From Rhodoferax sp. (lineage in GTDB: Bacteria; Pseudomonadota; Gammaproteobacteria; Burkholderiales; Burkholderiaceae_C), in the NCBI GenBank assembly GCA_020048895.1, contig JAIFLV010000088.1:20182-84181 (forward strand): DNA of 64,000 nucleotides, read 5' to 3'. The translations under genes were made by a program, and so were the position numbers. Shown in pieces: positions 1 through 64,000 of this stretch. The notes beneath the pieces are model-generated. The model did no database searches, was not told the origin of the DNA, and saw only the letters and a program-made list of their open reading frames with translations. Within the stretch, counting starts at the first letter, position 1; each line of letters opens with the position of its first letter.

Positions 1-3000
1 CAGTCACAGCGCTTGGAGTTCAATCGGGTATCAGGCAGTGTGTGGCACGGTGGAAAAATTGCACAGCTGCGCTGGAGCGATGCGAAGCTGCAAGTAGAAG
101 CGCACGACCTGGACGTGCAATGGGATTTGACTGGCGTGCTGCAGCAAAAACTGCTTGTGCCTCGGCTTTCGATGGCGTTGTTGCGCATCGACGATCAGCG
201 TCCGGCCTCGCCGGTGGTGGTGCCAACGGATGCGCAATTGCCGTTGCAGCTGGATGTGCACTGGGATGTTGGTGCGCTGGTGTGGGGGCCATCACCCACC
301 GTGCGCGCCGAGCGTTTGCGCGGGCACTATGCCTTTGACGGTGCGCGCCACCGCGTGGAGGTGCGCGAGGTGAGCGTGGCGGCCGGATCCTACCAGTTGA
401 AAGCTGATCTGCAGGCGCAAAGTCCAATGGCACTACACGCCGAAGTCAGTGGTATGGTTTTGACCAAGCCCACACCCACTGGCAAACCCTTGCGTGTAGA
501 TGCCACCGCCATCGTCAGTGGTGCGCTGGGTTCGGTCGATGCCTCACTGGATTTGCAGATACGGCTGCATCCGGAAACGTCAGCAAACTCCAGCGACGCG
601 ATGCAGGGTGAACTTCAGGCGCAGGTTGCCCCCTGGCGTGCACCTTGGGTTACTACCGCGAAGGCGCAGTGGCGTTCGCTCGACTTGGCAGCACTTTGGC
701 CGCAGGCTCCGGTGACGCTGATGGATGGAGCAGCAGAAGTTGCACCGCAGGGTGCTGGATGGCACGGTTCTGTGACCGGTGTCAACCGGCGCAGTGGACC
801 TTGGACAGATCAACGACTGCCGATCCAGCATGTGAATGCGCGCGTTTCGTTGCTTGAGGGTGAATGGAGCATCGAGTCGTTGCGTGCCAGTGTGGGGGCG
901 GGTCAGATCGAAGCACAGGCGCGCTATCGCAGCGGGGCTGATTGGCGGGGCAATGCGACGCTGACGGGCGTAAATCCGGCTGCCATCGACCCGCGCTGGG
1001 AGGCGGTTCCTGTGGATGGTGAACTTGTCGCACGGCAGACATCCGCGGGCATTCACTTTGATGCGCAACTGCACTCCCGTGCCCAAGGCCAGCCAACCCG
1101 TGTTGCCAAGTTTGCCAAGGGTTTGCAGTTTCAGCAGCTGCAAGCTCAGGGCTTCTGGGCACAACCTGCGTTGCGAATCGACAGCTTGCGACTCACATTG
1201 AGTGACGCGCAGCTCAATGCCAAGGTACTGATCGACACCGACCAATGGTCAGGTTCGGGAACAGTCGATGGCACGTTGCCTGGGGCACAGTGGCATGCGA
1301 CGGGTGATCTGTCACCAACGGCGGGCCTGGGCGAGGCGCAGCTTGCGGTTGCCGATGTGGAGAAGGCTTCGGCATGGGTCCAGCGCTTTGGTGTGGGCGC
1401 AAGCGGGTGGGGAAGTCGGTCCATGCAAGGCACGGTCAAGGCGGCTGTGCGCTGGGCCGGGGGGTGGAAGGAATTCGGCGAGGGCATGGATCTGCACGCC
1501 CATGTCGATGTGCCAAGCCTGCAGTTGGGCAGCGATCCAACCGGCCGTGCGCCATGGCGGGTCAAGGACTTGCACGCTTCAGTGGGTGGACGTCCTTCGG
1601 CACTGTCGGTGACGGTGTCCGGTCTTGCCGAGCAAAACGCCATGGACTATGGCCTCAAGTCCAGCGGCGTGGCCCGCCGTACAGCGCCAGGGCAGTGGGA
1701 CGGTCAACTGCAACTGTTGGAGCTCAGCGCATGGGATCAGGCCGCAAAAGAGCGGTGGCTGCTGCAATTGGAAAGCCCGACCGATGTGCGCTGGAGACGT
1801 GACCTCGTGGTGCAAACTTTGACCTTGGCACAAGGTACCGCCAGGGTGACCGGGCCCGCTGCTGGTGCAGTGCGACTGGCGTGGATGCCGGCCAGTTGGT
1901 CACAACGTGCGCAGGTGGTCAACGGCACCGTGGGCCCATCGACTCAATGGGACACACAGGGGCAGATCAGTGAGTTGCCGCTCGAGTGGTTAACGCACGC
2001 TGCCGGTCACGGTGGGCTCAAGCAGGGTTTGGTGGGTGATCTTGTTTTTGGTGGGTCGTGGTCGGCTTCGGGCCTGGACAAGTCACTGACTATCCAAGCG
2101 CTTCTTCGCAGGACGCGTGGAGATCTGCAAGTCAATGCCGATGATGCCAATCCAAACCTTGCCGCAGGTGTACGGCAAGCGCAGATCAGTCTGCGCGTTG
2201 TCGATGCACGGACTGATGTTGAAATGCTTTGGAGCAGCGACAATGCCGGCACACTCCAGGCCAGCGGCAGTACCCGCTTGAACTTCTCGGATGGAGGCTG
2301 GGGGTGGCGGTCTGATGCGCCGCTTCAGGGCCAGCTGCGCGCGAGCTTGCCGCGGTTGGGTGGCTGGTCGATGCTGGCACCACCCGGGTGGCGTTTGCGC
2401 GGCACCCTGGACGCCCGCGCGGAACTGTCCGGCACGCGGCAGACCCCGGTCTGGAACGGAACGCTCACGGCCAAGGAACTCTCGGTGCGCTCGGTCGTGG
2501 ACGGTATCGATTTCAACAAAGGCTCGATGCGCCTTGAACTCACCGGTGATGGTCTGGAGATCGCTGATTTCAATCTGCAGGGAGTCAGCGGTGGTGGCAC
2601 CAATGGGGGTACTTTGTCTCTGACGGGTGCCGTTCGTTGGCCTGCAAGTGCCAATGCTGCCCAGCACGCTGCCCACTGGAGCATGGACGTACTAGCCACA
2701 GCGAAGTCCCTGCGCGTGAGCGCCCGTGCAGATCGCCGGCTCATCGTGTCGGGGTCCATAGGGGCGCGCTTGGATTCCAGTCGCCTGGTTATCGATGGCG
2801 CGCTCGCTGCAGACCAGGGTGCCTTCACACTGGCGCAGGATACGGTGCCGGTGCTGGACAGCGATGTGCGTATCGGCAAAGGTGTCGCTGTGCAGGGTTC
2901 AGCACAAACCGAATCCAGTCGGGGCGGGTTTGTGCTGGCAAAGTCCATCGACCCTCGTGTGCACGTCACGCTGGATCTCGGGCCGCAATTTCAGGTAGAG

Positions 3001-3672
3001 GGTTATGGGCTGCGGTCCCGTCTGGAGGGCAAGCTCGTCCTCAGCACGGTCACGCAGAATCTTCAGCCGAGGCTGCACGGCGAAATCCAAACCGTCGACG
3101 GTAGCTACAAGGCTTATGGTCAACAACTGGACATCGAGGCAGGCGTAGTGCGCTTCGCCGGGCCGTTTGACAACCCGACATTGGATATTCTGGCCATCCG
3201 TCCCAACCTGACCCAGCGCGTGGGTGTGCAAATCATCGGCACTGCCCTCGTGCCCTCGGTGCGGCTGTACGCCGAGCCCGAGTTACCAGACGCGGAGAAG
3301 CTTTCGTGGCTGGTGGTGGGACACGCCAATGCCGACGGCAGTGCACAAATGGCGTTGGTGCAGCAGGCAGCAATGGCGGCCATGTCGACCAGCGGGCAGC
3401 CCTGGTCGACCAATCTGGCCAATAGCCTGGGACTGGATGAAATCTCAGTGAGCGGATTGGGCACCAACAACGAAAGCGCTGCCAGCGCAGGTGCAACGCT
3501 GCGTATCGGCAAGCGCATTGCCGGCAACTTCTACGTGGCCTATGAACGCAGTGTGGCCGGGGCCTACGGCACGTTCTCCATTTTTTATGACTTGTCCAAA
3601 CATCTCACGTTGCGGGGCCAGACCGGTGAACAAAGCGCGGCCGACCTGATTTACACCACGCGCTACGATTAG
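1..3672 (+). CDS. tamB: Translocation/assembly module TamB (DUF490), 5'-truncated by window edge
   Basis: Frame open from base 1, >1200 aa of beta-rich repeats; C-terminal DUF490-like region (PRLHGEIQTVDGSYKAYGQQL, YAEPELPDAEKLSWLVVG, ending DLIYTTRYD). Confidence 0.9.
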   Translation, partial: QSQRLEFNRVSGSVWHGGKIAQLRWSDAKLQVEAHDLDVQWDLTGVLQQKLLVPRLSMALLRIDDQRPASPVVVPTDAQLPLQLDVHWDVGALVWGPSPTVRAERLRGHYAFDGARHRVEVREVSVAAGSYQLKADLQAQSPMALHAEVSGMVLTKPTPTGKPLRVDATAIVSGALGSVDASLDLQIRLHPETSANSSDAMQGELQAQVAPWRAPWVTTAKAQWRSLDLAALWPQAPVTLMDGAAEVAPQGAGWHGSVTGVNRRSGPWTDQRLPIQHVNARVSLLEGEWSIESLRASVGAGQIEAQARYRSGADWRGNATLTGVNPAAIDPRWEAVPVDGELVARQTSAGIHFDAQLHSRAQGQPTRVAKFAKGLQFQQLQAQGFWAQPALRIDSLRLTLSDAQLNAKVLIDTDQWSGSGTVDGTLPGAQWHATGDLSPTAGLGEAQLAVADVEKASAWVQRFGVGASGWGSRSMQGTVKAAVRWAGGWKEFGEGMDLHAHVDVPSLQLGSDPTGRAPWRVKDLHASVGGRPSALSVTVSGLAEQNAMDYGLKSSGVARRTAPGQWDGQLQLLELSAWDQAAKERWLLQLESPTDVRWRRDLVVQTLTLAQGTARVTGPAAGAVRLAWMPASWSQRAQVVNGTVGPSTQWDTQGQISELPLEWLTHAAGHGGLKQGLVGDLVFGGSWSASGLDKSLTIQALLRRTRGDLQVNADDANPNLAAGVRQAQISLRVVDARTDVEMLWSSDNAGTLQASGSTRLNFSDGGWGWRSDAPLQGQLRASLPRLGGWSMLAPPGWRLRGTLDARAELSGTRQTPVWNGTLTAKELSVRSVVDGIDFNKGSMRLELTGDGLEIADFNLQGVSGGGTNGGTLSLTGAVRWPASANAAQHAAHWSMDVLATAKSLRVSARADRRLIVSGSIGARLDSSRLVIDGALAADQGAFTLAQDTVPVLDSDVRIGKGVAVQGSAQTESSRGGFVLAKSIDPRVHVTLDLGPQFQVEGYGLRSRLEGKLVLSTVTQNLQPRLHGEIQTVDGSYKAYGQQLDIEAGVVRFAGPFDNPTLDILAIRPNLTQRVGVQIIGTALVPSVRLYAEPELPDAEKLSWLVVGHANADGSAQMALVQQAAMAAMSTSGQPWSTNLANSLGLDEISVSGLGTNNESAASAGATLRIGKRIAGNFYVAYERSVAGAYGTFSIFYDLSKHLTLRGQTGEQSAADLIYTTRYD

Positions 3673-3788
3673 TGTGTCGGGTTTTGGCCAGCCAACCCCA
3701 GTCCCAGGGATAAACGCACCACGTCGGTGCAAATGGGGTCATTGCGGCGATTTTTTGGAAGAAATTGCAGATAATTTAGAAATAGGCC

Positions 3789-3815
3789 TAAATAAGCCGC
3801 TAAATCTGCCGTTAA
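3789..3815 (+). promoter_or_regulatory. Sigma28 (FliA)-like promoter
   Basis: TAAA(3789-3792)-N15-GCCGTTAA(3808-3815) versus consensus TAAA-N15-GCCGATAA; 53 nt upstream of ATG 3869. Confidence 0.7.
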
Positions 3816-3868
3816 GAAACGTACGTCAAGGAAGAAAAGCCACTGGAGGGGCCAAAAGCCCACGAAAA

Positions 3869-4366
3869 ATGCAATTGCCTTCAATAGATCGATCACCAAA
3901 TATGCGCCCCGTCGGCGCAGATTTGGCTTCGTCTGGGGCAAACAGGGTGATTCCGGTGGCTCCGGTCAATTCTTCAGCACACGCTGTGGCGCCCGCTACG
4001 CTGACGCCTAGTGTGATCAACATGGTCAATCCGGCGCTCAAGACCAACGAGGGAGAGCCCGTCTATACCAGCGTTTCGGACCCGGGAAAACGCGGCTCTG
4101 AAGCAGCGACTGCCAAGAAAGACTGGACAATCCATCGGCCGGCACCTGAGAAGGTCGAAGACCCACTGCCGAAACCGTTGTCGCAAGTGCTGATGGAGCA
4201 CATCAAGACACTGTGGACGGCCAGTGCCAGCGCCATACAGTTGGAGCAGGTGAAAGACCAGTTGAAGCCGCCGCAAGCCCCTGTCGCGTCCGAGATGCCA
4301 GGCCTGTTGGCCAAAGAGGCCCTGACCTACGCGCCCAACAAGATCAGGAAGACTGAGAACATCTGA
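3869..4366 (+). CDS. Hypothetical protein (165 aa, Pro-rich)
   Basis: ATG at 3869 within ORF 3674-4366, downstream of the promoter motif; no family recognised. Confidence 0.75.
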   Translation: MQLPSIDRSPNMRPVGADLASSGANRVIPVAPVNSSAHAVAPATLTPSVINMVNPALKTNEGEPVYTSVSDPGKRGSEAATAKKDWTIHRPAPEKVEDPLPKPLSQVLMEHIKTLWTASASAIQLEQVKDQLKPPQAPVASEMPGLLAKEALTYAPNKIRKTENI

Positions 4367-4494
4367 TCGGCCCAATTGCCCGGGTCTGTCTGCGCTTCTT
4401 TGCCGTTCCACGGCGCTGGTGCTCCTCTACACTCCCATGTATTTCTTGCCGCACCTCGGTTAGACGGTGCGCGCCAACTTGAGACTGGGATGCC

Positions 4495-6000
4495 ATGAAA
4501 GCCACTTGCGTCAGATTCGCTGCTGTTTGCGCTATTGCGTTGCTCACTGCCTGTGGCGGTGGTAGCAGTGGCGGTACGACCTCCGCCACTACGACCACAC
4601 CGGCTGAGCCGATTCTCCAGTCTATTGCGCTGTCGCCAGTGAATCCGACAATTCCGGTCGGAACTTCGCTGCAGCTGGTGGCAACCGGAACCTATACCGA
4701 TGGGTCCACGAAAGCGCTCACCACCGGACTGATCTGGTCGACCGCTGGGGGCCACTCCTCCATGTTCACCGGGGGTCTGGTGAAGGGCGTCTCGATGGGC
4801 AGTGACCTGGTAACTGCAACATTAGGTGTTGTGTCTGGTTCGACGGCCTTGACCGTCAAGGGTCCGTACATCATTCCCGCGGCGGGGGGCAACATCGTCG
4901 CGGCGGGTGGCAGCCACACGGTGGTGCGCAAGGCGGATGGAACCCTGGCAGGCTTTGGCTCCAACCACTCCGGACAATTGGGGGATGGCACTGCGGTGGA
5001 TCGTGTCATTCCCACCGCTACCGTGGATGCATCCAACCTCTGGACCAGTTTGTCAGCTGGCGATTTTTATACGCTGGCGCTACGTTCTGACGGCTCGATT
5101 TGGGGCTGGGGGCTGAACCAGAATGGACAAATCGGCGACAAGTCAGTAGTCGACAAACTGGCACCAACGCAGATCGGAACCGACAAGAAGTGGACGGTGA
5201 TTTCAGCGGGCAAGGCCCATTCGGTTGGCGTGAAAAGCGATGGCACCCTGTGGTCTTGGGGGCGCAACTTTGATGGCCAACTCGGCGATGCGACTGCGGT
5301 CGACAAAACCGCCCCGATCCAGGTGCTGATGACCCCGGCCACCGCGGGCTCCACCACGACGGCAACGGCCACCGCCGCCGACAAAATCTGGGCGTTGGCG
5401 GGCGCCGGTTCCAACTACACCGTTGGAGTCAAGACCGATAACACCGTCTACACCTGGGGTGGTAATGAGCGAGGGCAACTGGGCATGGGTGCCACGGTTT
5501 CGCAGCCGATCAACTGGCCGGTCAAGCTCACGGTTCTGAACGCGGATTTCAAAGCACTCAGCATTTCGGTGGGAAACCTGCACGTGCTGGTAATTCGCCC
5601 GGATGGAGTCCTGTACGCCTGGGGTGCCAATGAGAAGGGGCAGTTGGGCATCGGCAAGGTGGGTGATGAAAAGCTGCCGGTGCAGGTAAATAACCATACC
5701 GACTGGAAGATGGTCTCTGCGGGAGGGTTCCATAGTCTGGCGGTCAAGGTTGGCGGCACGCTCTGGTCCTGGGGTGCCAACAGCAACGGGCAATTGGGTG
5801 TCGGCACGACGAACGATTCCCTCCTGCCCGTGCAGGTCGGGCTGTCGCGCGACTGGGTGGCGGTGTACGCAGGCAAAGAACATTCCTTTGCCCTCAAGTC
5901 TGACGGTACCTTGTGGGGCTGGGGCCGCAACTACGAAGGGCAACAGGGCAATGGCACCATGACCGAGAAACCGGTGCTGGTACCCACCCAGCTACCCTGA
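4495..6000 (+). CDS. Lipoprotein with Ig-like (Big_2) domain and RCC1/BLIP-II beta-propeller repeats
   Basis: Lipobox LLTAC; SIALSPVNPTIPVG Ig-like domain; about 7 repeats of the type AGxxHS/TxxxxxDGTLWxWGxNxxGQLG. Confidence 0.9.
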   Translation: MKATCVRFAAVCAIALLTACGGGSSGGTTSATTTTPAEPILQSIALSPVNPTIPVGTSLQLVATGTYTDGSTKALTTGLIWSTAGGHSSMFTGGLVKGVSMGSDLVTATLGVVSGSTALTVKGPYIIPAAGGNIVAAGGSHTVVRKADGTLAGFGSNHSGQLGDGTAVDRVIPTATVDASNLWTSLSAGDFYTLALRSDGSIWGWGLNQNGQIGDKSVVDKLAPTQIGTDKKWTVISAGKAHSVGVKSDGTLWSWGRNFDGQLGDATAVDKTAPIQVLMTPATAGSTTTATATAADKIWALAGAGSNYTVGVKTDNTVYTWGGNERGQLGMGATVSQPINWPVKLTVLNADFKALSISVGNLHVLVIRPDGVLYAWGANEKGQLGIGKVGDEKLPVQVNNHTDWKMVSAGGFHSLAVKVGGTLWSWGANSNGQLGVGTTNDSLLPVQVGLSRDWVAVYAGKEHSFALKSDGTLWGWGRNYEGQQGNGTMTEKPVLVPTQLP

Positions 6001-6001
6001 A

Positions 6002-7018
6002 TCAGGCACCTGTACTGGGTGTGCCATTGCGTACCCCACTGGCCACATGGCCGGCAGGTACATGGCGGGCGGCGGATTCAATGTGGCCGGTCTGGTCGTC
6101 AAAAAAGAAGTCGGGCTCGAACTCTCTCAGAAACTCGCCCTTGTCCAGGCCACCGAGGAACATGGCCTCGTCGATTTCAATGTTCCAGTTCATCAGGGTT
6201 CGAATGGCGCGCTCGTGTGCCGGGGCACTGCGCGCGGTCACCAGCGCGGTGCGGATGCGCATGGCCGGACTCGCCGCCTTTTGCAGTTGGTGCAGCGCCA
6301 CCAGCAGGGGCTTGAAGGGCCCGTCCGGCAAGGGTAGATCAGCCTTATCGATCTCGTGCTGCTGGAAGGCGCTCAAACCTTGTGCCTGATAAATACGCTC
6401 AGCCTCGTCACTGAAAAGTACGGCGTCCCCGTCAAAGGCGATGCGCACTTCATGCGGATGGGCATCACTGGCGTGTGCTGACTGCGGGTAGACCTGCGCT
6501 GCTGGCACGCCGACTGCCAGTGCAGCGCGCACATCGCTGAGGTGGGTGCTGAGAAACAGGTTGGCACGTAAGGGCTTGAGGTAACGCCACGGCGCCTGCC
6601 CCCGGGTGAATGAGCAGCGGATGATGGGCAGTGCGTAATGCGCTGCCGACTTCATGACCCGCAGGCCACTGACCGGGTCATTACGCGACAGGATCACCAC
6701 TTCCACTCGCTGCTCGGAGGATGTTTCGCCGCTGGGCCGCCCCGAGGCGTGGACTTGGGGTTTTGCCAAATGCGCCCCCTCGGGGGGCAGAGAGCCACAT
6801 GCAATGGGCGAACGTGGGGGCACCGCGTTGAAGGCCAATAGCTTTTTGACCAATGAAAAGGCGACCCCCGGTTTCGCAGGCATCTCCAGCCGCTCCTGCT
6901 GCAAGCGCATATAGGCCGTGTCATCGGCCTGCTCAAAGACCTGGTTTTCTTCCTCAAAGTCAAACAGCGCCCTCGACGAAATCGCCACCACCAGTTTGCC
7001 GTCCAGAGAAACTCCCAT
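6002..7018 (-). CDS. 5'-nucleotidase (cN-I-like, PF06189 type) with a 36-aa in-frame insert
   Basis: VAISSRALFD, VEVVILSRND, RIAFDGDAVLFSDE, FFFDDQ motifs; starts 1 bp after the gspF stop. Confidence 0.9.
   Translation of the reverse strand: MGVSLDGKLVVAISSRALFDFEEENQVFEQADDTAYMRLQQERLEMPAKPGVAFSLVKKLLAFNAVPPRSPIACGSLPPEGAHLAKPQVHASGRPSGETSSEQRVEVVILSRNDPVSGLRVMKSAAHYALPIIRCSFTRGQAPWRYLKPLRANLFLSTHLSDVRAALAVGVPAAQVYPQSAHASDAHPHEVRIAFDGDAVLFSDEAERIYQAQGLSAFQQHEIDKADLPLPDGPFKPLLVALHQLQKAASPAMRIRTALVTARSAPAHERAIRTLMNWNIEIDEAMFLGGLDKGEFLREFEPDFFFDDQTGHIESAARHVPAGHVASGVRNGTPSTGA
6719..6826 (-). repeat. GC-rich palindromic element inserted in frame in the 5'-nucleotidase
   Basis: 108 nt encoding AVPPRSPIACGSLPPEGAHLAKPQVHASGRPSGETS between LLAFN and EQRVEV; contains GCCCCC-CGA-GGGGGC hairpin. 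Repeat status is from recall, only one full copy in the window. Confidence 0.65.
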
Positions 7019-7019
7019 C

Positions 7020-8258
7020 TCACTTGACCAATTGGTTGAGCTGAATTATGGGCATGAGAACGGCCAAAACGATGAGCATCACGACCAAGCCCATGGTGAC
7101 GATCAATAGCGGCTCGAGCAGCGTCGCGAGTTGCAGGGCACGGCGCTGCACTTCGTCTCCGAGCTGTTTTGCGGCGCGGTCCAGCATCGCAGGCAGTTGG
7201 CCGGTCTGCTCGCCCAGGCGTGCGAACATTCCCAGCAGACCCGGAAAGCGCTTCTTCTGCGACAGCGCCACGGCCAGCGGTGCACCTTCACGCACCTGCA
7301 CCAGGGCGTCCAGCGCATCAGTGCGCATGGCGCGGTTGGACAGGGTGTCTGCCGCGGCTTGCAGCGCCTTGAGGATAGGCACGCCAGCACCCGCGAGCAT
7401 CGCCAGCGTGCTGGCAAAGCGGGCACCGTTGTAGCCGCGCGCCAATTTTCCCAGCACCGGCAAGGTCAGCCACACAGCATCAAAATTTTCACGAAAAGCG
7501 GCCCTGGACCACGCCAGACGTGCGCCAATAGCTCCCAAAATGAGAGCAATTACCATGAGCCACCCCTGGTTGCGCACAAAGTTGCCCAGTGCCAGCATGA
7601 TGACGGTGAGCACCGGCAGCGCCCGCTTGCTGCCGGCAAACACCTGTGCCACCTGCGGCACCACGTAGGCCAGCAAAAAGGTGACAATCACCACCGCCAC
7701 CAGCGTCACGATGGCCGGATACAGTGCCGCACCAATCAGTTGCGACTTGAGTTGCTGGCTTTGCTCCAGGTCGTCCGCAAGCCGCTCCAGCACACGTCCC
7801 AAATTGCCACTGTGTTCGCCTGCGCCCACCACAGCGCAGTAGGTGACGGAGAACTCGCGTGGGTGTTGGGCTAGTGCGGCCGCAAAGGCCGTGCCGCCAT
7901 TGACTTCAGCACGCAACCCCGACACCAGCTGGCGCTGGCGTTCGTCGTCGGCTTCGTCGGCCAATGCCGTCAGGGCACGCTCCAGCGGCAAGCCCGAGGC
8001 CACCAAACCGGCAATCTGCCGTGTCCAGATGGCGAGTGCGGTAGAGTTGAAAACCCGCCCAACAAAGAACTGGCGTGACAGCACCGAGCCACCCGGCTTG
8101 TCACCTCCTGCAGATCCCGCTCCCACGGTTTCAACCGACAAAGGCGCCAGCGACTGCCCCCGCAGTAGTGCACGAGCGGCCTTGGCCGACTCGGCATCAA
8201 TGATGCCTTTGCGGGTCTCCCCATCGGCGGTCAGGGCTTCAAAAGAATAGGCAGGCAT
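7020..8258 (-). CDS. gspF: Type II secretion inner-membrane platform protein GspF
   Basis: MPAYSFEAL, SGLPLERAL, GEHSGNL, GEQTGQL, LLEPLLIV; T2SS context. Confidence 0.97.
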   Translation of the reverse strand: MPAYSFEALTADGETRKGIIDAESAKAARALLRGQSLAPLSVETVGAGSAGGDKPGGSVLSRQFFVGRVFNSTALAIWTRQIAGLVASGLPLERALTALADEADDERQRQLVSGLRAEVNGGTAFAAALAQHPREFSVTYCAVVGAGEHSGNLGRVLERLADDLEQSQQLKSQLIGAALYPAIVTLVAVVIVTFLLAYVVPQVAQVFAGSKRALPVLTVIMLALGNFVRNQGWLMVIALILGAIGARLAWSRAAFRENFDAVWLTLPVLGKLARGYNGARFASTLAMLAGAGVPILKALQAAADTLSNRAMRTDALDALVQVREGAPLAVALSQKKRFPGLLGMFARLGEQTGQLPAMLDRAAKQLGDEVQRRALQLATLLEPLLIVTMGLVVMLIVLAVLMPIIQLNQLVK

Positions 8259-8288
8259 GTTTGTTGGTGAGGGAGCGTGGGGGCCATA

Positions 8289-9689
8289 TCAGTCGCGCGT
8301 GACGCGGACCAGTTCTTCGTGCGAAGTCACGCCGCTTTGCACCAGGCGCTCGCCGTCGTCGCGCATCAGTGTCATGCCGCCCGTGAGCGCGGCCGCGCGG
8401 ATATCGGCTTCGGAGGCACGGTGGTGAATCTGTTCGCGAATGGCATCGGTGGTCACCAGCAACTCGAACACGCCGGTGCGACCCAGGTAGCCCGTCTGGC
8501 CGCATTCCATGCAGCCGCTACCGTGGCACGCTGTGCAGAGTTTGCGCACAAGGCGTTGCGCAAGCACACCGAGCAGGGACGAACTCAGCAGGAACGGCTC
8601 GATACCCATGTCGGTCAGGCGAGTCACGGCACTGGCAGCATCGTTGGTGTGCAGTGTGGCCAGCACCAGGTGGCCGGTCAGCGACGCCTGAATCGCAATC
8701 TGGGCGGTTTCAAAGTCACGAATCTCACCAATCATGATCACGTCCGGGTCCTGCCGCAGGATGGCGCGCAGGGCCTTGGCAAAGGTGAGGTCGATCTTGG
8801 CATTGACCTGGGTCTGGCCGACACCGGCGAGTTCGTACTCGATCGGGTCTTCCACCGTCATGATGTTCTGGCCCCGGGTGTCGAGTCGTTCCAGCGCTGC
8901 GTACAGCGTGGTGGTTTTGCCGGAACCGGTGGGGCCGGTGACCAGAATGATGCCGTGGGGTTGCGCTACCAGATGCTCAAAGCGCGCCAGCACATCGCCC
9001 TGCATCCCCACCGACTCCAGGCTGAGCTTGGCACCACTCTTGTCGAGCAGGCGCAGCACGGCACGTTCACCGTGGGCGCTGGGCAGGGTGCTCACGCGCA
9101 CATCTACCGCACGGGTGCCGATGCGCAGGCTGATGCGGCCATCCTGCGGCAAGCGCTTCTCCGCAATATCGAGCTCGGCCATGATTTTCAGGCGCGAGAT
9201 CAACGCGGCGTGCAGCGCGCGGTTGGGTTGCACCACGTCGCGCAGGGAGCCATCTACCCGGAAACGCACCGCCGAGTGTCGCTCATACGGTTCGATATGG
9301 ATGTCGCTGGCACCATCGCGAGCGGCTTGTGTCAGCAAGGCGTTGAGCATACGGATGATGGGTGCGTCGTCCGAATTTTCCAGCAGGTCTTCAATGGCGG
9401 GCAGCGCTTGCATCATGCGCGAGAGGTCGATGTCGCTCTCAACCTCGCTCACCACCGTTGCGGCACTTGATTCACTTTGGGCGTAGGCGGCGCTGATGCG
9501 CTGGCGCAGGACTTCGAGCGCTTCTACCTTGACGTCCTGCACCGGGTATTTGCGCATCACTTCGCTCAACGGGCTGGCCGAGTCCAGGCTATGCAGCCAC
9601 AGCGTCAACGATCCACCCTGGTCTTCTAGCAGCAGGTTCTGGCTGCGCGCAAAGCCGTAGGGCAGGGGATACTGGACCGGTTGTGCCAC
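8289..9689 (-). CDS. gspE: Type II secretion ATPase GspE
   Basis: ASDIHIEP, RLPQDGR, Walker A GPTGSGKT, EDPIEY, LRQDPDVIMIGEIRD, CxxC...CxxC. Confidence 0.97.
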   Translation of the reverse strand: MAQPVQYPLPYGFARSQNLLLEDQGGSLTLWLHSLDSASPLSEVMRKYPVQDVKVEALEVLRQRISAAYAQSESSAATVVSEVESDIDLSRMMQALPAIEDLLENSDDAPIIRMLNALLTQAARDGASDIHIEPYERHSAVRFRVDGSLRDVVQPNRALHAALISRLKIMAELDIAEKRLPQDGRISLRIGTRAVDVRVSTLPSAHGERAVLRLLDKSGAKLSLESVGMQGDVLARFEHLVAQPHGIILVTGPTGSGKTTTLYAALERLDTRGQNIMTVEDPIEYELAGVGQTQVNAKIDLTFAKALRAILRQDPDVIMIGEIRDFETAQIAIQASLTGHLVLATLHTNDAASAVTRLTDMGIEPFLLSSSLLGVLAQRLVRKLCTACHGSGCMECGQTGYLGRTGVFELLVTTDAIREQIHHRASEADIRAAALTGGMTLMRDDGERLVQSGVTSHEELVRVTRD

Positions 9690-9691
9690 GG

Positions 9692-11770
9692 CTATTTCCC
9701 AAGTGCGGGCAAGACAGGTGCCTCATTCACCGGCAACATCACATTGGACGCCGGTTGGGCTTTTTGTTGCACGCCACGCATCATCTCGTAGCGGTCGTTC
9801 GAGTACGACTCCGCCGCAGCGGCGTCGCGCACCACCACCGGGCGCAAAAACACCATCAGGTTGGTTTTCTTGCGCGTGCGTGAATCGGCCTTGAACAGGT
9901 AGCCCAGCAGTGGCAGATCCCCCAAGCCCGGTACCTTCTCCTGGTTGCCGGAGTACTCGTCAGACAGCAGGCCGCCCAGCACCACGACCGAACCGTCATT
10001 GACCAGCACATTCGATTCGATTGAGCGCTTGTTGGTGATCAGCCCCGAAGCCGAGTTAATGGAGGACGCCTGCACGCTGGAGACTTCCTGGAAGATGGTC
10101 AGCTTGACGGTGCCGTTCTCGCTGATCTGGGGCTTCACGCGCAGCGTCAGGCCCACGTCCTTGCGCTCAATCGTCTGGAACGGATTGACGGTGTTGGCCG
10201 TGCCCGTGGCGGCATTGGTGTACTGGCCGGTGACAAAGGGCACGTTCTGGCCGATGACGATCTTCGCCTCTTCGTTGTCGAGCGTCAGCAAATTGGGCGT
10301 GGACAGGATGTTGCCGTCGCCATTGGTTTGCAGAAAGCGCGCCAATGCACCCAGTACATACACCCCGTTGGTCTGGTGCGCCACACCAAAATTGAGTCCG
10401 GTGCCCGGCAGTACCGCGCCGGTGGCGGCGCCCAGCGCCAGACTGAGGATGTTGGCACCCGCCGTGGCCGCCGTGAAGTTGGTGCCGAGCAGACCAATGT
10501 TGGTATCCCCGGAATTGCCCATGGTGCCTTGCCACTGGATGCCAAACTGGGCCGCCTTGTCCGCATTCACTTCGGCAATCAGGCTTTCCACATACACCTG
10601 GGCGCGGCGCGTGTCGAGCTTGTCGATGACGGCGCGCAGCTGCCGGTATTGGGGCTCCGGCGCGCTGATGATGAGCGAATTGGTCGCCTGGTCTGCCTGA
10701 ATCTGACCGCCCGTGGAGGGTTGGGCTGCTGCCGCACCCCCGGCGGCTGCGGCCACGCCACCTGCGGCACCACCCACCGCAGCGGCCGCGGTCGGTGTGC
10801 GCACTTCACCCGACAACGCAGCGCGCAGCGTCACTGCCAGCTTGGTGGCATCGGCATTTTTCAGGTAGACCACGTAGATATTGCCGGTGGCGCTCTCGGT
10901 CGAAGGCTGGTCCAACTTGGCAATCAGCGATTTCGCCAGCGCGACCCGGGCCGCATTCGAAGCTCGCAGGATCAAAGCGTTGCTGCGCGGCTCGGCAATC
11001 AACGTGGTTTTAAACGACCCGTCGCCTTGACCCGCCGACAGCGCACCGCCCGATTCCAGCAGACGCAGCACCAGCGGTGCGAGGTCTACCGCAATCGCAT
11101 GCTTGACCGGGATGACATCAATGTCGGTGGCATTCGGCACATCCATCGCCGCGATGATCTGGGCAATGCGACGCAGGTTGTCGCCGTAGTCGGTGATGAC
11201 CAGCGCGTTGTTGCCGGGGTTGACGTTGATAGTGTTGTTCGGACTGATCAGCGGACGCAGAATCGGCAACATGTTGTTGGCGTTGTCAAAGTTGAGCCTG
11301 AAAATCTGCGTGGCGATCTGGTTGCCCGCCACCATCTGATCGGAAAACACGGCGCCGCCTTGCAGCTTGGCATCGGCCTCCGGCACGATCTTGTCCAGCC
11401 CCGCCGCGTCGACCACCGTGTAGCCCTGCAGACGCAGCATGGCCAGAAACTGGCTGTAGGCCACGGCGGGGGCCACCGGTTTTTCGGTGGTGAGTGTGAT
11501 GGTGCCCTTGACGCGAGGGTCCACCACCACATTACGCCCGGTGAGTGTGGCCATGGTGCGCGCTACCGCTTCGATATCGGCGTTGGTGAAGTTCAGGGTG
11601 ATGGGTTCGCCCCGTTTGGCCGACGCCTTGACCATCGGTGGTGGCACCACGGGCGCTGCTTCCTGGGCCCAGGAATTTATAGAAAAAAGGCCGTTTGCGC
11701 CCGCCAATAGTGCGTAAGCAGCTATGGAAAAAATAGCAGTTGAGGGTGTCTGGCGAAATGGTATTTGCAT
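9692..11770 (-). CDS. gspD: Type II secretion secretin GspD
   Basis: ITLNFTNADI N0 domain, QVYVESLIAEV, LSTPNLLTLDNEEA, KVPGLGDLPLLGYLF; start MQIPF (11770) chosen inside the longer ORF. Confidence 0.95.
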   Translation of the reverse strand: MQIPFRQTPSTAIFSIAAYALLAGANGLFSINSWAQEAAPVVPPPMVKASAKRGEPITLNFTNADIEAVARTMATLTGRNVVVDPRVKGTITLTTEKPVAPAVAYSQFLAMLRLQGYTVVDAAGLDKIVPEADAKLQGGAVFSDQMVAGNQIATQIFRLNFDNANNMLPILRPLISPNNTINVNPGNNALVITDYGDNLRRIAQIIAAMDVPNATDIDVIPVKHAIAVDLAPLVLRLLESGGALSAGQGDGSFKTTLIAEPRSNALILRASNAARVALAKSLIAKLDQPSTESATGNIYVVYLKNADATKLAVTLRAALSGEVRTPTAAAAVGGAAGGVAAAAGGAAAAQPSTGGQIQADQATNSLIISAPEPQYRQLRAVIDKLDTRRAQVYVESLIAEVNADKAAQFGIQWQGTMGNSGDTNIGLLGTNFTAATAGANILSLALGAATGAVLPGTGLNFGVAHQTNGVYVLGALARFLQTNGDGNILSTPNLLTLDNEEAKIVIGQNVPFVTGQYTNAATGTANTVNPFQTIERKDVGLTLRVKPQISENGTVKLTIFQEVSSVQASSINSASGLITNKRSIESNVLVNDGSVVVLGGLLSDEYSGNQEKVPGLGDLPLLGYLFKADSRTRKKTNLMVFLRPVVVRDAAAAESYSNDRYEMMRGVQQKAQPASNVMLPVNEAPVLPALGK
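11679..11740 (-). repeat. Twin-hairpin repeat family A copy, coding within the GspD signal region
   Basis: CTGCTATTTTTTCCATAGCTGCTTACGCACTATTGGCGGGCGCAAACGGCC aligns with the intergenic copies at 17761 and 54651. Confidence 0.7.
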
Positions 11771-11787
11771 GGGGTGTGCCTTTGCTT

Positions 11788-12585
11788 TTAGCCCACTTTG
11801 ATGATGGACCGCGCGCCATCGCGCCGCCCAATGATGTTGAGAAGATTGGTCAGCGCGTCGATGCGGTCGGCCGCTGCGCGGGCCTCGCCCTCGAAACGCA
11901 GGCTTTGGCCGAGCCACTGCCCTTGTCCTGAGAGTTGCAGGCTGCCTTCCAGGGTTGCCAGCTGCAGGGTGGTTGTGGTGCCGCCCTGCAGCGTCACGCG
12001 ATAACTGCCCATCGGCTGCAGAGTCGACAGGCGCGAGGAGATGCCGATTGCGTCGAGTTGCACACTGCCGACCAGCGTGGCGCGTCCCTGCGCCCATTCC
12101 AGCACCAAGCTCTTGCTGGACAACTGCAATTGGCCCATCGGTTGCACCGTGTTCCAGGGCGTGCCCAGGCCCGTCAGCAAGCTTGCGGGCCAGTTGGACT
12201 GACCGTCTTGCACGTGCAGGCGGGTGATGCCCCAACCGGCAGGTGCTACCGTCATATCGAGGGGCTGCGGCGTGCAGCAATCGGCCGCTATCTGAATTCC
12301 GAGACTTTGCCAGTGGGGGGCAATCGTCCAGTGCACCAAGCCTGGTAGCTCCACGGCATCCTGGCTGCCAGCGCCGCCTGAAAAAACCAGTTGCGCCGAG
12401 CCCTGCCACAGGGTTCCACGGGCATTGACCAGCGTCACCTGCTGGTTGCTGGCCTGCTGCACGGTGGCCGCCACCCAGCGCGCCGGTGCAAACGCCACTA
12501 AGCCGGTCAGCAGGCCCAGCGCCATGCCGGACCCGGCCCAGCCCCACAGGCCGCTTTCTTGGGTTCGATTACCGCGCATGGCCAT
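11788..12585 (-). CDS. gspN: Type II secretion protein GspN
   Basis: N-terminal TM then FAPARWVA, GTLWQGSAQL, GLGTPWNTVQP; T2SS position. Confidence 0.9.
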   Translation of the reverse strand: MAMRGNRTQESGLWGWAGSGMALGLLTGLVAFAPARWVAATVQQASNQQVTLVNARGTLWQGSAQLVFSGGAGSQDAVELPGLVHWTIAPHWQSLGIQIAADCCTPQPLDMTVAPAGWGITRLHVQDGQSNWPASLLTGLGTPWNTVQPMGQLQLSSKSLVLEWAQGRATLVGSVQLDAIGISSRLSTLQPMGSYRVTLQGGTTTTLQLATLEGSLQLSGQGQWLGQSLRFEGEARAAADRIDALTNLLNIIGRRDGARSIIKVG

Positions 12586-13085
12586 CAGCGCGCGGGCAAG
12601 CCCATGACCAGCACACCGCTCCAGGTGGTTCCGGCAGGGGCCACGGTGCTGGTCAACCGGGCGTCGACGGGCAGCGAGCGTGCGTTGAGGCGGGCTTGCG
12701 ACAGCCAGCGCGCCAGGCTGTCGGCACTCGCGCCCTTCAAGGTGACCTTGGCGCGGTCGGCAGTAACGGAAATCTCTGCGGCGCTGCCCAGAGTCTGCTG
12801 GGTGGCCAGGGTCAGGGCGCGCAGGGCATCGTCAAATCCCAATGCGGGTTGCCCCTGCATTGCCTTGGCCTGCTTTTGCAGTGCCAGCATGTGCTGGAGC
12901 TGGGCGTCCAGGGCGCGGGCCTGGGCATCGGCGGTGCGCAGGGTGACCAGGGCGGGTGCCACAAGAAACTGCCAGAGCATTGCGGTAGTGACCAGCAAGA
13001 CTGCCAGCAGCAGGCCCCGCCGTTCACGGGCCCCCAGCGCGGCCCAGCGCGCCTGCACTGAAAGAGCGGGTAACTTGTCGCTCAT
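12585..13085 (-). CDS. gspM: Type II secretion protein GspM
   Basis: RWAALGARERRGL plus one TM plus coiled coil; stop overlaps the gspN start. Confidence 0.9.
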   Translation of the reverse strand: MSDKLPALSVQARWAALGARERRGLLLAVLLVTTAMLWQFLVAPALVTLRTADAQARALDAQLQHMLALQKQAKAMQGQPALGFDDALRALTLATQQTLGSAAEISVTADRAKVTLKGASADSLARWLSQARLNARSLPVDARLTSTVAPAGTTWSGVLVMGLPAR

Positions 13086-14335
13086 GGACGACGCTCCTGC
13101 TGTTGCACCACCAGGGTGTCGCCCTCCAGGCGGGCCTGGTAGCCCATGCCCGCAAGCTTTGACGCCACCCGGGCAGCACCTTTGGCATTGGGGTCAATAC
13201 CTTTGATCCTGAGCTCACCTGCTGCAAATTCGATAGCTGCTGGCGCAGGCAGGGCGGGCGCCATCGTGTAAAACTGCAACAACATGGTTTCCAGGTCGGC
13301 ACCGGTGGCGGTGCCAGTCTGGCGCTGCAGGTCCGACACGGCGCGGGCCATTTGCAGCGGCGCGTCAACCACGACTTTCACGTCGGGGAAAGTGCCGGTC
13401 AGCACCGCCCGGATGGCCGCACGTTTGTCTGCAAGGGTCGACTGCTCCTTCCAGTTCCAGCCGGCAATACCCAGCAGATTGACCGCCACCAGAGCCGCCG
13501 TGGCCCAGCGCGCTGCACGCCAGCGCGGCGCTTGCATCAGCGTTGCCGCAGCGGTGGAGAAACGCTTGCGTTGGCGCGCACCACGGCTGGCAGCGCAATC
13601 AAATTGCGCCAGATCCCATTCGGACTGGGCGCTGGCCAGATAGCGCTGCGGCGCCGTCTGCAGGCTGACGCGTCCTTCAAAATGCTGTTCAGCCAGTTCC
13701 GCCACCGCGGGTTCGGCCCAGATCTGGCTCGGTGCGCCCTCGGAGCCGGTGGCTGCAACCAATGCCAGCGACTCAGGCCCGTAGGGCAAGACGCAGACTC
13801 CGTGGGCGCCGCTGACCATGATCTGTGCCTGGGCAGTGGTGCCAAGGAAATGCAGTGTCGGGCCCGCGCCAGCGCCGGGGCCAACCGGCGGTGCAACTTC
13901 AGGAGCAATGCGCTGTGCCGGCCGCCCGGCTTGCTCCAGTGTGCCAAGCCAGGCCTGCAGCCAAGCCCGGTCGCAGGCCGCCACCCACACCGGCTCACCT
14001 GAGCGGGCACCGGGGGCCAGGGCAAAGTGCAGTTGCGCCGGTTCGTCCAGCACGCGGTCTTCCAGCAAACCTTCCAGCACGGTGCGCAACCGCGCGCTAT
14101 TGCCCTCCTGGAACATTTTCTTGTCCAGGGTGCCACGCGGCAGTTCCAGCGCATGCCACGACAATTTGCTCCACGGCACCACCGCCACCACCTCGGCTTC
14201 CCCTGTATCGGGCAGCAGGGGCAGTGGGACTTCAATGTGCCGGTTTACCGAAACGCCATCAGACGACAGCACCGCCACCACGGGCGTGGCCGGTGTGGGA
14301 AGAGACGGCGAGAGGGTTACAGTCAGTGTGCGCAT
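13082..14335 (-). CDS. gspL: Type II secretion protein GspL
   Basis: LEDRVLDEPAQLHFAL, VAACDRAWLQAWL, DLAQFD, TM; 4-nt overlap with gspM. Confidence 0.9.
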   Translation of the reverse strand: MRTLTVTLSPSLPTPATPVVAVLSSDGVSVNRHIEVPLPLLPDTGEAEVVAVVPWSKLSWHALELPRGTLDKKMFQEGNSARLRTVLEGLLEDRVLDEPAQLHFALAPGARSGEPVWVAACDRAWLQAWLGTLEQAGRPAQRIAPEVAPPVGPGAGAGPTLHFLGTTAQAQIMVSGAHGVCVLPYGPESLALVAATGSEGAPSQIWAEPAVAELAEQHFEGRVSLQTAPQRYLASAQSEWDLAQFDCAASRGARQRKRFSTAAATLMQAPRWRAARWATAALVAVNLLGIAGWNWKEQSTLADKRAAIRAVLTGTFPDVKVVVDAPLQMARAVSDLQRQTGTATGADLETMLLQFYTMAPALPAPAAIEFAAGELRIKGIDPNAKGAARVASKLAGMGYQARLEGDTLVVQQQERRP

Positions 14336-14356
14336 GCGGGACTTTGTGGCGTCATT

Positions 14357-15313
14357 CTAGGGCTTGCTCGGCGACCATTGCGGGCCTGCATCGCGCCAGA
14401 GGGTCTTGACGTCCATGGCGTCGCGCTGCAACACCGAGTGCTGCTCGATGATGACCTGGTCCTGGCGTAGCCGACCGTGCACTTCAAAGAAGCGTGAGCT
14501 GACGCTGTGCTGCGTATCCACCAGCTGGTTGCCGGGCTCGCCGACCAATTTCGCGGCATCGGCGAGTGTGCGGAAATGGCTCATCTTGCGCGCACTCGCC
14601 AGGCGCTGGGCCAGCGCCATGTCGGCCAGCGGGATGCAGGCATACAGCACCATGGCATCGGCGGTATTAAGGTTCACCGGTGTGGGGGCCGGCAACAGGG
14701 TGATGTAGGGCATAAGTGTCAGCAGGGTTTTATTGGACAAACCCAACCAGCCCAATTGGCTTATCCGCTGGGGTATCAAGGGCGCCAGCGGTGCCGAGCG
14801 GTTGTCGGGGCTGACGTCCTGGGCAAAGCGCAGGTTTTCCGCAAGTGCACTGAGCTCAGCGGCAGGCAGTTGCAGCTTTTCAAACAGTTTTGCAAAGGCC
14901 CGCAGCGCCACGGTGGATACCTGGCCGTTGTCCACCAGGTTGCGCACGTTGAGGCGGCTTTGCAGATCGGTGACCTGGCCCGAAAGAAACGTCTGGGTCA
15001 TGGTGTCGGAGTCGATCGGGCTATTCTTGTCGGTAGCCAGAAACGTCGACAGCCGCGCCTCCTGCAAGGGCACGGCCCAGGGCTCGGCCAGGTGGTCGGC
15101 ACCGCCGGTGCGGCCGTCCTCGCGCAAGATCAGGCGCGCCCAGTCCAGCGCGCCGGTCAGCACCCACTGCGACTGCACCTGCGCGCGCTCGGCCGACTCG
15201 ACCTCCACACTGCGCCATTGTTGCCACAATGAACCGGCGGCCAGACTGGCCACCAGGGCGACGGTCAGCATGGCCATCAGCAGCGCTGCTCCCCGTTGCA
15301 CGGTGCGGGTCAT
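14357..15313 (-). CDS. gspK: Minor pseudopilin GspK
   Basis: QRG|AALLMAML prepilin-like site; DHLAEPWA, DLQSRLNV, PVNLNTA. Confidence 0.92.
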   Translation of the reverse strand: MTRTVQRGAALLMAMLTVALVASLAAGSLWQQWRSVEVESAERAQVQSQWVLTGALDWARLILREDGRTGGADHLAEPWAVPLQEARLSTFLATDKNSPIDSDTMTQTFLSGQVTDLQSRLNVRNLVDNGQVSTVALRAFAKLFEKLQLPAAELSALAENLRFAQDVSPDNRSAPLAPLIPQRISQLGWLGLSNKTLLTLMPYITLLPAPTPVNLNTADAMVLYACIPLADMALAQRLASARKMSHFRTLADAAKLVGEPGNQLVDTQHSVSSRFFEVHGRLRQDQVIIEQHSVLQRDAMDVKTLWRDAGPQWSPSKP

Positions 15314-16011
15314 CACGATTTGCCCCCTGCCAGGGTGGCTCGCATCCAGTCGCGGGTAATGACACCCTGCAAGGGGCTCTCTGCGGGCAGTGTCAACACC
15401 AACCGGATGCCGTCGGGCAAGGTCAACGCTGGTTGCGCCACCGGTCCACCTCTGGGAATCGCGATGCCGCCATCGCTTGACAGCGGGTTGCTCCAGGCAT
15501 CGCCGCGAAAATAGAACACCGACCATTGCTCCAGGGCCGCCACGCGCACTTCGAGCTTGCGCTCTTCATCGCCCGGGTTTTGCGCCCACTGGGCGGCGCG
15601 CAGCCATGCACTTTGCAGTTCGCCGCGTGTCAGCAGGGGGGGGGACTGCCAGCGCAGCCATTGCCCGGCGCCGTCGATGTTGCGGCGCGTCCAGGCCACC
15701 ACCAATACGCCGGTTTCGGGCGCCACCACATTGCGCCGGGTGATGCGCAAGGCGCGACCATCCCAGTCCAGCGCTGGCACCCCCGGCAGTTCGATCAGCG
15801 CATTGAGATCGGCACCCCATTGGGACAACCCGGCTTGCAACGCCATGCCAGCATCGGCGCGGGTGGCCACCTGCTCCTGGGTGCGCAACATGCCATCAAG
15901 CCCGCGCCAGCTCAAGCCCGCCATCACCGCCATGATCCCCAGCGCGACCAGCAGCTCGATCAGCGTGAATCCAAGAGATCTCCTTTGAGCGATGTTTCGC
16001 CGCTGGGCCAT
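15313..16011 (-). CDS. gspJ: Minor pseudopilin GspJ
   Basis: G|FTLIELLVAL N-methylation motif; YFRGDAWSNP. Confidence 0.88.
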   Translation of the reverse strand: MAQRRNIAQRRSLGFTLIELLVALGIMAVMAGLSWRGLDGMLRTQEQVATRADAGMALQAGLSQWGADLNALIELPGVPALDWDGRALRITRRNVVAPETGVLVVAWTRRNIDGAGQWLRWQSPPLLTRGELQSAWLRAAQWAQNPGDEERKLEVRVAALEQWSVFYFRGDAWSNPLSSDGGIAIPRGGPVAQPALTLPDGIRLVLTLPAESPLQGVITRDWMRATLAGGKS

Positions 16012-16012
16012 A

Positions 16013-16375
16013 TCAGTATCTGCCCACCACGGTTGCAAGGGTCAAGAGCGACGCATCACCATCCGTTACCTGGGCTTCGACGCGCAGGAAATTGGGGTTG
16101 GGCGTGGGGGATACGCCCAATCGAAGCTGAAAACTGCGCCCTGCCTGCTCGCAGGGCCTGGTGTTCTCGCCGACCGCGGGCATCTGCTTGGCCAGACGTA
16201 CCGCAATCAATGCATTCTCGGCGCACAGGTGGGCCAGCATCTGGTCGGTCTGGCGATCGGCGTTGCGAGTAAGCGCCGCCGTGGCCCGCACCCCTGCTGC
16301 CAATGACAGGGCCACAATGCCCAGTGCCACCAGCACCTCGATGAGCGTGAAACCGCGCGCACCCAACAACTTCAC
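16013..16375 (-). CDS. gspI: Minor pseudopilin GspI
   Basis: RG|FTLIEVLVAL; TPNPNFLRVE. Confidence 0.9.
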   Translation of the reverse strand: MKLLGARGFTLIEVLVALGIVALSLAAGVRATAALTRNADRQTDQMLAHLCAENALIAVRLAKQMPAVGENTRPCEQAGRSFQLRLGVSPTPNPNFLRVEAQVTDGDASLLTLATVVGRY

Positions 16376-16833
16376 GGTGCCCCTTGCACGGAATTGGCGT
16401 CGGCCCGCACGGTGAAGGGGTGCACACCGTCGGTGGCCAGCACCAGGCTGCGGGTCGGATCGGACACCGAAACGAGGGCAATTTGCTGCGGTCCAATAAT
16501 GGGCTCAGGCCCCAGCACCACATCAGCGGTTCGTTCGGCCCGTACATCGGCGCTCAACCAAGCACTGGGCAATGTGGAACCCGGCAGGCCCTCGAACAGG
16601 AACCCGGTTTCCGTCGCATGCCAACGCACCGGGCTGCCACTCATGCGCGACTGCGCCCGGGCTGACTCCAGCAGCGCACCCAGCCGCTGCGCATCACGTT
16701 CCAGCGCCGTGGCAGCACCATCGCGCAGCGCAAAAACAACCCCCGCAGTCGCCACCGCCATGATCGCCAGCACCACCAGCAGCTCGATCAGCGTGAAGCC
16801 TTTTAAATCATTCCCAACTGCCAACATCCGCAT
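16372..16833 (-). CDS. gspH: Minor pseudopilin GspH
   Basis: KG|FTLIELLVVL, DAQRLGALLESARAQS; 5' end overlaps the gspG 3' end. Confidence 0.88.
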   Translation of the reverse strand: MRMLAVGNDLKGFTLIELLVVLAIMAVATAGVVFALRDGAATALERDAQRLGALLESARAQSRMSGSPVRWHATETGFLFEGLPGSTLPSAWLSADVRAERTADVVLGPEPIIGPQQIALVSVSDPTRSLVLATDGVHPFTVRADANSVQGAP

Positions 16834-17269
16834 TTTTGCCCTCACCGCCGGGTTGGCCGTCTGCACCGAATGACAGCACATCCACTTCAGCCTTCACGCC
16901 CGGGTTCATGTACTGGTAGGGGCGTCCCCAGGGGTCGTTGGGGAGTTTGTCCAGGTACGACTTCCAGTTGCCGGGGATCGGCCCGGTGGTGGGCCTGGCG
17001 CGCAGCGCCTGCAGGCCCTGCTCGCTGGTGGGGTAGCGCTGGTTGTCGAGTTTGTAGAGCTTGAGCGCCTGCATCAGGTTATTCACGTCGGTGCGCGCAG
17101 CGGTCACCCGGGCATCGTCCGCGCGGTCCAGCACGTTGGGCACGATCAGCGCTGCCAGCACACCGATGATGACCAGCACCACCATCAGCTCGATCAGGGT
17201 AAAGCCCGCGGATACAGTCCGTTTAAGGCGCAGAAGTGAAGACTTGGGTGGGCAGCGTAAAGTTTTCAT
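16808..17269 (-). CDS. gspG: Major pseudopilin GspG
   Basis: AG|FTLIELMVVLVIIGVLAALIVP, YKLDNQRYP, LPNDPWGRPYQY. Confidence 0.97.
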   Translation of the reverse strand: MKTLRCPPKSSLLRLKRTVSAGFTLIELMVVLVIIGVLAALIVPNVLDRADDARVTAARTDVNNLMQALKLYKLDNQRYPTSEQGLQALRARPTTGPIPGNWKSYLDKLPNDPWGRPYQYMNPGVKAEVDVLSFGADGQPGGEGKNADVGSWE

Positions 17270-17293
17270 GGTGGAGTCAATCATAATCTGGCC

Positions 17294-17746
17294 ATGCAAA
17301 GCAATGTGAACAGCCTGTGGTGGCCAAGGGGCCTGACCTTCGTGGTGTCAGCGTTGACGGCCCTGAGCGCCACTTTCTGGGTGCTCAAGGGTACCGGTTC
17401 AGCGGCACCTTCAAATGCTGCTCCTGCCGCTCTGGCCGGCGCGCCGGTGCCGTCGATCGATCCGCAATTGGTGGCGTTGGCATTGGGCGGTGGAAAGCAG
17501 CCGACCGTAGCCGATGCGCCACCGGCTTCCAGCCGTTTTGTGTTGACCGGGGTGGTGGCGGATCCGTCCAAGGGTGGAGCGGCACTGATCGCCGTCGACG
17601 GTCAACCCCCCAAAGCCGTGCGGGTCGGCGCTACGGTGGACGGGTCGCTGGTGTTGAAGTCGGTGAGCGGACGCCGCGCGGAGCTGGCGCCCGACATGCA
17701 GTCGGCACCCACCGTCTCATTGGAGCTGCCACCGCTGGCCAAGTGA
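17294..17746 (+). CDS. gspC: GspC-like type II secretion protein (short, no PDZ)
   Basis: N-terminal TM, Pro/Ala linker, RFVLTGVVA...GAALIAVDGQPPKAVRVG; divergent from gspG. Confidence 0.75.
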   Translation: MQSNVNSLWWPRGLTFVVSALTALSATFWVLKGTGSAAPSNAAPAALAGAPVPSIDPQLVALALGGGKQPTVADAPPASSRFVLTGVVADPSKGGAALIAVDGQPPKAVRVGATVDGSLVLKSVSGRRAELAPDMQSAPTVSLELPPLAK

Positions 17747-17760
17747 GCATCAGCGTTTCA

Positions 17761-17823
17761 AATGCTATTGAATCAGGAGCTGCTTGCGCTTATCCAGTAA
17801 GCGCTGCAGCCCGATTTGGCATT
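17761..17823 (+). repeat. Twin-hairpin repeat family A copy between convergent gspC and ilvA
   Basis: AAATGCTATTGAATCAGGAGC (17760-17780) is identical to 54650-54670; hairpin GCGCTTA..TAAGCGC. Confidence 0.85.
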
Positions 17824-19391
17824 TACTTTTGCAGGAACATCCGGTACACCGGATTGTCGGTTTCGTCGACACAGGGGTAGTCCAGCGTTTGCAGGAACCT
17901 GGCAAACGCCTTGTCGTCGGCCTTGGGTACCTGCAAACCCACCAGAATGCGCCCGTAGTCGGCACCCTGGTTGCGGTAATGGAACAGGCTGATATTCCAG
18001 CCCGGGCGCATCAAGCTTAGAAACTTCAACAAGGCACCCGGTCGCTCCGGGAAGACGAAGCGCAGCAGGCGTTCGTCCTGCGCCAGTGTCGAGTGCCCGC
18101 CCACCATGTGGCGGATGTGCTCCTTGGCCAGTTCGTCATGGGTGAGGTCCAGCGTCTTGAAGCCGTGTTTGGCAAAGTTGGTGGCTATCTTGGGCGATTC
18201 GCCTTTGCCGTGGGTGGTGAGGCCCACAAAAACATGGGCCTGGGTTGAATCGCTGATGCGGTAATTGAACTCGGTCACATTGCGCGGCCCGCCCGGCAGG
18301 GTGCCGATCAATTCGCAAAAGCGTTTGAAGCTGCCGCGTTCCTCGGGGATGGTCACCGCAAACAGGGCTTCCCGTTCCTCACCCACCTCGGCCCGCTCGG
18401 CGACAAAGCGCAGGCGGTCGAAGTTCATGTTGGCACCGCACAGGATGGCCGCGTAGGTTTCACCCTTGGTTTTGTGCAGCGCCGCGTACTGTTTGATCGC
18501 CGCCACGGCCAGCGCGCCGGCAGGCTCCACGATGGAGCGGGTGTCGACGAAGATGTCCTTGATGGCGGCGCACACCGCGTCGGTGTCTACGGTCATGAAC
18601 TCGTCGACCAGGCCGCGTGCCACCCGAAAGGTTTCTTCGCCCACCAGCTTTACGGCCGTGCCATCGGAAAACAGGCCTACATCGGGCAGGGTGACGCGCT
18701 TTTTGGCGCTCACCGACTGCATCATGGCGTTGGAGTCGTTCATCTGCACGCCGATGACCTTGATGCGCGGGTCCACTGCCTTTATGTAGTTGGCAACACC
18801 CGCAATGAGTCCACCACCGCCAATGGCGACAAATACCGCGTCCAGCGGTGCCCCCCCCAGCGTCTGCATCTGGCGCAGGATCTCCACGGCAATGGTGCCC
18901 TGGCCCGCAATCACGTTGGGGTCGTCAAAGGGGTGAACGAAGGTCAGGCCCTGCTTTTTCTGCAATACCAGCGCGTGGGTATAGGCGTCGGAGTAGCTGT
19001 CGCCAAACAGCACCACCTCGCCGCCAAACCCGCGCACGGCGTCAATCTTGACCTGCGGTGTGGTGGTGGGCATCACGATGACCGCCCGGGTGCCGAGCTT
19101 GCGTGCGCTCAGGGCCACGCCCTGCGCATGGTTGCCCGCGGAGGCACAGATGACTCCCTTTTTCAACTGCTCAGGCGTCAGATGCGCCATCATGTTGTAG
19201 GCGCCGCGCAGCTTGAAGCTGCGCACCGGTTGCTGGTCCTCGCGCTTGAGCAATACCGTGTTGTGCAGCCGCTTGCTCAGATTGCGTGCCGTTTCCAGCG
19301 GCGACTCGCTGGCCACGTCGTAGACGCGGGCGGTCAGGATTTTTTTCAGGTAGTCGGCAGGGGACAGCGGTTTAGTTTTTTTGGTGGTCAT
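17823..19391 (-). CDS. ilvA: Threonine ammonia-lyase, biosynthetic
   Basis: LKREDQQPVRSFKLRGAY, SAGNHAQGVA, two ACT-like regulatory domains (SLFHYRNQGAD). Confidence 0.97.
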   Translation of the reverse strand: MTTKKTKPLSPADYLKKILTARVYDVASESPLETARNLSKRLHNTVLLKREDQQPVRSFKLRGAYNMMAHLTPEQLKKGVICASAGNHAQGVALSARKLGTRAVIVMPTTTPQVKIDAVRGFGGEVVLFGDSYSDAYTHALVLQKKQGLTFVHPFDDPNVIAGQGTIAVEILRQMQTLGGAPLDAVFVAIGGGGLIAGVANYIKAVDPRIKVIGVQMNDSNAMMQSVSAKKRVTLPDVGLFSDGTAVKLVGEETFRVARGLVDEFMTVDTDAVCAAIKDIFVDTRSIVEPAGALAVAAIKQYAALHKTKGETYAAILCGANMNFDRLRFVAERAEVGEEREALFAVTIPEERGSFKRFCELIGTLPGGPRNVTEFNYRISDSTQAHVFVGLTTHGKGESPKIATNFAKHGFKTLDLTHDELAKEHIRHMVGGHSTLAQDERLLRFVFPERPGALLKFLSLMRPGWNISLFHYRNQGADYGRILVGLQVPKADDKAFARFLQTLDYPCVDETDNPVYRMFLQK

Positions 19392-19399
19392 GGAGGAGG

Positions 19400-19633
19400 C
19401 TATCGGTCAAACGTTGGCGCATCGACATCGGGCACGTGTGCCAATGCCGCGCGAAATTTATCGGCTGAACCGCGTGCTGCGCGTTCGTTGAGGTACTGTT
19501 CGGTTGCCAGGGCAGACACTTTTTCAGCGACTGCAGAGGCGATGAACTGGTTCATCGACACCTGGTCCTGGCGCGCAATGTCGCGGGCCATGCGATGCAG
19601 GGAATCGGGCAATCGGATGCTAATGGCGCTCAT
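19400..19633 (-). CDS. Ribbon-helix-helix (HicB-like) antitoxin
   Basis: MSAISIRLPDSLH...VSMNQFIASAVAEKVSAL; start overlaps the PIN gene stop. Confidence 0.85.
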   Translation of the reverse strand: MSAISIRLPDSLHRMARDIARQDQVSMNQFIASAVAEKVSALATEQYLNERAARGSADKFRAALAHVPDVDAPTFDR

Positions 19634-20049
19634 GTTGGTGGGTCCTCCAGAAAATTCAAAAATTCGCGTGGCGTTTGCACCACCACACCCAGTGGGCGGG
19701 CGCGCTTGAAGTCGGCAACGTTCCAGGTAACGATCCGGGCGTTGGCCTTGACCGCCAATTCGAGCACGAAATCGTCCCCTGGGTCCTTGAGTACCGGTCG
19801 CCACAGGTAGTAAATCTTGTGGTGCGTGGCGCGCGCGCACATGAAATCGACTACATCATCGATGTGGTCCGCCGTCAGCGCCAGCAGGCCCCGTTTCAAC
19901 ACGGCTTCGTACTCCGCGACCAGAGTGGCGCTGATGTGCAACTGGAAGCGGTCTTCGGTCAGCATCGATAACAAACGGTACGACGTGCCCTTGGAAGAGC
20001 GCAGCGCGGTGAGCAATACGTTGGTGTCCAGGACAATATCGGACTTCAT
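19630..20049 (-). CDS. Putative toxin, PIN family
   Basis: IVLDTNVL, LVAEYEAVL, DPGDDFVLELA, IVTWNVADF acidic PIN motifs. Confidence 0.9.
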   Translation of the reverse strand: MKSDIVLDTNVLLTALRSSKGTSYRLLSMLTEDRFQLHISATLVAEYEAVLKRGLLALTADHIDDVVDFMCARATHHKIYYLWRPVLKDPGDDFVLELAVKANARIVTWNVADFKRARPLGVVVQTPREFLNFLEDPPT

Positions 20050-20095
20050 TTTGGTATTATAGGGAATACCGAAATTACGGATTGTGAGGCTTGCG

Positions 20096-20545
20096 ATGGA
20101 ATGCACAGTGAGTTGGACGGGTGGACTGGCGACCCGCTCGGGGATGGGTTTTGTGGCCGAAACCGGAAGCGGCCACACGCTTGCGATGGATGGTGCGCCG
20201 GATGCCGATAAGCCGGAAAACGGCGGGCACAACCTGGCGCCGCGCCCGCTGGAGCTGTTGCTGGCGGGTGCCGGTGGCTGCACGGCCTACGATGTGGTGC
20301 TGATACTCAAACGCGGTCGCCACGCGGTCAGCGGTTGTACCGTCAAGCTCACCGCCGAGCGCGCGCCGGTTGACCCCAAGGTGTTTACCGCCATCAACAT
20401 GCATTTCACGGTCACCGGCAAAGCAGTTCCCGCCGCTGCGGTGGAACGCGCCATTGCCATGAGCCACGACAAATACTGCTCCGCCAGCATCATGCTGGGC
20501 AAAACCGCCAGCATCACCACCAGCTTTGAAGTGCAGGAAGTCTGA
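20096..20545 (+). CDS. OsmC/YhfA family protein
   Basis: FVAETGSGH, PLELLLAGAGGC, SHDKYCSAS. Confidence 0.92.
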   Translation: MECTVSWTGGLATRSGMGFVAETGSGHTLAMDGAPDADKPENGGHNLAPRPLELLLAGAGGCTAYDVVLILKRGRHAVSGCTVKLTAERAPVDPKVFTAINMHFTVTGKAVPAAAVERAIAMSHDKYCSASIMLGKTASITTSFEVQEV

Positions 20546-20548
20546 GGT

Positions 20549-21166
20549 TTACACGTGGTGCGCCACAGTGGTCATGACCTTGGCCGTGGCGCGCATCAGT
20601 TCCTTGACCGGTGAGGGCAGGTCTACTGCGCCAGCCTTTTTGGCATCGTCTGCATGGCGTAGTTCGTCGTCGTGCATCTGGGCGACGATGGCGCGGGATG
20701 CGTGGTCGCCCTCGGGCAGGCGTTGCAGGTGGCTTTGCAAGTGGGCGCCAACCTGCACTTCGGTTTCCACGACAAAACCCAGGCTGATGGGGTCGCCTAG
20801 CCGCCCCGCCAGCAAGCCGAGGCCAAAAGCACCGGCATACCATAGCGGGTTAAGCAACGATGTGCGGGAATCCAGCTCCCGCAAGCGCTGCTCGGTCCAC
20901 GCCAGGTGGTCGGTCTCTTCGATGCATGCTCGGGTGAAATGGGCGCGCAGTTCGGGATTCTTGGTGGCGAGCGCTTGTGCGGTGTAAAGTGCCTGCGCGC
21001 AGACTTCGCCCACATGGTTCACCCGCATCAGGCTGGCGGCCAGCCGTTTTTCGCTGGGGGTGAGCTCGGTTGAACGCTCTGGCAGTGTCGGGCAGGGCTG
21101 GGCCGCGTGGTGGGTGGTGAACAAAGTGCGCAGCGCCGTGTCCAGGGCAGTTAGCAGGGCATCCAT
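20549..21166 (-). CDS. coq7: Demethoxyubiquinone hydroxylase Coq7
   Basis: MRVNHVGEVCAQALY, EETDHLAW, ETEVQVGAHL, DELRHAD di-iron motifs. Confidence 0.95.
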   Translation of the reverse strand: MDALLTALDTALRTLFTTHHAAQPCPTLPERSTELTPSEKRLAASLMRVNHVGEVCAQALYTAQALATKNPELRAHFTRACIEETDHLAWTEQRLRELDSRTSLLNPLWYAGAFGLGLLAGRLGDPISLGFVVETEVQVGAHLQSHLQRLPEGDHASRAIVAQMHDDELRHADDAKKAGAVDLPSPVKELMRATAKVMTTVAHHV

Positions 21167-21418
21167 AAAATTCATCTGGTGAAAAGCCGAACCGTCGAGT
21201 CTACCCCCGGTTGCGGTACGGCTGGCGGAAACAAATTGTTGCACACCTGCAACGAAAGATCGGGTAATCCCGCTTTGAGTAAGTCTTTTTAAGGCTTTGC
21301 TTTGCCAAATGGCCCGTGGTCTGGTGCAATATGGGTAACTTCCTTAATAGGAGGTTGGCCCGGGGTTCCGAACCCTCATCGGACCGGAGCCCTTCGTTTA
21401 ACCTTGGAGTATTTCTAA

Positions 21419-22468
21419 ATGAAAAAAACCCTCGTTGCCTTGGCTGTACTAGCCGCTTCTGGCGCCTCAATGGCACAAGTTACCATGAATGGTACTTTCG
21501 CTTTCGGCTTTGTTGAAACCAGCACTGGCAAAGCTAGCGCAACTGGCACTACGGTGAAGAGTTCTGGTCTGGGTGTGCAGACTTCGGATGTTACTTTGAA
21601 CGTCAAGGAAGACCTCGGTGGCGGTATGGGTCTGTCCCTGTCGTATGGTTTCGGTGGTCTGGACCGCTCTGGCGAGTCTACATCCCAGCCTTACGCCACG
21701 GGTTCCAACGGCCCAGTAACTGGACGTAACGGTTCAGCCACTTTGACCACACCCGTTGGCGCTTTCACTTACGGCTCCAACAAGATTGCTGATTACCTGA
21801 ATGCAATGGCCGGTCTCGGGATGAACATTGACGATATGTCCGACACCCGCGGCCTCAACCTGCTTGCCCCACGTGCACGCCGCGATTTCGTGCAGTATGA
21901 CGCTCCCATTGGCGCCTTCCGCGTGAGCTTGGCCCACCTTGAGTCAGCTAATGACCTCGGTATTAATGATGGTTCCCAGGGCCTCAATGGAGGCAGTGCA
22001 CAGCGTATCAATGTGGTGGGTTTGACCTACGGCGCGAAAGGATTGAATTTGAACGGCCAGTATTTGTCCTATGACAATAACTGGACTCCACGCGGCGGTG
22101 CGTTGATTGATGGCAACATCGACAACGTGGTTCGCTTTGGCGGTAACTACAACTTTGGCATGGCCAAGGTCGGTGCCGCAATGCAAATTGCAGATTACAT
22201 GGGCAGCCGCAAAGACACGCAAACCATGCTGACCGTGGCTGTACCGCTGGGTGCGATCGATCTGGCTGCCAGCTACGCGATGCGCAAGGTTGAAGATTCA
22301 TTGGCCGCCAATACGAATGGCGACCGCGACGGCTACCTGCTCTACGCAGCTTACAACATGAGCAAGCGCACTGCACTGAAGTTCCAGTACTCCGATGTGA
22401 AGTCGGCCGTTGCCGCTGGTCAGGAAAACTCCACCACAATGTACGGGATCATTTCGCACAAGTTCTAA
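21419..22468 (+). CDS. Gram-negative trimeric porin (Omp32-like)
   Basis: MKKTLVALAVLAASGASMAQV signal, EDLGGG, YNMSKRT, C-terminal HKF. Confidence 0.93.
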   Translation: MKKTLVALAVLAASGASMAQVTMNGTFAFGFVETSTGKASATGTTVKSSGLGVQTSDVTLNVKEDLGGGMGLSLSYGFGGLDRSGESTSQPYATGSNGPVTGRNGSATLTTPVGAFTYGSNKIADYLNAMAGLGMNIDDMSDTRGLNLLAPRARRDFVQYDAPIGAFRVSLAHLESANDLGINDGSQGLNGGSAQRINVVGLTYGAKGLNLNGQYLSYDNNWTPRGGALIDGNIDNVVRFGGNYNFGMAKVGAAMQIADYMGSRKDTQTMLTVAVPLGAIDLAASYAMRKVEDSLAANTNGDRDGYLLYAAYNMSKRTALKFQYSDVKSAVAAGQENSTTMYGIISHKF

Positions 22469-22505
22469 TCCAAACGCTGGCTTGATGCCAGTTTGGAAAG
22501 GAAAC

Positions 22506-22542
22506 AAGAAACCTGTTTGCAGCGATGCAAGCAGGTTTTTTT
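22506..22542 (+). terminator. Intrinsic terminator after porin 1
   Basis: AAACCTGTTTGCA-GCGA-TGCAAGCAGGTTT followed by a T run. Confidence 0.85.
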
Positions 22543-22560
22543 ACGTCTGGTGGAAGGGCG

Positions 22561-22614
22561 CACTGGACAGCTTTCCGACGAAGTTCCCTTTACAAAATTG
22601 AACCCTTGAAGTGA
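22561..22614 (+). pseudogene. C-terminal remnant of a DUF4160-like gene
   Basis: Reads ...HWTAFRRSSLYKIEPLK* with no start, ending 5 nt before DUF2442; W...KIEPLK* resembles DUF4160 C-termini (recall). Confidence 0.5.
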
Positions 22615-22619
22615 TCGCC

Positions 22620-22886
22620 ATGAGTACATTCACCACATTGCCGCGTCCGACTGCTGTGAAGGCCCTTGGAGACTACACGTTAGACCTTACTTTCAACAAC
22701 GGCGAAAGACGCGTGTTTGATGTTGCATCGTATTTGGAATACCCTGCCTTTCAAGCATTAAAGTCGATCAGTTTGTTTATGCAAGCACGGGTAGAGCACA
22801 ACACCGTGGTTTGGAACGACGAAATTGATATGGCACCTGAAAACCTGTACTTGGAGAGCGTCTGTTCCATGTGCGCGCCAAGATGA
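22620..22886 (+). CDS. DUF2442 family protein
   Basis: VKALGDYTLDLTFNNGERRVFDV, TVVWNDEIDMAPENLY. Confidence 0.88.
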   Translation: MSTFTTLPRPTAVKALGDYTLDLTFNNGERRVFDVASYLEYPAFQALKSISLFMQARVEHNTVVWNDEIDMAPENLYLESVCSMCAPR

Positions 22887-23083
22887 AGGCGCTGCTGATG
22901 ATCAGTTGACATTGCTCGTTGCCTGCGCGGTTGCGGCAGCGCAACACTCGGCTTGTGCACAAGTGATGTCCACCAAGAATGCGACCCAAAGCGGTGCCAA
23001 GCACGGCAATATTTGTTTAAATCGTCAGTGGACGACAAGGGTGCATTGTTGTACCCGATTACATAATTATTGGAGACAATCAA

Positions 23084-24373
23084 ATGAAAAAGACACTGGT
23101 TGCGGTGGCCTCGCTGGCCGTTGCGGGATGCGCTATGGCGCAGGTGAGCGTGAACGGCACCTTTAGTTTTGGCTACAAGGCCACCACCAAGGGCAATGCC
23201 GCAGGAACCCAATCCAGTGGCCTGGGGGTAGACCAATCTGAAATACGGTTGAGTGCCAAGGAAGACCTGGGCAGCGGCCAAAGGCTTGAGGCAAAGTTGA
23301 GCTTCGCCGGCGCCGATCGCAGCGGGGAGTCCAGCGCGCAGCCTTTCGCCACCGGCTCCAATGGCCCGGTGACCGGGCGTGATGCCAGCCTCACCTATAC
23401 CAATATGTCTATCGGGCAGTTCAAGTTGAGCTCGGCGCAGGGTGGTGATTACTTCACCTCCGTGGCCGGACTGGGTGTCTCTGGTCAGGGCGAACCCTTG
23501 ATCGAAATGGATGGCAAACTGCACGAGCTCAAAGGTCCGGTGGATGCCATCAGCTACACGGTGCCGGTGGGTCCGGTGTATCTCAACGTCGAGCACTCTG
23601 AGAGCGGCTCGTTCCTGGGCATAGGTAAAGGCAGCACCGGTGGCACAGCACAGCGCAAGAATACCTATTCCGTGTATTACAACGGCGGTCCGCTCACGCT
23701 GTTGGGCGCATATCGCACCTATGACCGCGGTTTGGATGGCCTGTGCCCAGATGCGGCGGGGGACTGCCTTAAGCTACGGGCAACAAAGGACAATCTGTAT
23801 AACTTGCAAGCTGCATATGATTTTGGCGTGGCCAAAGTCGGTCTGGCATACCAGTTTGTAAACGCCACTGCGGGCATGCACCAGATTGACACCATGGTCA
23901 GTGTGGCAGCACCCCTGGGCCCGGTCATCGTAGCAGCGTCCTATTCCACGAGTGAAATGACGGACCCACCAGACACCTCCAAGTTTGCAAATATTGGCGC
24001 TGGCGGTGCCTGGGAAGCGACCCAGTATGCAGGCAAGACCGATGGTTATGCCTTTGGCGCAAAGTACGCCCTGAGCAAGCGCACCAGCATTCTGGCGCGC
24101 TACGCTTCCTGGACGCACAGTGGCTATTCGCGCTACGAAGCGGATGCACCCTTCAAGGCTGTGGCACTGCAAGCGTTTGGCGGCGCAGCCTACAACTATG
24201 GCGTGGCCAAGGCCACCTTCGACGCAGCACCGAGCGCTGCCGCCGGAGCTGCGTTGCAGCAAGCCGGTGGCGCCATGCAACAAGCCTGGGCAGCTGCCAA
24301 AGCCGCCTCAGCGGGCTTGACCGCCAGCAACTCTGCCAACGAGGCTGGCATCTATCTGATACACACGTTCTGA
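23084..24373 (+). CDS. Gram-negative porin, paralog of the upstream porin, with a long Ala-rich insert
   Basis: Same signal style, EDLGSG, shared DRSGESxxQPxATGSNGPVTGR, YALSKRT, ends IHTF. Confidence 0.9.
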   Translation: MKKTLVAVASLAVAGCAMAQVSVNGTFSFGYKATTKGNAAGTQSSGLGVDQSEIRLSAKEDLGSGQRLEAKLSFAGADRSGESSAQPFATGSNGPVTGRDASLTYTNMSIGQFKLSSAQGGDYFTSVAGLGVSGQGEPLIEMDGKLHELKGPVDAISYTVPVGPVYLNVEHSESGSFLGIGKGSTGGTAQRKNTYSVYYNGGPLTLLGAYRTYDRGLDGLCPDAAGDCLKLRATKDNLYNLQAAYDFGVAKVGLAYQFVNATAGMHQIDTMVSVAAPLGPVIVAASYSTSEMTDPPDTSKFANIGAGGAWEATQYAGKTDGYAFGAKYALSKRTSILARYASWTHSGYSRYEADAPFKAVALQAFGGAAYNYGVAKATFDAAPSAAAGAALQQAGGAMQQAWAAAKAASAGLTASNSANEAGIYLIHTF

Positions 24374-24409
24374 GGCATCTGAAGCCAGAGCGAATTTCAT
24401 GAAGCGATG

Positions 24410-24439
24410 GCCCCGGTGGGTGACTGCTGGGGCTTTTTT
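24410..24439 (+). terminator. Intrinsic terminator after porin 2
   Basis: GCCCCGG...CTGGGGC followed by TTTTTT. Confidence 0.7.
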
Positions 24440-24468
24440 GTGCCCAAAACTTGCTTAGCTTAAGCACC

Positions 24469-25725
24469 ATGCCAGAACCCACACTCGCTCTTCAATCCCG
24501 CGCCTTTGCCCACATTGCCGCCTTTCACCCCGAGCTCACTGCCCTGCGCCGGGACCTGCATGCGCACCCCGAATTGGGTTTTGAAGAGGTGTACACGGCC
24601 AAGCGGGTGGTGGAGGCGCTCAAGGTTTGCGGCGTCGACGAAATTCACGAAGGCATAGGCAAAACTGGGGTGGTCGCGCTCATTCGCGGGCGTGGCGCCG
24701 CAGGGGCGGGCGCTATGGTGGGCTTGCGCGCCGACATGGATGCCCTGCCGATAACTGAGCACAACGAGTTTGCCTGGCGCTCCGCCGCCCATGGCTGCAT
24801 GCATGGTTGCGGGCACGATGGCCACACCGCCATGCTGGTGGGTGCCGCACGCTACCTGAGTGAGACCCGCAATTTCGCTGGCACCGCAGTGCTCATATTC
24901 CAGCCCGGCGAAGAGGGTTATGCCGGTGCCAAAGCCATGATGCAAGATGGTCTGTTTGAGCGTTTCCCGGTGCGCTCGGTGTTTGCCATGCACAACTGGC
25001 CGGCCATGCGTCCGGGCACGATCGGCATCAACGCGGGGCCGATGATGGCCGCGGCGGACCGCGTCAGCATCGAGATCACCGGGCGCGGCGGCCACGGCGC
25101 TCACGCCTACCAGACCGTGGACCCGGTGCTGGTGGCGGCGCATATCATCACGGCGGTGCAGAGCATCGTGTCGCGCAACGTCAAGGCGGTGGACAGCGCG
25201 GTCATCAGCCTGTGCGCCATGCAGGCCGGTGATCTTGGTGCAATGAGTGTGGTGCCCGGTTCGGCCACGCTGGTGGGCACCGTGCGCACCTTCAGCCCTG
25301 TGGTGCAGGACCTGCTGGAACGGCGTCTTCACGAGTTGTGCACTTCAGTCGCCCAGGCATTTGGTGCCACGGCCGTGGTCACTTTCGAGCGCATGTATCC
25401 GGCCACCATCAACACCGCGGTGGAGGCGCAATTTGCCGGCAATGTAGCCAGCAGTCTGGTCGGTGAAGACAATGTGGTGCGCCATCTGGAGCCGAGCATG
25501 GGTGCCGAGGACTTTTCCTTCATGCTGCAGGCCAAGCCCGGTGCCTACCTGCGCCTGGGGCAGGGCGACGCCAGCGGTAAAGGCACCTGCGGCCTGCACA
25601 ACAGCCGCTACGACTTTAACGACGATGTATTGCCCTTGGGGGCAGCGTTGCACGCCAGGCTGGTCGAGCACGCGTTGCCTTTGCCTGTGGCCCAAGGGCA
25701 AACGGGATTGGACCACCCGAGATAA
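24469..25725 (+). CDS. M20 family amidohydrolase (hippurate hydrolase-like)
   Basis: HAHPELGFEE, LRADMDALP, MHGCGHDGH, FQPGEEG, GAEDF, LHNSRYDFND. Confidence 0.95.
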   Translation: MPEPTLALQSRAFAHIAAFHPELTALRRDLHAHPELGFEEVYTAKRVVEALKVCGVDEIHEGIGKTGVVALIRGRGAAGAGAMVGLRADMDALPITEHNEFAWRSAAHGCMHGCGHDGHTAMLVGAARYLSETRNFAGTAVLIFQPGEEGYAGAKAMMQDGLFERFPVRSVFAMHNWPAMRPGTIGINAGPMMAAADRVSIEITGRGGHGAHAYQTVDPVLVAAHIITAVQSIVSRNVKAVDSAVISLCAMQAGDLGAMSVVPGSATLVGTVRTFSPVVQDLLERRLHELCTSVAQAFGATAVVTFERMYPATINTAVEAQFAGNVASSLVGEDNVVRHLEPSMGAEDFSFMLQAKPGAYLRLGQGDASGKGTCGLHNSRYDFNDDVLPLGAALHARLVEHALPLPVAQGQTGLDHPR

Positions 25726-25754
25726 CAACGCCACGAATGATGACGCAATGAGCG

Positions 25755-26822
25755 TCAGCAGATGCGTGGAAGTTGCTCTCCGCTGAGCCAGTCCACCACC
25801 CGACGTCCGCCCAAACGTGTTTGCATCTGGACGAAATGGTGTGGGTCATCGTGGACAGTGCCAATCTGACAGGCAGCTTGGCCCAAGGGGTGGGCGCGCA
25901 TGCAGGCCAAGGCCGACTCTGCGGCTTGTGCGTCACAGACCATGATCAGCTTGCCCTCATTGGCAATGTAGAGCGGATCCAGCCCCAGCAACTCACAGGC
26001 GGCCTCCACCTGTGGCAACAGTGGAATGCTGGCTTCCATCAGCATCATGCCCACACCGGACTGCCGGGCGATTTCATTCAGGGTGGTGGCCAGACCGCCG
26101 CGCGTCGGGTCACGCAACACACGCACACTGCCGGGTGGCAAGGCCGCCAGCACATCGGCCACCAAGGTGTGCAAAGCAGCCGTGTCCGAAAGAATCGCGG
26201 TCTCAAAGTCAAGCGACTCGCGCTTGGACAGCACCGCCACGCCGTGTTCACCCAGTGTGCCAGACACCAGCACCACATCGCCCGCCCGCGCCTGGTCACC
26301 ACCAATGTGGACTCCCGCAGCCACCACGCCCAGGCCGGTGGTGCTGATAAAGACACCGTCACCCTTGCCTTTTTCCACCACCTTGGTGTCGCCAGTGACG
26401 ATGGGCACGCCTGCCTCACGCGCCGCGTCCCCCATCGATTCGGCAATACGCTGCAGCTCGGCTAGCGGGTAACCTTCCTCCAGAATGAAACTTGCCGACA
26501 AGTACAGGGGGCGGGCGCCCAGCATGGCAACATCGTTGATCGTGCCGTGTACCGCCAGGCAACCCAGATCGCCGCCGGGGAAAAAAATGGGCGAAACCAC
26601 ATGCGCGTCCGTTGCCATCACCAGGCGACCGCCTTGCAGCAGCTCTGGCGGGGTGGGCAAGGTAGCCCCGTCATTGCCCTGGCGCAGGAACTCATTGTCA
26701 AACGCCTTGAGAAAGATTTCTTCAATCAACTGCGCGCTGGCGCGACCACCGGCTCCATGGTTCATGTCCACCCGCCCGTTGCGAATGTCCATCGGGCGCA
26801 CATAGGGAGGCTTGGAACTCAT
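25755..26822 (-). CDS. hypE: Hydrogenase maturation protein HypE
   Basis: HGAGG, TDAHVVSPIFFPGGDLG, GDTKVV, RDPTRGG, NEGK, C-terminal LPRIC. Confidence 0.97.
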   Translation of the reverse strand: MSSKPPYVRPMDIRNGRVDMNHGAGGRASAQLIEEIFLKAFDNEFLRQGNDGATLPTPPELLQGGRLVMATDAHVVSPIFFPGGDLGCLAVHGTINDVAMLGARPLYLSASFILEEGYPLAELQRIAESMGDAAREAGVPIVTGDTKVVEKGKGDGVFISTTGLGVVAAGVHIGGDQARAGDVVLVSGTLGEHGVAVLSKRESLDFETAILSDTAALHTLVADVLAALPPGSVRVLRDPTRGGLATTLNEIARQSGVGMMLMEASIPLLPQVEAACELLGLDPLYIANEGKLIMVCDAQAAESALACMRAHPLGQAACQIGTVHDDPHHFVQMQTRLGGRRVVDWLSGEQLPRIC

Positions 26823-27958
26823 GCCGATACCACCGCAATGTCGCGAAAACGACCATACGAATAGTGTGCTGCACAGGCGCCCTCGGAAGACACCATGCAG
26901 GAGCCCATCGGGGTCTCAGGCGTGCAGACGTTGCCGAAGAGTTTGCAGTCGGTCGGGCGCTTGACGCCGCGCAGAATAGCCCCGCAGTCACATTGCTTGT
27001 GGTCGGGCACCCGGGTGTATTGCAGATCAAAGCGCGCCTCGGCATCCCAATCAGCATAGGTCGATCGGATTTTGAGGGCGCTCAAGGGTACGTCGCCCAA
27101 ACCACGCCACTCAAAGCTGTCGCGCACCTCAAACACATCGGCCACGGCGGTTTGCGCGGCTGCATTGCCATCGCGGGTGACGGCGCGGGTGAATTCGTTT
27201 TCCACTTCAGCACGCCCCTCATTGATCTGGCGCACCAGCATCAAAATCGCCTGTATCACATCCAGCGGCTCAAAGCCAGCGATCACCACCGGTTTTTGAT
27301 AGCGCTCGGCGAAACCCTCATAAGGCCTGGAGCCAATCAGGATGCTCACATGGGCCGGGCCGACAAAACCATCGAGCGGAACCGTGTGCCAGTCTTTCAC
27401 CTCGGGCGATTCCAGAATATGGGTGATCGCCGCCGGCGTCAACACATGGCAGGACAAGACGCTGAAGTTCTTGAGCTGTTCCCGCCTGGCCGCTTGCAGT
27501 GCCAAGGCGGTGGGTGGTGTGGTGGTCTCAAACCCGATGGCGAAAAACACCACTTCGCGCTGCGGGTTGTCGCGGGCGATCTTCAGGGCATCGGTGACCG
27601 AGTACACCATGCGAATATCCGCACCGCGCGCTTTGGCCTTCATCATCGACAAGTCGCCCGAGGCTGGCACCCGCATCGTGTCGGCGTAGGTGGTTACGAT
27701 CGCGCCTTGCTGCATGGCCAGTCCAATGGCCTGGTCGATACGGCCAATCGGCAGCACACACACCGGGCATCCCGGGCCATGAATCATGCGTACATTGGCG
27801 GGTAAGAGGTCGGCTACGCCGTAACGCGAAATAGCATGAGTATGGCCACCACAAAATTCCATGAAGTTGTAGTTGCGACTGGGGTCGGCCTCGGCCAGGA
27901 TGCGCTGGGCAATTTTCTGACCCAAAGCTCCATCGCGGTATTCGTCGATGTACTTCAT
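26819..27958 (-). CDS. hypD: Hydrogenase maturation protein HypD
   Basis: MEFCGGHTH, GPGCPVC, GFETT, PMGSCMVSSEGAC. Confidence 0.97.
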   Translation of the reverse strand: MKYIDEYRDGALGQKIAQRILAEADPSRNYNFMEFCGGHTHAISRYGVADLLPANVRMIHGPGCPVCVLPIGRIDQAIGLAMQQGAIVTTYADTMRVPASGDLSMMKAKARGADIRMVYSVTDALKIARDNPQREVVFFAIGFETTTPPTALALQAARREQLKNFSVLSCHVLTPAAITHILESPEVKDWHTVPLDGFVGPAHVSILIGSRPYEGFAERYQKPVVIAGFEPLDVIQAILMLVRQINEGRAEVENEFTRAVTRDGNAAAQTAVADVFEVRDSFEWRGLGDVPLSALKIRSTYADWDAEARFDLQYTRVPDHKQCDCGAILRGVKRPTDCKLFGNVCTPETPMGSCMVSSEGACAAHYSYGRFRDIAVVSA

Positions 27959-28203
27959 GCGCCCACCTTCGGCATCGATTCATTGCGCTGGCTGATTTCC
28001 AGTTCGGCAAACAGCGCCAGGGTGTGCGCGGCTTCGTCTGGATCCATCAGCCCAATGGCATGACCGACATGCACAATGACGTAATCATCGACCCGGGCCT
28101 CCGGCACCAATTCGATCGAGATGGCCTTGCGCACCCCTCCCAAATCGACCGTGGCTTCGAGTCCATGGACCGCAACAACGCGCGCGGGAAGAGCTAGGCA
28201 CAT
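27955..28203 (-). CDS. hypC: Hydrogenase maturation chaperone HypC
   Basis: MCLALPARV N-terminus, YVIVHVGHAI; AAGGAG SD. Confidence 0.96.
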   Translation of the reverse strand: MCLALPARVVAVHGLEATVDLGGVRKAISIELVPEARVDDYVIVHVGHAIGLMDPDEAAHTLALFAELEISQRNESMPKVGA

Positions 28204-28378
28204 ACACGACTCCTTGACAAACTAAGCTTAAACGCTGGACGGCAACCTCTGCATGCAGTGCAGGTCTTTTTGAGCGTTTCAATGGTAGCGCACAGCAAGG
28301 TAGTTGTGCCCGAGGCAGGGTTTGACACCAAGTTGCCAGCACTTATGCCGTGGGGCCAATACAAATCTCCAGAAACGC

Positions 28379-28403
28379 AAAAGCCCCACGAAGATCGTAG
28401 GGC
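28379..28403 (-). terminator. Intrinsic terminator (minus strand)
   Basis: GCCCUACG-AUCUU-CGUGGGGC-UUUU. Confidence 0.8.
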
Positions 28404-28570
28404 CTGCACGTTTGCCGCATCGCTGCAGCCAATGTCGTTACTAGCCAGTAACGTAGACCGGCCAAGGTAGCGCCGGTTGTGGGGTGAGGAGGACTTGGAT
28501 CGGATCTATATGTACCACCTTTCACAGGAGCTCTTGCTGGTGTCGCCGACATCAGTCAAGGATTCCTTGT
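28379..28570 (-). ncRNA. Candidate ~190-nt small RNA
   Basis: Bounded by a sigma70-like promoter and an intrinsic terminator; internal hairpins; CCUCCUCA anti-SD tract. No Rfam search was possible. Confidence 0.55.
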
Positions 28571-28576
28571 AAATCC

Positions 28577-28604
28577 ACTATAGGCAATGGGCGGCAAATT
28601 GCAA
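28577..28604 (-). promoter_or_regulatory. Sigma70-like promoter for the candidate sRNA
   Basis: TTGCAA (28604-28599) -N16- TATAGT (28582-28577). Confidence 0.6.
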
Positions 28605-28643
28605 GGGGAATTTTCCACAATACCGATCTGTCAAACAGTCTAA

Positions 28644-29492
28644 CTACGCATAGCGTTTGCTACGCAAGTTGTTCTTCATTTCGCGCAGCAGGGGTTGCAA
28701 GGTGGTGCCGCCAATGCGTAAGGCCACACCGGTTGCCAGGATGTCGATGATCATGAGGTGCAACAGGCGCGATACCATCGGGCTGTACTTGTCAAAGCCT
28801 TCCGGGTGATCCGCGCTCAGGTGGATGTTGCCTGCGCTCGCCAAGGGCGAACCGCTGGCGGTAATCACGATCGTGGTAGCGCCATTCTTGCGAGCAATAT
28901 CACAGGCATCCATCAAGTCTCGCGTGCGGCCGGAGTTGCTGATGACCACCAGGCAATCGCCAGGCCCCAGAAGTGACGCGCTCATCACCTGCATGTGGCC
29001 ATCGCTGTAGGCATTGGTGTTGATGCCCAGGCGGAAAAATTTGTGCTGGGCATCCTGTGCCACGATGCCCGAGTTGCCAGCCCCCATGAACTGGATCTGG
29101 TGCTTATTCGTGTAGGCGTTCATGAGTGCCGTAACCGCCCGGTCCATGGTGACTGCGGAGGCCTCATTGCGGTACTTGAGGAATGAGGCCACGGTGTTGT
29201 CAATCACCTTCACCATCACATCGCCGACCTTGTCGTCCGCATCGACACTGCGATGAATGAAGGGCACGCCTTCATTTACGGTACCGGCGAGTTTGCGCTT
29301 GAAGTCTGACAAACCGTCGTAGCCCACACTGCGACAGAACCGCACCACAGTGGGTTTGCTCACGTGCGACCGGTCGGCCAACTCACTCACCGGCAGGCTG
29401 GCAAATGCCCGCGGGTCCGCCAGACACAATTTGCCCACCCGCTGTTCAGCAGGTGCAAGCGAAGGCAAAGAAGCTTTGATTCTCTCTAACAT
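28644..29492 (-). CDS. hexR: RpiR-family regulator HexR
   Basis: MLERIKASLPSL, SKPTVVRFCRSVGYDG HTH, SIS domain (ISNSGRT); directly downstream of zwf. Confidence 0.93.
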   Translation of the reverse strand: MLERIKASLPSLAPAEQRVGKLCLADPRAFASLPVSELADRSHVSKPTVVRFCRSVGYDGLSDFKRKLAGTVNEGVPFIHRSVDADDKVGDVMVKVIDNTVASFLKYRNEASAVTMDRAVTALMNAYTNKHQIQFMGAGNSGIVAQDAQHKFFRLGINTNAYSDGHMQVMSASLLGPGDCLVVISNSGRTRDLMDACDIARKNGATTIVITASGSPLASAGNIHLSADHPEGFDKYSPMVSRLLHLMIIDILATGVALRIGGTTLQPLLREMKNNLRSKRYA

Positions 29493-29494
29493 TT

Positions 29495-30961
29495 TTAACT
29501 TTCCTCGCTCCAACAATACCCATCGCGGGCGATCATGGCGCTGGACGCGCTCGGGCCCCAGGTGCCAGCGGCGTAAAGACGCGGACCCTGGGCGTCTGCG
29601 GCCCAGTTGTCCAGTATGGGCTCCACCCAGCGCCAGGCTTCTTCCTGTTCGTCGCTGCGCACAAACAGGTTCAGGCGTCCGTCAATCACATCCAGCAACA
29701 GGCGTTCGTAAGCGCCCACACGTTCGGCGCCAAAACGCTTGTCAAAGTCCAGATCCAGCTGTACCGGAGCCAGCACCTGTGTCGCCGCGTTGCGGTTCTG
29801 GCGATTGCTCGGACCCTGTGCCAACAGGTGCAGTTCCAGGCCATCCTTGGGCTGCAGGTTGATCACCAGGCTGTTGGCAACGCCCATGGTGGCATTGAAG
29901 ATGGCGTGTGGCGTCGGGCGGAAGTTCACCACGATGCGGGCATCGCGCCCGGCCAGGCGCTTGCCGGTACGGATGTAAAACGGCACACCGGCCCAGCGCC
30001 AGTTGGAAATTTCGGTGCGCAGGGCGACAAAGGTCTCGGTGTTGCTCTGCGGGTTGACGCCAGCTTCTTCGCGATAACCTGGCACCTTGTCACCGTCGAT
30101 GGCTCCGGCAGCGTACTGGCCACGCACGACGTCCTGGGTCAGTGATTCCTGCGTCCATGGTTTGAGTGAACGCAGCACCTTGAGCTTTTCGTCGCGAATC
30201 GCATCGGCGTGCGAGTTGATGGGCGGCTCCATGCCGATGGCACACAGCAACTGCAACGCGTGGTTTTGTACCATGTCGCGCAGCGCGCCCGTGGTCTCGT
30301 AGAACGCACCGCGGCTCTCCACACCGAGTTCTTCAGCGATGGTGATCTGGATATTGGCGATGTGCTCGCGCCGCCATAGCGGCTCAAACAGCGCGTTGCC
30401 AAAACGTAGCGCAAACAGATTTTGTACGGCGGGCTTGCCCAGGTAGTGGTCGATGCGAAAGACCTGCTTTTCTTCAAAGAACTTGCGCACCGTACGGTTG
30501 ATCTCGCGGTTGGAGGCGAGGTCATGTCCCAGCGGTTTTTCCAGCACCACGCGGGTCTTGGGCGTGTTCAGCCCTGCCGCAGCGAGCTGTTCGCAGACGG
30601 TGGTGAACAACGCCGGAGCGGTTGCAACATACATCACCACCGTATCGGCATTGCGCGCCTGCAGGGTGGCAGCCAGCTGCGCATAGTCGTCGGGCTTGGA
30701 GAGGTCCATCCGCACGAACTCGATCAGCGCGGCAAATTGCGCAAACTCCTCGGCGCTCGGGCGTTTTGCCAAGTCGACATTTTCAAACCGTGCCTGCATG
30801 CGCGCGCGGTATTGCGTGCTGCCCAGGTCCTCGCGCCCCACGCCGATGATGCGACCTCCTTCGGGGAGTGTGCCATGGCGAAACGCCTGGAACAAGGCAG
30901 GCATGAGTTTGCGCCAGGCGAGATCGCCAGTACCGCCAAACAGGACAAGATCAAAACTCAT
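29495..30961 (-). CDS. zwf: Glucose-6-phosphate 1-dehydrogenase
   Basis: FGGTGDLAWRKLMPALF, RIDHYLGK, GALRDMVQNH, RWAGVPFYIRTGKRL. Confidence 0.97.
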   Translation of the reverse strand: MSFDLVLFGGTGDLAWRKLMPALFQAFRHGTLPEGGRIIGVGREDLGSTQYRARMQARFENVDLAKRPSAEEFAQFAALIEFVRMDLSKPDDYAQLAATLQARNADTVVMYVATAPALFTTVCEQLAAAGLNTPKTRVVLEKPLGHDLASNREINRTVRKFFEEKQVFRIDHYLGKPAVQNLFALRFGNALFEPLWRREHIANIQITIAEELGVESRGAFYETTGALRDMVQNHALQLLCAIGMEPPINSHADAIRDEKLKVLRSLKPWTQESLTQDVVRGQYAAGAIDGDKVPGYREEAGVNPQSNTETFVALRTEISNWRWAGVPFYIRTGKRLAGRDARIVVNFRPTPHAIFNATMGVANSLVINLQPKDGLELHLLAQGPSNRQNRNAATQVLAPVQLDLDFDKRFGAERVGAYERLLLDVIDGRLNLFVRSDEQEEAWRWVEPILDNWAADAQGPRLYAAGTWGPSASSAMIARDGYCWSEES

Positions 30962-30986
30962 TGTTACCTCGATTACAAGGAAAATA

Positions 30987-31001
30987 TGTAATAAAGTTAC
31001 T
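30987..31001. promoter_or_regulatory. Candidate HexR operator
   Basis: TGTAAT-AAA-GTTACT resembles tGTAATwwwATTACa; 25 nt upstream of zwf. Confidence 0.6.
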
Positions 31002-31144
31002 ATTCTAGAGCACTTCACAGCCTGCGTGCTGCGCTCGCCAGTGAAGGTAATGGATAATCCCGGGCCACTGAAGGATGAAGCGGCTCGATCATGCTCCACC
31101 TGACTGAAGGGACTCCGGTTTACCCAATTGCCCGATAAAACGCC

Positions 31145-32221
31145 ATGAATAGCCCGTCTGTTGCCCGCTTTGAGTGTCTGATTGAGCACTTTGTGCGCCT
31201 TAGTGCCATTCGCGGTCGCGACGATTTGTTGGGTGGTGTGACGCTGGCGCTGGCGCAAACGTTGCCGGTGCTGAGCGTGGACATTTTCAGCATGGTGCTT
31301 GATGGAAACCAGCGCTACTGGTTGCCGCTCACGCAGGCTCTGAAGGGTACGCCGGTGCGTTTCATTTCCGACCCGCTGCGCATGGATCTGGAGACTCTGG
31401 CCCCGATCGCCAGCGACCCCGAGCGCTTGCAGTGTCTGGACCGGGTCGAGAGGGTGTTTAGCCTGCCGGACGCTGCGCGCCAGACCTACCTTGCGCGTTT
31501 GCCGATCATGTTGACGGCCGGTGCTACGCCGTGGGGGGTTGCCGAACTGCAGTCGGAGCAGGCTTTGACGCCAGCCGATGCGCGGATGGCATCGCAAGTA
31601 TTGGCGGTCTACGCCAACCTGCTTGGCTTGCTGGATTACAGTGAGTGCGATGCGCTCACCGGCCTGTGGAACCGCAAACCGTTCGATGATCTGTTCTACA
31701 AGGTGATCCAACCAGTGGAGCCCGCCACTTTGGAGCCGGGAGAAGTCGAGCATCGTCGAGAAATCGATGCATCGAGCTTCTTTTTGGCCATGGTCGACAT
31801 TGACCACTTCAAACAGGTCAACGATACCTATGGGCACTTGATTGGCGACGAAGTTCTGCTGTTGGTGGCACGCATTCTCAAATCGTCGTTTCGCGCCTCT
31901 GACAGGGTTTACCGCTTTGGCGGGGAAGAGTTTGTGATCGTATTGCGCTGCGCGAACGACGATGCAGCAATGGTTGCTGCCGAGCGCTTTCGTACCAATA
32001 TGGCAAGTTTCCACTTTCCCCAGGCCGGCTGCATTACGGCCAGTGTCGGCCTGACCCAAATTCTGCCCGGGGACCTGCCCAGTTCCGCCTGCGAGCGGGC
32101 GGATCAGGCGGTCTACTACGCCAAGCACCATGGGCGTAACCAGGTGTGCAGCGAAGCTGATCTGGTACGCCGGGGGCTGCTCGCGACGGACCAGAAAACG
32201 GGTGACGTGGAACTATTTTGA
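31145..32221 (+). CDS. Diguanylate cyclase (GGDEF) with N-terminal sensor-like region
   Basis: DALTGLWNR, MVDIDHFKQVND, RASD I-site, RFGGEEF. Confidence 0.93.
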   Translation: MNSPSVARFECLIEHFVRLSAIRGRDDLLGGVTLALAQTLPVLSVDIFSMVLDGNQRYWLPLTQALKGTPVRFISDPLRMDLETLAPIASDPERLQCLDRVERVFSLPDAARQTYLARLPIMLTAGATPWGVAELQSEQALTPADARMASQVLAVYANLLGLLDYSECDALTGLWNRKPFDDLFYKVIQPVEPATLEPGEVEHRREIDASSFFLAMVDIDHFKQVNDTYGHLIGDEVLLLVARILKSSFRASDRVYRFGGEEFVIVLRCANDDAAMVAAERFRTNMASFHFPQAGCITASVGLTQILPGDLPSSACERADQAVYYAKHHGRNQVCSEADLVRRGLLATDQKTGDVELF

Positions 32222-32284
32222 AGCTTGCGCGCGGGTAGCGGAGTACATCAGGAACCAGGTTCTTTGGCGCGTGATAATGCAGCC

Positions 32285-33232
32285 ATGAACCAACTCGACG
32301 CACTCAAACAATTCACCACGGTGGTGGCCGACACCGGCGACTTCAGGCAACTCGGGGCCTATCTGCCCCAGGACGCCACGACCAATCCTTCGCTGATTCT
32401 CAAGGCGGTACAAAAACCCGAATACGCGCCCCTGTTGCGCGATACCGTGGCCGCCTTTCGAGGCAGGCCACTCGATGAAATCATCGACCGCCTGCTGGTG
32501 CGTTTTGGCTGCGAGATTCTGTCCATCATTCCGGGGCGCGTGTCCACTGAGGTGGACGCTCGCTTGAGCTTCGATACCAGCGCTACTGTCACCCGTGCCG
32601 AGCGCATCATCGAGTTGTACCAGGCACAGGGCATTCACATCGATCGCGTGCTGATCAAGGTGGCTGCGACGTGGGAAGGCATCGAGGCCGCCAGGCAACT
32701 GGAGCGCAAGGGCATCCATACCAACCTGACGCTGCTCTTTTCTTTCTGCCAGGCGGTCGCGTGCGGGCAGGCCAAGGTGCAACTGATCTCGCCATTCGTG
32801 GGACGCATTTACGACTGGTACAAGAAGTCCGCTGGCGCGGGTTGGGTGGAAGCGGACCGCTCTGGCGCGAACGATCCCGGCGTGCAGTCGGTCACCCAGA
32901 TCTACCACTACTACAAGAAGTTTGGTATAGCCACCGAGGTGATGGGTGCGAGCTTTCGCAACGTGGGGCAAATTACGGCGCTGGCGGGCTGCGACCTGTT
33001 GACGATCAGCCCGGATCTGCTGGCAGCGCTGTCGGCAAGTGATGTGCCTCTGACCCGTGCACTCGACGCAGAGGCTGCGAAAGACATGGATCTCCAGCAC
33101 ATCGAGCTGGATGAGGCTGCGTTCCGGTTTGCACTCAACGAGGATGCGATGGCGACCGAGAAATTGGCCGAAGGCATCCGGGCGTTTTGTGTGGATGCTG
33201 TCAAATTGGAACAGCTATTGCTTGCAGCCTGA
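32285..33232 (+). CDS. tal: Transaldolase
   Basis: [48 protein letters not shown]. Confidence 0.97.
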
Positions 33233-33254
33233 AACATTTGATCGGGGGAACACC

Positions 33255-34823
33255 ATGACACGCACACGTTGCGACCGCACTGCTGCCTGGGGACAACTGA
33301 CGACGCATTACGAATCGGCGGGCCGGAACCTCGATTTACGCGACGCCTTCGCACAGGATCCCCAGCGGTTCGAGCGCTTTAGCCAAGCCGCGCCGTTTGT
33401 CTTTGCGGATCTGTCCAAGAACCGCATCGACGCTGCTTGTGAGTCGCTGTTGCTGGACCTGGCGCGCCAGAGCGGGCTGCAAGAGCACCGCGACGCCATG
33501 TTTGCAGGCGACAAGATCAACAGTACCGAGCAGCGCGCGGTCTGGCATGTCTTGTTGCGAAATCCGCCTGCAGCGCCCGCTGGTATTGCGCAGACAGCTA
33601 CTGGATTGATAGCGGTTGAGCAGGCCAAGGTGCATGCCACGTTGGCCGATATGCTGGACTATGCTGAACAAGTGCGGTCTGACGCGGCCATTACCGACGT
33701 GGTGAACATCGGTATTGGTGGCTCGGACCTGGGGCCACAAATGGCGACCATCGCACTGGACGCCTTTGCTACCACGGGCAAACGACTGCACTTTGTGAGC
33801 AATGTGGACGGGCATGAGTTGGCCGCCACGTTGAGCCACCTGAAAGTCGAGAGCACGCTTTTTCTGATTGCCAGCAAGACCTTCACCACCATCGAGACCA
33901 TGACCAATGCGCGCTCGGCCAAGGCCTGGTTTGAAGCGCAGGGCGGTACCGACACCGCACGACATTTTGCGGCGCTAACCACCAATGTGGCAGCGGCCAA
34001 TGCATTTGGCATTACCACCACCTTTGGGTTCTGGGACTGGGTGGGTGGGCGCTATTCGATGTGGTCGGCCATTGGCCTGCCGTTGGCGATAGCCATCGGG
34101 GCAGAGGGTTTTCGCGGCTTTCTTGCAGGTGCCCATGCGATGGATGAACACTTCCGCACCGCGCCTCTCGAGTCCAACCTGCCGGTGCGCCTGGCACTCA
34201 TCGACGTGTGGTACCGCAACTTTCATGGCTTCACCAGCCGTTCAATCGCCCCGTACCACAGCGCCTTGCGCCGTCTGCCTGCGTATCTGCAGCAGTTGGA
34301 GATGGAGAGCAATGGCAAGCGGGTGGATGCCAGTGGTGAGGCGTTGCCGTTTGGAACCTCGCCGGTTTTGTGGGGCGAGCCGGGAACCAACGGGCAGCAT
34401 GCCTATTTTCAGATGCTGCACCAGGGCACGGACATTGTGCCGGTGGAGTTTGTGGCGGTGAAGAAGGCGCGTCACTCTTTGCCATCACACCATGCGTTGC
34501 TGTTGTCGAATGTGCTGGCGCAGGCGCAGGCACTGATGCTCGGCAAATCCGATGTGGGGGGGCATAAGCATTTCCCAGGAAACCGGCCAAGTACCTTTTT
34601 GTTGCTCGACGATTTGACGCCGGAGAGTCTGGGTGCGTTGATTGCTTTGCAGGAGCACCGGGTGTTTGTGACAGGCTCGCTGTGGGGCATCAACAGTTTT
34701 GACCAGTGGGGGGTGGAGTTGGGCAAGGTGCTGGCCAAGGACATCGAGCCGCGGCTGGCTTCTGGCGATGTTGCGGGGCTGGATGGGTCTACGGCGGGGC
34801 TGTTGCGGCTGTTGCGTTCCTAG
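33255..34823 (+). CDS. pgi: Glucose-6-phosphate isomerase
   Basis: IGIGGSDLGP, ASKTFTT, FWDWVGGRYS, QQLEMESNGK, SFDQWGVELGK. Confidence 0.97.
   Translation: MTRTRCDRTAAWGQLTTHYESAGRNLDLRDAFAQDPQRFERFSQAAPFVFADLSKNRIDAACESLLLDLARQSGLQEHRDAMFAGDKINSTEQRAVWHVLLRNPPAAPAGIAQTATGLIAVEQAKVHATLADMLDYAEQVRSDAAITDVVNIGIGGSDLGPQMATIALDAFATTGKRLHFVSNVDGHELAATLSHLKVESTLFLIASKTFTTIETMTNARSAKAWFEAQGGTDTARHFAALTTNVAAANAFGITTTFGFWDWVGGRYSMWSAIGLPLAIAIGAEGFRGFLAGAHAMDEHFRTAPLESNLPVRLALIDVWYRNFHGFTSRSIAPYHSALRRLPAYLQQLEMESNGKRVDASGEALPFGTSPVLWGEPGTNGQHAYFQMLHQGTDIVPVEFVAVKKARHSLPSHHALLLSNVLAQAQALMLGKSDVGGHKHFPGNRPSTFLLLDDLTPESLGALIALQEHRVFVTGSLWGINSFDQWGVELGKVLAKDIEPRLASGDVAGLDGSTAGLLRLLRS
33557..33616 (-). 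repeat. Repeat family A copy inside the pgi coding sequence (antisense)
   Basis: Reverse complement CCGCTATCAATCCAGTAGCTGTCTGCGCAATACCAGCGGGCGCTGCAGGCGGATTT. Confidence 0.7.
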
Positions 34824-34842
34824 TTTTTGTCGTTATTTGGGG

Positions 34843-34910
34843 GCGGAGCGAAGGGATATTGCGGCGGGCTCATGGTGTCAAAGGCCCACAAATCTATCCC
34901 TTCGCTCCGC
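34843..34910. repeat. 16-bp perfect inverted repeat between pgi and the ycaQ-like gene
   Basis: GCGGAGCGAAGGGATA (34843-34858) ... TATCCCTTCGCTCCGC (34895-34910). Confidence 0.8.
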
Positions 34911-34941
34911 TTCGCGCTTGCTGGAATACCAAACCCACAAC

Positions 34942-36198
34942 ATGACTTCTCCTAACCTTTCATTGCAGCAGGCGCGTAACCTGCATCTGGCCGCGCAGGG
35001 GCTGCTGACTGCGCCTTCGAAAAAGGCTACACGTGCGGCATTGCGCGATTGCATTTCGCGCATGGCATTGCTGCAGATTGACACGATTCATGTGGTTTCG
35101 CGCAGTCCGTATCTTGTTCTGTTTTCTCGCTTGGGGTCCTATCCTCGTGTCTGGCTCGAAGAAGCGCTGGCCAAGGGGGAGATCTTTGAGACCTGGGCGC
35201 ATGAGGCCTGCTTTGCGCCTGTGGACGACTTGCTGCGGCACCGTGCATACAACATGGCTGCGCGTCGGCATTGGGGGCTATACCACGCCGAACGCACCAG
35301 CGCATCACACCGCGCACAGCTCGATGGCTTGTTGCAGCACATTGCTAGCAAAGGTCCGGTGAAGTCCTCGGACTTTGCGCGCTCCGACGGGGAGGGTGGT
35401 GGCTGGTGGGCGTGGAAGGACGAGAAGCGCTGGCTGGAGACACTGTTTGCCACGGGTGAACTGATGGTCGCGCGGCGCGAGAATTTTCACAGGGTGTATG
35501 ACCTGGCCGGGCGTGTGGCTCCCAATGCTTTGGAGCAGGAGTCAGCCGGTGTGCCGCTGGATCCCGCTGCGGTGCGGCAGCATTTCATTGAGAAATCGGT
35601 GGCGGCGCTGGGTATTGCGCAGGCACGCTGGGTGAACGACTACTTTCGGCTCAAGACGCGGCTGAAGGACCGTGACCTGGACGCGCTGGTGGAGCAGGGT
35701 ACGCTGCTGCGTGTGGCGGTCGAGGACTGGAGCAGCCCCGGCTATGTGCATCGCAGCCAAGCAGCGGCCCTCAAGAAAGCGGCGGCGGAAAAGCTGGTGC
35801 CAGAGCATGCTGCGCTACTGTCGCCGTTTGACCCGGTGGTGTGGGACCGGGAGCGGGCTTCCACATTCTTTGACTTCGATTACCGTATCGAGTGTTACAC
35901 CCCTGAGCCCAAACGCGTGTACGGATACTTCGTGTTGCCGATTCTGTGCCGGGGTGCGCTGATTGGCAGGCTCGATGCCAAGGCGCACCGTGCACAGGGT
36001 GTTTTTGAAGTTAAGGCGGTTTATGCGCAGCCTGGCATGCGGTGGAGCGAGTCGCAGGTTCAGGCGGTGGCCCTGGCGATTCAACAGTGTGCGACGTGGC
36101 ACGATACGCCGCTGGTGCGAATCAGCGCGAGCCAGCCGCGAGGTCTGCGGGCGGCGTTGGTGCGCGCTATCAACAATTACAGCGAAGGCAGTGCATGA
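34942..36198 (+). CDS. YcaQ/AlkZ-like winged-helix DNA glycosylase family protein
   Basis: LQIDTIHVVSRSPYLVLFSRLG, ETWAHEAC, LLSPFDPVVWDR, YRIECYTPEPKRVYGY. Confidence 0.92.
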   Translation: MTSPNLSLQQARNLHLAAQGLLTAPSKKATRAALRDCISRMALLQIDTIHVVSRSPYLVLFSRLGSYPRVWLEEALAKGEIFETWAHEACFAPVDDLLRHRAYNMAARRHWGLYHAERTSASHRAQLDGLLQHIASKGPVKSSDFARSDGEGGGWWAWKDEKRWLETLFATGELMVARRENFHRVYDLAGRVAPNALEQESAGVPLDPAAVRQHFIEKSVAALGIAQARWVNDYFRLKTRLKDRDLDALVEQGTLLRVAVEDWSSPGYVHRSQAAALKKAAAEKLVPEHAALLSPFDPVVWDRERASTFFDFDYRIECYTPEPKRVYGYFVLPILCRGALIGRLDAKAHRAQGVFEVKAVYAQPGMRWSESQVQAVALAIQQCATWHDTPLVRISASQPRGLRAALVRAINNYSEGSA

Positions 36199-36830
36199 AC
36201 CTGGTATTTGATTTTGGCGCGGTCCTGTTCAAGTGGAAACCAGCCGAACTTCTGGCACAGACATTTGCGCAGGAAGCCAGTACACCGCAAGCGGCAGCGG
36301 CCATGGCGCATGCCCTGTTTGGGCACGCGGATTGGCACAGCTTTGACCGGGGCACAGTCGCCATGGATGATGTCGTGCAGCGCTCGGCCGCGCGGCTGGG
36401 GCTGGACGTGGCGCGGGTGGAGGCGCTGATGCAGCACATCGGTGGTCATCTGGCGCCGATCTCCGGCACCGTGAACCTGTTGCGACAGTTGCATGCCCAG
36501 CGGCTTGCTGGTGCCGATCTGAAACTTTATTACCTCTCCAATATGCCCGCGCCTTATGCGCGCCGCCTGCAGGAATTGCACGACTTCCTGCAGTGTTTTG
36601 ATGGCGGTGTGTTTTCGGGTGATGTGCACTGGATCAAACCCGAGCCGCAGATTTACCAGCTCCTGCAAAGTCGGTACGGATTGGAGCCTGCGCGCACGGT
36701 GTTTATCGATGACCTCAAACACAACGTGCACGCAGCCGAGCAGCAGGGTTGGAGCGGCATCCACTTTCAGTCGCCGGAACAACTGGAGCTGGAACTGGTC
36801 GCCAGAAATTTATATGAAAAGCGCCTGTGA
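36195..36830 (+). CDS. HAD family phosphatase
   Basis: LVFDFGAVL, YLSN, KPEPQIY, FIDD; 4-nt overlap with the upstream gene. Confidence 0.9.
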   Translation: MNLVFDFGAVLFKWKPAELLAQTFAQEASTPQAAAAMAHALFGHADWHSFDRGTVAMDDVVQRSAARLGLDVARVEALMQHIGGHLAPISGTVNLLRQLHAQRLAGADLKLYYLSNMPAPYARRLQELHDFLQCFDGGVFSGDVHWIKPEPQIYQLLQSRYGLEPARTVFIDDLKHNVHAAEQQGWSGIHFQSPEQLELELVARNLYEKRL

Positions 36831-36872
36831 CGCTTATCAGTAAAGCGTAGCCAGCTACTACTTTGATAGCGT
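36812..36872 (-). repeat. Repeat family A copy spanning the stops of two convergent genes
   Basis: Reverse complement ACGCTATCAAAGTAGTAGCTGGCTACGCTTTACTGATAAGCGTCACAGGCGC. Confidence 0.8.
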
Positions 36873-38555
36873 CGCTGTCGACAACCGGGGTAATGGCAAT
36901 GGCTTTCCCTCGGACTGTGCCGGTGCCGGCAACCGCAAGATCTGCGACAACGTAGGGGCAATGTCAGCCACTTCCACGCGGCTCTCGACATGGCCTGCGC
37001 CCAGCCAGTGCGGGCCGTAGAACAGGATCGGGACGTGGGTGTCGTAGGCGTGGGGTGAGCCATGGGTGGTCCCCATCAGGGCGGAGCCCAGCATCCAGCC
37101 CGGCTTCAGAACTACATGGATGGAAGCGGACAGGTCCGGGTGCCATGTCCGGCGCATGGCGGCCAGAAGGGGATTGTCGGTCGCTGCTGAGGAGGCCAAT
37201 TGCTCGCGGGTAAACACCTCACTCACGCCGTGGACTTGTAGCAGGATGGCCCTGGCTTCGTCGTCAACCGCGGCGGGTGCGACACCCTTGGCTGCGATGA
37301 CCGCCGGATCGAACAGGATGCCAGCGGTGGAGTAACCCCGCGTCCATCGGGCTTCGCCAAACCTGGCGCTCAGGCCGGCGTTCACGTGGCCCAACACCTG
37401 GGAGGGGTTCAGCCGGCCTGCGTCCTGGCCCTGGGTTTTCGCCCATTCGGGGGTGGGGGAAAACCCGTGGTCGGCAGTCAGTACGGCCAGGTATTTGTCT
37501 TTGCCGATGCGCTGATCCAGATCGGAAAAAAACGCCTGCAAGTAGCGGTCCAGATGCAGCATGTGGTCGTGCGAGATGCGCGACTCTGCTCCAAAGGCAT
37601 GGTTTACATAGTCGTGCGAGGACAGACTGATCGACAGGATGTCGGTGCGGGTGGCACTCTGGCCCAGGGATTCACCCTGCAGCGCAGCGCGGGCAAAGTT
37701 CAGCGTGATCTCGTCCATAAAGGGCGAAGCGATCAGCGTGCTGTAGAAGCGTTGCCCTGGCGCGTCGCTGCCATTGCCCATGACGGCGGGCAGTCGGTCG
37801 GCATTGCCATCCTTGCGGTACCAGGGTTGGCTGTCGGGTACCGAACGCTGGTAAGCCGCCTCCGGCAGGAGTGGTGACCAGACGCGTTTGAAGTAGGCGT
37901 CGGCCGGCCGCGTGGTGTTGAAATCTTCCACCCACTGCGGGTGCGAGGGCATGTAGTAGGTGGAGGACGCAAAGGTCCCTTTTTCGGCCATGTACATGTA
38001 GGCCGTGCCCGCATGGCCTGCCGGCAGGATGGCACCGCGGTCCTTGGCGGAAATGGCAATGACCTTGGATGATGGAGACACACGTCGCAGCACATCCCCC
38101 ACGGACTCGGCCCGCAGATTCTTGGGGCTGGTGCCCGACATGGCAACCGTCTTGTGCCCGATATAGGTGTGGGCAGCGTCTTCGGTGCAGTAAATGGATT
38201 TGCCGCTGGAGGGGTCGCGCCACTCATTGCCGATGATGCCGGTACGCGAAGGGTAGGCGCCCGTCAACATCACGGCGTGGCCTGCCGCGGTCACCGTATA
38301 GCCATGCCCGTAGTGCGCGTTGTCGAACGCTGCCCCCCGCAGCAGAAACCGGTTAAAGCCATCGGGCAAAAACTGGTCCTGGTAGCCCGTGATCTGGCGC
38401 TGCGGTAGCCCGTCGACGACCAGAAAGACAACGAGCTGCGGGGGAGGTGTTTCTGACTGTGCTGGTGCTTCAGCAGCCTGCGCGGCAGTGCCGAGGAAAA
38501 AGGCCGCGAGCCATACGAGCCGGTGGCAGAGAAATCGTGTTTTAGGAAAAGTCAT
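36858..38555 (-). CDS. Alkaline phosphatase family protein (PafA-like), secreted
   Basis: Signal peptide; VVDGL, TVTAAGHA (Thr nucleophile), SAKDR, SSHDYVNHAFG, TADHG, THGSPHAYDTHVP. Confidence 0.92.
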   Translation of the reverse strand: MTFPKTRFLCHRLVWLAAFFLGTAAQAAEAPAQSETPPPQLVVFLVVDGLPQRQITGYQDQFLPDGFNRFLLRGAAFDNAHYGHGYTVTAAGHAVMLTGAYPSRTGIIGNEWRDPSSGKSIYCTEDAAHTYIGHKTVAMSGTSPKNLRAESVGDVLRRVSPSSKVIAISAKDRGAILPAGHAGTAYMYMAEKGTFASSTYYMPSHPQWVEDFNTTRPADAYFKRVWSPLLPEAAYQRSVPDSQPWYRKDGNADRLPAVMGNGSDAPGQRFYSTLIASPFMDEITLNFARAALQGESLGQSATRTDILSISLSSHDYVNHAFGAESRISHDHMLHLDRYLQAFFSDLDQRIGKDKYLAVLTADHGFSPTPEWAKTQGQDAGRLNPSQVLGHVNAGLSARFGEARWTRGYSTAGILFDPAVIAAKGVAPAAVDDEARAILLQVHGVSEVFTREQLASSAATDNPLLAAMRRTWHPDLSASIHVVLKPGWMLGSALMGTTHGSPHAYDTHVPILFYGPHWLGAGHVESRVEVADIAPTLSQILRLPAPAQSEGKPLPLPRLSTATLSK

Positions 38556-38573
38556 GTCTCATGATGTTGCCAT

Positions 38574-38612
38574 AAAAGAAAACCCCGCGAGGCTTGCGCC
38601 AGCGGGGTTTTT
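38574..38612. terminator. Terminator downstream of groEL
   Basis: AAAACCCCGC...GCGGGGTTTT with A/T runs on both sides. Confidence 0.8.
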
Positions 38613-38641
38613 GAGTGAGTGAACGCAACTGGGCGTAGCGA

Positions 38642-38736
38642 GCAGATGTCAGGCAAGGCGCGCGGCGCGCAGCAACCGGAACGTACTTCCTGTACGTGAG
38701 GATTGCGAGCACCGCGCAACGCCGCATGGCATCTGC
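38642..38736. repeat. Nested palindromic intergenic element after groEL
   Basis: GCAGATGTCA...TGGCATCTGC outer stem, GCGCGG/CCGCGC, ACGTAC-TTCCT-GTACGT inner hairpin. Confidence 0.65.
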
Positions 38737-38749
38737 GCAGTAGCCAAAA

Positions 38750-40432
<1,683 letters not shown>

Positions 40433-40440
40433 TCAAAAAT

Positions 40441-40731
40441 TTATTTCTCAACGACTGCAAAGAGGTCGTCTTCTTTCATTACCAGCAACTCGTCGCCGTC
40501 AACTTTGACGGTCTGGCCGCTGTACTTGCCAAACAGGACGCGGTCGCCGACCTTGACGGTCAAGGCAGTCAATTCGCCCTTGTCGTTGCGCTTGCCGGGG
40601 CCAATGGCCAGGACTTCGCCTTGATCAGGCTTTTCAGCAGCGCTGTCAGGAATCACGATGCCGGAGGCGGTTTTGGTTTCGTTTTCAACGCGCTTCACAA
40701 TCACGCGGTCTGCCAATGGGCGCAGTTTCAT
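40441..40731 (-). CDS. groS: Co-chaperonin GroES
   Basis: [28 protein letters not shown]. Confidence 0.99.
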
Positions 40732-40816
40732 GAGGAATCTCCTAGGTTTAGAAACAGGGGGTAAACAAAGGCCAACTCAAAAAGTTGGCGCTTATTAACT
40801 TGTGGCGCTGGTGTTG

Positions 40817-40843
40817 TTAGCACTCAACTCCAACGAGTGCTAA
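40817..40843. promoter_or_regulatory. CIRCE operator (HrcA site)
   Basis: Exact TTAGCACTC-N9-GAGTGCTAA upstream of groES. Confidence 0.95.
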
Positions 40844-40845
40844 TG

Positions 40846-40871
40846 ATAAGGCCATTTTCCCGGGTTTCAAG
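40846..40871 (-). promoter_or_regulatory. Sigma32-like promoter of groESL
   Basis: CTTGAAA-N13-CCTTAT (consensus CTTGAAA-N13-15-CCCCAT). Confidence 0.6.
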
Positions 40872-40903
40872 AGGAGCCTCTGCATTTGCCGCAAGGTCTG
40901 GGG

Positions 40904-41209
40904 TTATTCACCGCTCGAAGTGACCACTAACACGCGGTGGGCTATCAAATCCAGAGCGGGTTTGGTATTGCCTTGCTTGTCGGTCCACACTTTGGGGATC
41001 AAACTCCCGGTGATCGCTACCGGGTCGCCCTCACGCAACTCCGACAGCGTCGCCCGTGGTGCGTCATCGAAGGCAATGACATTGACAAAGAGGGTCTCCC
41101 CCTCGTGCGTGGAGGCGCGCACTTTTGCCAGCACGAAGGGGCTGTCACCCTTGCCCCGGCGTTGCTCGGGTTCCCCGTAAATTCTTCCAGCAATCAAACC
41201 ATCGATCAT
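40904..41209 (-). CDS. Short single-stranded DNA-binding (OB-fold) protein
   Basis: MIDGLIAGRIYG, FVNVIAF, GDPVAITG, KVWTDKQG; no acidic tail. Confidence 0.75.
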   Translation of the reverse strand: MIDGLIAGRIYGEPEQRRGKGDSPFVLAKVRASTHEGETLFVNVIAFDDAPRATLSELREGDPVAITGSLIPKVWTDKQGNTKPALDLIAHRVLVVTSSGE

Positions 41210-41310
41210 TGCACCCTCCGTGGGTGCGACTATACGTGCTGGGCGACATGGTAAAAACTGCCAGACTGTGCTTCAATGGTGCACGTTGATTTTGTTGGAG
41301 ACTCCTCATC

Positions 41311-41610
41311 ATGGCAAGCACCGCTTCCATTGCAACTTCCGGGATGAAAGCCGCTCAGGTGGCGCTCAATACTTCTGCGCACAACATTGCCAACCAGTCC
41401 ACGCCCGGCTTTCGCCGGCAGCAGGTAGTTCAAACCCCGCAGTCAGACGGTGGCGTGGTGGCCAGTACCACGACTGCTCCAGCCGAGGGCGTAAGTCTGG
41501 AGCGCGATGTGGTGGCCCAGTTGCAGGCCAAGAATGCGTTTCTGGCGAATCTGGCGGTTTTCAAGGCCAGTGATCAGATGGCGGGTAGTCTGCTCAAGAT
41601 CAAGGCGTAA
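41311..41610 (+). CDS. Small flagellar basal-body rod/FlgC-like protein
   Basis: SGMKAAQVALNTSAHNIAN (rod N-terminal) and AFLANLAVFKASDQMAGSLL (rod C-terminal). Confidence 0.8.
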   Translation: MASTASIATSGMKAAQVALNTSAHNIANQSTPGFRRQQVVQTPQSDGGVVASTTTAPAEGVSLERDVVAQLQAKNAFLANLAVFKASDQMAGSLLKIKA

Positions 41611-41623
41611 CGCCGAAGCGCAC

Positions 41624-41717
41624 GGAGACTGGGTCGCAGAGCGTTTTGCGCAGGTAAAGGAGGAGCCCGCGCAGCGGGCGGGGGACACGGAGCAGAACGT
41701 TCTGTGACCCAGTCTCC
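41624..41717 (+). repeat. 94-bp hairpin element, family C copy 1
   Basis: 24-bp terminal stem; core matches 46220-46313 in opposite orientation. Confidence 0.9.
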
Positions 41718-41990
41718 TCAACAGGGTTTCCAGCGGTTCGCGGCGCTCTTTGCCATAGCGCATTGGGCGGGCGTGAGGCTGTTCTGCAGGTCATCGCGCG
41801 CCCGTGCAGCCAGTGACGGCAGTTGGGTAGCCGCCAGCAGCAGCCAGAAATAGGCGCGCATCCGGTCCCGGGGCATGCCCTGGCCGTCAGCACAGCACAG
41901 GGCAAATTTGAATTGTGCTTCAGGTTGTCCTTGCTCGGCGGCCTTGCGCAGCCAGGCAACGCTCCAGTTTCCTTGCATAACCACCTCCAC
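41718..41990 (-). CDS. Sel1-repeat protein (short, possibly N-terminally truncated)
   Basis: WLRKAAEQGQPEAQFKFALCCADGQGMPRDRMRAYFWLLLAA. Confidence 0.65.
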   Translation of the reverse strand: MEVVMQGNWSVAWLRKAAEQGQPEAQFKFALCCADGQGMPRDRMRAYFWLLLAATQLPSLAARARDDLQNSLTPAQCAMAKSAANRWKPC

Positions 41991-42087
41991 ATCGTGTATT
42001 TGTTACTTCGTTTATCGACCACAACGCGAAACTATTGAATTGCAGTATTGCTGGCGGTGGATCTGCCTCTGCGGTAGAGTTCTGCCC

Positions 42088-42681
42088 ATGCGCACCTCTT
42101 TCGTCACCGCTCTGGCCGCTGGATTTCTTTTACTGGTTGCGGCTCTGCCCGCAGGGGCACAGTTGCCCAAGCGTGACTTGGCGGTGGAAGTTCGCCAGGT
42201 GGAGAGTCGCGACGCCAGCGGCAGTGTGGTGGGAACGCAATCTCCTACCCCCGCACTGCTGGCGCAAAAGGTATTCGTGCGCAATGGCGAAAAAGCCACA
42301 CTGCGCATGAACGTGGCGATGCCGGTGCAATGGGTGCAGCGCATCGATGCGCCATCAAACGGAGGCCAGACGGGAGCGGGGTTGACCAACGCCATCACCT
42401 GGATGGATGCCGGGCAAAGCCTGGTCGTGACGCCCCGCTGGAGCAACGCCAAGCAGCCGGTACAGGTGGACATCGAAATTTTGACCGCCGCTGTGGGAGA
42501 TCGCTCGGGGACCGAATTGCCCAACCAACTGCGCAGCCAAATAGCCACTACGGTGAGCGCGCCACTGGGCGAATGGGTGACGATTGCCACCGCGGATCAA
42601 GCTGGTAAAGCAGGGGTTTACAGCAGTGCGCCCAGTGCCGCTGGGGTGCGTACGATTCAACTGCGGGTCACATCAAATTGA
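42088..42681 (+). CDS. Secreted hypothetical protein, secretin-like segment
   Basis: Signal peptide; QKVFVRNGEKATL and TTVSAPLGEWVTI resemble secretin strands; only 197 aa. Confidence 0.7.
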   Translation: MRTSFVTALAAGFLLLVAALPAGAQLPKRDLAVEVRQVESRDASGSVVGTQSPTPALLAQKVFVRNGEKATLRMNVAMPVQWVQRIDAPSNGGQTGAGLTNAITWMDAGQSLVVTPRWSNAKQPVQVDIEILTAAVGDRSGTELPNQLRSQIATTVSAPLGEWVTIATADQAGKAGVYSSAPSAAGVRTIQLRVTSN

Positions 42682-42693
42682 CACCACACAAAG

Positions 42694-43092
42694 TTGTGCG
42701 CAACTGAAAAGCTTGATATCGGGCATGGATCGAAATGTTTTCCGGCTCGCAACGACGGTGCAGGCCTAGAATGGTCTGCTCGGATTCTGCTAACGAAAGT
42801 ACCTGCTTTGACTGCGATAACAACGGCCACTCTTGAGCGGCGCACGCTGATTGAAGTCCGCCAGATTTTCCCGCGCGCTTGTGAAACGCTGCGGCCGTTT
42901 TTTGACCCGGCCAACAGCTGGGGGCATCCTGCGAACCACCACCACGAGCATTTGGCGCTCAGAGCGTTGAAAGAAGAGTTTCCACAGCTCAGTGCCCAGG
43001 AGTCCTACATTGTCATTGCCACCGTCAAGCGCCTGCATGCAGTCGGAATAGTCATCAACGTCCCTCAACCTATGGAGCCCAACGATGTTTGA
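42694..43092 (+). CDS. Hypothetical protein (start uncertain)
   Basis: Open frame whose 3' end overlaps the pap start by 8 nt; no in-frame ATG near the 5' end. Confidence 0.45.
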   Translation: MCATEKLDIGHGSKCFPARNDGAGLEWSARILLTKVPALTAITTATLERRTLIEVRQIFPRACETLRPFFDPANSWGHPANHHHEHLALRALKEEFPQLSAQESYIVIATVKRLHAVGIVINVPQPMEPNDV

Positions 43093-44629
43093 ATCTGCGG
43101 AAATTGGTCACAAGATAGACAAGGCAGCCTACCGCGCTGCGGTTCCGGTGCTGCGTGCGGCGCTGCTGGAAGCGCAGGTGGACCTGTATGAGAACAAGAA
43201 GATTCCGGTGGTGGTGCTGATCAGCGGCCAGGATGGGGCTGGCAAAGGGGAAACCATCAACGTGTTGTACGAGTGGATGGACCCGCGCTTTCTGTCCACC
43301 CTGGCATTTGCCGAGCCCACTGACGAGGAAACAGAACGTCCATCGATGTGGCGCTATTGGCGCTCGCTGCCGCCCAAGGGTCGTGTCGGTATTTTTGCGG
43401 GCTCCTGGTATTCAGACCCGATTCGTGAGCGCATTCAAGGGGAAATATCACTCAAGGAAATGGATGCCCGGGCCGAGCAGATCAATCGCTTTGAGGCGAT
43501 GCTGGTCAACGAGGGTGCGCTGGTGCTCAAGTTCTGGTTTCACCTGACCAAGGAAGGACAGGAGAAGCGCCTCAAGGCGCTCGAGCGCGACCCGCTCACC
43601 GCCTGGCGCGTGACCCAATGGAACTGGGACCGCCTCAAGACCTACGACCAATTGCAGGATGTAGCAGGCCATTTGCTCCGCATTACCAATACCGCCTGCG
43701 CCCCGTGGGTGTTGGTGGAGGGCACCTGCGATCGCTACCGGTCGCTTACCGTCGGCAAGATTCTGCTGTCAGCCATGAAAGACAGGTTGGCCAATCCGCA
43801 GCGCCAGCAAACACCGGTAGCGCCGATCGTACGGGTGGATACCGATGGTCGCAATGTGCTCTCGGAGCTGGACCTGAAGCTGGCGCTGGAGGACAAGCCC
43901 TACAAGGAAGAGTTGGCCAAGTGGCAAGGCCGCTTGTCGGAACTGGTGCGCGATCCGCGCTTCAAGGGGCGCTCGCTGGTATGTGCCTTTGAAGGTGCCG
44001 ACGCGGCTGGCAAAGGCGGTGCCATTCGCCGCATCGGGGCGGCGCTCGATGCGCGCCAGTACCAGGTGATCCCGGTGGCGGCACCCACCGAAGAGGAACG
44101 CGCCCAGCCGCACTTGTGGCGTTTCTGGCGGCACTTGCCGCGCAAGGGCCACATTGCCATTTTTGACCGCACCTGGTACGGCCGGGTGCTGGTGGAGCGC
44201 GTGGAAGGTTTCTGCACGGAGTCCGACTGGCTGCGCGGCTATACCGAGATCAATGACTTTGAGCATGAGATGGCCGACTCGGGCGTGATTGTGGTCAAGT
44301 TCTGGTTACAGATAAGTCAGGCCGAGCAATTGCGGCGTTTCAAGGAGCGTGAAAAGATCGAATTCAAGCGTTTCAAGATTACCCAGGAAGATTGGCGCAA
44401 CCGCGAGAAGTGGACCGCCTACCAGCAGGCCATTTGCGATATGGTGGAACGCACCAGCACCGGCAATGCGCCCTGGACCATGGTCGAGGCCAACGACAAG
44501 AACTATGCACGGGTCAAAATCTTGCGCACCCTGTGCGAGCGGGTCGAGGCAGAGCTTAAGGGTGACTCCGCCGATGCAAAGCCGGCCAAGTCCAAGAAGA
44601 CCAAAAAGGAAACCAAGTCGAAGAAATGA
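43085..44629 (+). CDS. pap: Polyphosphate:AMP phosphotransferase (two-domain PPK2)
   Basis: MFESAEIGHKIDK; two PPK2 domains (GQDGAGKG, EGADAAGKGG, FDRTWYGRV). Confidence 0.95.
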   Translation: MFESAEIGHKIDKAAYRAAVPVLRAALLEAQVDLYENKKIPVVVLISGQDGAGKGETINVLYEWMDPRFLSTLAFAEPTDEETERPSMWRYWRSLPPKGRVGIFAGSWYSDPIRERIQGEISLKEMDARAEQINRFEAMLVNEGALVLKFWFHLTKEGQEKRLKALERDPLTAWRVTQWNWDRLKTYDQLQDVAGHLLRITNTACAPWVLVEGTCDRYRSLTVGKILLSAMKDRLANPQRQQTPVAPIVRVDTDGRNVLSELDLKLALEDKPYKEELAKWQGRLSELVRDPRFKGRSLVCAFEGADAAGKGGAIRRIGAALDARQYQVIPVAAPTEEERAQPHLWRFWRHLPRKGHIAIFDRTWYGRVLVERVEGFCTESDWLRGYTEINDFEHEMADSGVIVVKFWLQISQAEQLRRFKEREKIEFKRFKITQEDWRNREKWTAYQQAICDMVERTSTGNAPWTMVEANDKNYARVKILRTLCERVEAELKGDSADAKPAKSKKTKKETKSKK

Positions 44630-45726
44630 GTGCCATGCAAAGCCCCCAAACAGCCTCCTCGCAACAACCAGCCACAGAACCACGTCTGACCTCGCTCTCC
44701 CACGGTGGTGGTTGTGGCTGCAAGATTGCACCGGGCGTGTTGTCCGAGATCCTGAAGACCACCACGGCCATGCCGTTGCCGCCAGAGTTGCTGGTGGGCA
44801 TCGAGACCTCCGACGATGCAGCGGTATACCAGCTCAACGAAGCGCAGGCGATCATTGCCACCACCGATTTCTTCATGCCGATCGTGGACGACCCGTTTGA
44901 CTTCGGACGCATCGCCGCCACCAATGCGATCTCGGATGTCTACGCCATGGGCGGCACACCGATCATGGCGCTGGCCCTGGTGGGCATGCCCATCAGCGTG
45001 TTGTCCACCGAGACCATTGGCAAGATCCTTGCCGGTGGTGCTTCGGTCTGCAGGGCCGCAGGTATTCCGATTGCGGGCGGCCACACCATTGATTCAGTGG
45101 AGCCCATCTATGGTCTGGTGGCACTGGGGTTGGTGCATCCCAAGCGCGTCAAGCGCAATGCGGCAGCCCTTCCTGGCGATGTCCTCATTCTGGGAAAACC
45201 GCTGGGAGTGGGCATCCTATCGGCGGCTTTGAAGAAGGAAAAACTTGATGCCACCGGCTACGCGCGCATGCTGGCCGTGACGACTCAACTCAACACCCCC
45301 GGGCCTGATCTGGCTGCGCTGGATGGTGTGCACGCCATGACCGATGTGACCGGCTTTGGTCTGGCCGGGCACGCACTGGAAATTGCGCGTGGTGCGCAGT
45401 GCAACCTGGAGTTGGAGTGGGCCAAAGTCCCCCTGATCGACGGTGTGCATGCCTTGGCCAGTGCGGGAATGGTGACCGGGGCGTCGGGCCGCAACTGGGC
45501 CGCATATGGTCACCAGATCAGCTTGACCGGCTCCATGACATCCGCTGACCAGGCGCTGTTGTCGGACCCCCAGACCAGCGGCGGTTTGCTGGTGAGCTGC
45601 GCGCCTGAAGCGGTGGGTGCGGTGATGGACGTGTTCCGCCGCCATGGCTTTGACCAGGTCGCCGAGATCGGTCACGTCGGGCACGCCAGTGGCCCCGATG
45701 CGGGTGTGTATTTGAACGTGACGTGA
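44626..45726 (+). CDS. selD: Selenide, water dikinase (Cys form)
   Basis: RLTSLSHGGGCGCK, SDDAAVY, TTDFF, DVTGFGL, DPQTSGGLL. Confidence 0.97.
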   Translation: MSAMQSPQTASSQQPATEPRLTSLSHGGGCGCKIAPGVLSEILKTTTAMPLPPELLVGIETSDDAAVYQLNEAQAIIATTDFFMPIVDDPFDFGRIAATNAISDVYAMGGTPIMALALVGMPISVLSTETIGKILAGGASVCRAAGIPIAGGHTIDSVEPIYGLVALGLVHPKRVKRNAAALPGDVLILGKPLGVGILSAALKKEKLDATGYARMLAVTTQLNTPGPDLAALDGVHAMTDVTGFGLAGHALEIARGAQCNLELEWAKVPLIDGVHALASAGMVTGASGRNWAAYGHQISLTGSMTSADQALLSDPQTSGGLLVSCAPEAVGAVMDVFRRHGFDQVAEIGHVGHASGPDAGVYLNVT

Positions 45727-45741
45727 TCTTGGGCGCTGGTG

Positions 45742-46119
45742 TCAGGTCGTCAGGGCAATTTCGGCCAGCATCCCGATCAGGCGCGGGTCCTCACTGACGG
45801 CTGGGGCCAGCGTGATTTGCATTTCAGTGTATTGCTGACGCAGACCCGCCACCAGCAGTGGCAAGTCCTCACGGGCGTGTTTACCGACTCCCAGAAACAG
45901 CGGCACCACGGTTACGCAGCGCATCCTGGCGTCATGCATGGCGGCAATAGCCGTTGCCAGGTCCGGTTTGCTGAGTTCGAGGTAGGCGCACAGCACCTTG
46001 CTATCTGGAGCGCGCTCACTGATCTGCCGCGCCACCGCTTCCATCGGCTTGTGCCAAAGCGGATCACGCGAGCCGTGCGCGAAAAGAATGATGCCATTGG
46101 GCTTGTCGGGGTGCGTCAT
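45742..46119 (-). CDS. Sirohydrochlorin chelatase, CbiX/SirB N-terminal family
   Basis: FAHGSRDP, AYLELSKP, VPLFLGVGKHAREDLP. Confidence 0.9.
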   Translation of the reverse strand: MTHPDKPNGIILFAHGSRDPLWHKPMEAVARQISERAPDSKVLCAYLELSKPDLATAIAAMHDARMRCVTVVPLFLGVGKHAREDLPLLVAGLRQQYTEMQITLAPAVSEDPRLIGMLAEIALTT

Positions 46120-46134
46120 GCATCCGAGTCTAAT

Positions 46135-46195
46135 GTGCTACAAGAACGATAGCTGCTCACGCTTGTCTGGTGAGCAGTGGAGACATTTTTCGTGT
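46135..46195 (+). repeat. Repeat family A degenerate copy
   Basis: GTGCTACAAGAACGATAGCTGCTCACGCTTGTCTGGTGAGC: GCTA-N9-TAGC followed by a second hairpin. Confidence 0.6.
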
Positions 46196-46219
46196 CATGT
46201 TTTGCAGCTTCGGAAACCC

Positions 46220-46313
46220 GGACGCCGGGCGGCACAGCGTTTTGCTCCGTGTCCCCCGCCCGCTGCGCGGGCTCCTCCTTGACCTGCACAAAACGCCGTG
46301 CCGCCCAGCCTCC
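46220..46313 (-). repeat. 94-bp hairpin element, family C copy 2
   Basis: Same length and core as 41624-41717; arms differ by compensatory changes; begins 2 nt after the cysK stop. Confidence 0.9.
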
Positions 46314-46315
46314 TG

Positions 46316-47305
46316 CTATGCGGCAGTGGCAAGGGCAGAGCCGGAAGCGTCAAAGACTCCCTCAAACAGGACCGAACTCAGGTAGCGCTCGCCGGAGTCT
46401 GGCAGGATCACGACGATGGTTTTGCCCGCGTTCTCCGGTTTCCTGGCCCAGCGCACCGCCGCCGCGGTGGCCGCGCCGCAGGAAATGCCGGCCAGAATGC
46501 CTTCTTCGCGCGCCAGGCGGCGGGCAAAGTCGAGCGCGTCTTCGTTGCTCACCTGTTCAATGGCATCAATCAGGGAGAGGTCCAGCACGTCGGGTACGAA
46601 GCCCGCGCCAATGCCCTGGATCTTGTGCGGCCCGGGTTTGATCTCCTCACCGGCACGCGTCTGTGTCAGCACCGGGCTGGCGCTGGGTTCTACGGCCACG
46701 GTGGTGATTGCCTTGCCTTTGGTCTTCTTGATGAATCGCGAAACGCCGGTGATGGTGCCGCCGGTGCCAACGCCCGAGACAAAGATGTCGATCGCGCCGT
46801 CGGTGTCTTCCCAGATCTCCGGGCCGGTGGTGGTTTCGTGGATGGCCGGGTTGGCCGGGTTCTTGAATTGCTGCAGCAGCACGTATTTGGCGGGGTCGCT
46901 GGCGGCGATTTCTTCGGCTTTGGCAATGGCACCTTTCATGCCCTTGGCCCCTTCGGTGAGCACCAGCTTGGCACCATACGCCAGCAACAACTTGCGTCGC
47001 TCAATGCTCATGGTCTCTGGCATGGTCAACGTGATGGGAATGCCGCGTGCTGCCGCCACAAACGCCAGCGCAATGCCCGTGTTGCCGCTGGTGGGCTCCA
47101 CCAGTTCCTTGCCCGCGCCGAGCACACCGCGTTTTTCCGCGTCCCAGATCAATGCCGCGCCGATGCGGCATTTGACGGAGTAGGCCGGGTTGCGGCCTTC
47201 AATTTTGGCCAGCACCGTGGCGCCAGCGCCGTCGGTGATGCGGTTCAAGCGCACCAGAGGCGTGCGGCCGATGGAAAGTGAATTGTCGTTAAATATGTGT
47301 GACAT
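46316..47305 (-). CDS. cysK: Cysteine synthase A
   Basis: [49 protein letters not shown]. Confidence 0.97.
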
Positions 47306-47544
47306 AGAGATTCCTTAAGGGCAGTCAAGACAAGCGGGCCGCGCGCCCGAAGCCGCCACTTTATCGAAGCTGCGGGCAAAATCAAAACAATTGTTTCTTG
47401 TTTCTAAACAACCAAACTGTCTAACGGGCATCCGGTTGCAGCGGCGGACTCGGGTTTGTGCCAGCTGCGCTCATGAGCCTTGCTGCGGTGTGTGCTGCGG
47501 TGCTGTCCTATACTGAACCACACCGATTCTGTGACGGATAACAA

Positions 47545-48027
47545 ATGGAACGCATCACCATTTCAATAGACAAAGAACTCGCCGCTGAATTTGACCGCCT
47601 GATCGCCACGCGCGGTTACAAGAACCGCTCGGAGGCCGTGCGTGATCTGGTTCGCTCTCATCTGGAAGCAGATCGGCAGGATGCGGGACCGGCGGGACAC
47701 TGCGTCGCCAATCTGTCCTATGTCTACAACCATCATGAGCGTGATTTGGCCGAGCGTCTCACCGCTTTGCAACATGACCAGCACGACCTTACGGTTGCAA
47801 CCTTGCACGCCCACCTGGACCACGAAAACTGCATGGAAAGCGTGATTTTGCGGGGCCCCACCGCTTCTGTACGCAACTTTTCAGATGCCCTGATTTCGGA
47901 ACGTGGTGTGCGCCATGGGCAACTGAATCTGGTGTCCGCGGAGATCGCGGGGAGCGGCCACCATCACCACAGCCACGGCGCGCATGGCAAGAACCACACC
48001 CACATTCACCTCAAACCCAAGACCTGA
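47545..48027 (+). CDS. nikR: Nickel-responsive regulator NikR with His-rich tail
   Basis: MERITISID RHH, NRSEAVRDL, YVYNHH, HAHLDHENCME, GVRHG. Confidence 0.93.
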   Translation: MERITISIDKELAAEFDRLIATRGYKNRSEAVRDLVRSHLEADRQDAGPAGHCVANLSYVYNHHERDLAERLTALQHDQHDLTVATLHAHLDHENCMESVILRGPTASVRNFSDALISERGVRHGQLNLVSAEIAGSGHHHHSHGAHGKNHTHIHLKPKT

Positions 48028-48045
48028 TGGGCAGGGACCGGTAGC

Positions 48046-48780
48046 TCAAAGTCGTTGTCGACCCAGCGGTAGCTCCAAATGGCAGCGCTCCAAAAGGTCT
48101 TTGTCCGCAAAGATCGCGTCCGGCGAACCGTCCGCCTCAAGACGCCCGTGGTGCATGACAAGCACCCTTGAACAAACGTCCTCTACCAAGTCCAGATCAT
48201 GGGTTGCAATGATCTTGGTCAAATCCAATCCCATAAGCAAGTTGATCAGACGTCGACGAGCTGCCGGATCCAGGCAGTCACTGGGCTCGTCCATGACAAG
48301 TATGGAGGGGGACATTGCCAGGACGCCAGCGATGGCCACGGCACGCTTCTCTCCGCCAGATAGTCTGTAGGGCGGTCGCCCTGCCAAATGACTCGATCCC
48401 ACCGTCGCAAGAGCAGCCTCTACACGCGAGCGGACGTCCGCCAATGGCAGGCCCATGTTGGTCGGACCGAAAGCCACGTCGTCAAAGACCGTCGGCATGA
48501 ACAACTGGTCATCGGGGTCCTGGAAGACCAACCCCACGGTGCGCCGTACCTCAGCCAAGGTGCCAGCAGAAATCGCAGCATCATTCACCCGCACCTCGCC
48601 AGCGGTGGCTCTCAGCACACCGTTGAGATGCAGCAGGAGCGTCGATTTGCCAGCGCCGTTGCTGCCTATGATGCCGACCGATTCCCCTCGGCAAATGCCA
48701 AAGCTCACACCTTGCAAAGCCCTGCGTCCATCCGGGTAGGTGAAAGACAACTCTCGCGCTTGCAGTTGAAAGTGACTCAA
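48046..48780 (-). CDS. cbiO: ECF transporter ATPase (CbiO/NikO)
   Basis: GSNGAGKST, FQDPDDQLF, LSGGEK, DEP, ATHD. Confidence 0.92.
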   Translation of the reverse strand: MSHFQLQARELSFTYPDGRRALQGVSFGICRGESVGIIGSNGAGKSTLLLHLNGVLRATAGEVRVNDAAISAGTLAEVRRTVGLVFQDPDDQLFMPTVFDDVAFGPTNMGLPLADVRSRVEAALATVGSSHLAGRPPYRLSGGEKRAVAIAGVLAMSPSILVMDEPSDCLDPAARRRLINLLMGLDLTKIIATHDLDLVEDVCSRVLVMHHGRLEADGSPDAIFADKDLLERCHLELPLGRQRL

Positions 48781-49586
48781 GTGACCCGCCCCATCAAGGC
48801 TGCACCCAGCAGATGTGACAGATTAAAGTGGCGCGCGCCAATGCAGCCAGCCCAGCACGCAGCCAGAAACATCGAATCGGTTGTACGCCACAGCAACACC
48901 CGGTTAGAGCGCATTTCACCGCTGAATCCTCTGGATATCATGGCCTGATAGATGCGCTGGGAGCGGTCCATTGCCCGTAACAGCAGGTGGCCGAGCAAGG
49001 GCCCATAGACCGCCAGTGGCAATGACTTTGCGCCACCACGAAGCTCACGCGCCAGATTCATGCGGCCTACTTCACCTGCGAGCACCAAGGCATAGCGGTG
49101 CATGAACAATAGTTGGTTGGTAAGCACCTGCGGTACTCCCAGGCGGGCCAAGCCGACGCAGATCTGGTGAAACCCGGTTGTTGCCACCAGCACCAAGGCC
49201 GCACCCACTGTGAGCGCAAAGCGGACAAGGATGGAGGCAAACGATATCCAGCCCCCGGATACCGAGATCCCAAAGAGTTCAAGGACTATCTTGTGATCCA
49301 TCAAAGGGTTGAAGATGCCCACCATGATGGCAAACGGCGCCGCCGCCAAAATCTTTATCCAAATGGCCTTCAGTGGAACTTCGCCCAGAACTGCGATCAC
49401 CACTGGGAACAAGGCAAAAGGTAGCAAGGCAGCGACTGCATACCTGTCAAAGGACACCACGGTGATGATGAATCCCAGTGTGGCAAGAATCTTGGCCCGC
49501 GGGTCCAGTCCAGACAGGGCAGTTTGTCGCGTTGAAAAGGCGTCCAGTGACGCAAATTCATCGAGCGCAGATTGGATGCTGCTCAC
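48777..49586 (-). CDS. cbiQ: ECF transporter T component (CbiQ/NikQ)
   Basis: LDPRAKI, multiple TMs, RAMDRSQRIYQAMISRGF. Confidence 0.92.
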   Translation of the reverse strand: MSSIQSALDEFASLDAFSTRQTALSGLDPRAKILATLGFIITVVSFDRYAVAALLPFALFPVVIAVLGEVPLKAIWIKILAAAPFAIMVGIFNPLMDHKIVLELFGISVSGGWISFASILVRFALTVGAALVLVATTGFHQICVGLARLGVPQVLTNQLLFMHRYALVLAGEVGRMNLARELRGGAKSLPLAVYGPLLGHLLLRAMDRSQRIYQAMISRGFSGEMRSNRVLLWRTTDSMFLAACWAGCIGARHFNLSHLLGAALMGRVT

Positions 49587-49609
49587 AACGGCTTGTTATG
49601 AACCACGAA

Positions 49610-50689
49610 TCATCCAGGAGTACCTGCATCGACGTCGACCTTCCTGCGTCGACGCAATAGGTAGGCCACCAATGTGACGAGACTCAATGTTGCAAGCCCG
49701 CCAATAACACCTGCAAGCGAAGTCCCAGCATCGACCGCAGGCCATGCTTCACTTGTGGCTGATTTTTCTGGTTCTGGTGCTGTCTCCTTTACATCGGAGG
49801 AGAACTTGTAATCGGGAAATATTGTCAGACTCTTTTGAAACTCTTCCAGTCGCGTATGAACGGATTCTTTCGCCGCCAACTCAGCGCTTCCGGTGACACG
49901 TGCGATGCTCCACTCCAAACCATCGGGCTGCGATGAAGCGAACCAGGAGAATACCCCTGCCGTGAACAGTGCCAACACTCCCAGGCCAGCAATCAACTTT
50001 GCAGGGAACGTGGAAGACAAAGACGGCCCGCCCGCCGCTCTTTCATCAACAAACAGGTCAGGCCGGGCTTCTCGCACGAAGTGGATAAGTGCTGCCGTTG
50101 CGAGGCCCTCTACCAGCCCGATGGCAAGGTGTATCGGTTGCATGAGGAGCAAAAAGGTGCTCAGCGGCAAGCTACTGATTCCCGAGAATTGGGTCTGTGT
50201 CACCACACCCAGGGAACCCAGTTGCAGGCTGACGACCGTTGCAAGGACGGTGATGGCCGCCATGCGACGCTTCGACGCCAGCACCCCGGCGCGCTTGAGC
50301 AAGGGGCGATAGATCAGCGGCAGCCCGATGAAGCAGGGGAGCACACCCAGATTGAAGATATTGGCACCCAGAGCAAGCAGTCCACCATCGGCAAAGAACA
50401 ATGCCTGCACCGTCAGCACCGATGCAATGACAACAAAGGCCGCGTAGGGCCCCAACAATATGGATAACAGCAACCCGCCACCAATATGCCCGCTCGATCC
50501 CGTACCGGGAATCGTGAAGTTAATCATCATTGCGGCAAAGACGAATGCACCCAGCACGCCCATCAGTGGGACAAGGTAGTCCCGCGGGTCGCTGCGGACC
50601 TTTCTGGAAGAGATCGCCAATGCGGTACCGGTAGCTGTCCAAAAGGCGATTCCAACGGCAGGAGAGAGCAGGGCATCGGCCATGTGCAT
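49610..50689 (-). CDS. cbiM: ECF Ni/Co S component fused to a PDGLE (NikN-like) domain
   Basis: MHMADAL metal-binding N-terminus, GSSGHIGG, QALFFADGG, SQPDGLEWS. Confidence 0.9.
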   Translation of the reverse strand: MHMADALLSPAVGIAFWTATGTALAISSRKVRSDPRDYLVPLMGVLGAFVFAAMMINFTIPGTGSSGHIGGGLLLSILLGPYAAFVVIASVLTVQALFFADGGLLALGANIFNLGVLPCFIGLPLIYRPLLKRAGVLASKRRMAAITVLATVVSLQLGSLGVVTQTQFSGISSLPLSTFLLLMQPIHLAIGLVEGLATAALIHFVREARPDLFVDERAAGGPSLSSTFPAKLIAGLGVLALFTAGVFSWFASSQPDGLEWSIARVTGSAELAAKESVHTRLEEFQKSLTIFPDYKFSSDVKETAPEPEKSATSEAWPAVDAGTSLAGVIGGLATLSLVTLVAYLLRRRRKVDVDAGTPG

Positions 50690-50711
50690 TTTGGATTCCT
50701 TCCGGCAAATC

Positions 50712-50738
50712 GTATGAAGATTAAAAATATTGTATTAC
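50712..50738. promoter_or_regulatory. Candidate NikR operator
   Basis: GTATGA-N15(AT-rich)-TATTAC; the E. coli site is GTATGA-N16-TCATAC, so spacing is one base short. Confidence 0.45.
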
Positions 50739-50804
50739 TATTTGGTGGCCGAAAATTCCAGTCCTTGTCTGCAGGCCTCCTGCGAGGCTGACATAATGCG
50801 CACG

Positions 50805-51164
50805 ATGCAAACCCTGCGACGATTCACCATGCTCACGCGCCTCGTGCTGGCGTGGTTTGTGCTGTCGCTAGGCGTTGCTGTGGCCGCACCTGTCATCGCA
50901 CCACAACATATTCTTTTTGTTTGTACTGGCACGGGAGCCATGAAGGTGCTGACCCAGGTTGAGGATGGCAGCACTACGGAACAAGTTCATTCCAGGATGG
51001 ACTGCCCGCTGTGCGCGACAGTGTCGGCGCCACCACCGCAACCAGGCGTAGCGGTGCCACACCTTTGTGCTCTGTCATATGCCCTCCATGGCGTTCCTGT
51101 AGCTTTCATTGCAGCGCGTACTGCTTCGCCCATGCCGGCGCGCGGTCCACCCGCATTGTCCTGA
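50805..51164 (+). CDS. DUF2946 family (CruR-like) protein 1
   Basis: TM LVLAWFVLSLGVAVAAP, VCT, CPLC, C-terminal ARGPP. Confidence 0.88.
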   Translation: MQTLRRFTMLTRLVLAWFVLSLGVAVAAPVIAPQHILFVCTGTGAMKVLTQVEDGSTTEQVHSRMDCPLCATVSAPPPQPGVAVPHLCALSYALHGVPVAFIAARTASPMPARGPPALS

Positions 51165-51293
51165 ATCCGCTACGTATTTCGTAGCGTTCTGCGCCCATTC
51201 CATAGAGGAGTGGGCAGCATTTCGTTGATCGATCCGGCAGGTAGGTGTTCAACGCGAGTGCATTTCTCTGTCCACTTCTACGAACTTTCATCC

Positions 51294-51776
51294 ATGAAAT
51301 ACATTGCAAAACTCACATCCGTTATTGTTGTAGCCACCTTCTCCACGGTGGCCCTGGCCCAATCCGTAGACGTCAAAGACGCCTGGGCGCGCTCCACCGT
51401 GCAGGGGCAAAAGGCCACCGGTGCTTTCATGAAGCTCACCGCCAAGGAGGGCGCCAAGCTGGTGGGCGGCTCATCGCCCGCGGCAGGCGTGGTCGAAGTT
51501 CATGAAATGAAAATGGAAGGCGACGTCATGAAGATGCGTGCCGTCCCCGGCGGGCTCGATCTACCTGCAGGCAAGGCGGTGGAACTCAAGCCCGGCGGCT
51601 ACCACGTGATGCTGATGGACCTGAAAGCGCCGCTCATGAAAGACTCCACCGTTCCTCTAACCCTGGTGTTCAAGGACGCCAAAGGTGTGGAGAGCAAGGT
51701 CGAATTGAAGGTGCCTGTATCCACCGTGGCGCCAGGCCCAGCGATGCAGATGGACCACAGCCAGCACAAGATGTAA
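51294..51776 (+). CDS. Copper chaperone PCu(A)C
   Basis: Signal peptide, DAWAR, EVHEMKMEGDVMKM, LKPGGYHVML; Met/His C-terminal tail. Confidence 0.95.
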   Translation: MKYIAKLTSVIVVATFSTVALAQSVDVKDAWARSTVQGQKATGAFMKLTAKEGAKLVGGSSPAAGVVEVHEMKMEGDVMKMRAVPGGLDLPAGKAVELKPGGYHVMLMDLKAPLMKDSTVPLTLVFKDAKGVESKVELKVPVSTVAPGPAMQMDHSQHKM

Positions 51777-51905
51777 TTCCATTTCTAAATCATCCGTGTC
51801 GTTGTTGCTTGGCCTTGTCCACCCAAAGCATCTGAAGATGCTTTGGGACACGCCTCAGCACTGCGTGCGGCTTCGCGCCTAGACACAAATGATTTGGAAA
51901 CGGAA
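51777..51905. mobile_element. MITE-like 129-bp element
   Basis: 24-bp imperfect terminal inverted repeats (20/24), TAA on both flanks, internal perfect 11-bp hairpin CCCAAAGCATC-TGAA-GATGCTTTGGG. Confidence 0.6.
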
Positions 51906-51944
51906 TAAGTTGACCCCGCCCCTCAATCTCGGCCAGTCGCCCTC

Positions 51945-52355
51945 ATGCGCGGTTCCGTGATGCTGTCGTTGCCGTACCGACGTTGGTCGGTGTGGCTGGC
52001 TTTGTGCGTCGCTGTGTTCACGGCAATGGCGCCCACGCTCGCGCGAGCGTTTGCTGCCGCACAGAGCGGCTCGGGCCAGGGCTTTGAGATCTGTACGGCG
52101 CAGGGCTCGCGCTGGGTGGCCGTCAGTAGTGCGAACGCTTTGGTCGATTCCTCATCCGGGCAGGACTCCACGCCTTCACTTTCGCATTGCCCGTTTTGCC
52201 TGCTTAGCGCAGACCGCTGCGCCCCGCCTCCTTCAGCGGTTACCTACCGCTTCGTGTCCCAAGACGCACAACCGAATGCCAGCACAGGGCAGACTTTTGT
52301 CTACCTTGCGCAACCGTACACGCGCGCATCGCCCCGTGGACCTCCGATTTCCTGA
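51945..52355 (+). CDS. DUF2946 family (CruR-like) protein 2
   Basis: TM VWLALCVAVFTAMAP, EICTAQG, HCPFC, C-terminal PRGPP. Confidence 0.88.
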   Translation: MRGSVMLSLPYRRWSVWLALCVAVFTAMAPTLARAFAAAQSGSGQGFEICTAQGSRWVAVSSANALVDSSSGQDSTPSLSHCPFCLLSADRCAPPPSAVTYRFVSQDAQPNASTGQTFVYLAQPYTRASPRGPPIS

Positions 52356-52481
52356 ACTCCTAAGTTTGTAGCACTCTGCGCTTCCTACCCGGAGGCTGGA
52401 GGCCTTTTTGACCGCAAGGAAGTTGCCGTGTGCAGCAGCCCTTGCATCGCATTTTCAAATCTTCAAGTTCAGGATCATCCA

Positions 52482-53426
52482 ATGAAACAAGCATCCCTAC
52501 CTATCATCGCCTCCTTCAGCCTCGTTGCGGCAGCCGTTCTCACCGCATGCGGTGGCGGCGGCAGCGACGGCCCCCTGCCCGACAAGGTGGTGGCCATCAA
52601 CTTTGCAGCCGTCAATGGCAGCACACCCGTCAAGTGCGGAACCCAGCTCACCGGCATGGGCAGCACGGGAGTCGCAGCCGATGTAAAAGACCTGCGCTTC
52701 TACATCACCAACCTTGCCCTGGTGAATGACAAGGGCGTGGCCGTGCCGGTCAAGCTCGACGCCAGCAAGTGGCAACTGACGCAAGGCACCGAGACCGTCT
52801 CCCTGATTGATCTGGAAGACGCCACGGGTGCGTGCGCAACGGCTGCCAATACGGCTGAGACGAACGCCGTCATCACCGGCACTGTTCCGGGGGGCACTTA
52901 CGTCGGCCTGAAGGCCACCGTGGGCGTGCCCGAGGCCATGAACCACAGTGTTGCGGCCGGTGGTGTGCCACCGCTGGACAGCACCGCTTTGCTGTGGTCC
53001 TGGCAGACGGGGCGCAAGTTCACCAAGATCGAGATCAATCCGGTAGGCGGTTTGGTCAAACCCGATGGCACCAGCATTGCGACCTACAACCTGCACATCG
53101 GCTCCACCGGCTGCACACCCAAGCTGGACGCTGCCGGCGTTGCCATCCCCAATACGGGCACTTGCACCAATCTCAACATGGCCGATTTCAGCCTGGCTGC
53201 CTTCGATATGGCGACGCAGAAAGTGGCACTTGATCTGGGACAGTTGTTCAAGACCAGCAACCTGACCAAGGAAAATGGCGGGTCCCCGGGCTGCATGTCC
53301 GGCGCTACCGACCCGGAGTGCGCGGTCATCTTTACTGAACTGCAGGTCAGTTATGGCAGCGGTTCGGACGGTAAGCCGATCAACGGTGGCGCGGCGCAGA
53401 AGATCTTCAAGGCTGTTGCAAAGTGA
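52482..53426 (+). CDS. mbnP: MbnP family copper-binding lipoprotein
   Basis: Lipobox VLTAC, DLRFYITN, MNH, WSW motif (LLWSWQTG), H-IGSTGC, GCMS, six mature Cys; directly upstream of an MbnH-type gene. Confidence 0.88.
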   Translation: MKQASLPIIASFSLVAAAVLTACGGGGSDGPLPDKVVAINFAAVNGSTPVKCGTQLTGMGSTGVAADVKDLRFYITNLALVNDKGVAVPVKLDASKWQLTQGTETVSLIDLEDATGACATAANTAETNAVITGTVPGGTYVGLKATVGVPEAMNHSVAAGGVPPLDSTALLWSWQTGRKFTKIEINPVGGLVKPDGTSIATYNLHIGSTGCTPKLDAAGVAIPNTGTCTNLNMADFSLAAFDMATQKVALDLGQLFKTSNLTKENGGSPGCMSGATDPECAVIFTELQVSYGSGSDGKPINGGAAQKIFKAVAK

Positions 53427-54622
53427 TGCGAGCGCACCGTCAGCTGCCAACCAGACTGTCGGTGTCCGGCGCCCCGTCGTGGGCGCTGGTGACGGCCTTG
53501 GTCGGCGCTGTCGGATTGGCGGGGTGTGGCGGCGGGGCAGACAGCGCCGCCGCAACGGCAAGCGCTTGGGCATGGGCGCTACCACCGGGTTTTTCTGTGC
53601 CCGCCGTGCCAGCTGACAACCCTATGTCCACGGCCAAGGTGGACCTCGGGCGGTTCCTGTTCTATGACAAGCGCCTTTCGGGCAACGGCACCCTGGCCTG
53701 CTCCGGCTGTCACCTGCAGGAAAAGGCGTTCACCGATGGCTTGGCCGTGGCCAAAGGCTCCACAGGCGAGTTCACGCCCCGCAATTCGCAGTCTTTGGGT
53801 AACGTTGCTTACAGTCCGACCCTCACCTGGGCCAACCCGGGCCTGGTGTTGCTGGAGCGCCAGATGGAGGTGCCGCTGTTTGGCGAAAACGTGGTCGAGA
53901 TGGGAATCAACGACGGCAACAAGGCGGCCGTGTTGCAGCGCCTGGCAGATACCAGTCTCTACCCACCCAGGTTCGCGCAGGCATTTCCTGGTGAAGTCAA
54001 TCCCGTTTCGTGGGGCAATGCCATCAGGGCCATCGCCGCATTCCAGCGCTCGCTCATCAGTGGCAACAGCACGTACGACCAGGCTGTGGCCGGCAAAGCG
54101 GTTTTGAGCAGCGCAGAACAGCGCGGCCGGGATCTCTTCTTCGGCTCCAAGGCCGGTTGCTCGCAGTGCCACCACGGATTCAATTTCAACGACCAGGTGG
54201 TGGACGCTAATTCCCAGGCGGTTACGCGAGTGTTTCACAACATCGGCCTGTACAACGTCGGTGGTACCGGTGCCTATCCGGAGCCTAACCGTGGCGTGAT
54301 GGAGCTCAGTGGCCTGTTCAAGGACATGGGCGCTTTTCGGGCACCGAGCTTGCGCAACGTGGAAGTCACGGCTCCGTACATGCACGATGGCAGCATCGCT
54401 ACGCTGGAAGAAGTGATGGATGTGATTGCAGAAAGCGGGCGCAACATTACCAGTGGCGTCTATGCGGGCGATGGTCGCCGCAATCCGTACAAGAGTCCGC
54501 TGGTAACACCGCTCGCACTCACGGACCAGGACAAGTCGGATCTGATTGCGTTCCTGAAGACGCTGACAGACCTCGAGTTCCTGTCCAACCCCCAGCAGTC
54601 TGACCCGTTCAAGGTTTTGTGA
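53426..54622 (+). CDS. mbnH: MbnH family di-heme cytochrome c peroxidase/MauG-like enzyme
   Basis: LGRFLFYDKRLS, CSGCH and CSQCH heme motifs, FRAPSLRNV, APYMHDGS; TGATG overlap with mbnP. Confidence 0.92.
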   Translation: MRAHRQLPTRLSVSGAPSWALVTALVGAVGLAGCGGGADSAAATASAWAWALPPGFSVPAVPADNPMSTAKVDLGRFLFYDKRLSGNGTLACSGCHLQEKAFTDGLAVAKGSTGEFTPRNSQSLGNVAYSPTLTWANPGLVLLERQMEVPLFGENVVEMGINDGNKAAVLQRLADTSLYPPRFAQAFPGEVNPVSWGNAIRAIAAFQRSLISGNSTYDQAVAGKAVLSSAEQRGRDLFFGSKAGCSQCHHGFNFNDQVVDANSQAVTRVFHNIGLYNVGGTGAYPEPNRGVMELSGLFKDMGAFRAPSLRNVEVTAPYMHDGSIATLEEVMDVIAESGRNITSGVYAGDGRRNPYKSPLVTPLALTDQDKSDLIAFLKTLTDLEFLSNPQQSDPFKVL

Positions 54623-54650
54623 CGCTATGTGGGCTGCCAACAAAACGGGA

Positions 54651-54714
54651 AATGCTATTGAATCAGGAGCGCCTTACGCTTACTGGACGGGCGTTATAGG
54701 CATTATTTGTATTT
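54651..54714 (+). repeat. Repeat family A copy between mbnH and the Crp/Fnr gene
   Basis: 21-nt identity with the 17760 copy; ACGCTT..GGGCGT second hairpin. Confidence 0.85.
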
Positions 54715-54725
54715 AAGGAATTGCC

Positions 54726-55373
54726 ATGCAGAACCCAGTGAAAGAACCCATCCCCAATAGTGCGACACGTGTGCTTGCATCGCGCGAAAGCTTGCGGCCG
54801 GGGGAGCTAAAGCAACTTTGGCGACTGGAGGTGGGCGCGGTCCGTATCGACAGCGCGCCGCCGGGTGCGCCGACTCGCTTTGTCCGATTGGCCTTGCCCG
54901 GTGATGTGATTGGCGTGGAGCAGTGGGCGGGTACCGACGAAAGTCTGACCGTGCGCGCCCTCGTACCGACTTGCCTCACACCTTTGGACTCAAAAGGGTA
55001 CCAGGTGATGCAGATTCTGATGGAGTCGGTGGTGACCACCCACCAGCGTTGTGGTGAAGTGGTGAGCCTGCGTACTGGCACGGTGCCGCAACGGGTTAAA
55101 CGCCTTCTGTTGATGCTTGCCCCTGCGGGCCCGGATGTGGCGGGGCAGACCACAGAATGTCCCTTGCCGAACTTGAACGACATGTCCGATGTGCTGGACG
55201 CTGCGATAGAGACGGTGTCGCGTGTGCTGGCCAGCATGCGGCGCAACGACTACCTGCAGGAGCGCAAGCCACAGCGGGCACGCTTTAGCAGTCAGGTGCT
55301 GCGCGAGATTGAAATGGTGGTCGGGATGTCGAATTCGGCCACATCCCAACGTGTGGTCCGTTCGCTGGGATAG
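54726..55373 (+). CDS. Crp/Fnr-family regulator-like protein
   Basis: LWRLEVGAVRI, LALPGDVIG beta-roll; QRVKRLLL; IETVSRVL HTH. Confidence 0.8.
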   Translation: MQNPVKEPIPNSATRVLASRESLRPGELKQLWRLEVGAVRIDSAPPGAPTRFVRLALPGDVIGVEQWAGTDESLTVRALVPTCLTPLDSKGYQVMQILMESVVTTHQRCGEVVSLRTGTVPQRVKRLLLMLAPAGPDVAGQTTECPLPNLNDMSDVLDAAIETVSRVLASMRRNDYLQERKPQRARFSSQVLREIEMVVGMSNSATSQRVVRSLG

Positions 55374-55389
55374 CTTGCGATTGGCGAGG

Positions 55390-56805
55390 TTACGGTCTGG
55401 AAATTATCTGCGATACCGGGTAGCCGCCCATCGTGCCGCGTCCCCGGTACCCGGTCATGCAGGTATCCCCCATCATGCCACCGGCAGCGCAGTCACCATA
55501 GGCCAGCAGGTTGATTTGCGCTGCGCTTAGCGGTGCTATAGGGTCCGAAAGTCTGACGTAAATGGTCATGAAACTGTTGCCAATGCCACCAGGCGCACCG
55601 GGGTGCTTGGCATTCGGCCAGCCGTAGTACAGCCCCTCCGAATTAGCTGCAAAGCCGCCTTCGGCAAAGGTGTTGATGGTGTTGAGGGCGAAGGTCGTTA
55701 CGAGCAGGCCACCTTGGCCGTCGCTGATCGCGGAGAGCTGGTGTGTCAGTGGCACCGTGGTCATGGGCGGCCCCGTCATCGATTCGGTGAGCGTTCCCTT
55801 CAAGTCAGAAACGCTGCCGGCGGTGGAGTTGACCACGAAGCTGCCGTTGAAAATAGTGTCATTGGGTTGGGTGTCGGGTTCAAAGAAAGTGGCTGCCACG
55901 TTGTACTGGGTGATCACCTCCGCCGGTGTGGACGGGTCGCCCTGGTCAACGCTGTTCGACGCCCGCACCGCAAACGCGTATCCGGTGCACGTTACAGGGC
56001 AAGGTACGGCAATTGGTGAGCTGCTGCCACTGGCTGTGATGCCAACCGGGTTGGACACCACGGTGTAGCCGGTGATGGGAGCGCCACCGCTGTTGGCGGG
56101 CCCGACAAAGCTGACCAACACGCTGTTTGCCAAATCCCCGGCAGTCGCCGCCACCCCGGTCGGTGCATCAGGCGCCGCGAGCGCAACCACCGGCACCGTG
56201 ACTGTGATGCTCTGCATCACTTGTGTTGCAGCCAGGTAGCTGGCATCACCGGGTTGGTTGGCGGTGATGGTACAGAGGCCTGCTGCAATGGCCGTGACAG
56301 CCCCCGTGTTTCCGACCACCGAACATACCTGCGGTGTGCTGGTGCCAAAGTGCACCGGCAAGCCGGAACTCGCAGTGGCTTTGACACTGGCGGTGCCATA
56401 CAGAGTCAATTCTGGGGGAGCAGCAAACAGAATCGTCTGCTTTGGGTCGACCAGTACAACCAGACTTTGAGTGGCTTGTGCCGCCGGAGCAAAGTCATCG
56501 TTGCCTTCCTGGTCGGCCGCCAGCATGCAGGTTCCTGCGATGAGTGCTGTCACTTTGCCGGTGTCACGCTGGACGCTGCAAACCGTGCCGGTCAGACTGG
56601 AGTAGGTCACGGCGAGGCCGGCGCTGGAGGTGGCGGCAACCGTGGCGGTCCCGTTCAGGGGCAGAACCGGTGTCGCGCCGAACTGTAGCGTCTGTGCCTG
56701 GGCTTTGATGGCGGGTCCGTCACCGCCACCACAGCCCGTTATCAGTACGGACAGCAAACTACCAGCCACAAAGGCAGATCGAACTCGAACAAGATGGGTC
56801 ATCAT
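55390..56805 (-). CDS. Lipoprotein: two Ig-like repeats, FN3, Met/Cys-rich C-terminal domain
   Basis: Lipobox LITGC; two repeats QTxxF...SGL.V.....VCSV...G.C...A.Q.G; APDAPTGVAA/GGAPITGYTV FN3; tip DCAAGGMMGDTCMTG...GTMGGYP. Confidence 0.85.
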   Translation of the reverse strand: MMTHLVRVRSAFVAGSLLSVLITGCGGGDGPAIKAQAQTLQFGATPVLPLNGTATVAATSSAGLAVTYSSLTGTVCSVQRDTGKVTALIAGTCMLAADQEGNDDFAPAAQATQSLVVLVDPKQTILFAAPPELTLYGTASVKATASSGLPVHFGTSTPQVCSVVGNTGAVTAIAAGLCTITANQPGDASYLAATQVMQSITVTVPVVALAAPDAPTGVAATAGDLANSVLVSFVGPANSGGAPITGYTVVSNPVGITASGSSSPIAVPCPVTCTGYAFAVRASNSVDQGDPSTPAEVITQYNVAATFFEPDTQPNDTIFNGSFVVNSTAGSVSDLKGTLTESMTGPPMTTVPLTHQLSAISDGQGGLLVTTFALNTINTFAEGGFAANSEGLYYGWPNAKHPGAPGGIGNSFMTIYVRLSDPIAPLSAAQINLLAYGDCAAGGMMGDTCMTGYRGRGTMGGYPVSQIISRP

Positions 56806-56814
56806 GCGAACGTC

Positions 56815-59049
56815 CTAAAAGCGCATGCTTAAAGCGAGGTGGATCGAGCGCCCCATGCCCGGCACGGTCGTGCCCCAGGGAATGCCGGTGCTGGTCATCG
56901 AGGCGCCTTGGCCAAGGTAGGCGCCACCCAGCGGCGGTGTGTAGTTGCGGTTGAGCAGGTTCTCGACACCTATATCCAGCCGTGTTTGTTGCCACTGGAC
57001 GCTGCTGCGCCAGTGGACGAGGCCATAACCTGCCGTGGGTATCTCGTTGCGAACGCGTGAGACGTCGGTCTTGGCTGCTACGAGTTGCACTTCGGCGGTG
57101 TTGGTCCAGTCGCCCCAGGTTTGCATGACTGCCAACTTGGCATTGAGCGGCATGATGTTGTAAAGATGGTCACCTGTGCTGCGATTCTCACCGCGGACAT
57201 AGCTCAGCGTGCCGGTTGCCTTGAAACTGCCAGTATCCGCCGTGGCACCCAGGTGCGCCTGGCCCGACAGATCAAAACCGACCAGGCGTGCCATGTGATT
57301 CACATACTGCAGATTGACGAAACCGCTGCTGGCCGTGAGGTTGGCGGTGCCGCCGCATTGCCCGAAATTGCAGCGCTGTGCATCGATGAAATCCTGCACC
57401 TCTGTGATATGGCCTTTCGCCTGCACGCCCCACACGGTCTGGTCGGCATCGTGCCAGTCAGCGCTGACGCTCAGCGTGTGTGCGACTTCCGGTGTCAGGT
57501 CAATGTTGCCGATGTAGCCGTTGCCGTCGCCCACAAAATTGTTCATGAGCGATGCCATGGGCTGTGTGGACCAGGCGTAGCGCTGGTAGAGATTCGGCGA
57601 GTGGGACTTGCGCGCAAAGCCCGCGTCAAAGCTGGCACTGGCTTGTGGCACGTAACGCATCAAGGCAGTGAAGTCCAGATTGTGGTCCGTGCGAACTCGA
57701 TCCAGAGCGTTGAATGCCGCTGCATCACTGGCCCAGATGGCCTGCGCGTTGTAACCCTGGACTGGCCCGGTGTTGGTGCTGACGGTCTCATGCCGGAGTC
57801 CGAGCTGCGTGCGCCATTGGGTGTCCCACAGCGCCTCCCATTCCGCAAACAGTCCGGCCCGGTCGCGCGTGCCGTAGTCCATATTCCAGAATGTTCTAGG
57901 CCCCATGACACCGCCCGCCTGCGGCCACCAGTCGTACAGCGAATAGTTCAGCGCTTCAGCACCAACCCGAATGGTTGTCCGGTCAGACCAGGCAATGTCG
58001 GCCTGGGCCAGTGCCCCTCGGGTCTTGGCCTTGGTGTTCATCGGCATGCCCAGCGTGCCGTAGGAGAACCTGTCTGGCCCCATGTTCATAAAGTGCTCAG
58101 TGTCTTGCCCGTAAGTGCGCGCCTGTAGGCCGCCCCAGGGGAACTTGCCGGTGTAGCGCAGGTTGGCCTGCGTACTGTCATTGCCCGTCATGTCCATGCG
58201 CTGGTTGGGGAAGCCTTCAAACGGAAGGCGTTGGCTGCCCACGTTGAGCTGCAGCAAGTGCCCATCGTTGTGGACCGCCAACGCGATATCCTGGTTCTTT
58301 GCCGTGTAGGCGCTGGAGCCCACCTCGTTACCTGCAAGCCATGCGCCGCCTGATGTACCAGGCCCAGCGGCCTTGAAATCACCACCAGCCAGGTAATTGG
58401 ACGTCTGTGCGCTGGAAGATCGGTAGCCTATATGAATGTTCTGGCTGGCGTAGGTCGCACCCAGGTTGAAACCCCAGGCCCGACCATTGCTGCGGTAAAA
58501 GGTGCCCGCCTCGCCCTGGGTCAGCCTCGCGTCGGCTCTATCTGCGAACTCGGGGGGCGCCGATTGCACCTGGATCGTGCCGCCAATGCTGTCCCCACCT
58601 ACGCTCACGGGCGTGATGCCGGCAAAGACGGAAATGCTACCGACCCGGCTGGGGTCGATGTACGAAAGCGGCGAGTTCATGTGGTTGGGGCAAGCCGCCA
58701 TCAGGTCCATGCCATCGACCTGAATGCGCAGACGGTCATCGGCCAGGCCATGAATCACCGGCAGACTGGAGACGCCTCCGGCACCATACAGGCTCACGCC
58801 GGGCACGTCCTGCAATAGTTGGGCCGTGTCACTGGTAGCGGCGCGCCGGGAGATCAACGCGTCCTTGCCCACCAGAGTGCTTCCGAGGGGTAGGGAGGGC
58901 AATCGGGTGCCTGTGATGACCACTTCGCCCAGGTGCGATGGCGACTGGGCATGCACCCCGCTGGAAGCCACTGCCACAGCCCATGCAAGACTGTTTAGCA
59001 TCGGAGTGGTCAACGTGGCCAAGCGTCGCGAAATGCACGTGGTTTTCAT
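56815..59049 (-). CDS. TonB-dependent receptor, OprC-like copper motif
   Basis: TonB box EVVITG, plug ACPNHM (CxxxM), GVENLLNRNY, C-terminal F; Met-rich loops. Confidence 0.93.
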   Translation of the reverse strand: MKTTCISRRLATLTTPMLNSLAWAVAVASSGVHAQSPSHLGEVVITGTRLPSLPLGSTLVGKDALISRRAATSDTAQLLQDVPGVSLYGAGGVSSLPVIHGLADDRLRIQVDGMDLMAACPNHMNSPLSYIDPSRVGSISVFAGITPVSVGGDSIGGTIQVQSAPPEFADRADARLTQGEAGTFYRSNGRAWGFNLGATYASQNIHIGYRSSSAQTSNYLAGGDFKAAGPGTSGGAWLAGNEVGSSAYTAKNQDIALAVHNDGHLLQLNVGSQRLPFEGFPNQRMDMTGNDSTQANLRYTGKFPWGGLQARTYGQDTEHFMNMGPDRFSYGTLGMPMNTKAKTRGALAQADIAWSDRTTIRVGAEALNYSLYDWWPQAGGVMGPRTFWNMDYGTRDRAGLFAEWEALWDTQWRTQLGLRHETVSTNTGPVQGYNAQAIWASDAAAFNALDRVRTDHNLDFTALMRYVPQASASFDAGFARKSHSPNLYQRYAWSTQPMASLMNNFVGDGNGYIGNIDLTPEVAHTLSVSADWHDADQTVWGVQAKGHITEVQDFIDAQRCNFGQCGGTANLTASSGFVNLQYVNHMARLVGFDLSGQAHLGATADTGSFKATGTLSYVRGENRSTGDHLYNIMPLNAKLAVMQTWGDWTNTAEVQLVAAKTDVSRVRNEIPTAGYGLVHWRSSVQWQQTRLDIGVENLLNRNYTPPLGGAYLGQGASMTSTGIPWGTTVPGMGRSIHLALSMRF

Positions 59050-59073
59050 CGCTGGGATTCTAGGGAAGTGCGC

Positions 59074-59097
59074 GTTTGCGTTTGGTCAAACGCAGAC
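59074..59097. promoter_or_regulatory. Dyad (candidate operator) upstream of the TonB receptor
   Basis: GTTTGCGTTTG-GT-CAAACGCAGAC. Confidence 0.5.
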
Positions 59098-59267
59098 AGC
59101 GCCGAATATTCAGAGTATCCGGCGTCAATGCCGCCAGCGTCAGAAACATGGCAGCGATGGATGTCGCCGGAAACTCACCGCTGCGCTGTGGAAGTAGACC
59201 CGGCTCTTGAGCTTGTCGCTGAACGTCGTCTGCCAGACATTCTGCTTTTTGCCCCGACCTTCATGGT

Positions 59268-61205
59268 TTATCGCTCACACGTGAGGTTTCGATCATGGGC
59301 CATCTTTCGGTACAAAGTCTGGCGGCTGACTCCCAGAATGCGCGCGGCATGGGAGACATTTCCCTTGGCGGACTCCAGCGCCTGTTGCATGGCGGTCTTG
59401 GCAAGGTCTTCAAGATTGGAGGAAGTTCGCAACGTAGGCACTGCCACCGTCGGCGGCGTGTGCGCCACCAGGTCTTCCACAACGTCATCCGCGAGGTGAC
59501 TCCAACCAATGCAATCTTCATGCGGATCGAGCATGGCGCTGGCGGTTCGCAAAACGCTGGCGAGTTGCCGCAAGTTACCCGGCCATCCGTGCTTCTCCAT
59601 TTTTTCCAGTACTTCCGTACCAAGGCGAACATTGCGATCAGGGTTCAGTCCTGCCAGCAATCTGTGAGTGAGCGCCTGAAAATCTGTTCGCTCGCGCAAT
59701 GGGGGGAGTTGAATGGTGAGACCGTTGATTCGGTAGTACAGGTCGTTGCGAAACCGGCCCTTGTCCGCCTCTTCGCGTAGTTTGGAATGGGTAGCACAGA
59801 CAAGAGCGAAGTCCACTTCCATCGAGCGCCCGCCACCGAGTGGAGTCACACAGCGCTCCTGCAGCACCCGCAGCAACCGGGTTTGCATGTTCAGTGGCAT
59901 GTCCCCGATCTCATCCAGAAACAGCGTGCCGCCGTTTGCCTCACGCAGGCGACCCAGGCTTCCTTCCTTTTTTGCCCCGGTAAACGCCCCGGGTGCATAG
60001 CCAAACAGCTCGGACTCGATCAGACTTTCGGGAATGGCTGCGCAGTTGATGGCAACAAACGGACCTGATCGGCGCGCGCTGGTGTCATGCATGGCACGGG
60101 CGAAGTATTCCTTTCCCACACCCGACTCTCCCTGAATGAGTACCGGTATCGGCTTGTTCAGCACGCGGCGCGCCTTGTCGGCCGCGTTGCGCCACCGCAC
60201 ATCGCCTGTATCCAGGCAGGAAAGCGCGTCGACGGGTGAACGATCGTGCTTTGCGGCTTGATGGATTCCATTTGTCGACCGCGCCTCTGGGGTATGTACA
60301 ACGGCAAACAGTGTGTGGGCGTTACGCGTTCGGATTTGCATCGGTAAACCGGGGTTGCGCCTGCAACGCGACAGCAACTCGTCCATCCGAAGGTCCACAG
60401 CGCGCTCGAGCGGCGTAACGCCTAAATTGGAACGATTGAGCTGTAGGCAGGTCATTGCAGCCCGGTTGGCACCGACAATCCAACCATCTTCAGAGACTGA
60501 AACGATGCCTTCGGCCACGGTACCAATGCCTTCAGGCTGTGCGTGCAGATGAATTCGGATTCCACGTGAGCCTTGAGCGACCATCAAGCGGTTCTCAATC
60601 ATCCGTGCAGCCGTGCTGACCAAGCCTAACGTATGGGGATGCCCGTTGTGCTGGTCTCCCGAGATGTCCAGGATGCCCATCAGCCCCCCCTTGGCAGACA
60701 TGATGGGTGAAGCGGCACAGGTAAGAAAGCTGTTGCGTTCCAAGAAGTGCTCCTGGCCATGGACTTCCACCCCCGTGCCTTCGGCGAGCGCGGTGCCGAT
60801 CGCATTGGTCCCGCGTTGCGACTCGTGCCACGATGCTCCTGACGCTAAAGCAACCCGCTGCGCTTTATCAAGAAAGACAGCGTCACCCAGGGTGTGCATC
60901 AAGGTGCCCCGGTTGTCCGCAAGGACCACGACATTCTGGTTATGGCGCACCTGTTCAAACAAGTACTCCATCACCGGCCGGGAGTGGGCCAGCAGTTCGT
61001 GGTTTTGCATCAAGATCTGGCGCAATTCATTTCCGCTGCTGTGATCTGGCATCTGCAAGCGACCATCTGGTAGCAGGCCCGCGGCCATGCTGCGACTCCA
61101 GGAGCGTGCGATGCGCCCATCGAGCCCACTTTCGGGTACAGATCCAAATTCCATGAGATGCTCGCGAGCATGATGGACGGCCAAAGCGTGTTGGGGGGTG
61201 TGCAC
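59268..61205 (-). CDS. acoR: Sigma54-dependent enhancer-binding protein, AcoR-like (GAF-AAA+-Fis HTH)
   Basis: RGTNAIGTAL GAF, GESGVGKE, ESELFGYAPGAFTGA, LFLDEIGD, WPGNLRQL, HTH; GTG start after AGGAG. Confidence 0.9.
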   Translation of the reverse strand: MHTPQHALAVHHAREHLMEFGSVPESGLDGRIARSWSRSMAAGLLPDGRLQMPDHSSGNELRQILMQNHELLAHSRPVMEYLFEQVRHNQNVVVLADNRGTLMHTLGDAVFLDKAQRVALASGASWHESQRGTNAIGTALAEGTGVEVHGQEHFLERNSFLTCAASPIMSAKGGLMGILDISGDQHNGHPHTLGLVSTAARMIENRLMVAQGSRGIRIHLHAQPEGIGTVAEGIVSVSEDGWIVGANRAAMTCLQLNRSNLGVTPLERAVDLRMDELLSRCRRNPGLPMQIRTRNAHTLFAVVHTPEARSTNGIHQAAKHDRSPVDALSCLDTGDVRWRNAADKARRVLNKPIPVLIQGESGVGKEYFARAMHDTSARRSGPFVAINCAAIPESLIESELFGYAPGAFTGAKKEGSLGRLREANGGTLFLDEIGDMPLNMQTRLLRVLQERCVTPLGGGRSMEVDFALVCATHSKLREEADKGRFRNDLYYRINGLTIQLPPLRERTDFQALTHRLLAGLNPDRNVRLGTEVLEKMEKHGWPGNLRQLASVLRTASAMLDPHEDCIGWSHLADDVVEDLVAHTPPTVAVPTLRTSSNLEDLAKTAMQQALESAKGNVSHAARILGVSRQTLYRKMAHDRNLTCER

Positions 61206-61320
61206 TGTGTCTCCTGGACAGACTTTTGTCTGTTCTCTATTGTCAAAACCGGCTTGATCGTACTCAAGGCCATCAACCCTGACGATATGTAATGCCATGC
61301 ATAGAGACCCGGTAGGTGAT

Positions 61321-61339
61321 GTGTCACTTTTTGTGACAC
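61321..61339. promoter_or_regulatory. Candidate AcoR upstream activating sequence
   Basis: Perfect dyad GTGTCAC-TTTTT-GTGACAC followed by another TGTCAC half-site, about 100 bp upstream of the -24 box. Confidence 0.65.
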
Positions 61340-61435
61340 CTGTCACGATTTACACCACCGAACGGTCATTCGGGTTAACCCGAAAGCCGAAAAAAATTGT
61401 GTTTGAAATCAACGGCCTAGAAAAGTTGAACGGAT

Positions 61436-61450
61436 TGGCATGGGAATTGA
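61436..61450 (+). promoter_or_regulatory. Sigma54 -24/-12 promoter candidate
   Basis: TGGCATG-GGAA-TTGA (consensus TGGCACG-N4-TTGC); correct spacing, -12 GA instead of GC. Confidence 0.55.
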
Positions 61451-61509
61451 GAAGTAGAAGTACCCGCAAGGGAAATTCTTGAACCCATTTACAACTTCCG
61501 GAGACTTTC

Positions 61510-63030
<1,521 letters not shown>

Positions 63031-63098
63031 TCGAACCCCCTGAGCCGCGCCCGCGTTCTGGGATGAGGCATTGCGCTCCGGCGCAGCGCCCAATACCG

Positions 63099-63176
63099 AA
63101 CGCGACGGCCGGATAGGGCTGGCACCGATTTGTGGTACCCCACCATGAGGTGCCTGCCCTATCCGGTTGTCGCGTT
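63099..63176 (+). repeat. 28-bp-stem hairpin between aldB and DUF779
   Basis: AACGCGACGGCCGGATAGGGCTGGCACC ... GGTGCCTGCCCTATCCGGTTGTCGCGTT. Confidence 0.8.
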
Positions 63177-63214
63177 GCGAACGCCAACAAAAGTTCTTTG
63201 AACAGGAAACAAGC

Positions 63215-63577
63215 ATGGTTGACAAAGTTGTAGCCACCCCCGCAGCACTGGAACTGGTGGCGTTTCTCAAGACCAAGCATGGACCTGATCTGATGTTTCA
63301 CCAGTCAGGGGGATGTTGCGACAACAGCGCTGCAAACTGCTTTCTGCCAGGAGAAATCACCATGGGGGCGGGTGATGTTTACCTGGGGGATATAGGTGGC
63401 AGCCCGTTCTACATTGGCAAGGCGCAGTATGAATACTGGAAGCACACCCAACTCATCATTGACGTGATTGAGGGCACGGGCGGCACGTTCTCACTCGAAG
63501 GTCCAGAGGGAAAAGCGTTTCATACACGCTCCAGAGTTTTCACTACTGAAGAAATGAACGAGCTATTGGGCAAATGA
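63215..63577 (+). CDS. DUF779 family protein
   Basis: FHQSGGCCD, QYEYWKHTQLIIDV, FSLEGPEG; usual partner of AldB. Confidence 0.92.
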   Translation: MVDKVVATPAALELVAFLKTKHGPDLMFHQSGGCCDNSAANCFLPGEITMGAGDVYLGDIGGSPFYIGKAQYEYWKHTQLIIDVIEGTGGTFSLEGPEGKAFHTRSRVFTTEEMNELLGK

Positions 63578-63715
63578 TTGGCGCTCACGACGTGCGGGAT
63601 ATGCCCATTGGTGTGCCAGCTTGGTATTTGAAAACTACGGGAGCCGTGGAACCAGTGCTTTTGTTGCTGTGCTGAGCTGGTGTGAGTCGTTCGGTTTGGC
63701 CCCAAGTCTGGGTCA

Positions 63716-64000
63716 CTAACCACTGCATCGGCCAAGGGCTGTTTTCAGCCACTGCGTATCCACGGCGCCCACCCTGGATAAACAGATTCTGTGCTGTGCA
63801 TCCAGTACGACCGTATAGGGCAATGCACCTTTGGCGTTGCCAAATCGCCGCAGCAAACCGTCCGACTGTGCCGGCGCGCTTAGCTGCAGATAGGCGATGC
63901 GGTGCCGCTCCACAAAGCGCCGGGCACGCGACGCTTCCTCGGTGGCAATACCGATTACCGGGATTTCGGCATGCGTTTGTGAAAACTCGGACAACACCGG
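63716..64000 (-). CDS. TlpA/thioredoxin-like protein, C-terminal part (5'-truncated)
   Basis: PVLSEF, VIGIA, FGNAKGALPYTVVLD cis-Pro region; CxxC would lie outside the window. Confidence 0.7.
   Translation of the reverse strand, partial: PVLSEFSQTHAEIPVIGIATEEASRARRFVERHRIAYLQLSAPAQSDGLLRRFGNAKGALPYTVVLDAQHRICLSRVGAVDTQWLKTALGRCSG

Follow-up and report, generated by a model that had tools for sequence, protein, structure and literature searches.

The window analyzed here is the whole stretch of 64,000 nucleotides from contig JAIFLV010000088.1 of Rhodoferax sp. On its reverse strand, a gene for a TonB-dependent transporter (TBDT) is followed by a gene for a lipoprotein with a stalk and a C-terminal tip domain. 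A cluster of copper genes on the forward strand (50730..54622) is adjacent to this pair. The features are as follows.

47545-48027: NikR, beside the copper cluster
48046-50689: CbiO-CbiQ-CbiM/PDGLE, beside the copper cluster
50730-51164, plus strand: DUF2946/CruR-like (Pfam, NCBIfam)
51210-51776, plus strand: PCuAC (Pfam, NCBIfam)
51945-52355, plus strand: second DUF2946/CruR-like (Pfam, NCBIfam)
52428-53426, plus strand: MbnP (Pfam, NCBIfam)
53423-54622, plus strand: MbnH (Pfam, NCBIfam)
54726..55373, plus strand: Crp-family regulator (HTH_Crp_2), convergent with the tip gene
55390..56805, minus strand: stalk-tip lipoprotein gene, 471 aa and stop (ORF list)
55393..55914, minus strand: tip domain, aa 298-471, all-beta, no described family (AlphaFold, Foldseek, Pfam/NCBIfam/PDB searches)
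55417..55500, minus strand: Met/Cys motif Y-x-D-C-x3-G-M-M-x3-C-M-T-G-...-G-T-M-x-G-x-P, aa 436-463 (conservation table, distant members)
55915..56172, minus strand: FN3 domain, aa 212-297, invariant C269xxxC273 (sub-threshold Pfam fn3, titin and fibronectin FN3 matches, Foldseek)
56191..56451, minus strand: Ig-like repeat 2, aa 119-205, Cys161/Cys178 (internal repeat, invariant Cys pair, model, Foldseek)
56452..56703, minus strand: Ig-like repeat 1, aa 35-118, Cys76/Cys93 (internal repeat, weak Big_2 match, beta-sandwich in model)
56731..56805, minus strand: signal peptide and lipobox, aa 1-25, LITG/C25 (read from sequence)
56806..56814, minus strand: intergenic spacer of 9 nt, TTTTAGGACGTTCGCATGATG, in which the ribosome-binding AGGA overlaps the TBDT stop codon
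56815..59049, minus strand: TBDT gene, 744 aa, stop codon TAG

The stop codon of the TBDT gene is separated by GACGTTCGC (9 nt) from the ATGATG that starts the stalk-tip gene, and a search for a terminator-like site between both genes found none. The ORF coordinates and the junction sequence confirm the original prediction that the stalk-tip ORF begins 9 nt past the receptor stop. That prediction also described a lipid anchor, two disulfide-type Ig repeats and an FN3 domain, and each of these stands. The N-terminus of the protein, MMTHLVRVRSAFVAGSLLSVLITG followed by Cys, has a basic n-region and a hydrophobic h-region and ends in LITG/C25, which fits the bacterial lipobox [LVI][ASTVI][GAS]C; Cys25 is invariant in an alignment of 92 full-length orthologs. 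Residues of about 35-118 and 119-205 form two Ig repeats with 47% mutual identity (E 1e-21), and their Cys pairs, C76/C93 and C161/C178, are invariant in the same 92 orthologs. On the window protein both Pfam models score below threshold: fn3 on residues 213-297 reaches E 1e-3 and 19.7 bits against a cut-off of 25 bits, and Big_2 (PF02368) reaches 18 bits against 22.8. Orthologs often carry precomputed matches to PF00041, PF22359 and PF26182, with PF02368 also among the annotations of the Ig region. The FN3 assignment is confirmed by titin FN3 chains, which match the stalk by sequence (E 5e-9), and by the Ig-FN3 arrays that Foldseek retrieves. The full-length AlphaFold model (pLDDT 84.7) has four beta domains, with residues 1-28 disordered and pLDDT 85-96 across residues 35-297. 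Among its Foldseek matches are contactin Ig-Fn, titin and S-layer proteins (E 4e-10 to 1e-5), and the model, these arrays and the titin sequence match together identify the stalk as a series of beta-sandwich domains. At least 485 full-length relatives of the 471-aa protein are found at E<=1e-20, all of them named hypothetical or fibronectin type III/BIG2 domain-containing.

The remaining part of the protein is a C-terminal domain of 174 aa that ends in YGDCAAGGMMGDTCMTGYRGRGTMGGYP. As had been predicted for a Met/Cys-rich tip of about 170 aa, two Cys and four Met lie between C439 and M459; the tip as a whole contains 7 Met, compared with 2 in the 272-aa stalk. AlphaFold predicts the tip alone with high confidence (pLDDT 96.9, pTM 0.92) as an all-beta domain of about 10 strands plus a non-regular segment of 40 residues. 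The tip had been called uncharacterized, and the searches of Pfam, NCBIfam, PDB chain sequences and PDB structures bear this out. It has no match in Pfam, NCBIfam or PDB chain sequences, and when the tip and a profile of 114 tip sequences were run against PDB chains, the only matches were to FN3 and came from the flanking domain. Searches of 49 short tip homologs against Pfam and NCBIfam returned only PEP-CTERM tails in the last 30-50 residues. A Foldseek search of the tip model against 350,542 PDB chains returned none at E<=1e-3 (best E 0.07, TM<=0.37), and its top matches, too weak to use, were small beta-barrels (the porin-like BACUNI_01323, PmSLP, avidin and OmpX). By sequence and by predicted structure the tip is a new family with no recognizable fold, and it comprises 220 clusters at 50% identity among 1.84 billion representatives. 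A protease or glycosidase was ruled out, as there is no conserved catalytic His/Ser/Asp/Glu pattern, and so was a haem ligand domain, as the tip lacks CxxCH and conserved His.

The tip family is rich in methionine and poor in histidine, with a median of 9 Met and 1 His per 182 aa across 114 homologs. Tip Met46, 51, 147, 148, 153 and 162 are conserved at >=96% in these homologs; the first two, M343 and M348 of the full protein, lie upstream of the motif and belong to the same conserved set. Conservation at the Met and Cys positions is 96-100% in homologs with 50-95% overall identity, so the pattern is not due to chance. The core persists in members at 30-40% identity, in which M148 and M162 never vary and M46 and M153 seldom do. 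The two classes of residue part company in about eight divergent members, which have both Cys replaced jointly and retain the methionines. Every other domain of the stalk-tip protein also has one invariant Cys pair. These two observations indicate that Cys439-Cys449 is probably a structural disulfide rather than a pair of Cu(I) ligands, so the suggested ligation of Cu(I) by the cysteines is the less likely reading and the candidate ligands are the methionines. The Met loop is predicted with low confidence (pLDDT 51-64) in the full-length AlphaFold model.

The partner TBDT contains the Pfam domains Plug and TonB_dep_Rec_b-barrel, and carries C120xxxM124 in the plug and H319xM321 in the barrel. 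Among solved structures the TBDT is nearest to OprC (6fok; E 2e-22, and E 5e-30 with a profile), and its plug sequence ACPNHM aligns with ACPNRM of OprC, that is, with Cys143/Met147. OprC binds copper via CxxxM-HxM and a methionine track that binds Cu(I)/Ag(I) (PMC8610252). In 62 tip-adjacent TBDT homologs, C120 is found in 61, and M124 and H319-x-M321 are found in all. Eight further methionines (285, 287, 323, 335, 337, 382, 498 and 502) are invariant in the same set. The HMMER profile alignment with OprC covered the plug and the C-terminal barrel only and left the segment of HxM and His323/Met325 unaligned. The OprC/NosA equivalog model TIGR01778 gives 117.2 bits, far below its cut-off of 472.45 bits, and the TBDT is therefore assigned to a related but separate clade rather than to the OprC/NosA orthologs.

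Gene neighborhoods were compared in 80 genome loci, 45 of them >=15 kb. Locus counts come from tblastn, since the GC3-filtered gene caller mistakes some stalk-tip genes for antisense clusters (c3, c4 and c6). The same TBDT clade adjoins the tip gene in 71 of the 80 loci, and most of the other 9 end at contig ends. This adjacency is kept in Beta-, Delta- and Gammaproteobacteria, Nitrospirota, Acidobacteria and Binatia, and with the near-invariant CxxxM it upholds the predicted association of the tip with CxxxM TBDTs. The expected linkage of tip homologs to copper genes is likewise recurrent: MbnP/H, PCuAC, DUF2946/CruR, NosL or Sco1 occur in 35 of the 80 loci and in 23 of the 45 that are >=15 kb, and 45 of the 80 have no copper gene within reach. 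MbnP/MbnH stand beside the tip-TBDT pair in 17-20 of the 80 loci. Relatives such as L006-L012, L016 and L066 have the same copper genes co-directional with, and upstream of, the TBDT and stalk-tip genes. The Crp-family regulator is present in 7 of the 80 loci and sits between MbnH and the TBDT in relatives. DUF2946 is CruR, a copper-responsive leader of copper-uptake operons (PMC9426467), and at three loci (L053, L021 and L020) it lies on the same strand directly upstream of the tip-TBDT genes. A search of RNA-seq runs found none that contains the window locus.

Taken from sequence, these observations make it somewhat probable that the stalk-tip gene encodes an accessory protein that captures substrate for an OprC-like TonB-dependent copper importer; both Cu(I) binding and exposure at the cell surface would be expected of this protein. 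This copper-capture reading is well supported by context, namely the pairing, the neighbors and CruR. The protein would be anchored by lipid at Cys25, and its two Ig-like domains and single FN3 domain would form a rod that keeps the tip off the membrane. The tip would display an invariant thioether cluster of Met343, 348, 444, 445, 450 and 459, with a Cys439-Cys449 disulfide probably stapling the Met-bearing hairpin. Cu(I) is a soft, thioether-loving ion. The cluster may bind it at the cell surface and hand it to the receptor, first to its methionine-rich extracellular face and then to its CxxxM-HxM site. Once imported with the help of TonB, the copper would pass to periplasmic copper proteins for cuproenzyme assembly; the candidates are PCuAC and MbnP/MbnH at this locus, and Sco1 and NosL in relatives.

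The side of the outer membrane on which the tip works is the point at which the copper-capture reading meets its first alternative. The lipoprotein might be an inner-leaflet protein of the outer membrane, whose tip takes Cu(I) leaving the TBDT and passes it to PCuAC, Sco1, NosL or MbnP. A proteobacterial lipoprotein with Gly at +2 by default faces the periplasm from the outer membrane. No gene for the Slam (DUF560) translocon was found among the annotated window neighbors or the recurrent neighbor clusters, and with no such export factor seen the lipoprotein form could face the periplasm. The neighboring genes encode periplasmic copper chaperones, and the known Met-rich Cu(I) carriers CusF, CopC and PCuAC are periplasmic. 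The anchors of the homologs speak against a periplasmic acceptor. PEP-CTERM-anchored versions of the tip were looked for and are present: homologs carry PEP-CTERM or VPLPA-CTERM sorting signals, and many pass TIGR02595/PF07589. In other homologs the tip is joined to autotransporter PATR repeats or to PASTA domains, and soluble forms also exist. The window protein itself ends in VSQIISRP, with no PEP motif, hydrophobic helix or basic cluster, and is not a PEP-CTERM protein. Homolog stalks range from one FN3 domain to many Big-like repeats, and in proteins of 823-1396 aa they would exceed the width of the periplasm. Depending on the homolog, the tip is placed N- or C-terminal to the anchor, which fits a displayed binding module and does not fit a fixed docking geometry. 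The variety of anchors (lipobox, PEP-CTERM, autotransporter repeats and very long stalks) suggests an extracellular location, and we regard a periplasmic acceptor as unlikely.

A second alternative concerns the form in which copper is met. The tip might capture a copper complex or mineral for the receptor, such as a chalkophore, a Cu chelate or the Cu(I)-sulfide/thiol species of anoxic sediments. MbnP/MbnH were first seen in methanobactin operons adjoining MbnT receptors (PMC3621798), and the copper TBDT CrtA imports chelated, not free, copper (PMC12914433); both would favor a complexed substrate. So would the distribution of the tip-receptor pair, which is present in at least 161 species-level genomes. 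The carriers include iron oxidizers (Gallionellaceae, Sideroxydans), Geobacterales, Desulfuromonadales, Anaeromyxobacter, Rhodocyclaceae, Thiobacillus and Methylococcaceae, and are mostly taxa of low-oxygen sediment, groundwater and mats. Against this, the 80 loci have no recurrent genes for making methanobactin or another metallophore, the partner TBDT appears to retain the naked-copper site of OprC without features of MbnT or CrtA, and the conserved thioethers are typical of direct Cu(I) ligation. Capture of a copper complex thus appears improbable. A role of the tip as partner of a methanobactin receptor was ruled out, given that no Mbn biosynthesis genes are present.

There is also little likelihood that the tip has no metal to bind and serves as a lid, docking or adhesion module, with its methionines forming a pliable receptor interface or acting as sacrificial antioxidants. 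SusD-type partners do work as lids on TBDTs, Met-rich surfaces make protein-protein contacts elsewhere, the tip has no conserved His and its Cys are probably oxidized, and the two tip paralogues encoded in 38 of the 80 loci could mean structural oligomers. However, even at 30% identity the Met positions do not change as the residues around them drift, and the receptor itself contains another invariant Met set and a copper site. The family also extends to members unlike a dedicated lid, among them soluble and PEP-CTERM forms and divergent Cys-less proteins (P0264, P0355 and P0305) that occur in Planctomycete-like contexts with no adjacent TBDT. The surroundings of these Cys-less members gave no clue to a metal, and the missing TBDT also counts against the copper-capture reading. 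Ni(II) and Co(II) favor His, Cys and carboxylate donors over thioethers. NikR-controlled Ni/Co uptake feeding the adjacent CbiMQO importer is very improbable: NikR and CbiO-CbiQ-CbiM/PDGLE stand beside the cluster in the window, NikR occurs in 5 and CbiM in 4 of the 80 loci (Ni/Co genes recur in about 8), and the order NikR>DUF2946>tip>TBDT is seen once, but those donor preferences do not suit a tip with a median of 1 His, the receptor bears OprC-like copper motifs, copper genes are about four times commoner as neighbors than Ni/Co genes in the 80 loci, and the E. coli consensus NikR operator matched less often than expected by chance, with no match close to the operon.

The copper-capture reading can be taken one step further. 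To our knowledge only three types of copper receptor have been characterized, none with a known capture partner. The tip may be the founding member of a class of "cuprophore" proteins, with a fold not seen before, that would bind extracellular naked Cu(I) through a Met cluster, either released or tethered by lipid, PEP-CTERM or autotransporter, and deliver it to the methionine track of a dedicated OprC-like TBDT; we offer this as a serious but tentative proposal. If true, this would be the first counterpart of TbpB, HasA or ZepA for ionic copper, and widespread in low-oxygen freshwater and sediment bacteria. The conserved tip-receptor pair would supply the missing first step of copper acquisition, and would help explain how N2O reductase and haem-copper oxidases are supplied where copper is scarce and reduced. 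If it binds metal, the tip would define a new metal-binding fold. It is also tractable, being a small domain with a very high-confidence model that is present in cultured strains; carriers in culture include Zoogloea oryzae NBRC 102407, Parasulfuritortus cantonensis LSR1 and Pelomonas sp. P7. Outer-membrane copper uptake in Gram-negative bacteria is poorly understood (PMC8610252, PMC12914433).

Several known systems share parts of this arrangement. The partner TBDT resembles OprC/NosA in having a Plug and a 22-strand barrel, a plug CxxxM that falls residue for residue on Cys143/Met147 of OprC, and extra Met that resemble the OprC methionine track. Its invariant HxM, some 200 residues beyond the CxxxM, may correspond to that of OprC. 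The operon partner of OprC is a PepSY/FoxB-like inner-membrane protein, PA3789, whereas that of the TBDT described here is a stalked lipoprotein. We know of no accessory capture protein described for OprC. In the Slam-dependent surface lipoproteins TbpB, LbpB, HpuA and PmSLP, a lipoprotein gene likewise adjoins a TBDT gene and extracellular substrate capture is proposed, but the tip has no significant sequence similarity to them and lacks their 8-strand barrel fold (for PmSLP the best match reaches E 0.098, with probability 0.35 and TM 0.29). TbpB-type partners capture host proteins, whereas the substrate of the tip would be a metal ion, taken up on an Ig/FN3 stalk. BtuG/SusD and the hemophore HasA follow the same logic of a high-affinity capture protein ahead of a TBDT. 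These are beta-propeller, TPR-like helical and alpha/beta hemophore folds with organic ligands in other phyla, whereas the tip is all-beta and has no Foldseek match to SusD or BtuG folds.

The copper carriers CusF, CopC/PcoC, PCuAC, CopK and NosL are also beta-rich, and bind Cu(I) via Met thioethers for hand-off between proteins. Neither the tip nor its 49 homologs match CusF, CopC, PCuAC or NosL in Pfam or NCBIfam, and Foldseek gives no match to them; compared with these periplasmic Met-rich carriers the tip is a larger, different fold that is tethered and probably extracellular. MopE/CorA and MbnP are copper-acquisition proteins regulated by copper scarcity. They have a MauG-like partner and ligate copper through His and kynurenine; the tip has neither and bears no sequence relationship to them. 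The last comparison is with ZepA of Anabaena, an experimentally studied PEP-CTERM zinc exoprotein that binds Zn(II) and supplies it to the cell (PMC10957091). ZepA is PEP-CTERM-sorted, whereas the window protein is lipid-anchored, and by its description ZepA binds Zn(II) with a His cluster, H-x2-9-H-F/Y-H, whereas the tip would rely on Met and has almost no His. It shares with some tip homologs PEP-CTERM signals, neighboring TBDTs and an occurrence in sediment, mat and biofilm bacteria (PMC10957091). By this analogy, those tip proteins that carry PEP-CTERM signals look like the copper equivalent of ZepA.

The lipoprotein carries an undescribed C-terminal domain, the tip, and is encoded beside a TonB-dependent transporter (TBDT). 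The two genes and the parts of the lipoprotein are as follows.

55390-56805, minus strand: stalk-tip lipoprotein gene, ORF of 471 residues
56815-59049, minus strand: TBDT, ORF upstream of the stalk-tip gene, with Plug and barrel domains (Pfam)
N-terminus, minus strand: lipoprotein signal MMTHLVRVRSAFVAGSLLSVLITG then C (Cys25), read from sequence
Residues 35-118, minus strand: Ig-like repeat 1, internal repeat with one invariant Cys pair
Residues 119-205, minus strand: Ig-like repeat 2, internal repeat with one invariant Cys pair
Residues 212-297, minus strand: FN3 domain, a weak fn3 match in Pfam that also matches titin FN3 chains (E 5e-9)
Residues 298-471, window 55393-55914, minus strand: tip domain, the last 174 residues

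The TAG stop of the TBDT is followed by nine bases and the ATGATG start of the stalk-tip gene. An AGGA overlaps this stop codon ahead of the start, and no terminator-like hairpin was found between the two genes in the window sequence. From this junction we infer, on sound grounds, that the genes are co-transcribed. All 92 full-length orthologs keep Cys25, and the two Ig-like repeats are 47% identical (E 1e-21). Methionine is concentrated in the tip, with 7 in 174 residues vs 2 in the 272 residues of the stalk. Modelled by AlphaFold at full length (pLDDT 84.7), the protein has four beta domains behind a disordered tether, with low confidence in the Met loop of the tip; in Foldseek this model matches Ig-FN3 arrays, S-layer proteins and cadherins. 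The original prediction had described the nine-nucleotide junction, lipid anchor, Ig repeats, FN3 and tip, and the ORF, conservation and model data show this description to be correct throughout. The FN3 domain of stalk-tip orthologs has an invariant CxxxC (PCPVTC, residues 269-273, window 55987-56001) that is missing from the FN3 of short FN3-tip paralogues. A disulfide and a second thiol site are both conceivable roles for this motif.

The tip represents a family not described before, without a recognisable fold. For the tip itself, searches of Pfam-A, NCBIfam r20 and the PDB sequences gave zero matches, and scans with a 114-sequence tip profile and with 49 single homologs matched only FN3 and PEP-CTERM parts. 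The AlphaFold model of the tip (114 homologs; pLDDT 96.9, pTM 0.92) is all-beta, with about ten strands and a long ordered non-regular segment at tip residues 76-114. Foldseek of this model against 350,542 PDB chains returned nothing at E<=1e-3 (best E 0.07, TM<=0.37). A match with a characterised non-metal domain would have spoken against the copper idea; the sequence and fold searches were all negative. The tip family is compact: in 1.84 billion representatives searched exhaustively by HMM, 220 clusters passed E<=1e-3 and 171 passed E<=1e-10, with no bridge to another family among Pfam-checked members. Database names of members are only "hypothetical", "fibronectin type III domain-containing", "BIG2 domain-containing" and "PEP-CTERM sorting domain-containing", and full-text literature searches found no published description.

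Tip positions 46, 51, 147, 148, 153 and 162 (full-length residues 343, 348, 444, 445, 450 and 459) are Met in 96-100% of 114 homologs, and four further positions in 37-75%. Tip Cys142 and Cys152 are 100% conserved in this set, where the medians are 9 Met and 1 His in 182 residues. Among members at only 30-40% identity, Met148 and Met162 are invariant and Met46 and Met153 nearly so. About eight divergent representatives (e.g. YADFAPGGMMGPVGMTG) have both Cys replaced together with the methionines kept, and each of the remaining three domains of the lipoprotein has exactly one invariant Cys pair. Cys439-Cys449 is therefore read as a putative disulfide stapling a Met-bearing hairpin, and the Met thioethers as the likely functional core. 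Of the Met/Cys ligand set originally proposed, the methionines are retained as this core; the cysteines, lost jointly in those divergent representatives, are reassigned to the putative disulfide.

The closest solved structure to the window TBDT is OprC (E 2e-22; profile E 5e-30), and its plug ACPNHM aligns on OprC ACPNRM (Cys143/Met147). In OprC, CxxxM-HxM is the binding site for both Cu(I) and Cu(II), and a surface methionine track funnels Cu(I)/Ag(I) (PMC8610252). Among 62 tip-adjacent TBDTs, C120 is kept in 61, and M124, H319 and M321 are invariant, as are Met285, 287, 323, 335, 337, 382, 498 and 502. HMMER leaves the HxM segment unaligned with OprC; judged by motif and invariance, it is a putative equivalent of the OprC HxM. 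The window TBDT scores 117 vs 472 bits on TIGR01778 and is therefore not an OprC ortholog.

Taking one genome per GTDB species gave 161 loci, and 80 of these were retrieved (loci carry L numbers below). A close homolog of the window TBDT adjoins the tip gene in 71/80. Five of the other nine are cut by a contig end, L037 is ambiguous, and only L019, L023 and L074 clearly lack the receptor. The predicted association with CxxxM TBDTs is borne out by this pairing, CxxxM being conserved in 61-62 of the 62. Recurring layouts are TBDT>stalk-tip (as in the window), tip>TBDT, tip>TBDT>stalk-tip and TBDT>stalk-tip>FN3-tip. The window encodes only one tip; two or more are encoded in 38/80 loci. Two paralogues, one a short tip with an FN3 or PEP-CTERM anchor and the other a long stalk-tip, surround one TBDT in L021, L035, L040, L041, L047, L049, L050, L052, L058, L062, L063, L067, L077 and L082. 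Single proteins with two tips also occur (P0240, P0241, P0242, P0255). These arrangements hint at a relay or hetero-oligomer.

Linkage to copper genes, also presumed by the original prediction, is present: 35/80 loci hold at least one copper-handling family (23/45 among loci of at least 15 kb). MbnH is found in 20 of the 80, MbnP in 17, PCuAC in 12, DUF2946 in 11, NosL in 9 and Sco1 in 4. By a rough estimate rather than a computed background, a few per cent of random 20-kb stretches of proteobacterial genomes would hold such a gene. Close relatives have DUF2946>PCuAC>(DUF2946)>MbnP>MbnH>(Crp)>TBDT>stalk-tip on one strand. Within window 54726-59049 the TBDT/stalk-tip pair is inverted vs the co-directional MbnP>MbnH>Crp>TBDT>stalk-tip of L006-L011 and L066, and the same inversion is present in the 97%-identical MAG locus L001. 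This uncultured betaproteobacterial MAG is the closest genome (97% tip identity), followed by Rhodoferax-like MAGs (about 71-73%). Metagenomes of microbial mats and of freshwater or lakes contain the window DNA.

Several loci show further variation. A further uncharacterised family of PEP-CTERM proteins (about 280-330 aa), with no Pfam or NCBIfam family, lies beside tip-TBDT in deltaproteobacterial and Thiobacillus-like loci (L081 9162-10004; L034, L068, L072, L048). Its mature N-terminus is Met-rich (…SMPPSWMPMTM…), and it may be a third component. In L081 a genuinely separate 280-aa gene precedes the tip. In L083 (8125-10522, a long-read metagenome contig) the TBDT and stalk-tip gene are broken into several ORFs, those of stalk and tip overlapping by 4 nt. 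Frameshifts from assembly are the probable cause, not true gene fission. A long MbnP (550-600 aa) in L007, L008, L017 and L083 has a roughly 300-residue N-terminal extension; the window MbnP has 332 aa. A divergent Cys-less branch (P0264, P0355, P0305) occupies Planctomycete-like contexts in L084, L085 and L086, where the tip is fused to PASTA or PATR repeats, the neighbours are N_methyl/SBP_bac_10 and no TBDT adjoins the tip. A CzcB/RND efflux system lies near one of these and a NikR_C fragment near another.

The genes flanking the copper cluster and the receptor, with the two DUF2946 ORFs of that cluster, are listed below.

47545-48027, plus strand: NikR, adjoining the CbiO-CbiQ-CbiM/PDGLE importer
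48046-50689, minus strand: CbiO-CbiQ-CbiM/PDGLE, ECF-type importer, divergent from the copper cluster
50730-51164, plus strand: DUF2946 (CruR-like) small exported ORF 1, CxxC motif, precedes PCuAC
51945-52355, plus strand: DUF2946 (CruR-like) small exported ORF 2, CxxC motif, precedes MbnP/MbnH
59268-61346, minus strand: sigma-54 activator with GAF domain (AcoR/PrdR-like), divergent from aldehyde dehydrogenase
61510-63030, strand opposite the sigma-54 activator: aldehyde dehydrogenase
63167-63577, beside aldehyde dehydrogenase: DUF779

DUF2946 is CruR, a leader peptide that senses copper and switches off operons for copper uptake in Bordetella (PMC9426467). The window ORFs have CPLC and CPFC as CxxC, with a C-terminal RGPP arrest-like motif 42-45 residues further on. 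This suggests two copper-repressed, leader-controlled operons in the window, as in Bordetella CruR (PMC9426467). In L053, L021 and L020, DUF2946 immediately precedes tip-TBDT genes on the same strand and keeps an intact RAPP-type C-terminus. No promoter-like site was found in the 218-nt region upstream of the TBDT. The AT-rich spacer between importer and copper cluster (about 50700-50745) contains GTATGA...GTATTAC. The unit at 59268-63577 is an ordinary alcohol/aldehyde catabolic one, unrelated to the copper genes.

We lean, with some reserve, towards the tip as a tethered extracellular Cu(I) trap. It would capture Cu(I) outside the cell and hand it to the Met-rich mouth of the OprC-like TBDT; once in the periplasm, the ion would pass to PCuAC, MbnP/H, Sco1 and NosL. 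That the tip binds metal, through which ligands, on which side of the membrane and with hand-off to the receptor are all things we infer. Of the 328 family proteins that carry the core motif, 158 combine a lipobox with a C-terminal tip, about 46 bear a PEP-CTERM or VPLPA-CTERM tail after the tip, and 42 have a signal peptide only. The PEP-CTERM forms pass the TIGR02595 cut-off, so the foreseen association with such anchors holds. Other fusions are to autotransporter PATR repeats, PASTA domains and stalks taking the protein to 1396 residues, and close orthologs differ in stalk length (471, 593, 665 and 823 aa proteins). The mix of anchors, the occurrence of both polarities and the great length of some spacers are consistent with display of the module outside the cell. 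In this reading the lipoprotein form would be surface-exposed; annotated window neighbours and recurrent neighbour clusters included no Slam-like factor. A tip facing the periplasm as an acceptor downstream of the receptor is unlikely. That the tip captures a copper chelate or a Cu-sulfide species, or that it has a non-metal lid or docking role, is in each case decidedly improbable. The presence of NikR and CbiMQO in the window, and of NikR or CbiM near about 8/80 pairs in unrelated phyla, suggests a Ni/Co role of the pair; thioether chemistry and the copper motifs of the receptor speak against this role, which is very improbable indeed.

As a Cu(I) trap, the tip would resemble TbpB/HpuA, BtuG/SusD and HasA as a capture protein ahead of a TBDT. 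The strongest likeness in this logic is to ZepA, a PEP-CTERM exoprotein for which zinc binding and zinc supply to Anabaena have been shown (PMC10957091). The likeness to CusF, CopC and PCuAC lies in the proposed binding of Cu(I) via Met ligands. Sequence and fold tests for membership in TbpB/HpuA, BtuG/SusD, HasA, CusF, CopC and PCuAC were negative. A capture protein that works with a TBDT follows a familiar logic; what is new is the tip domain, its putative ligand class among TBDT partners and its pairing with an OprC-like clade.
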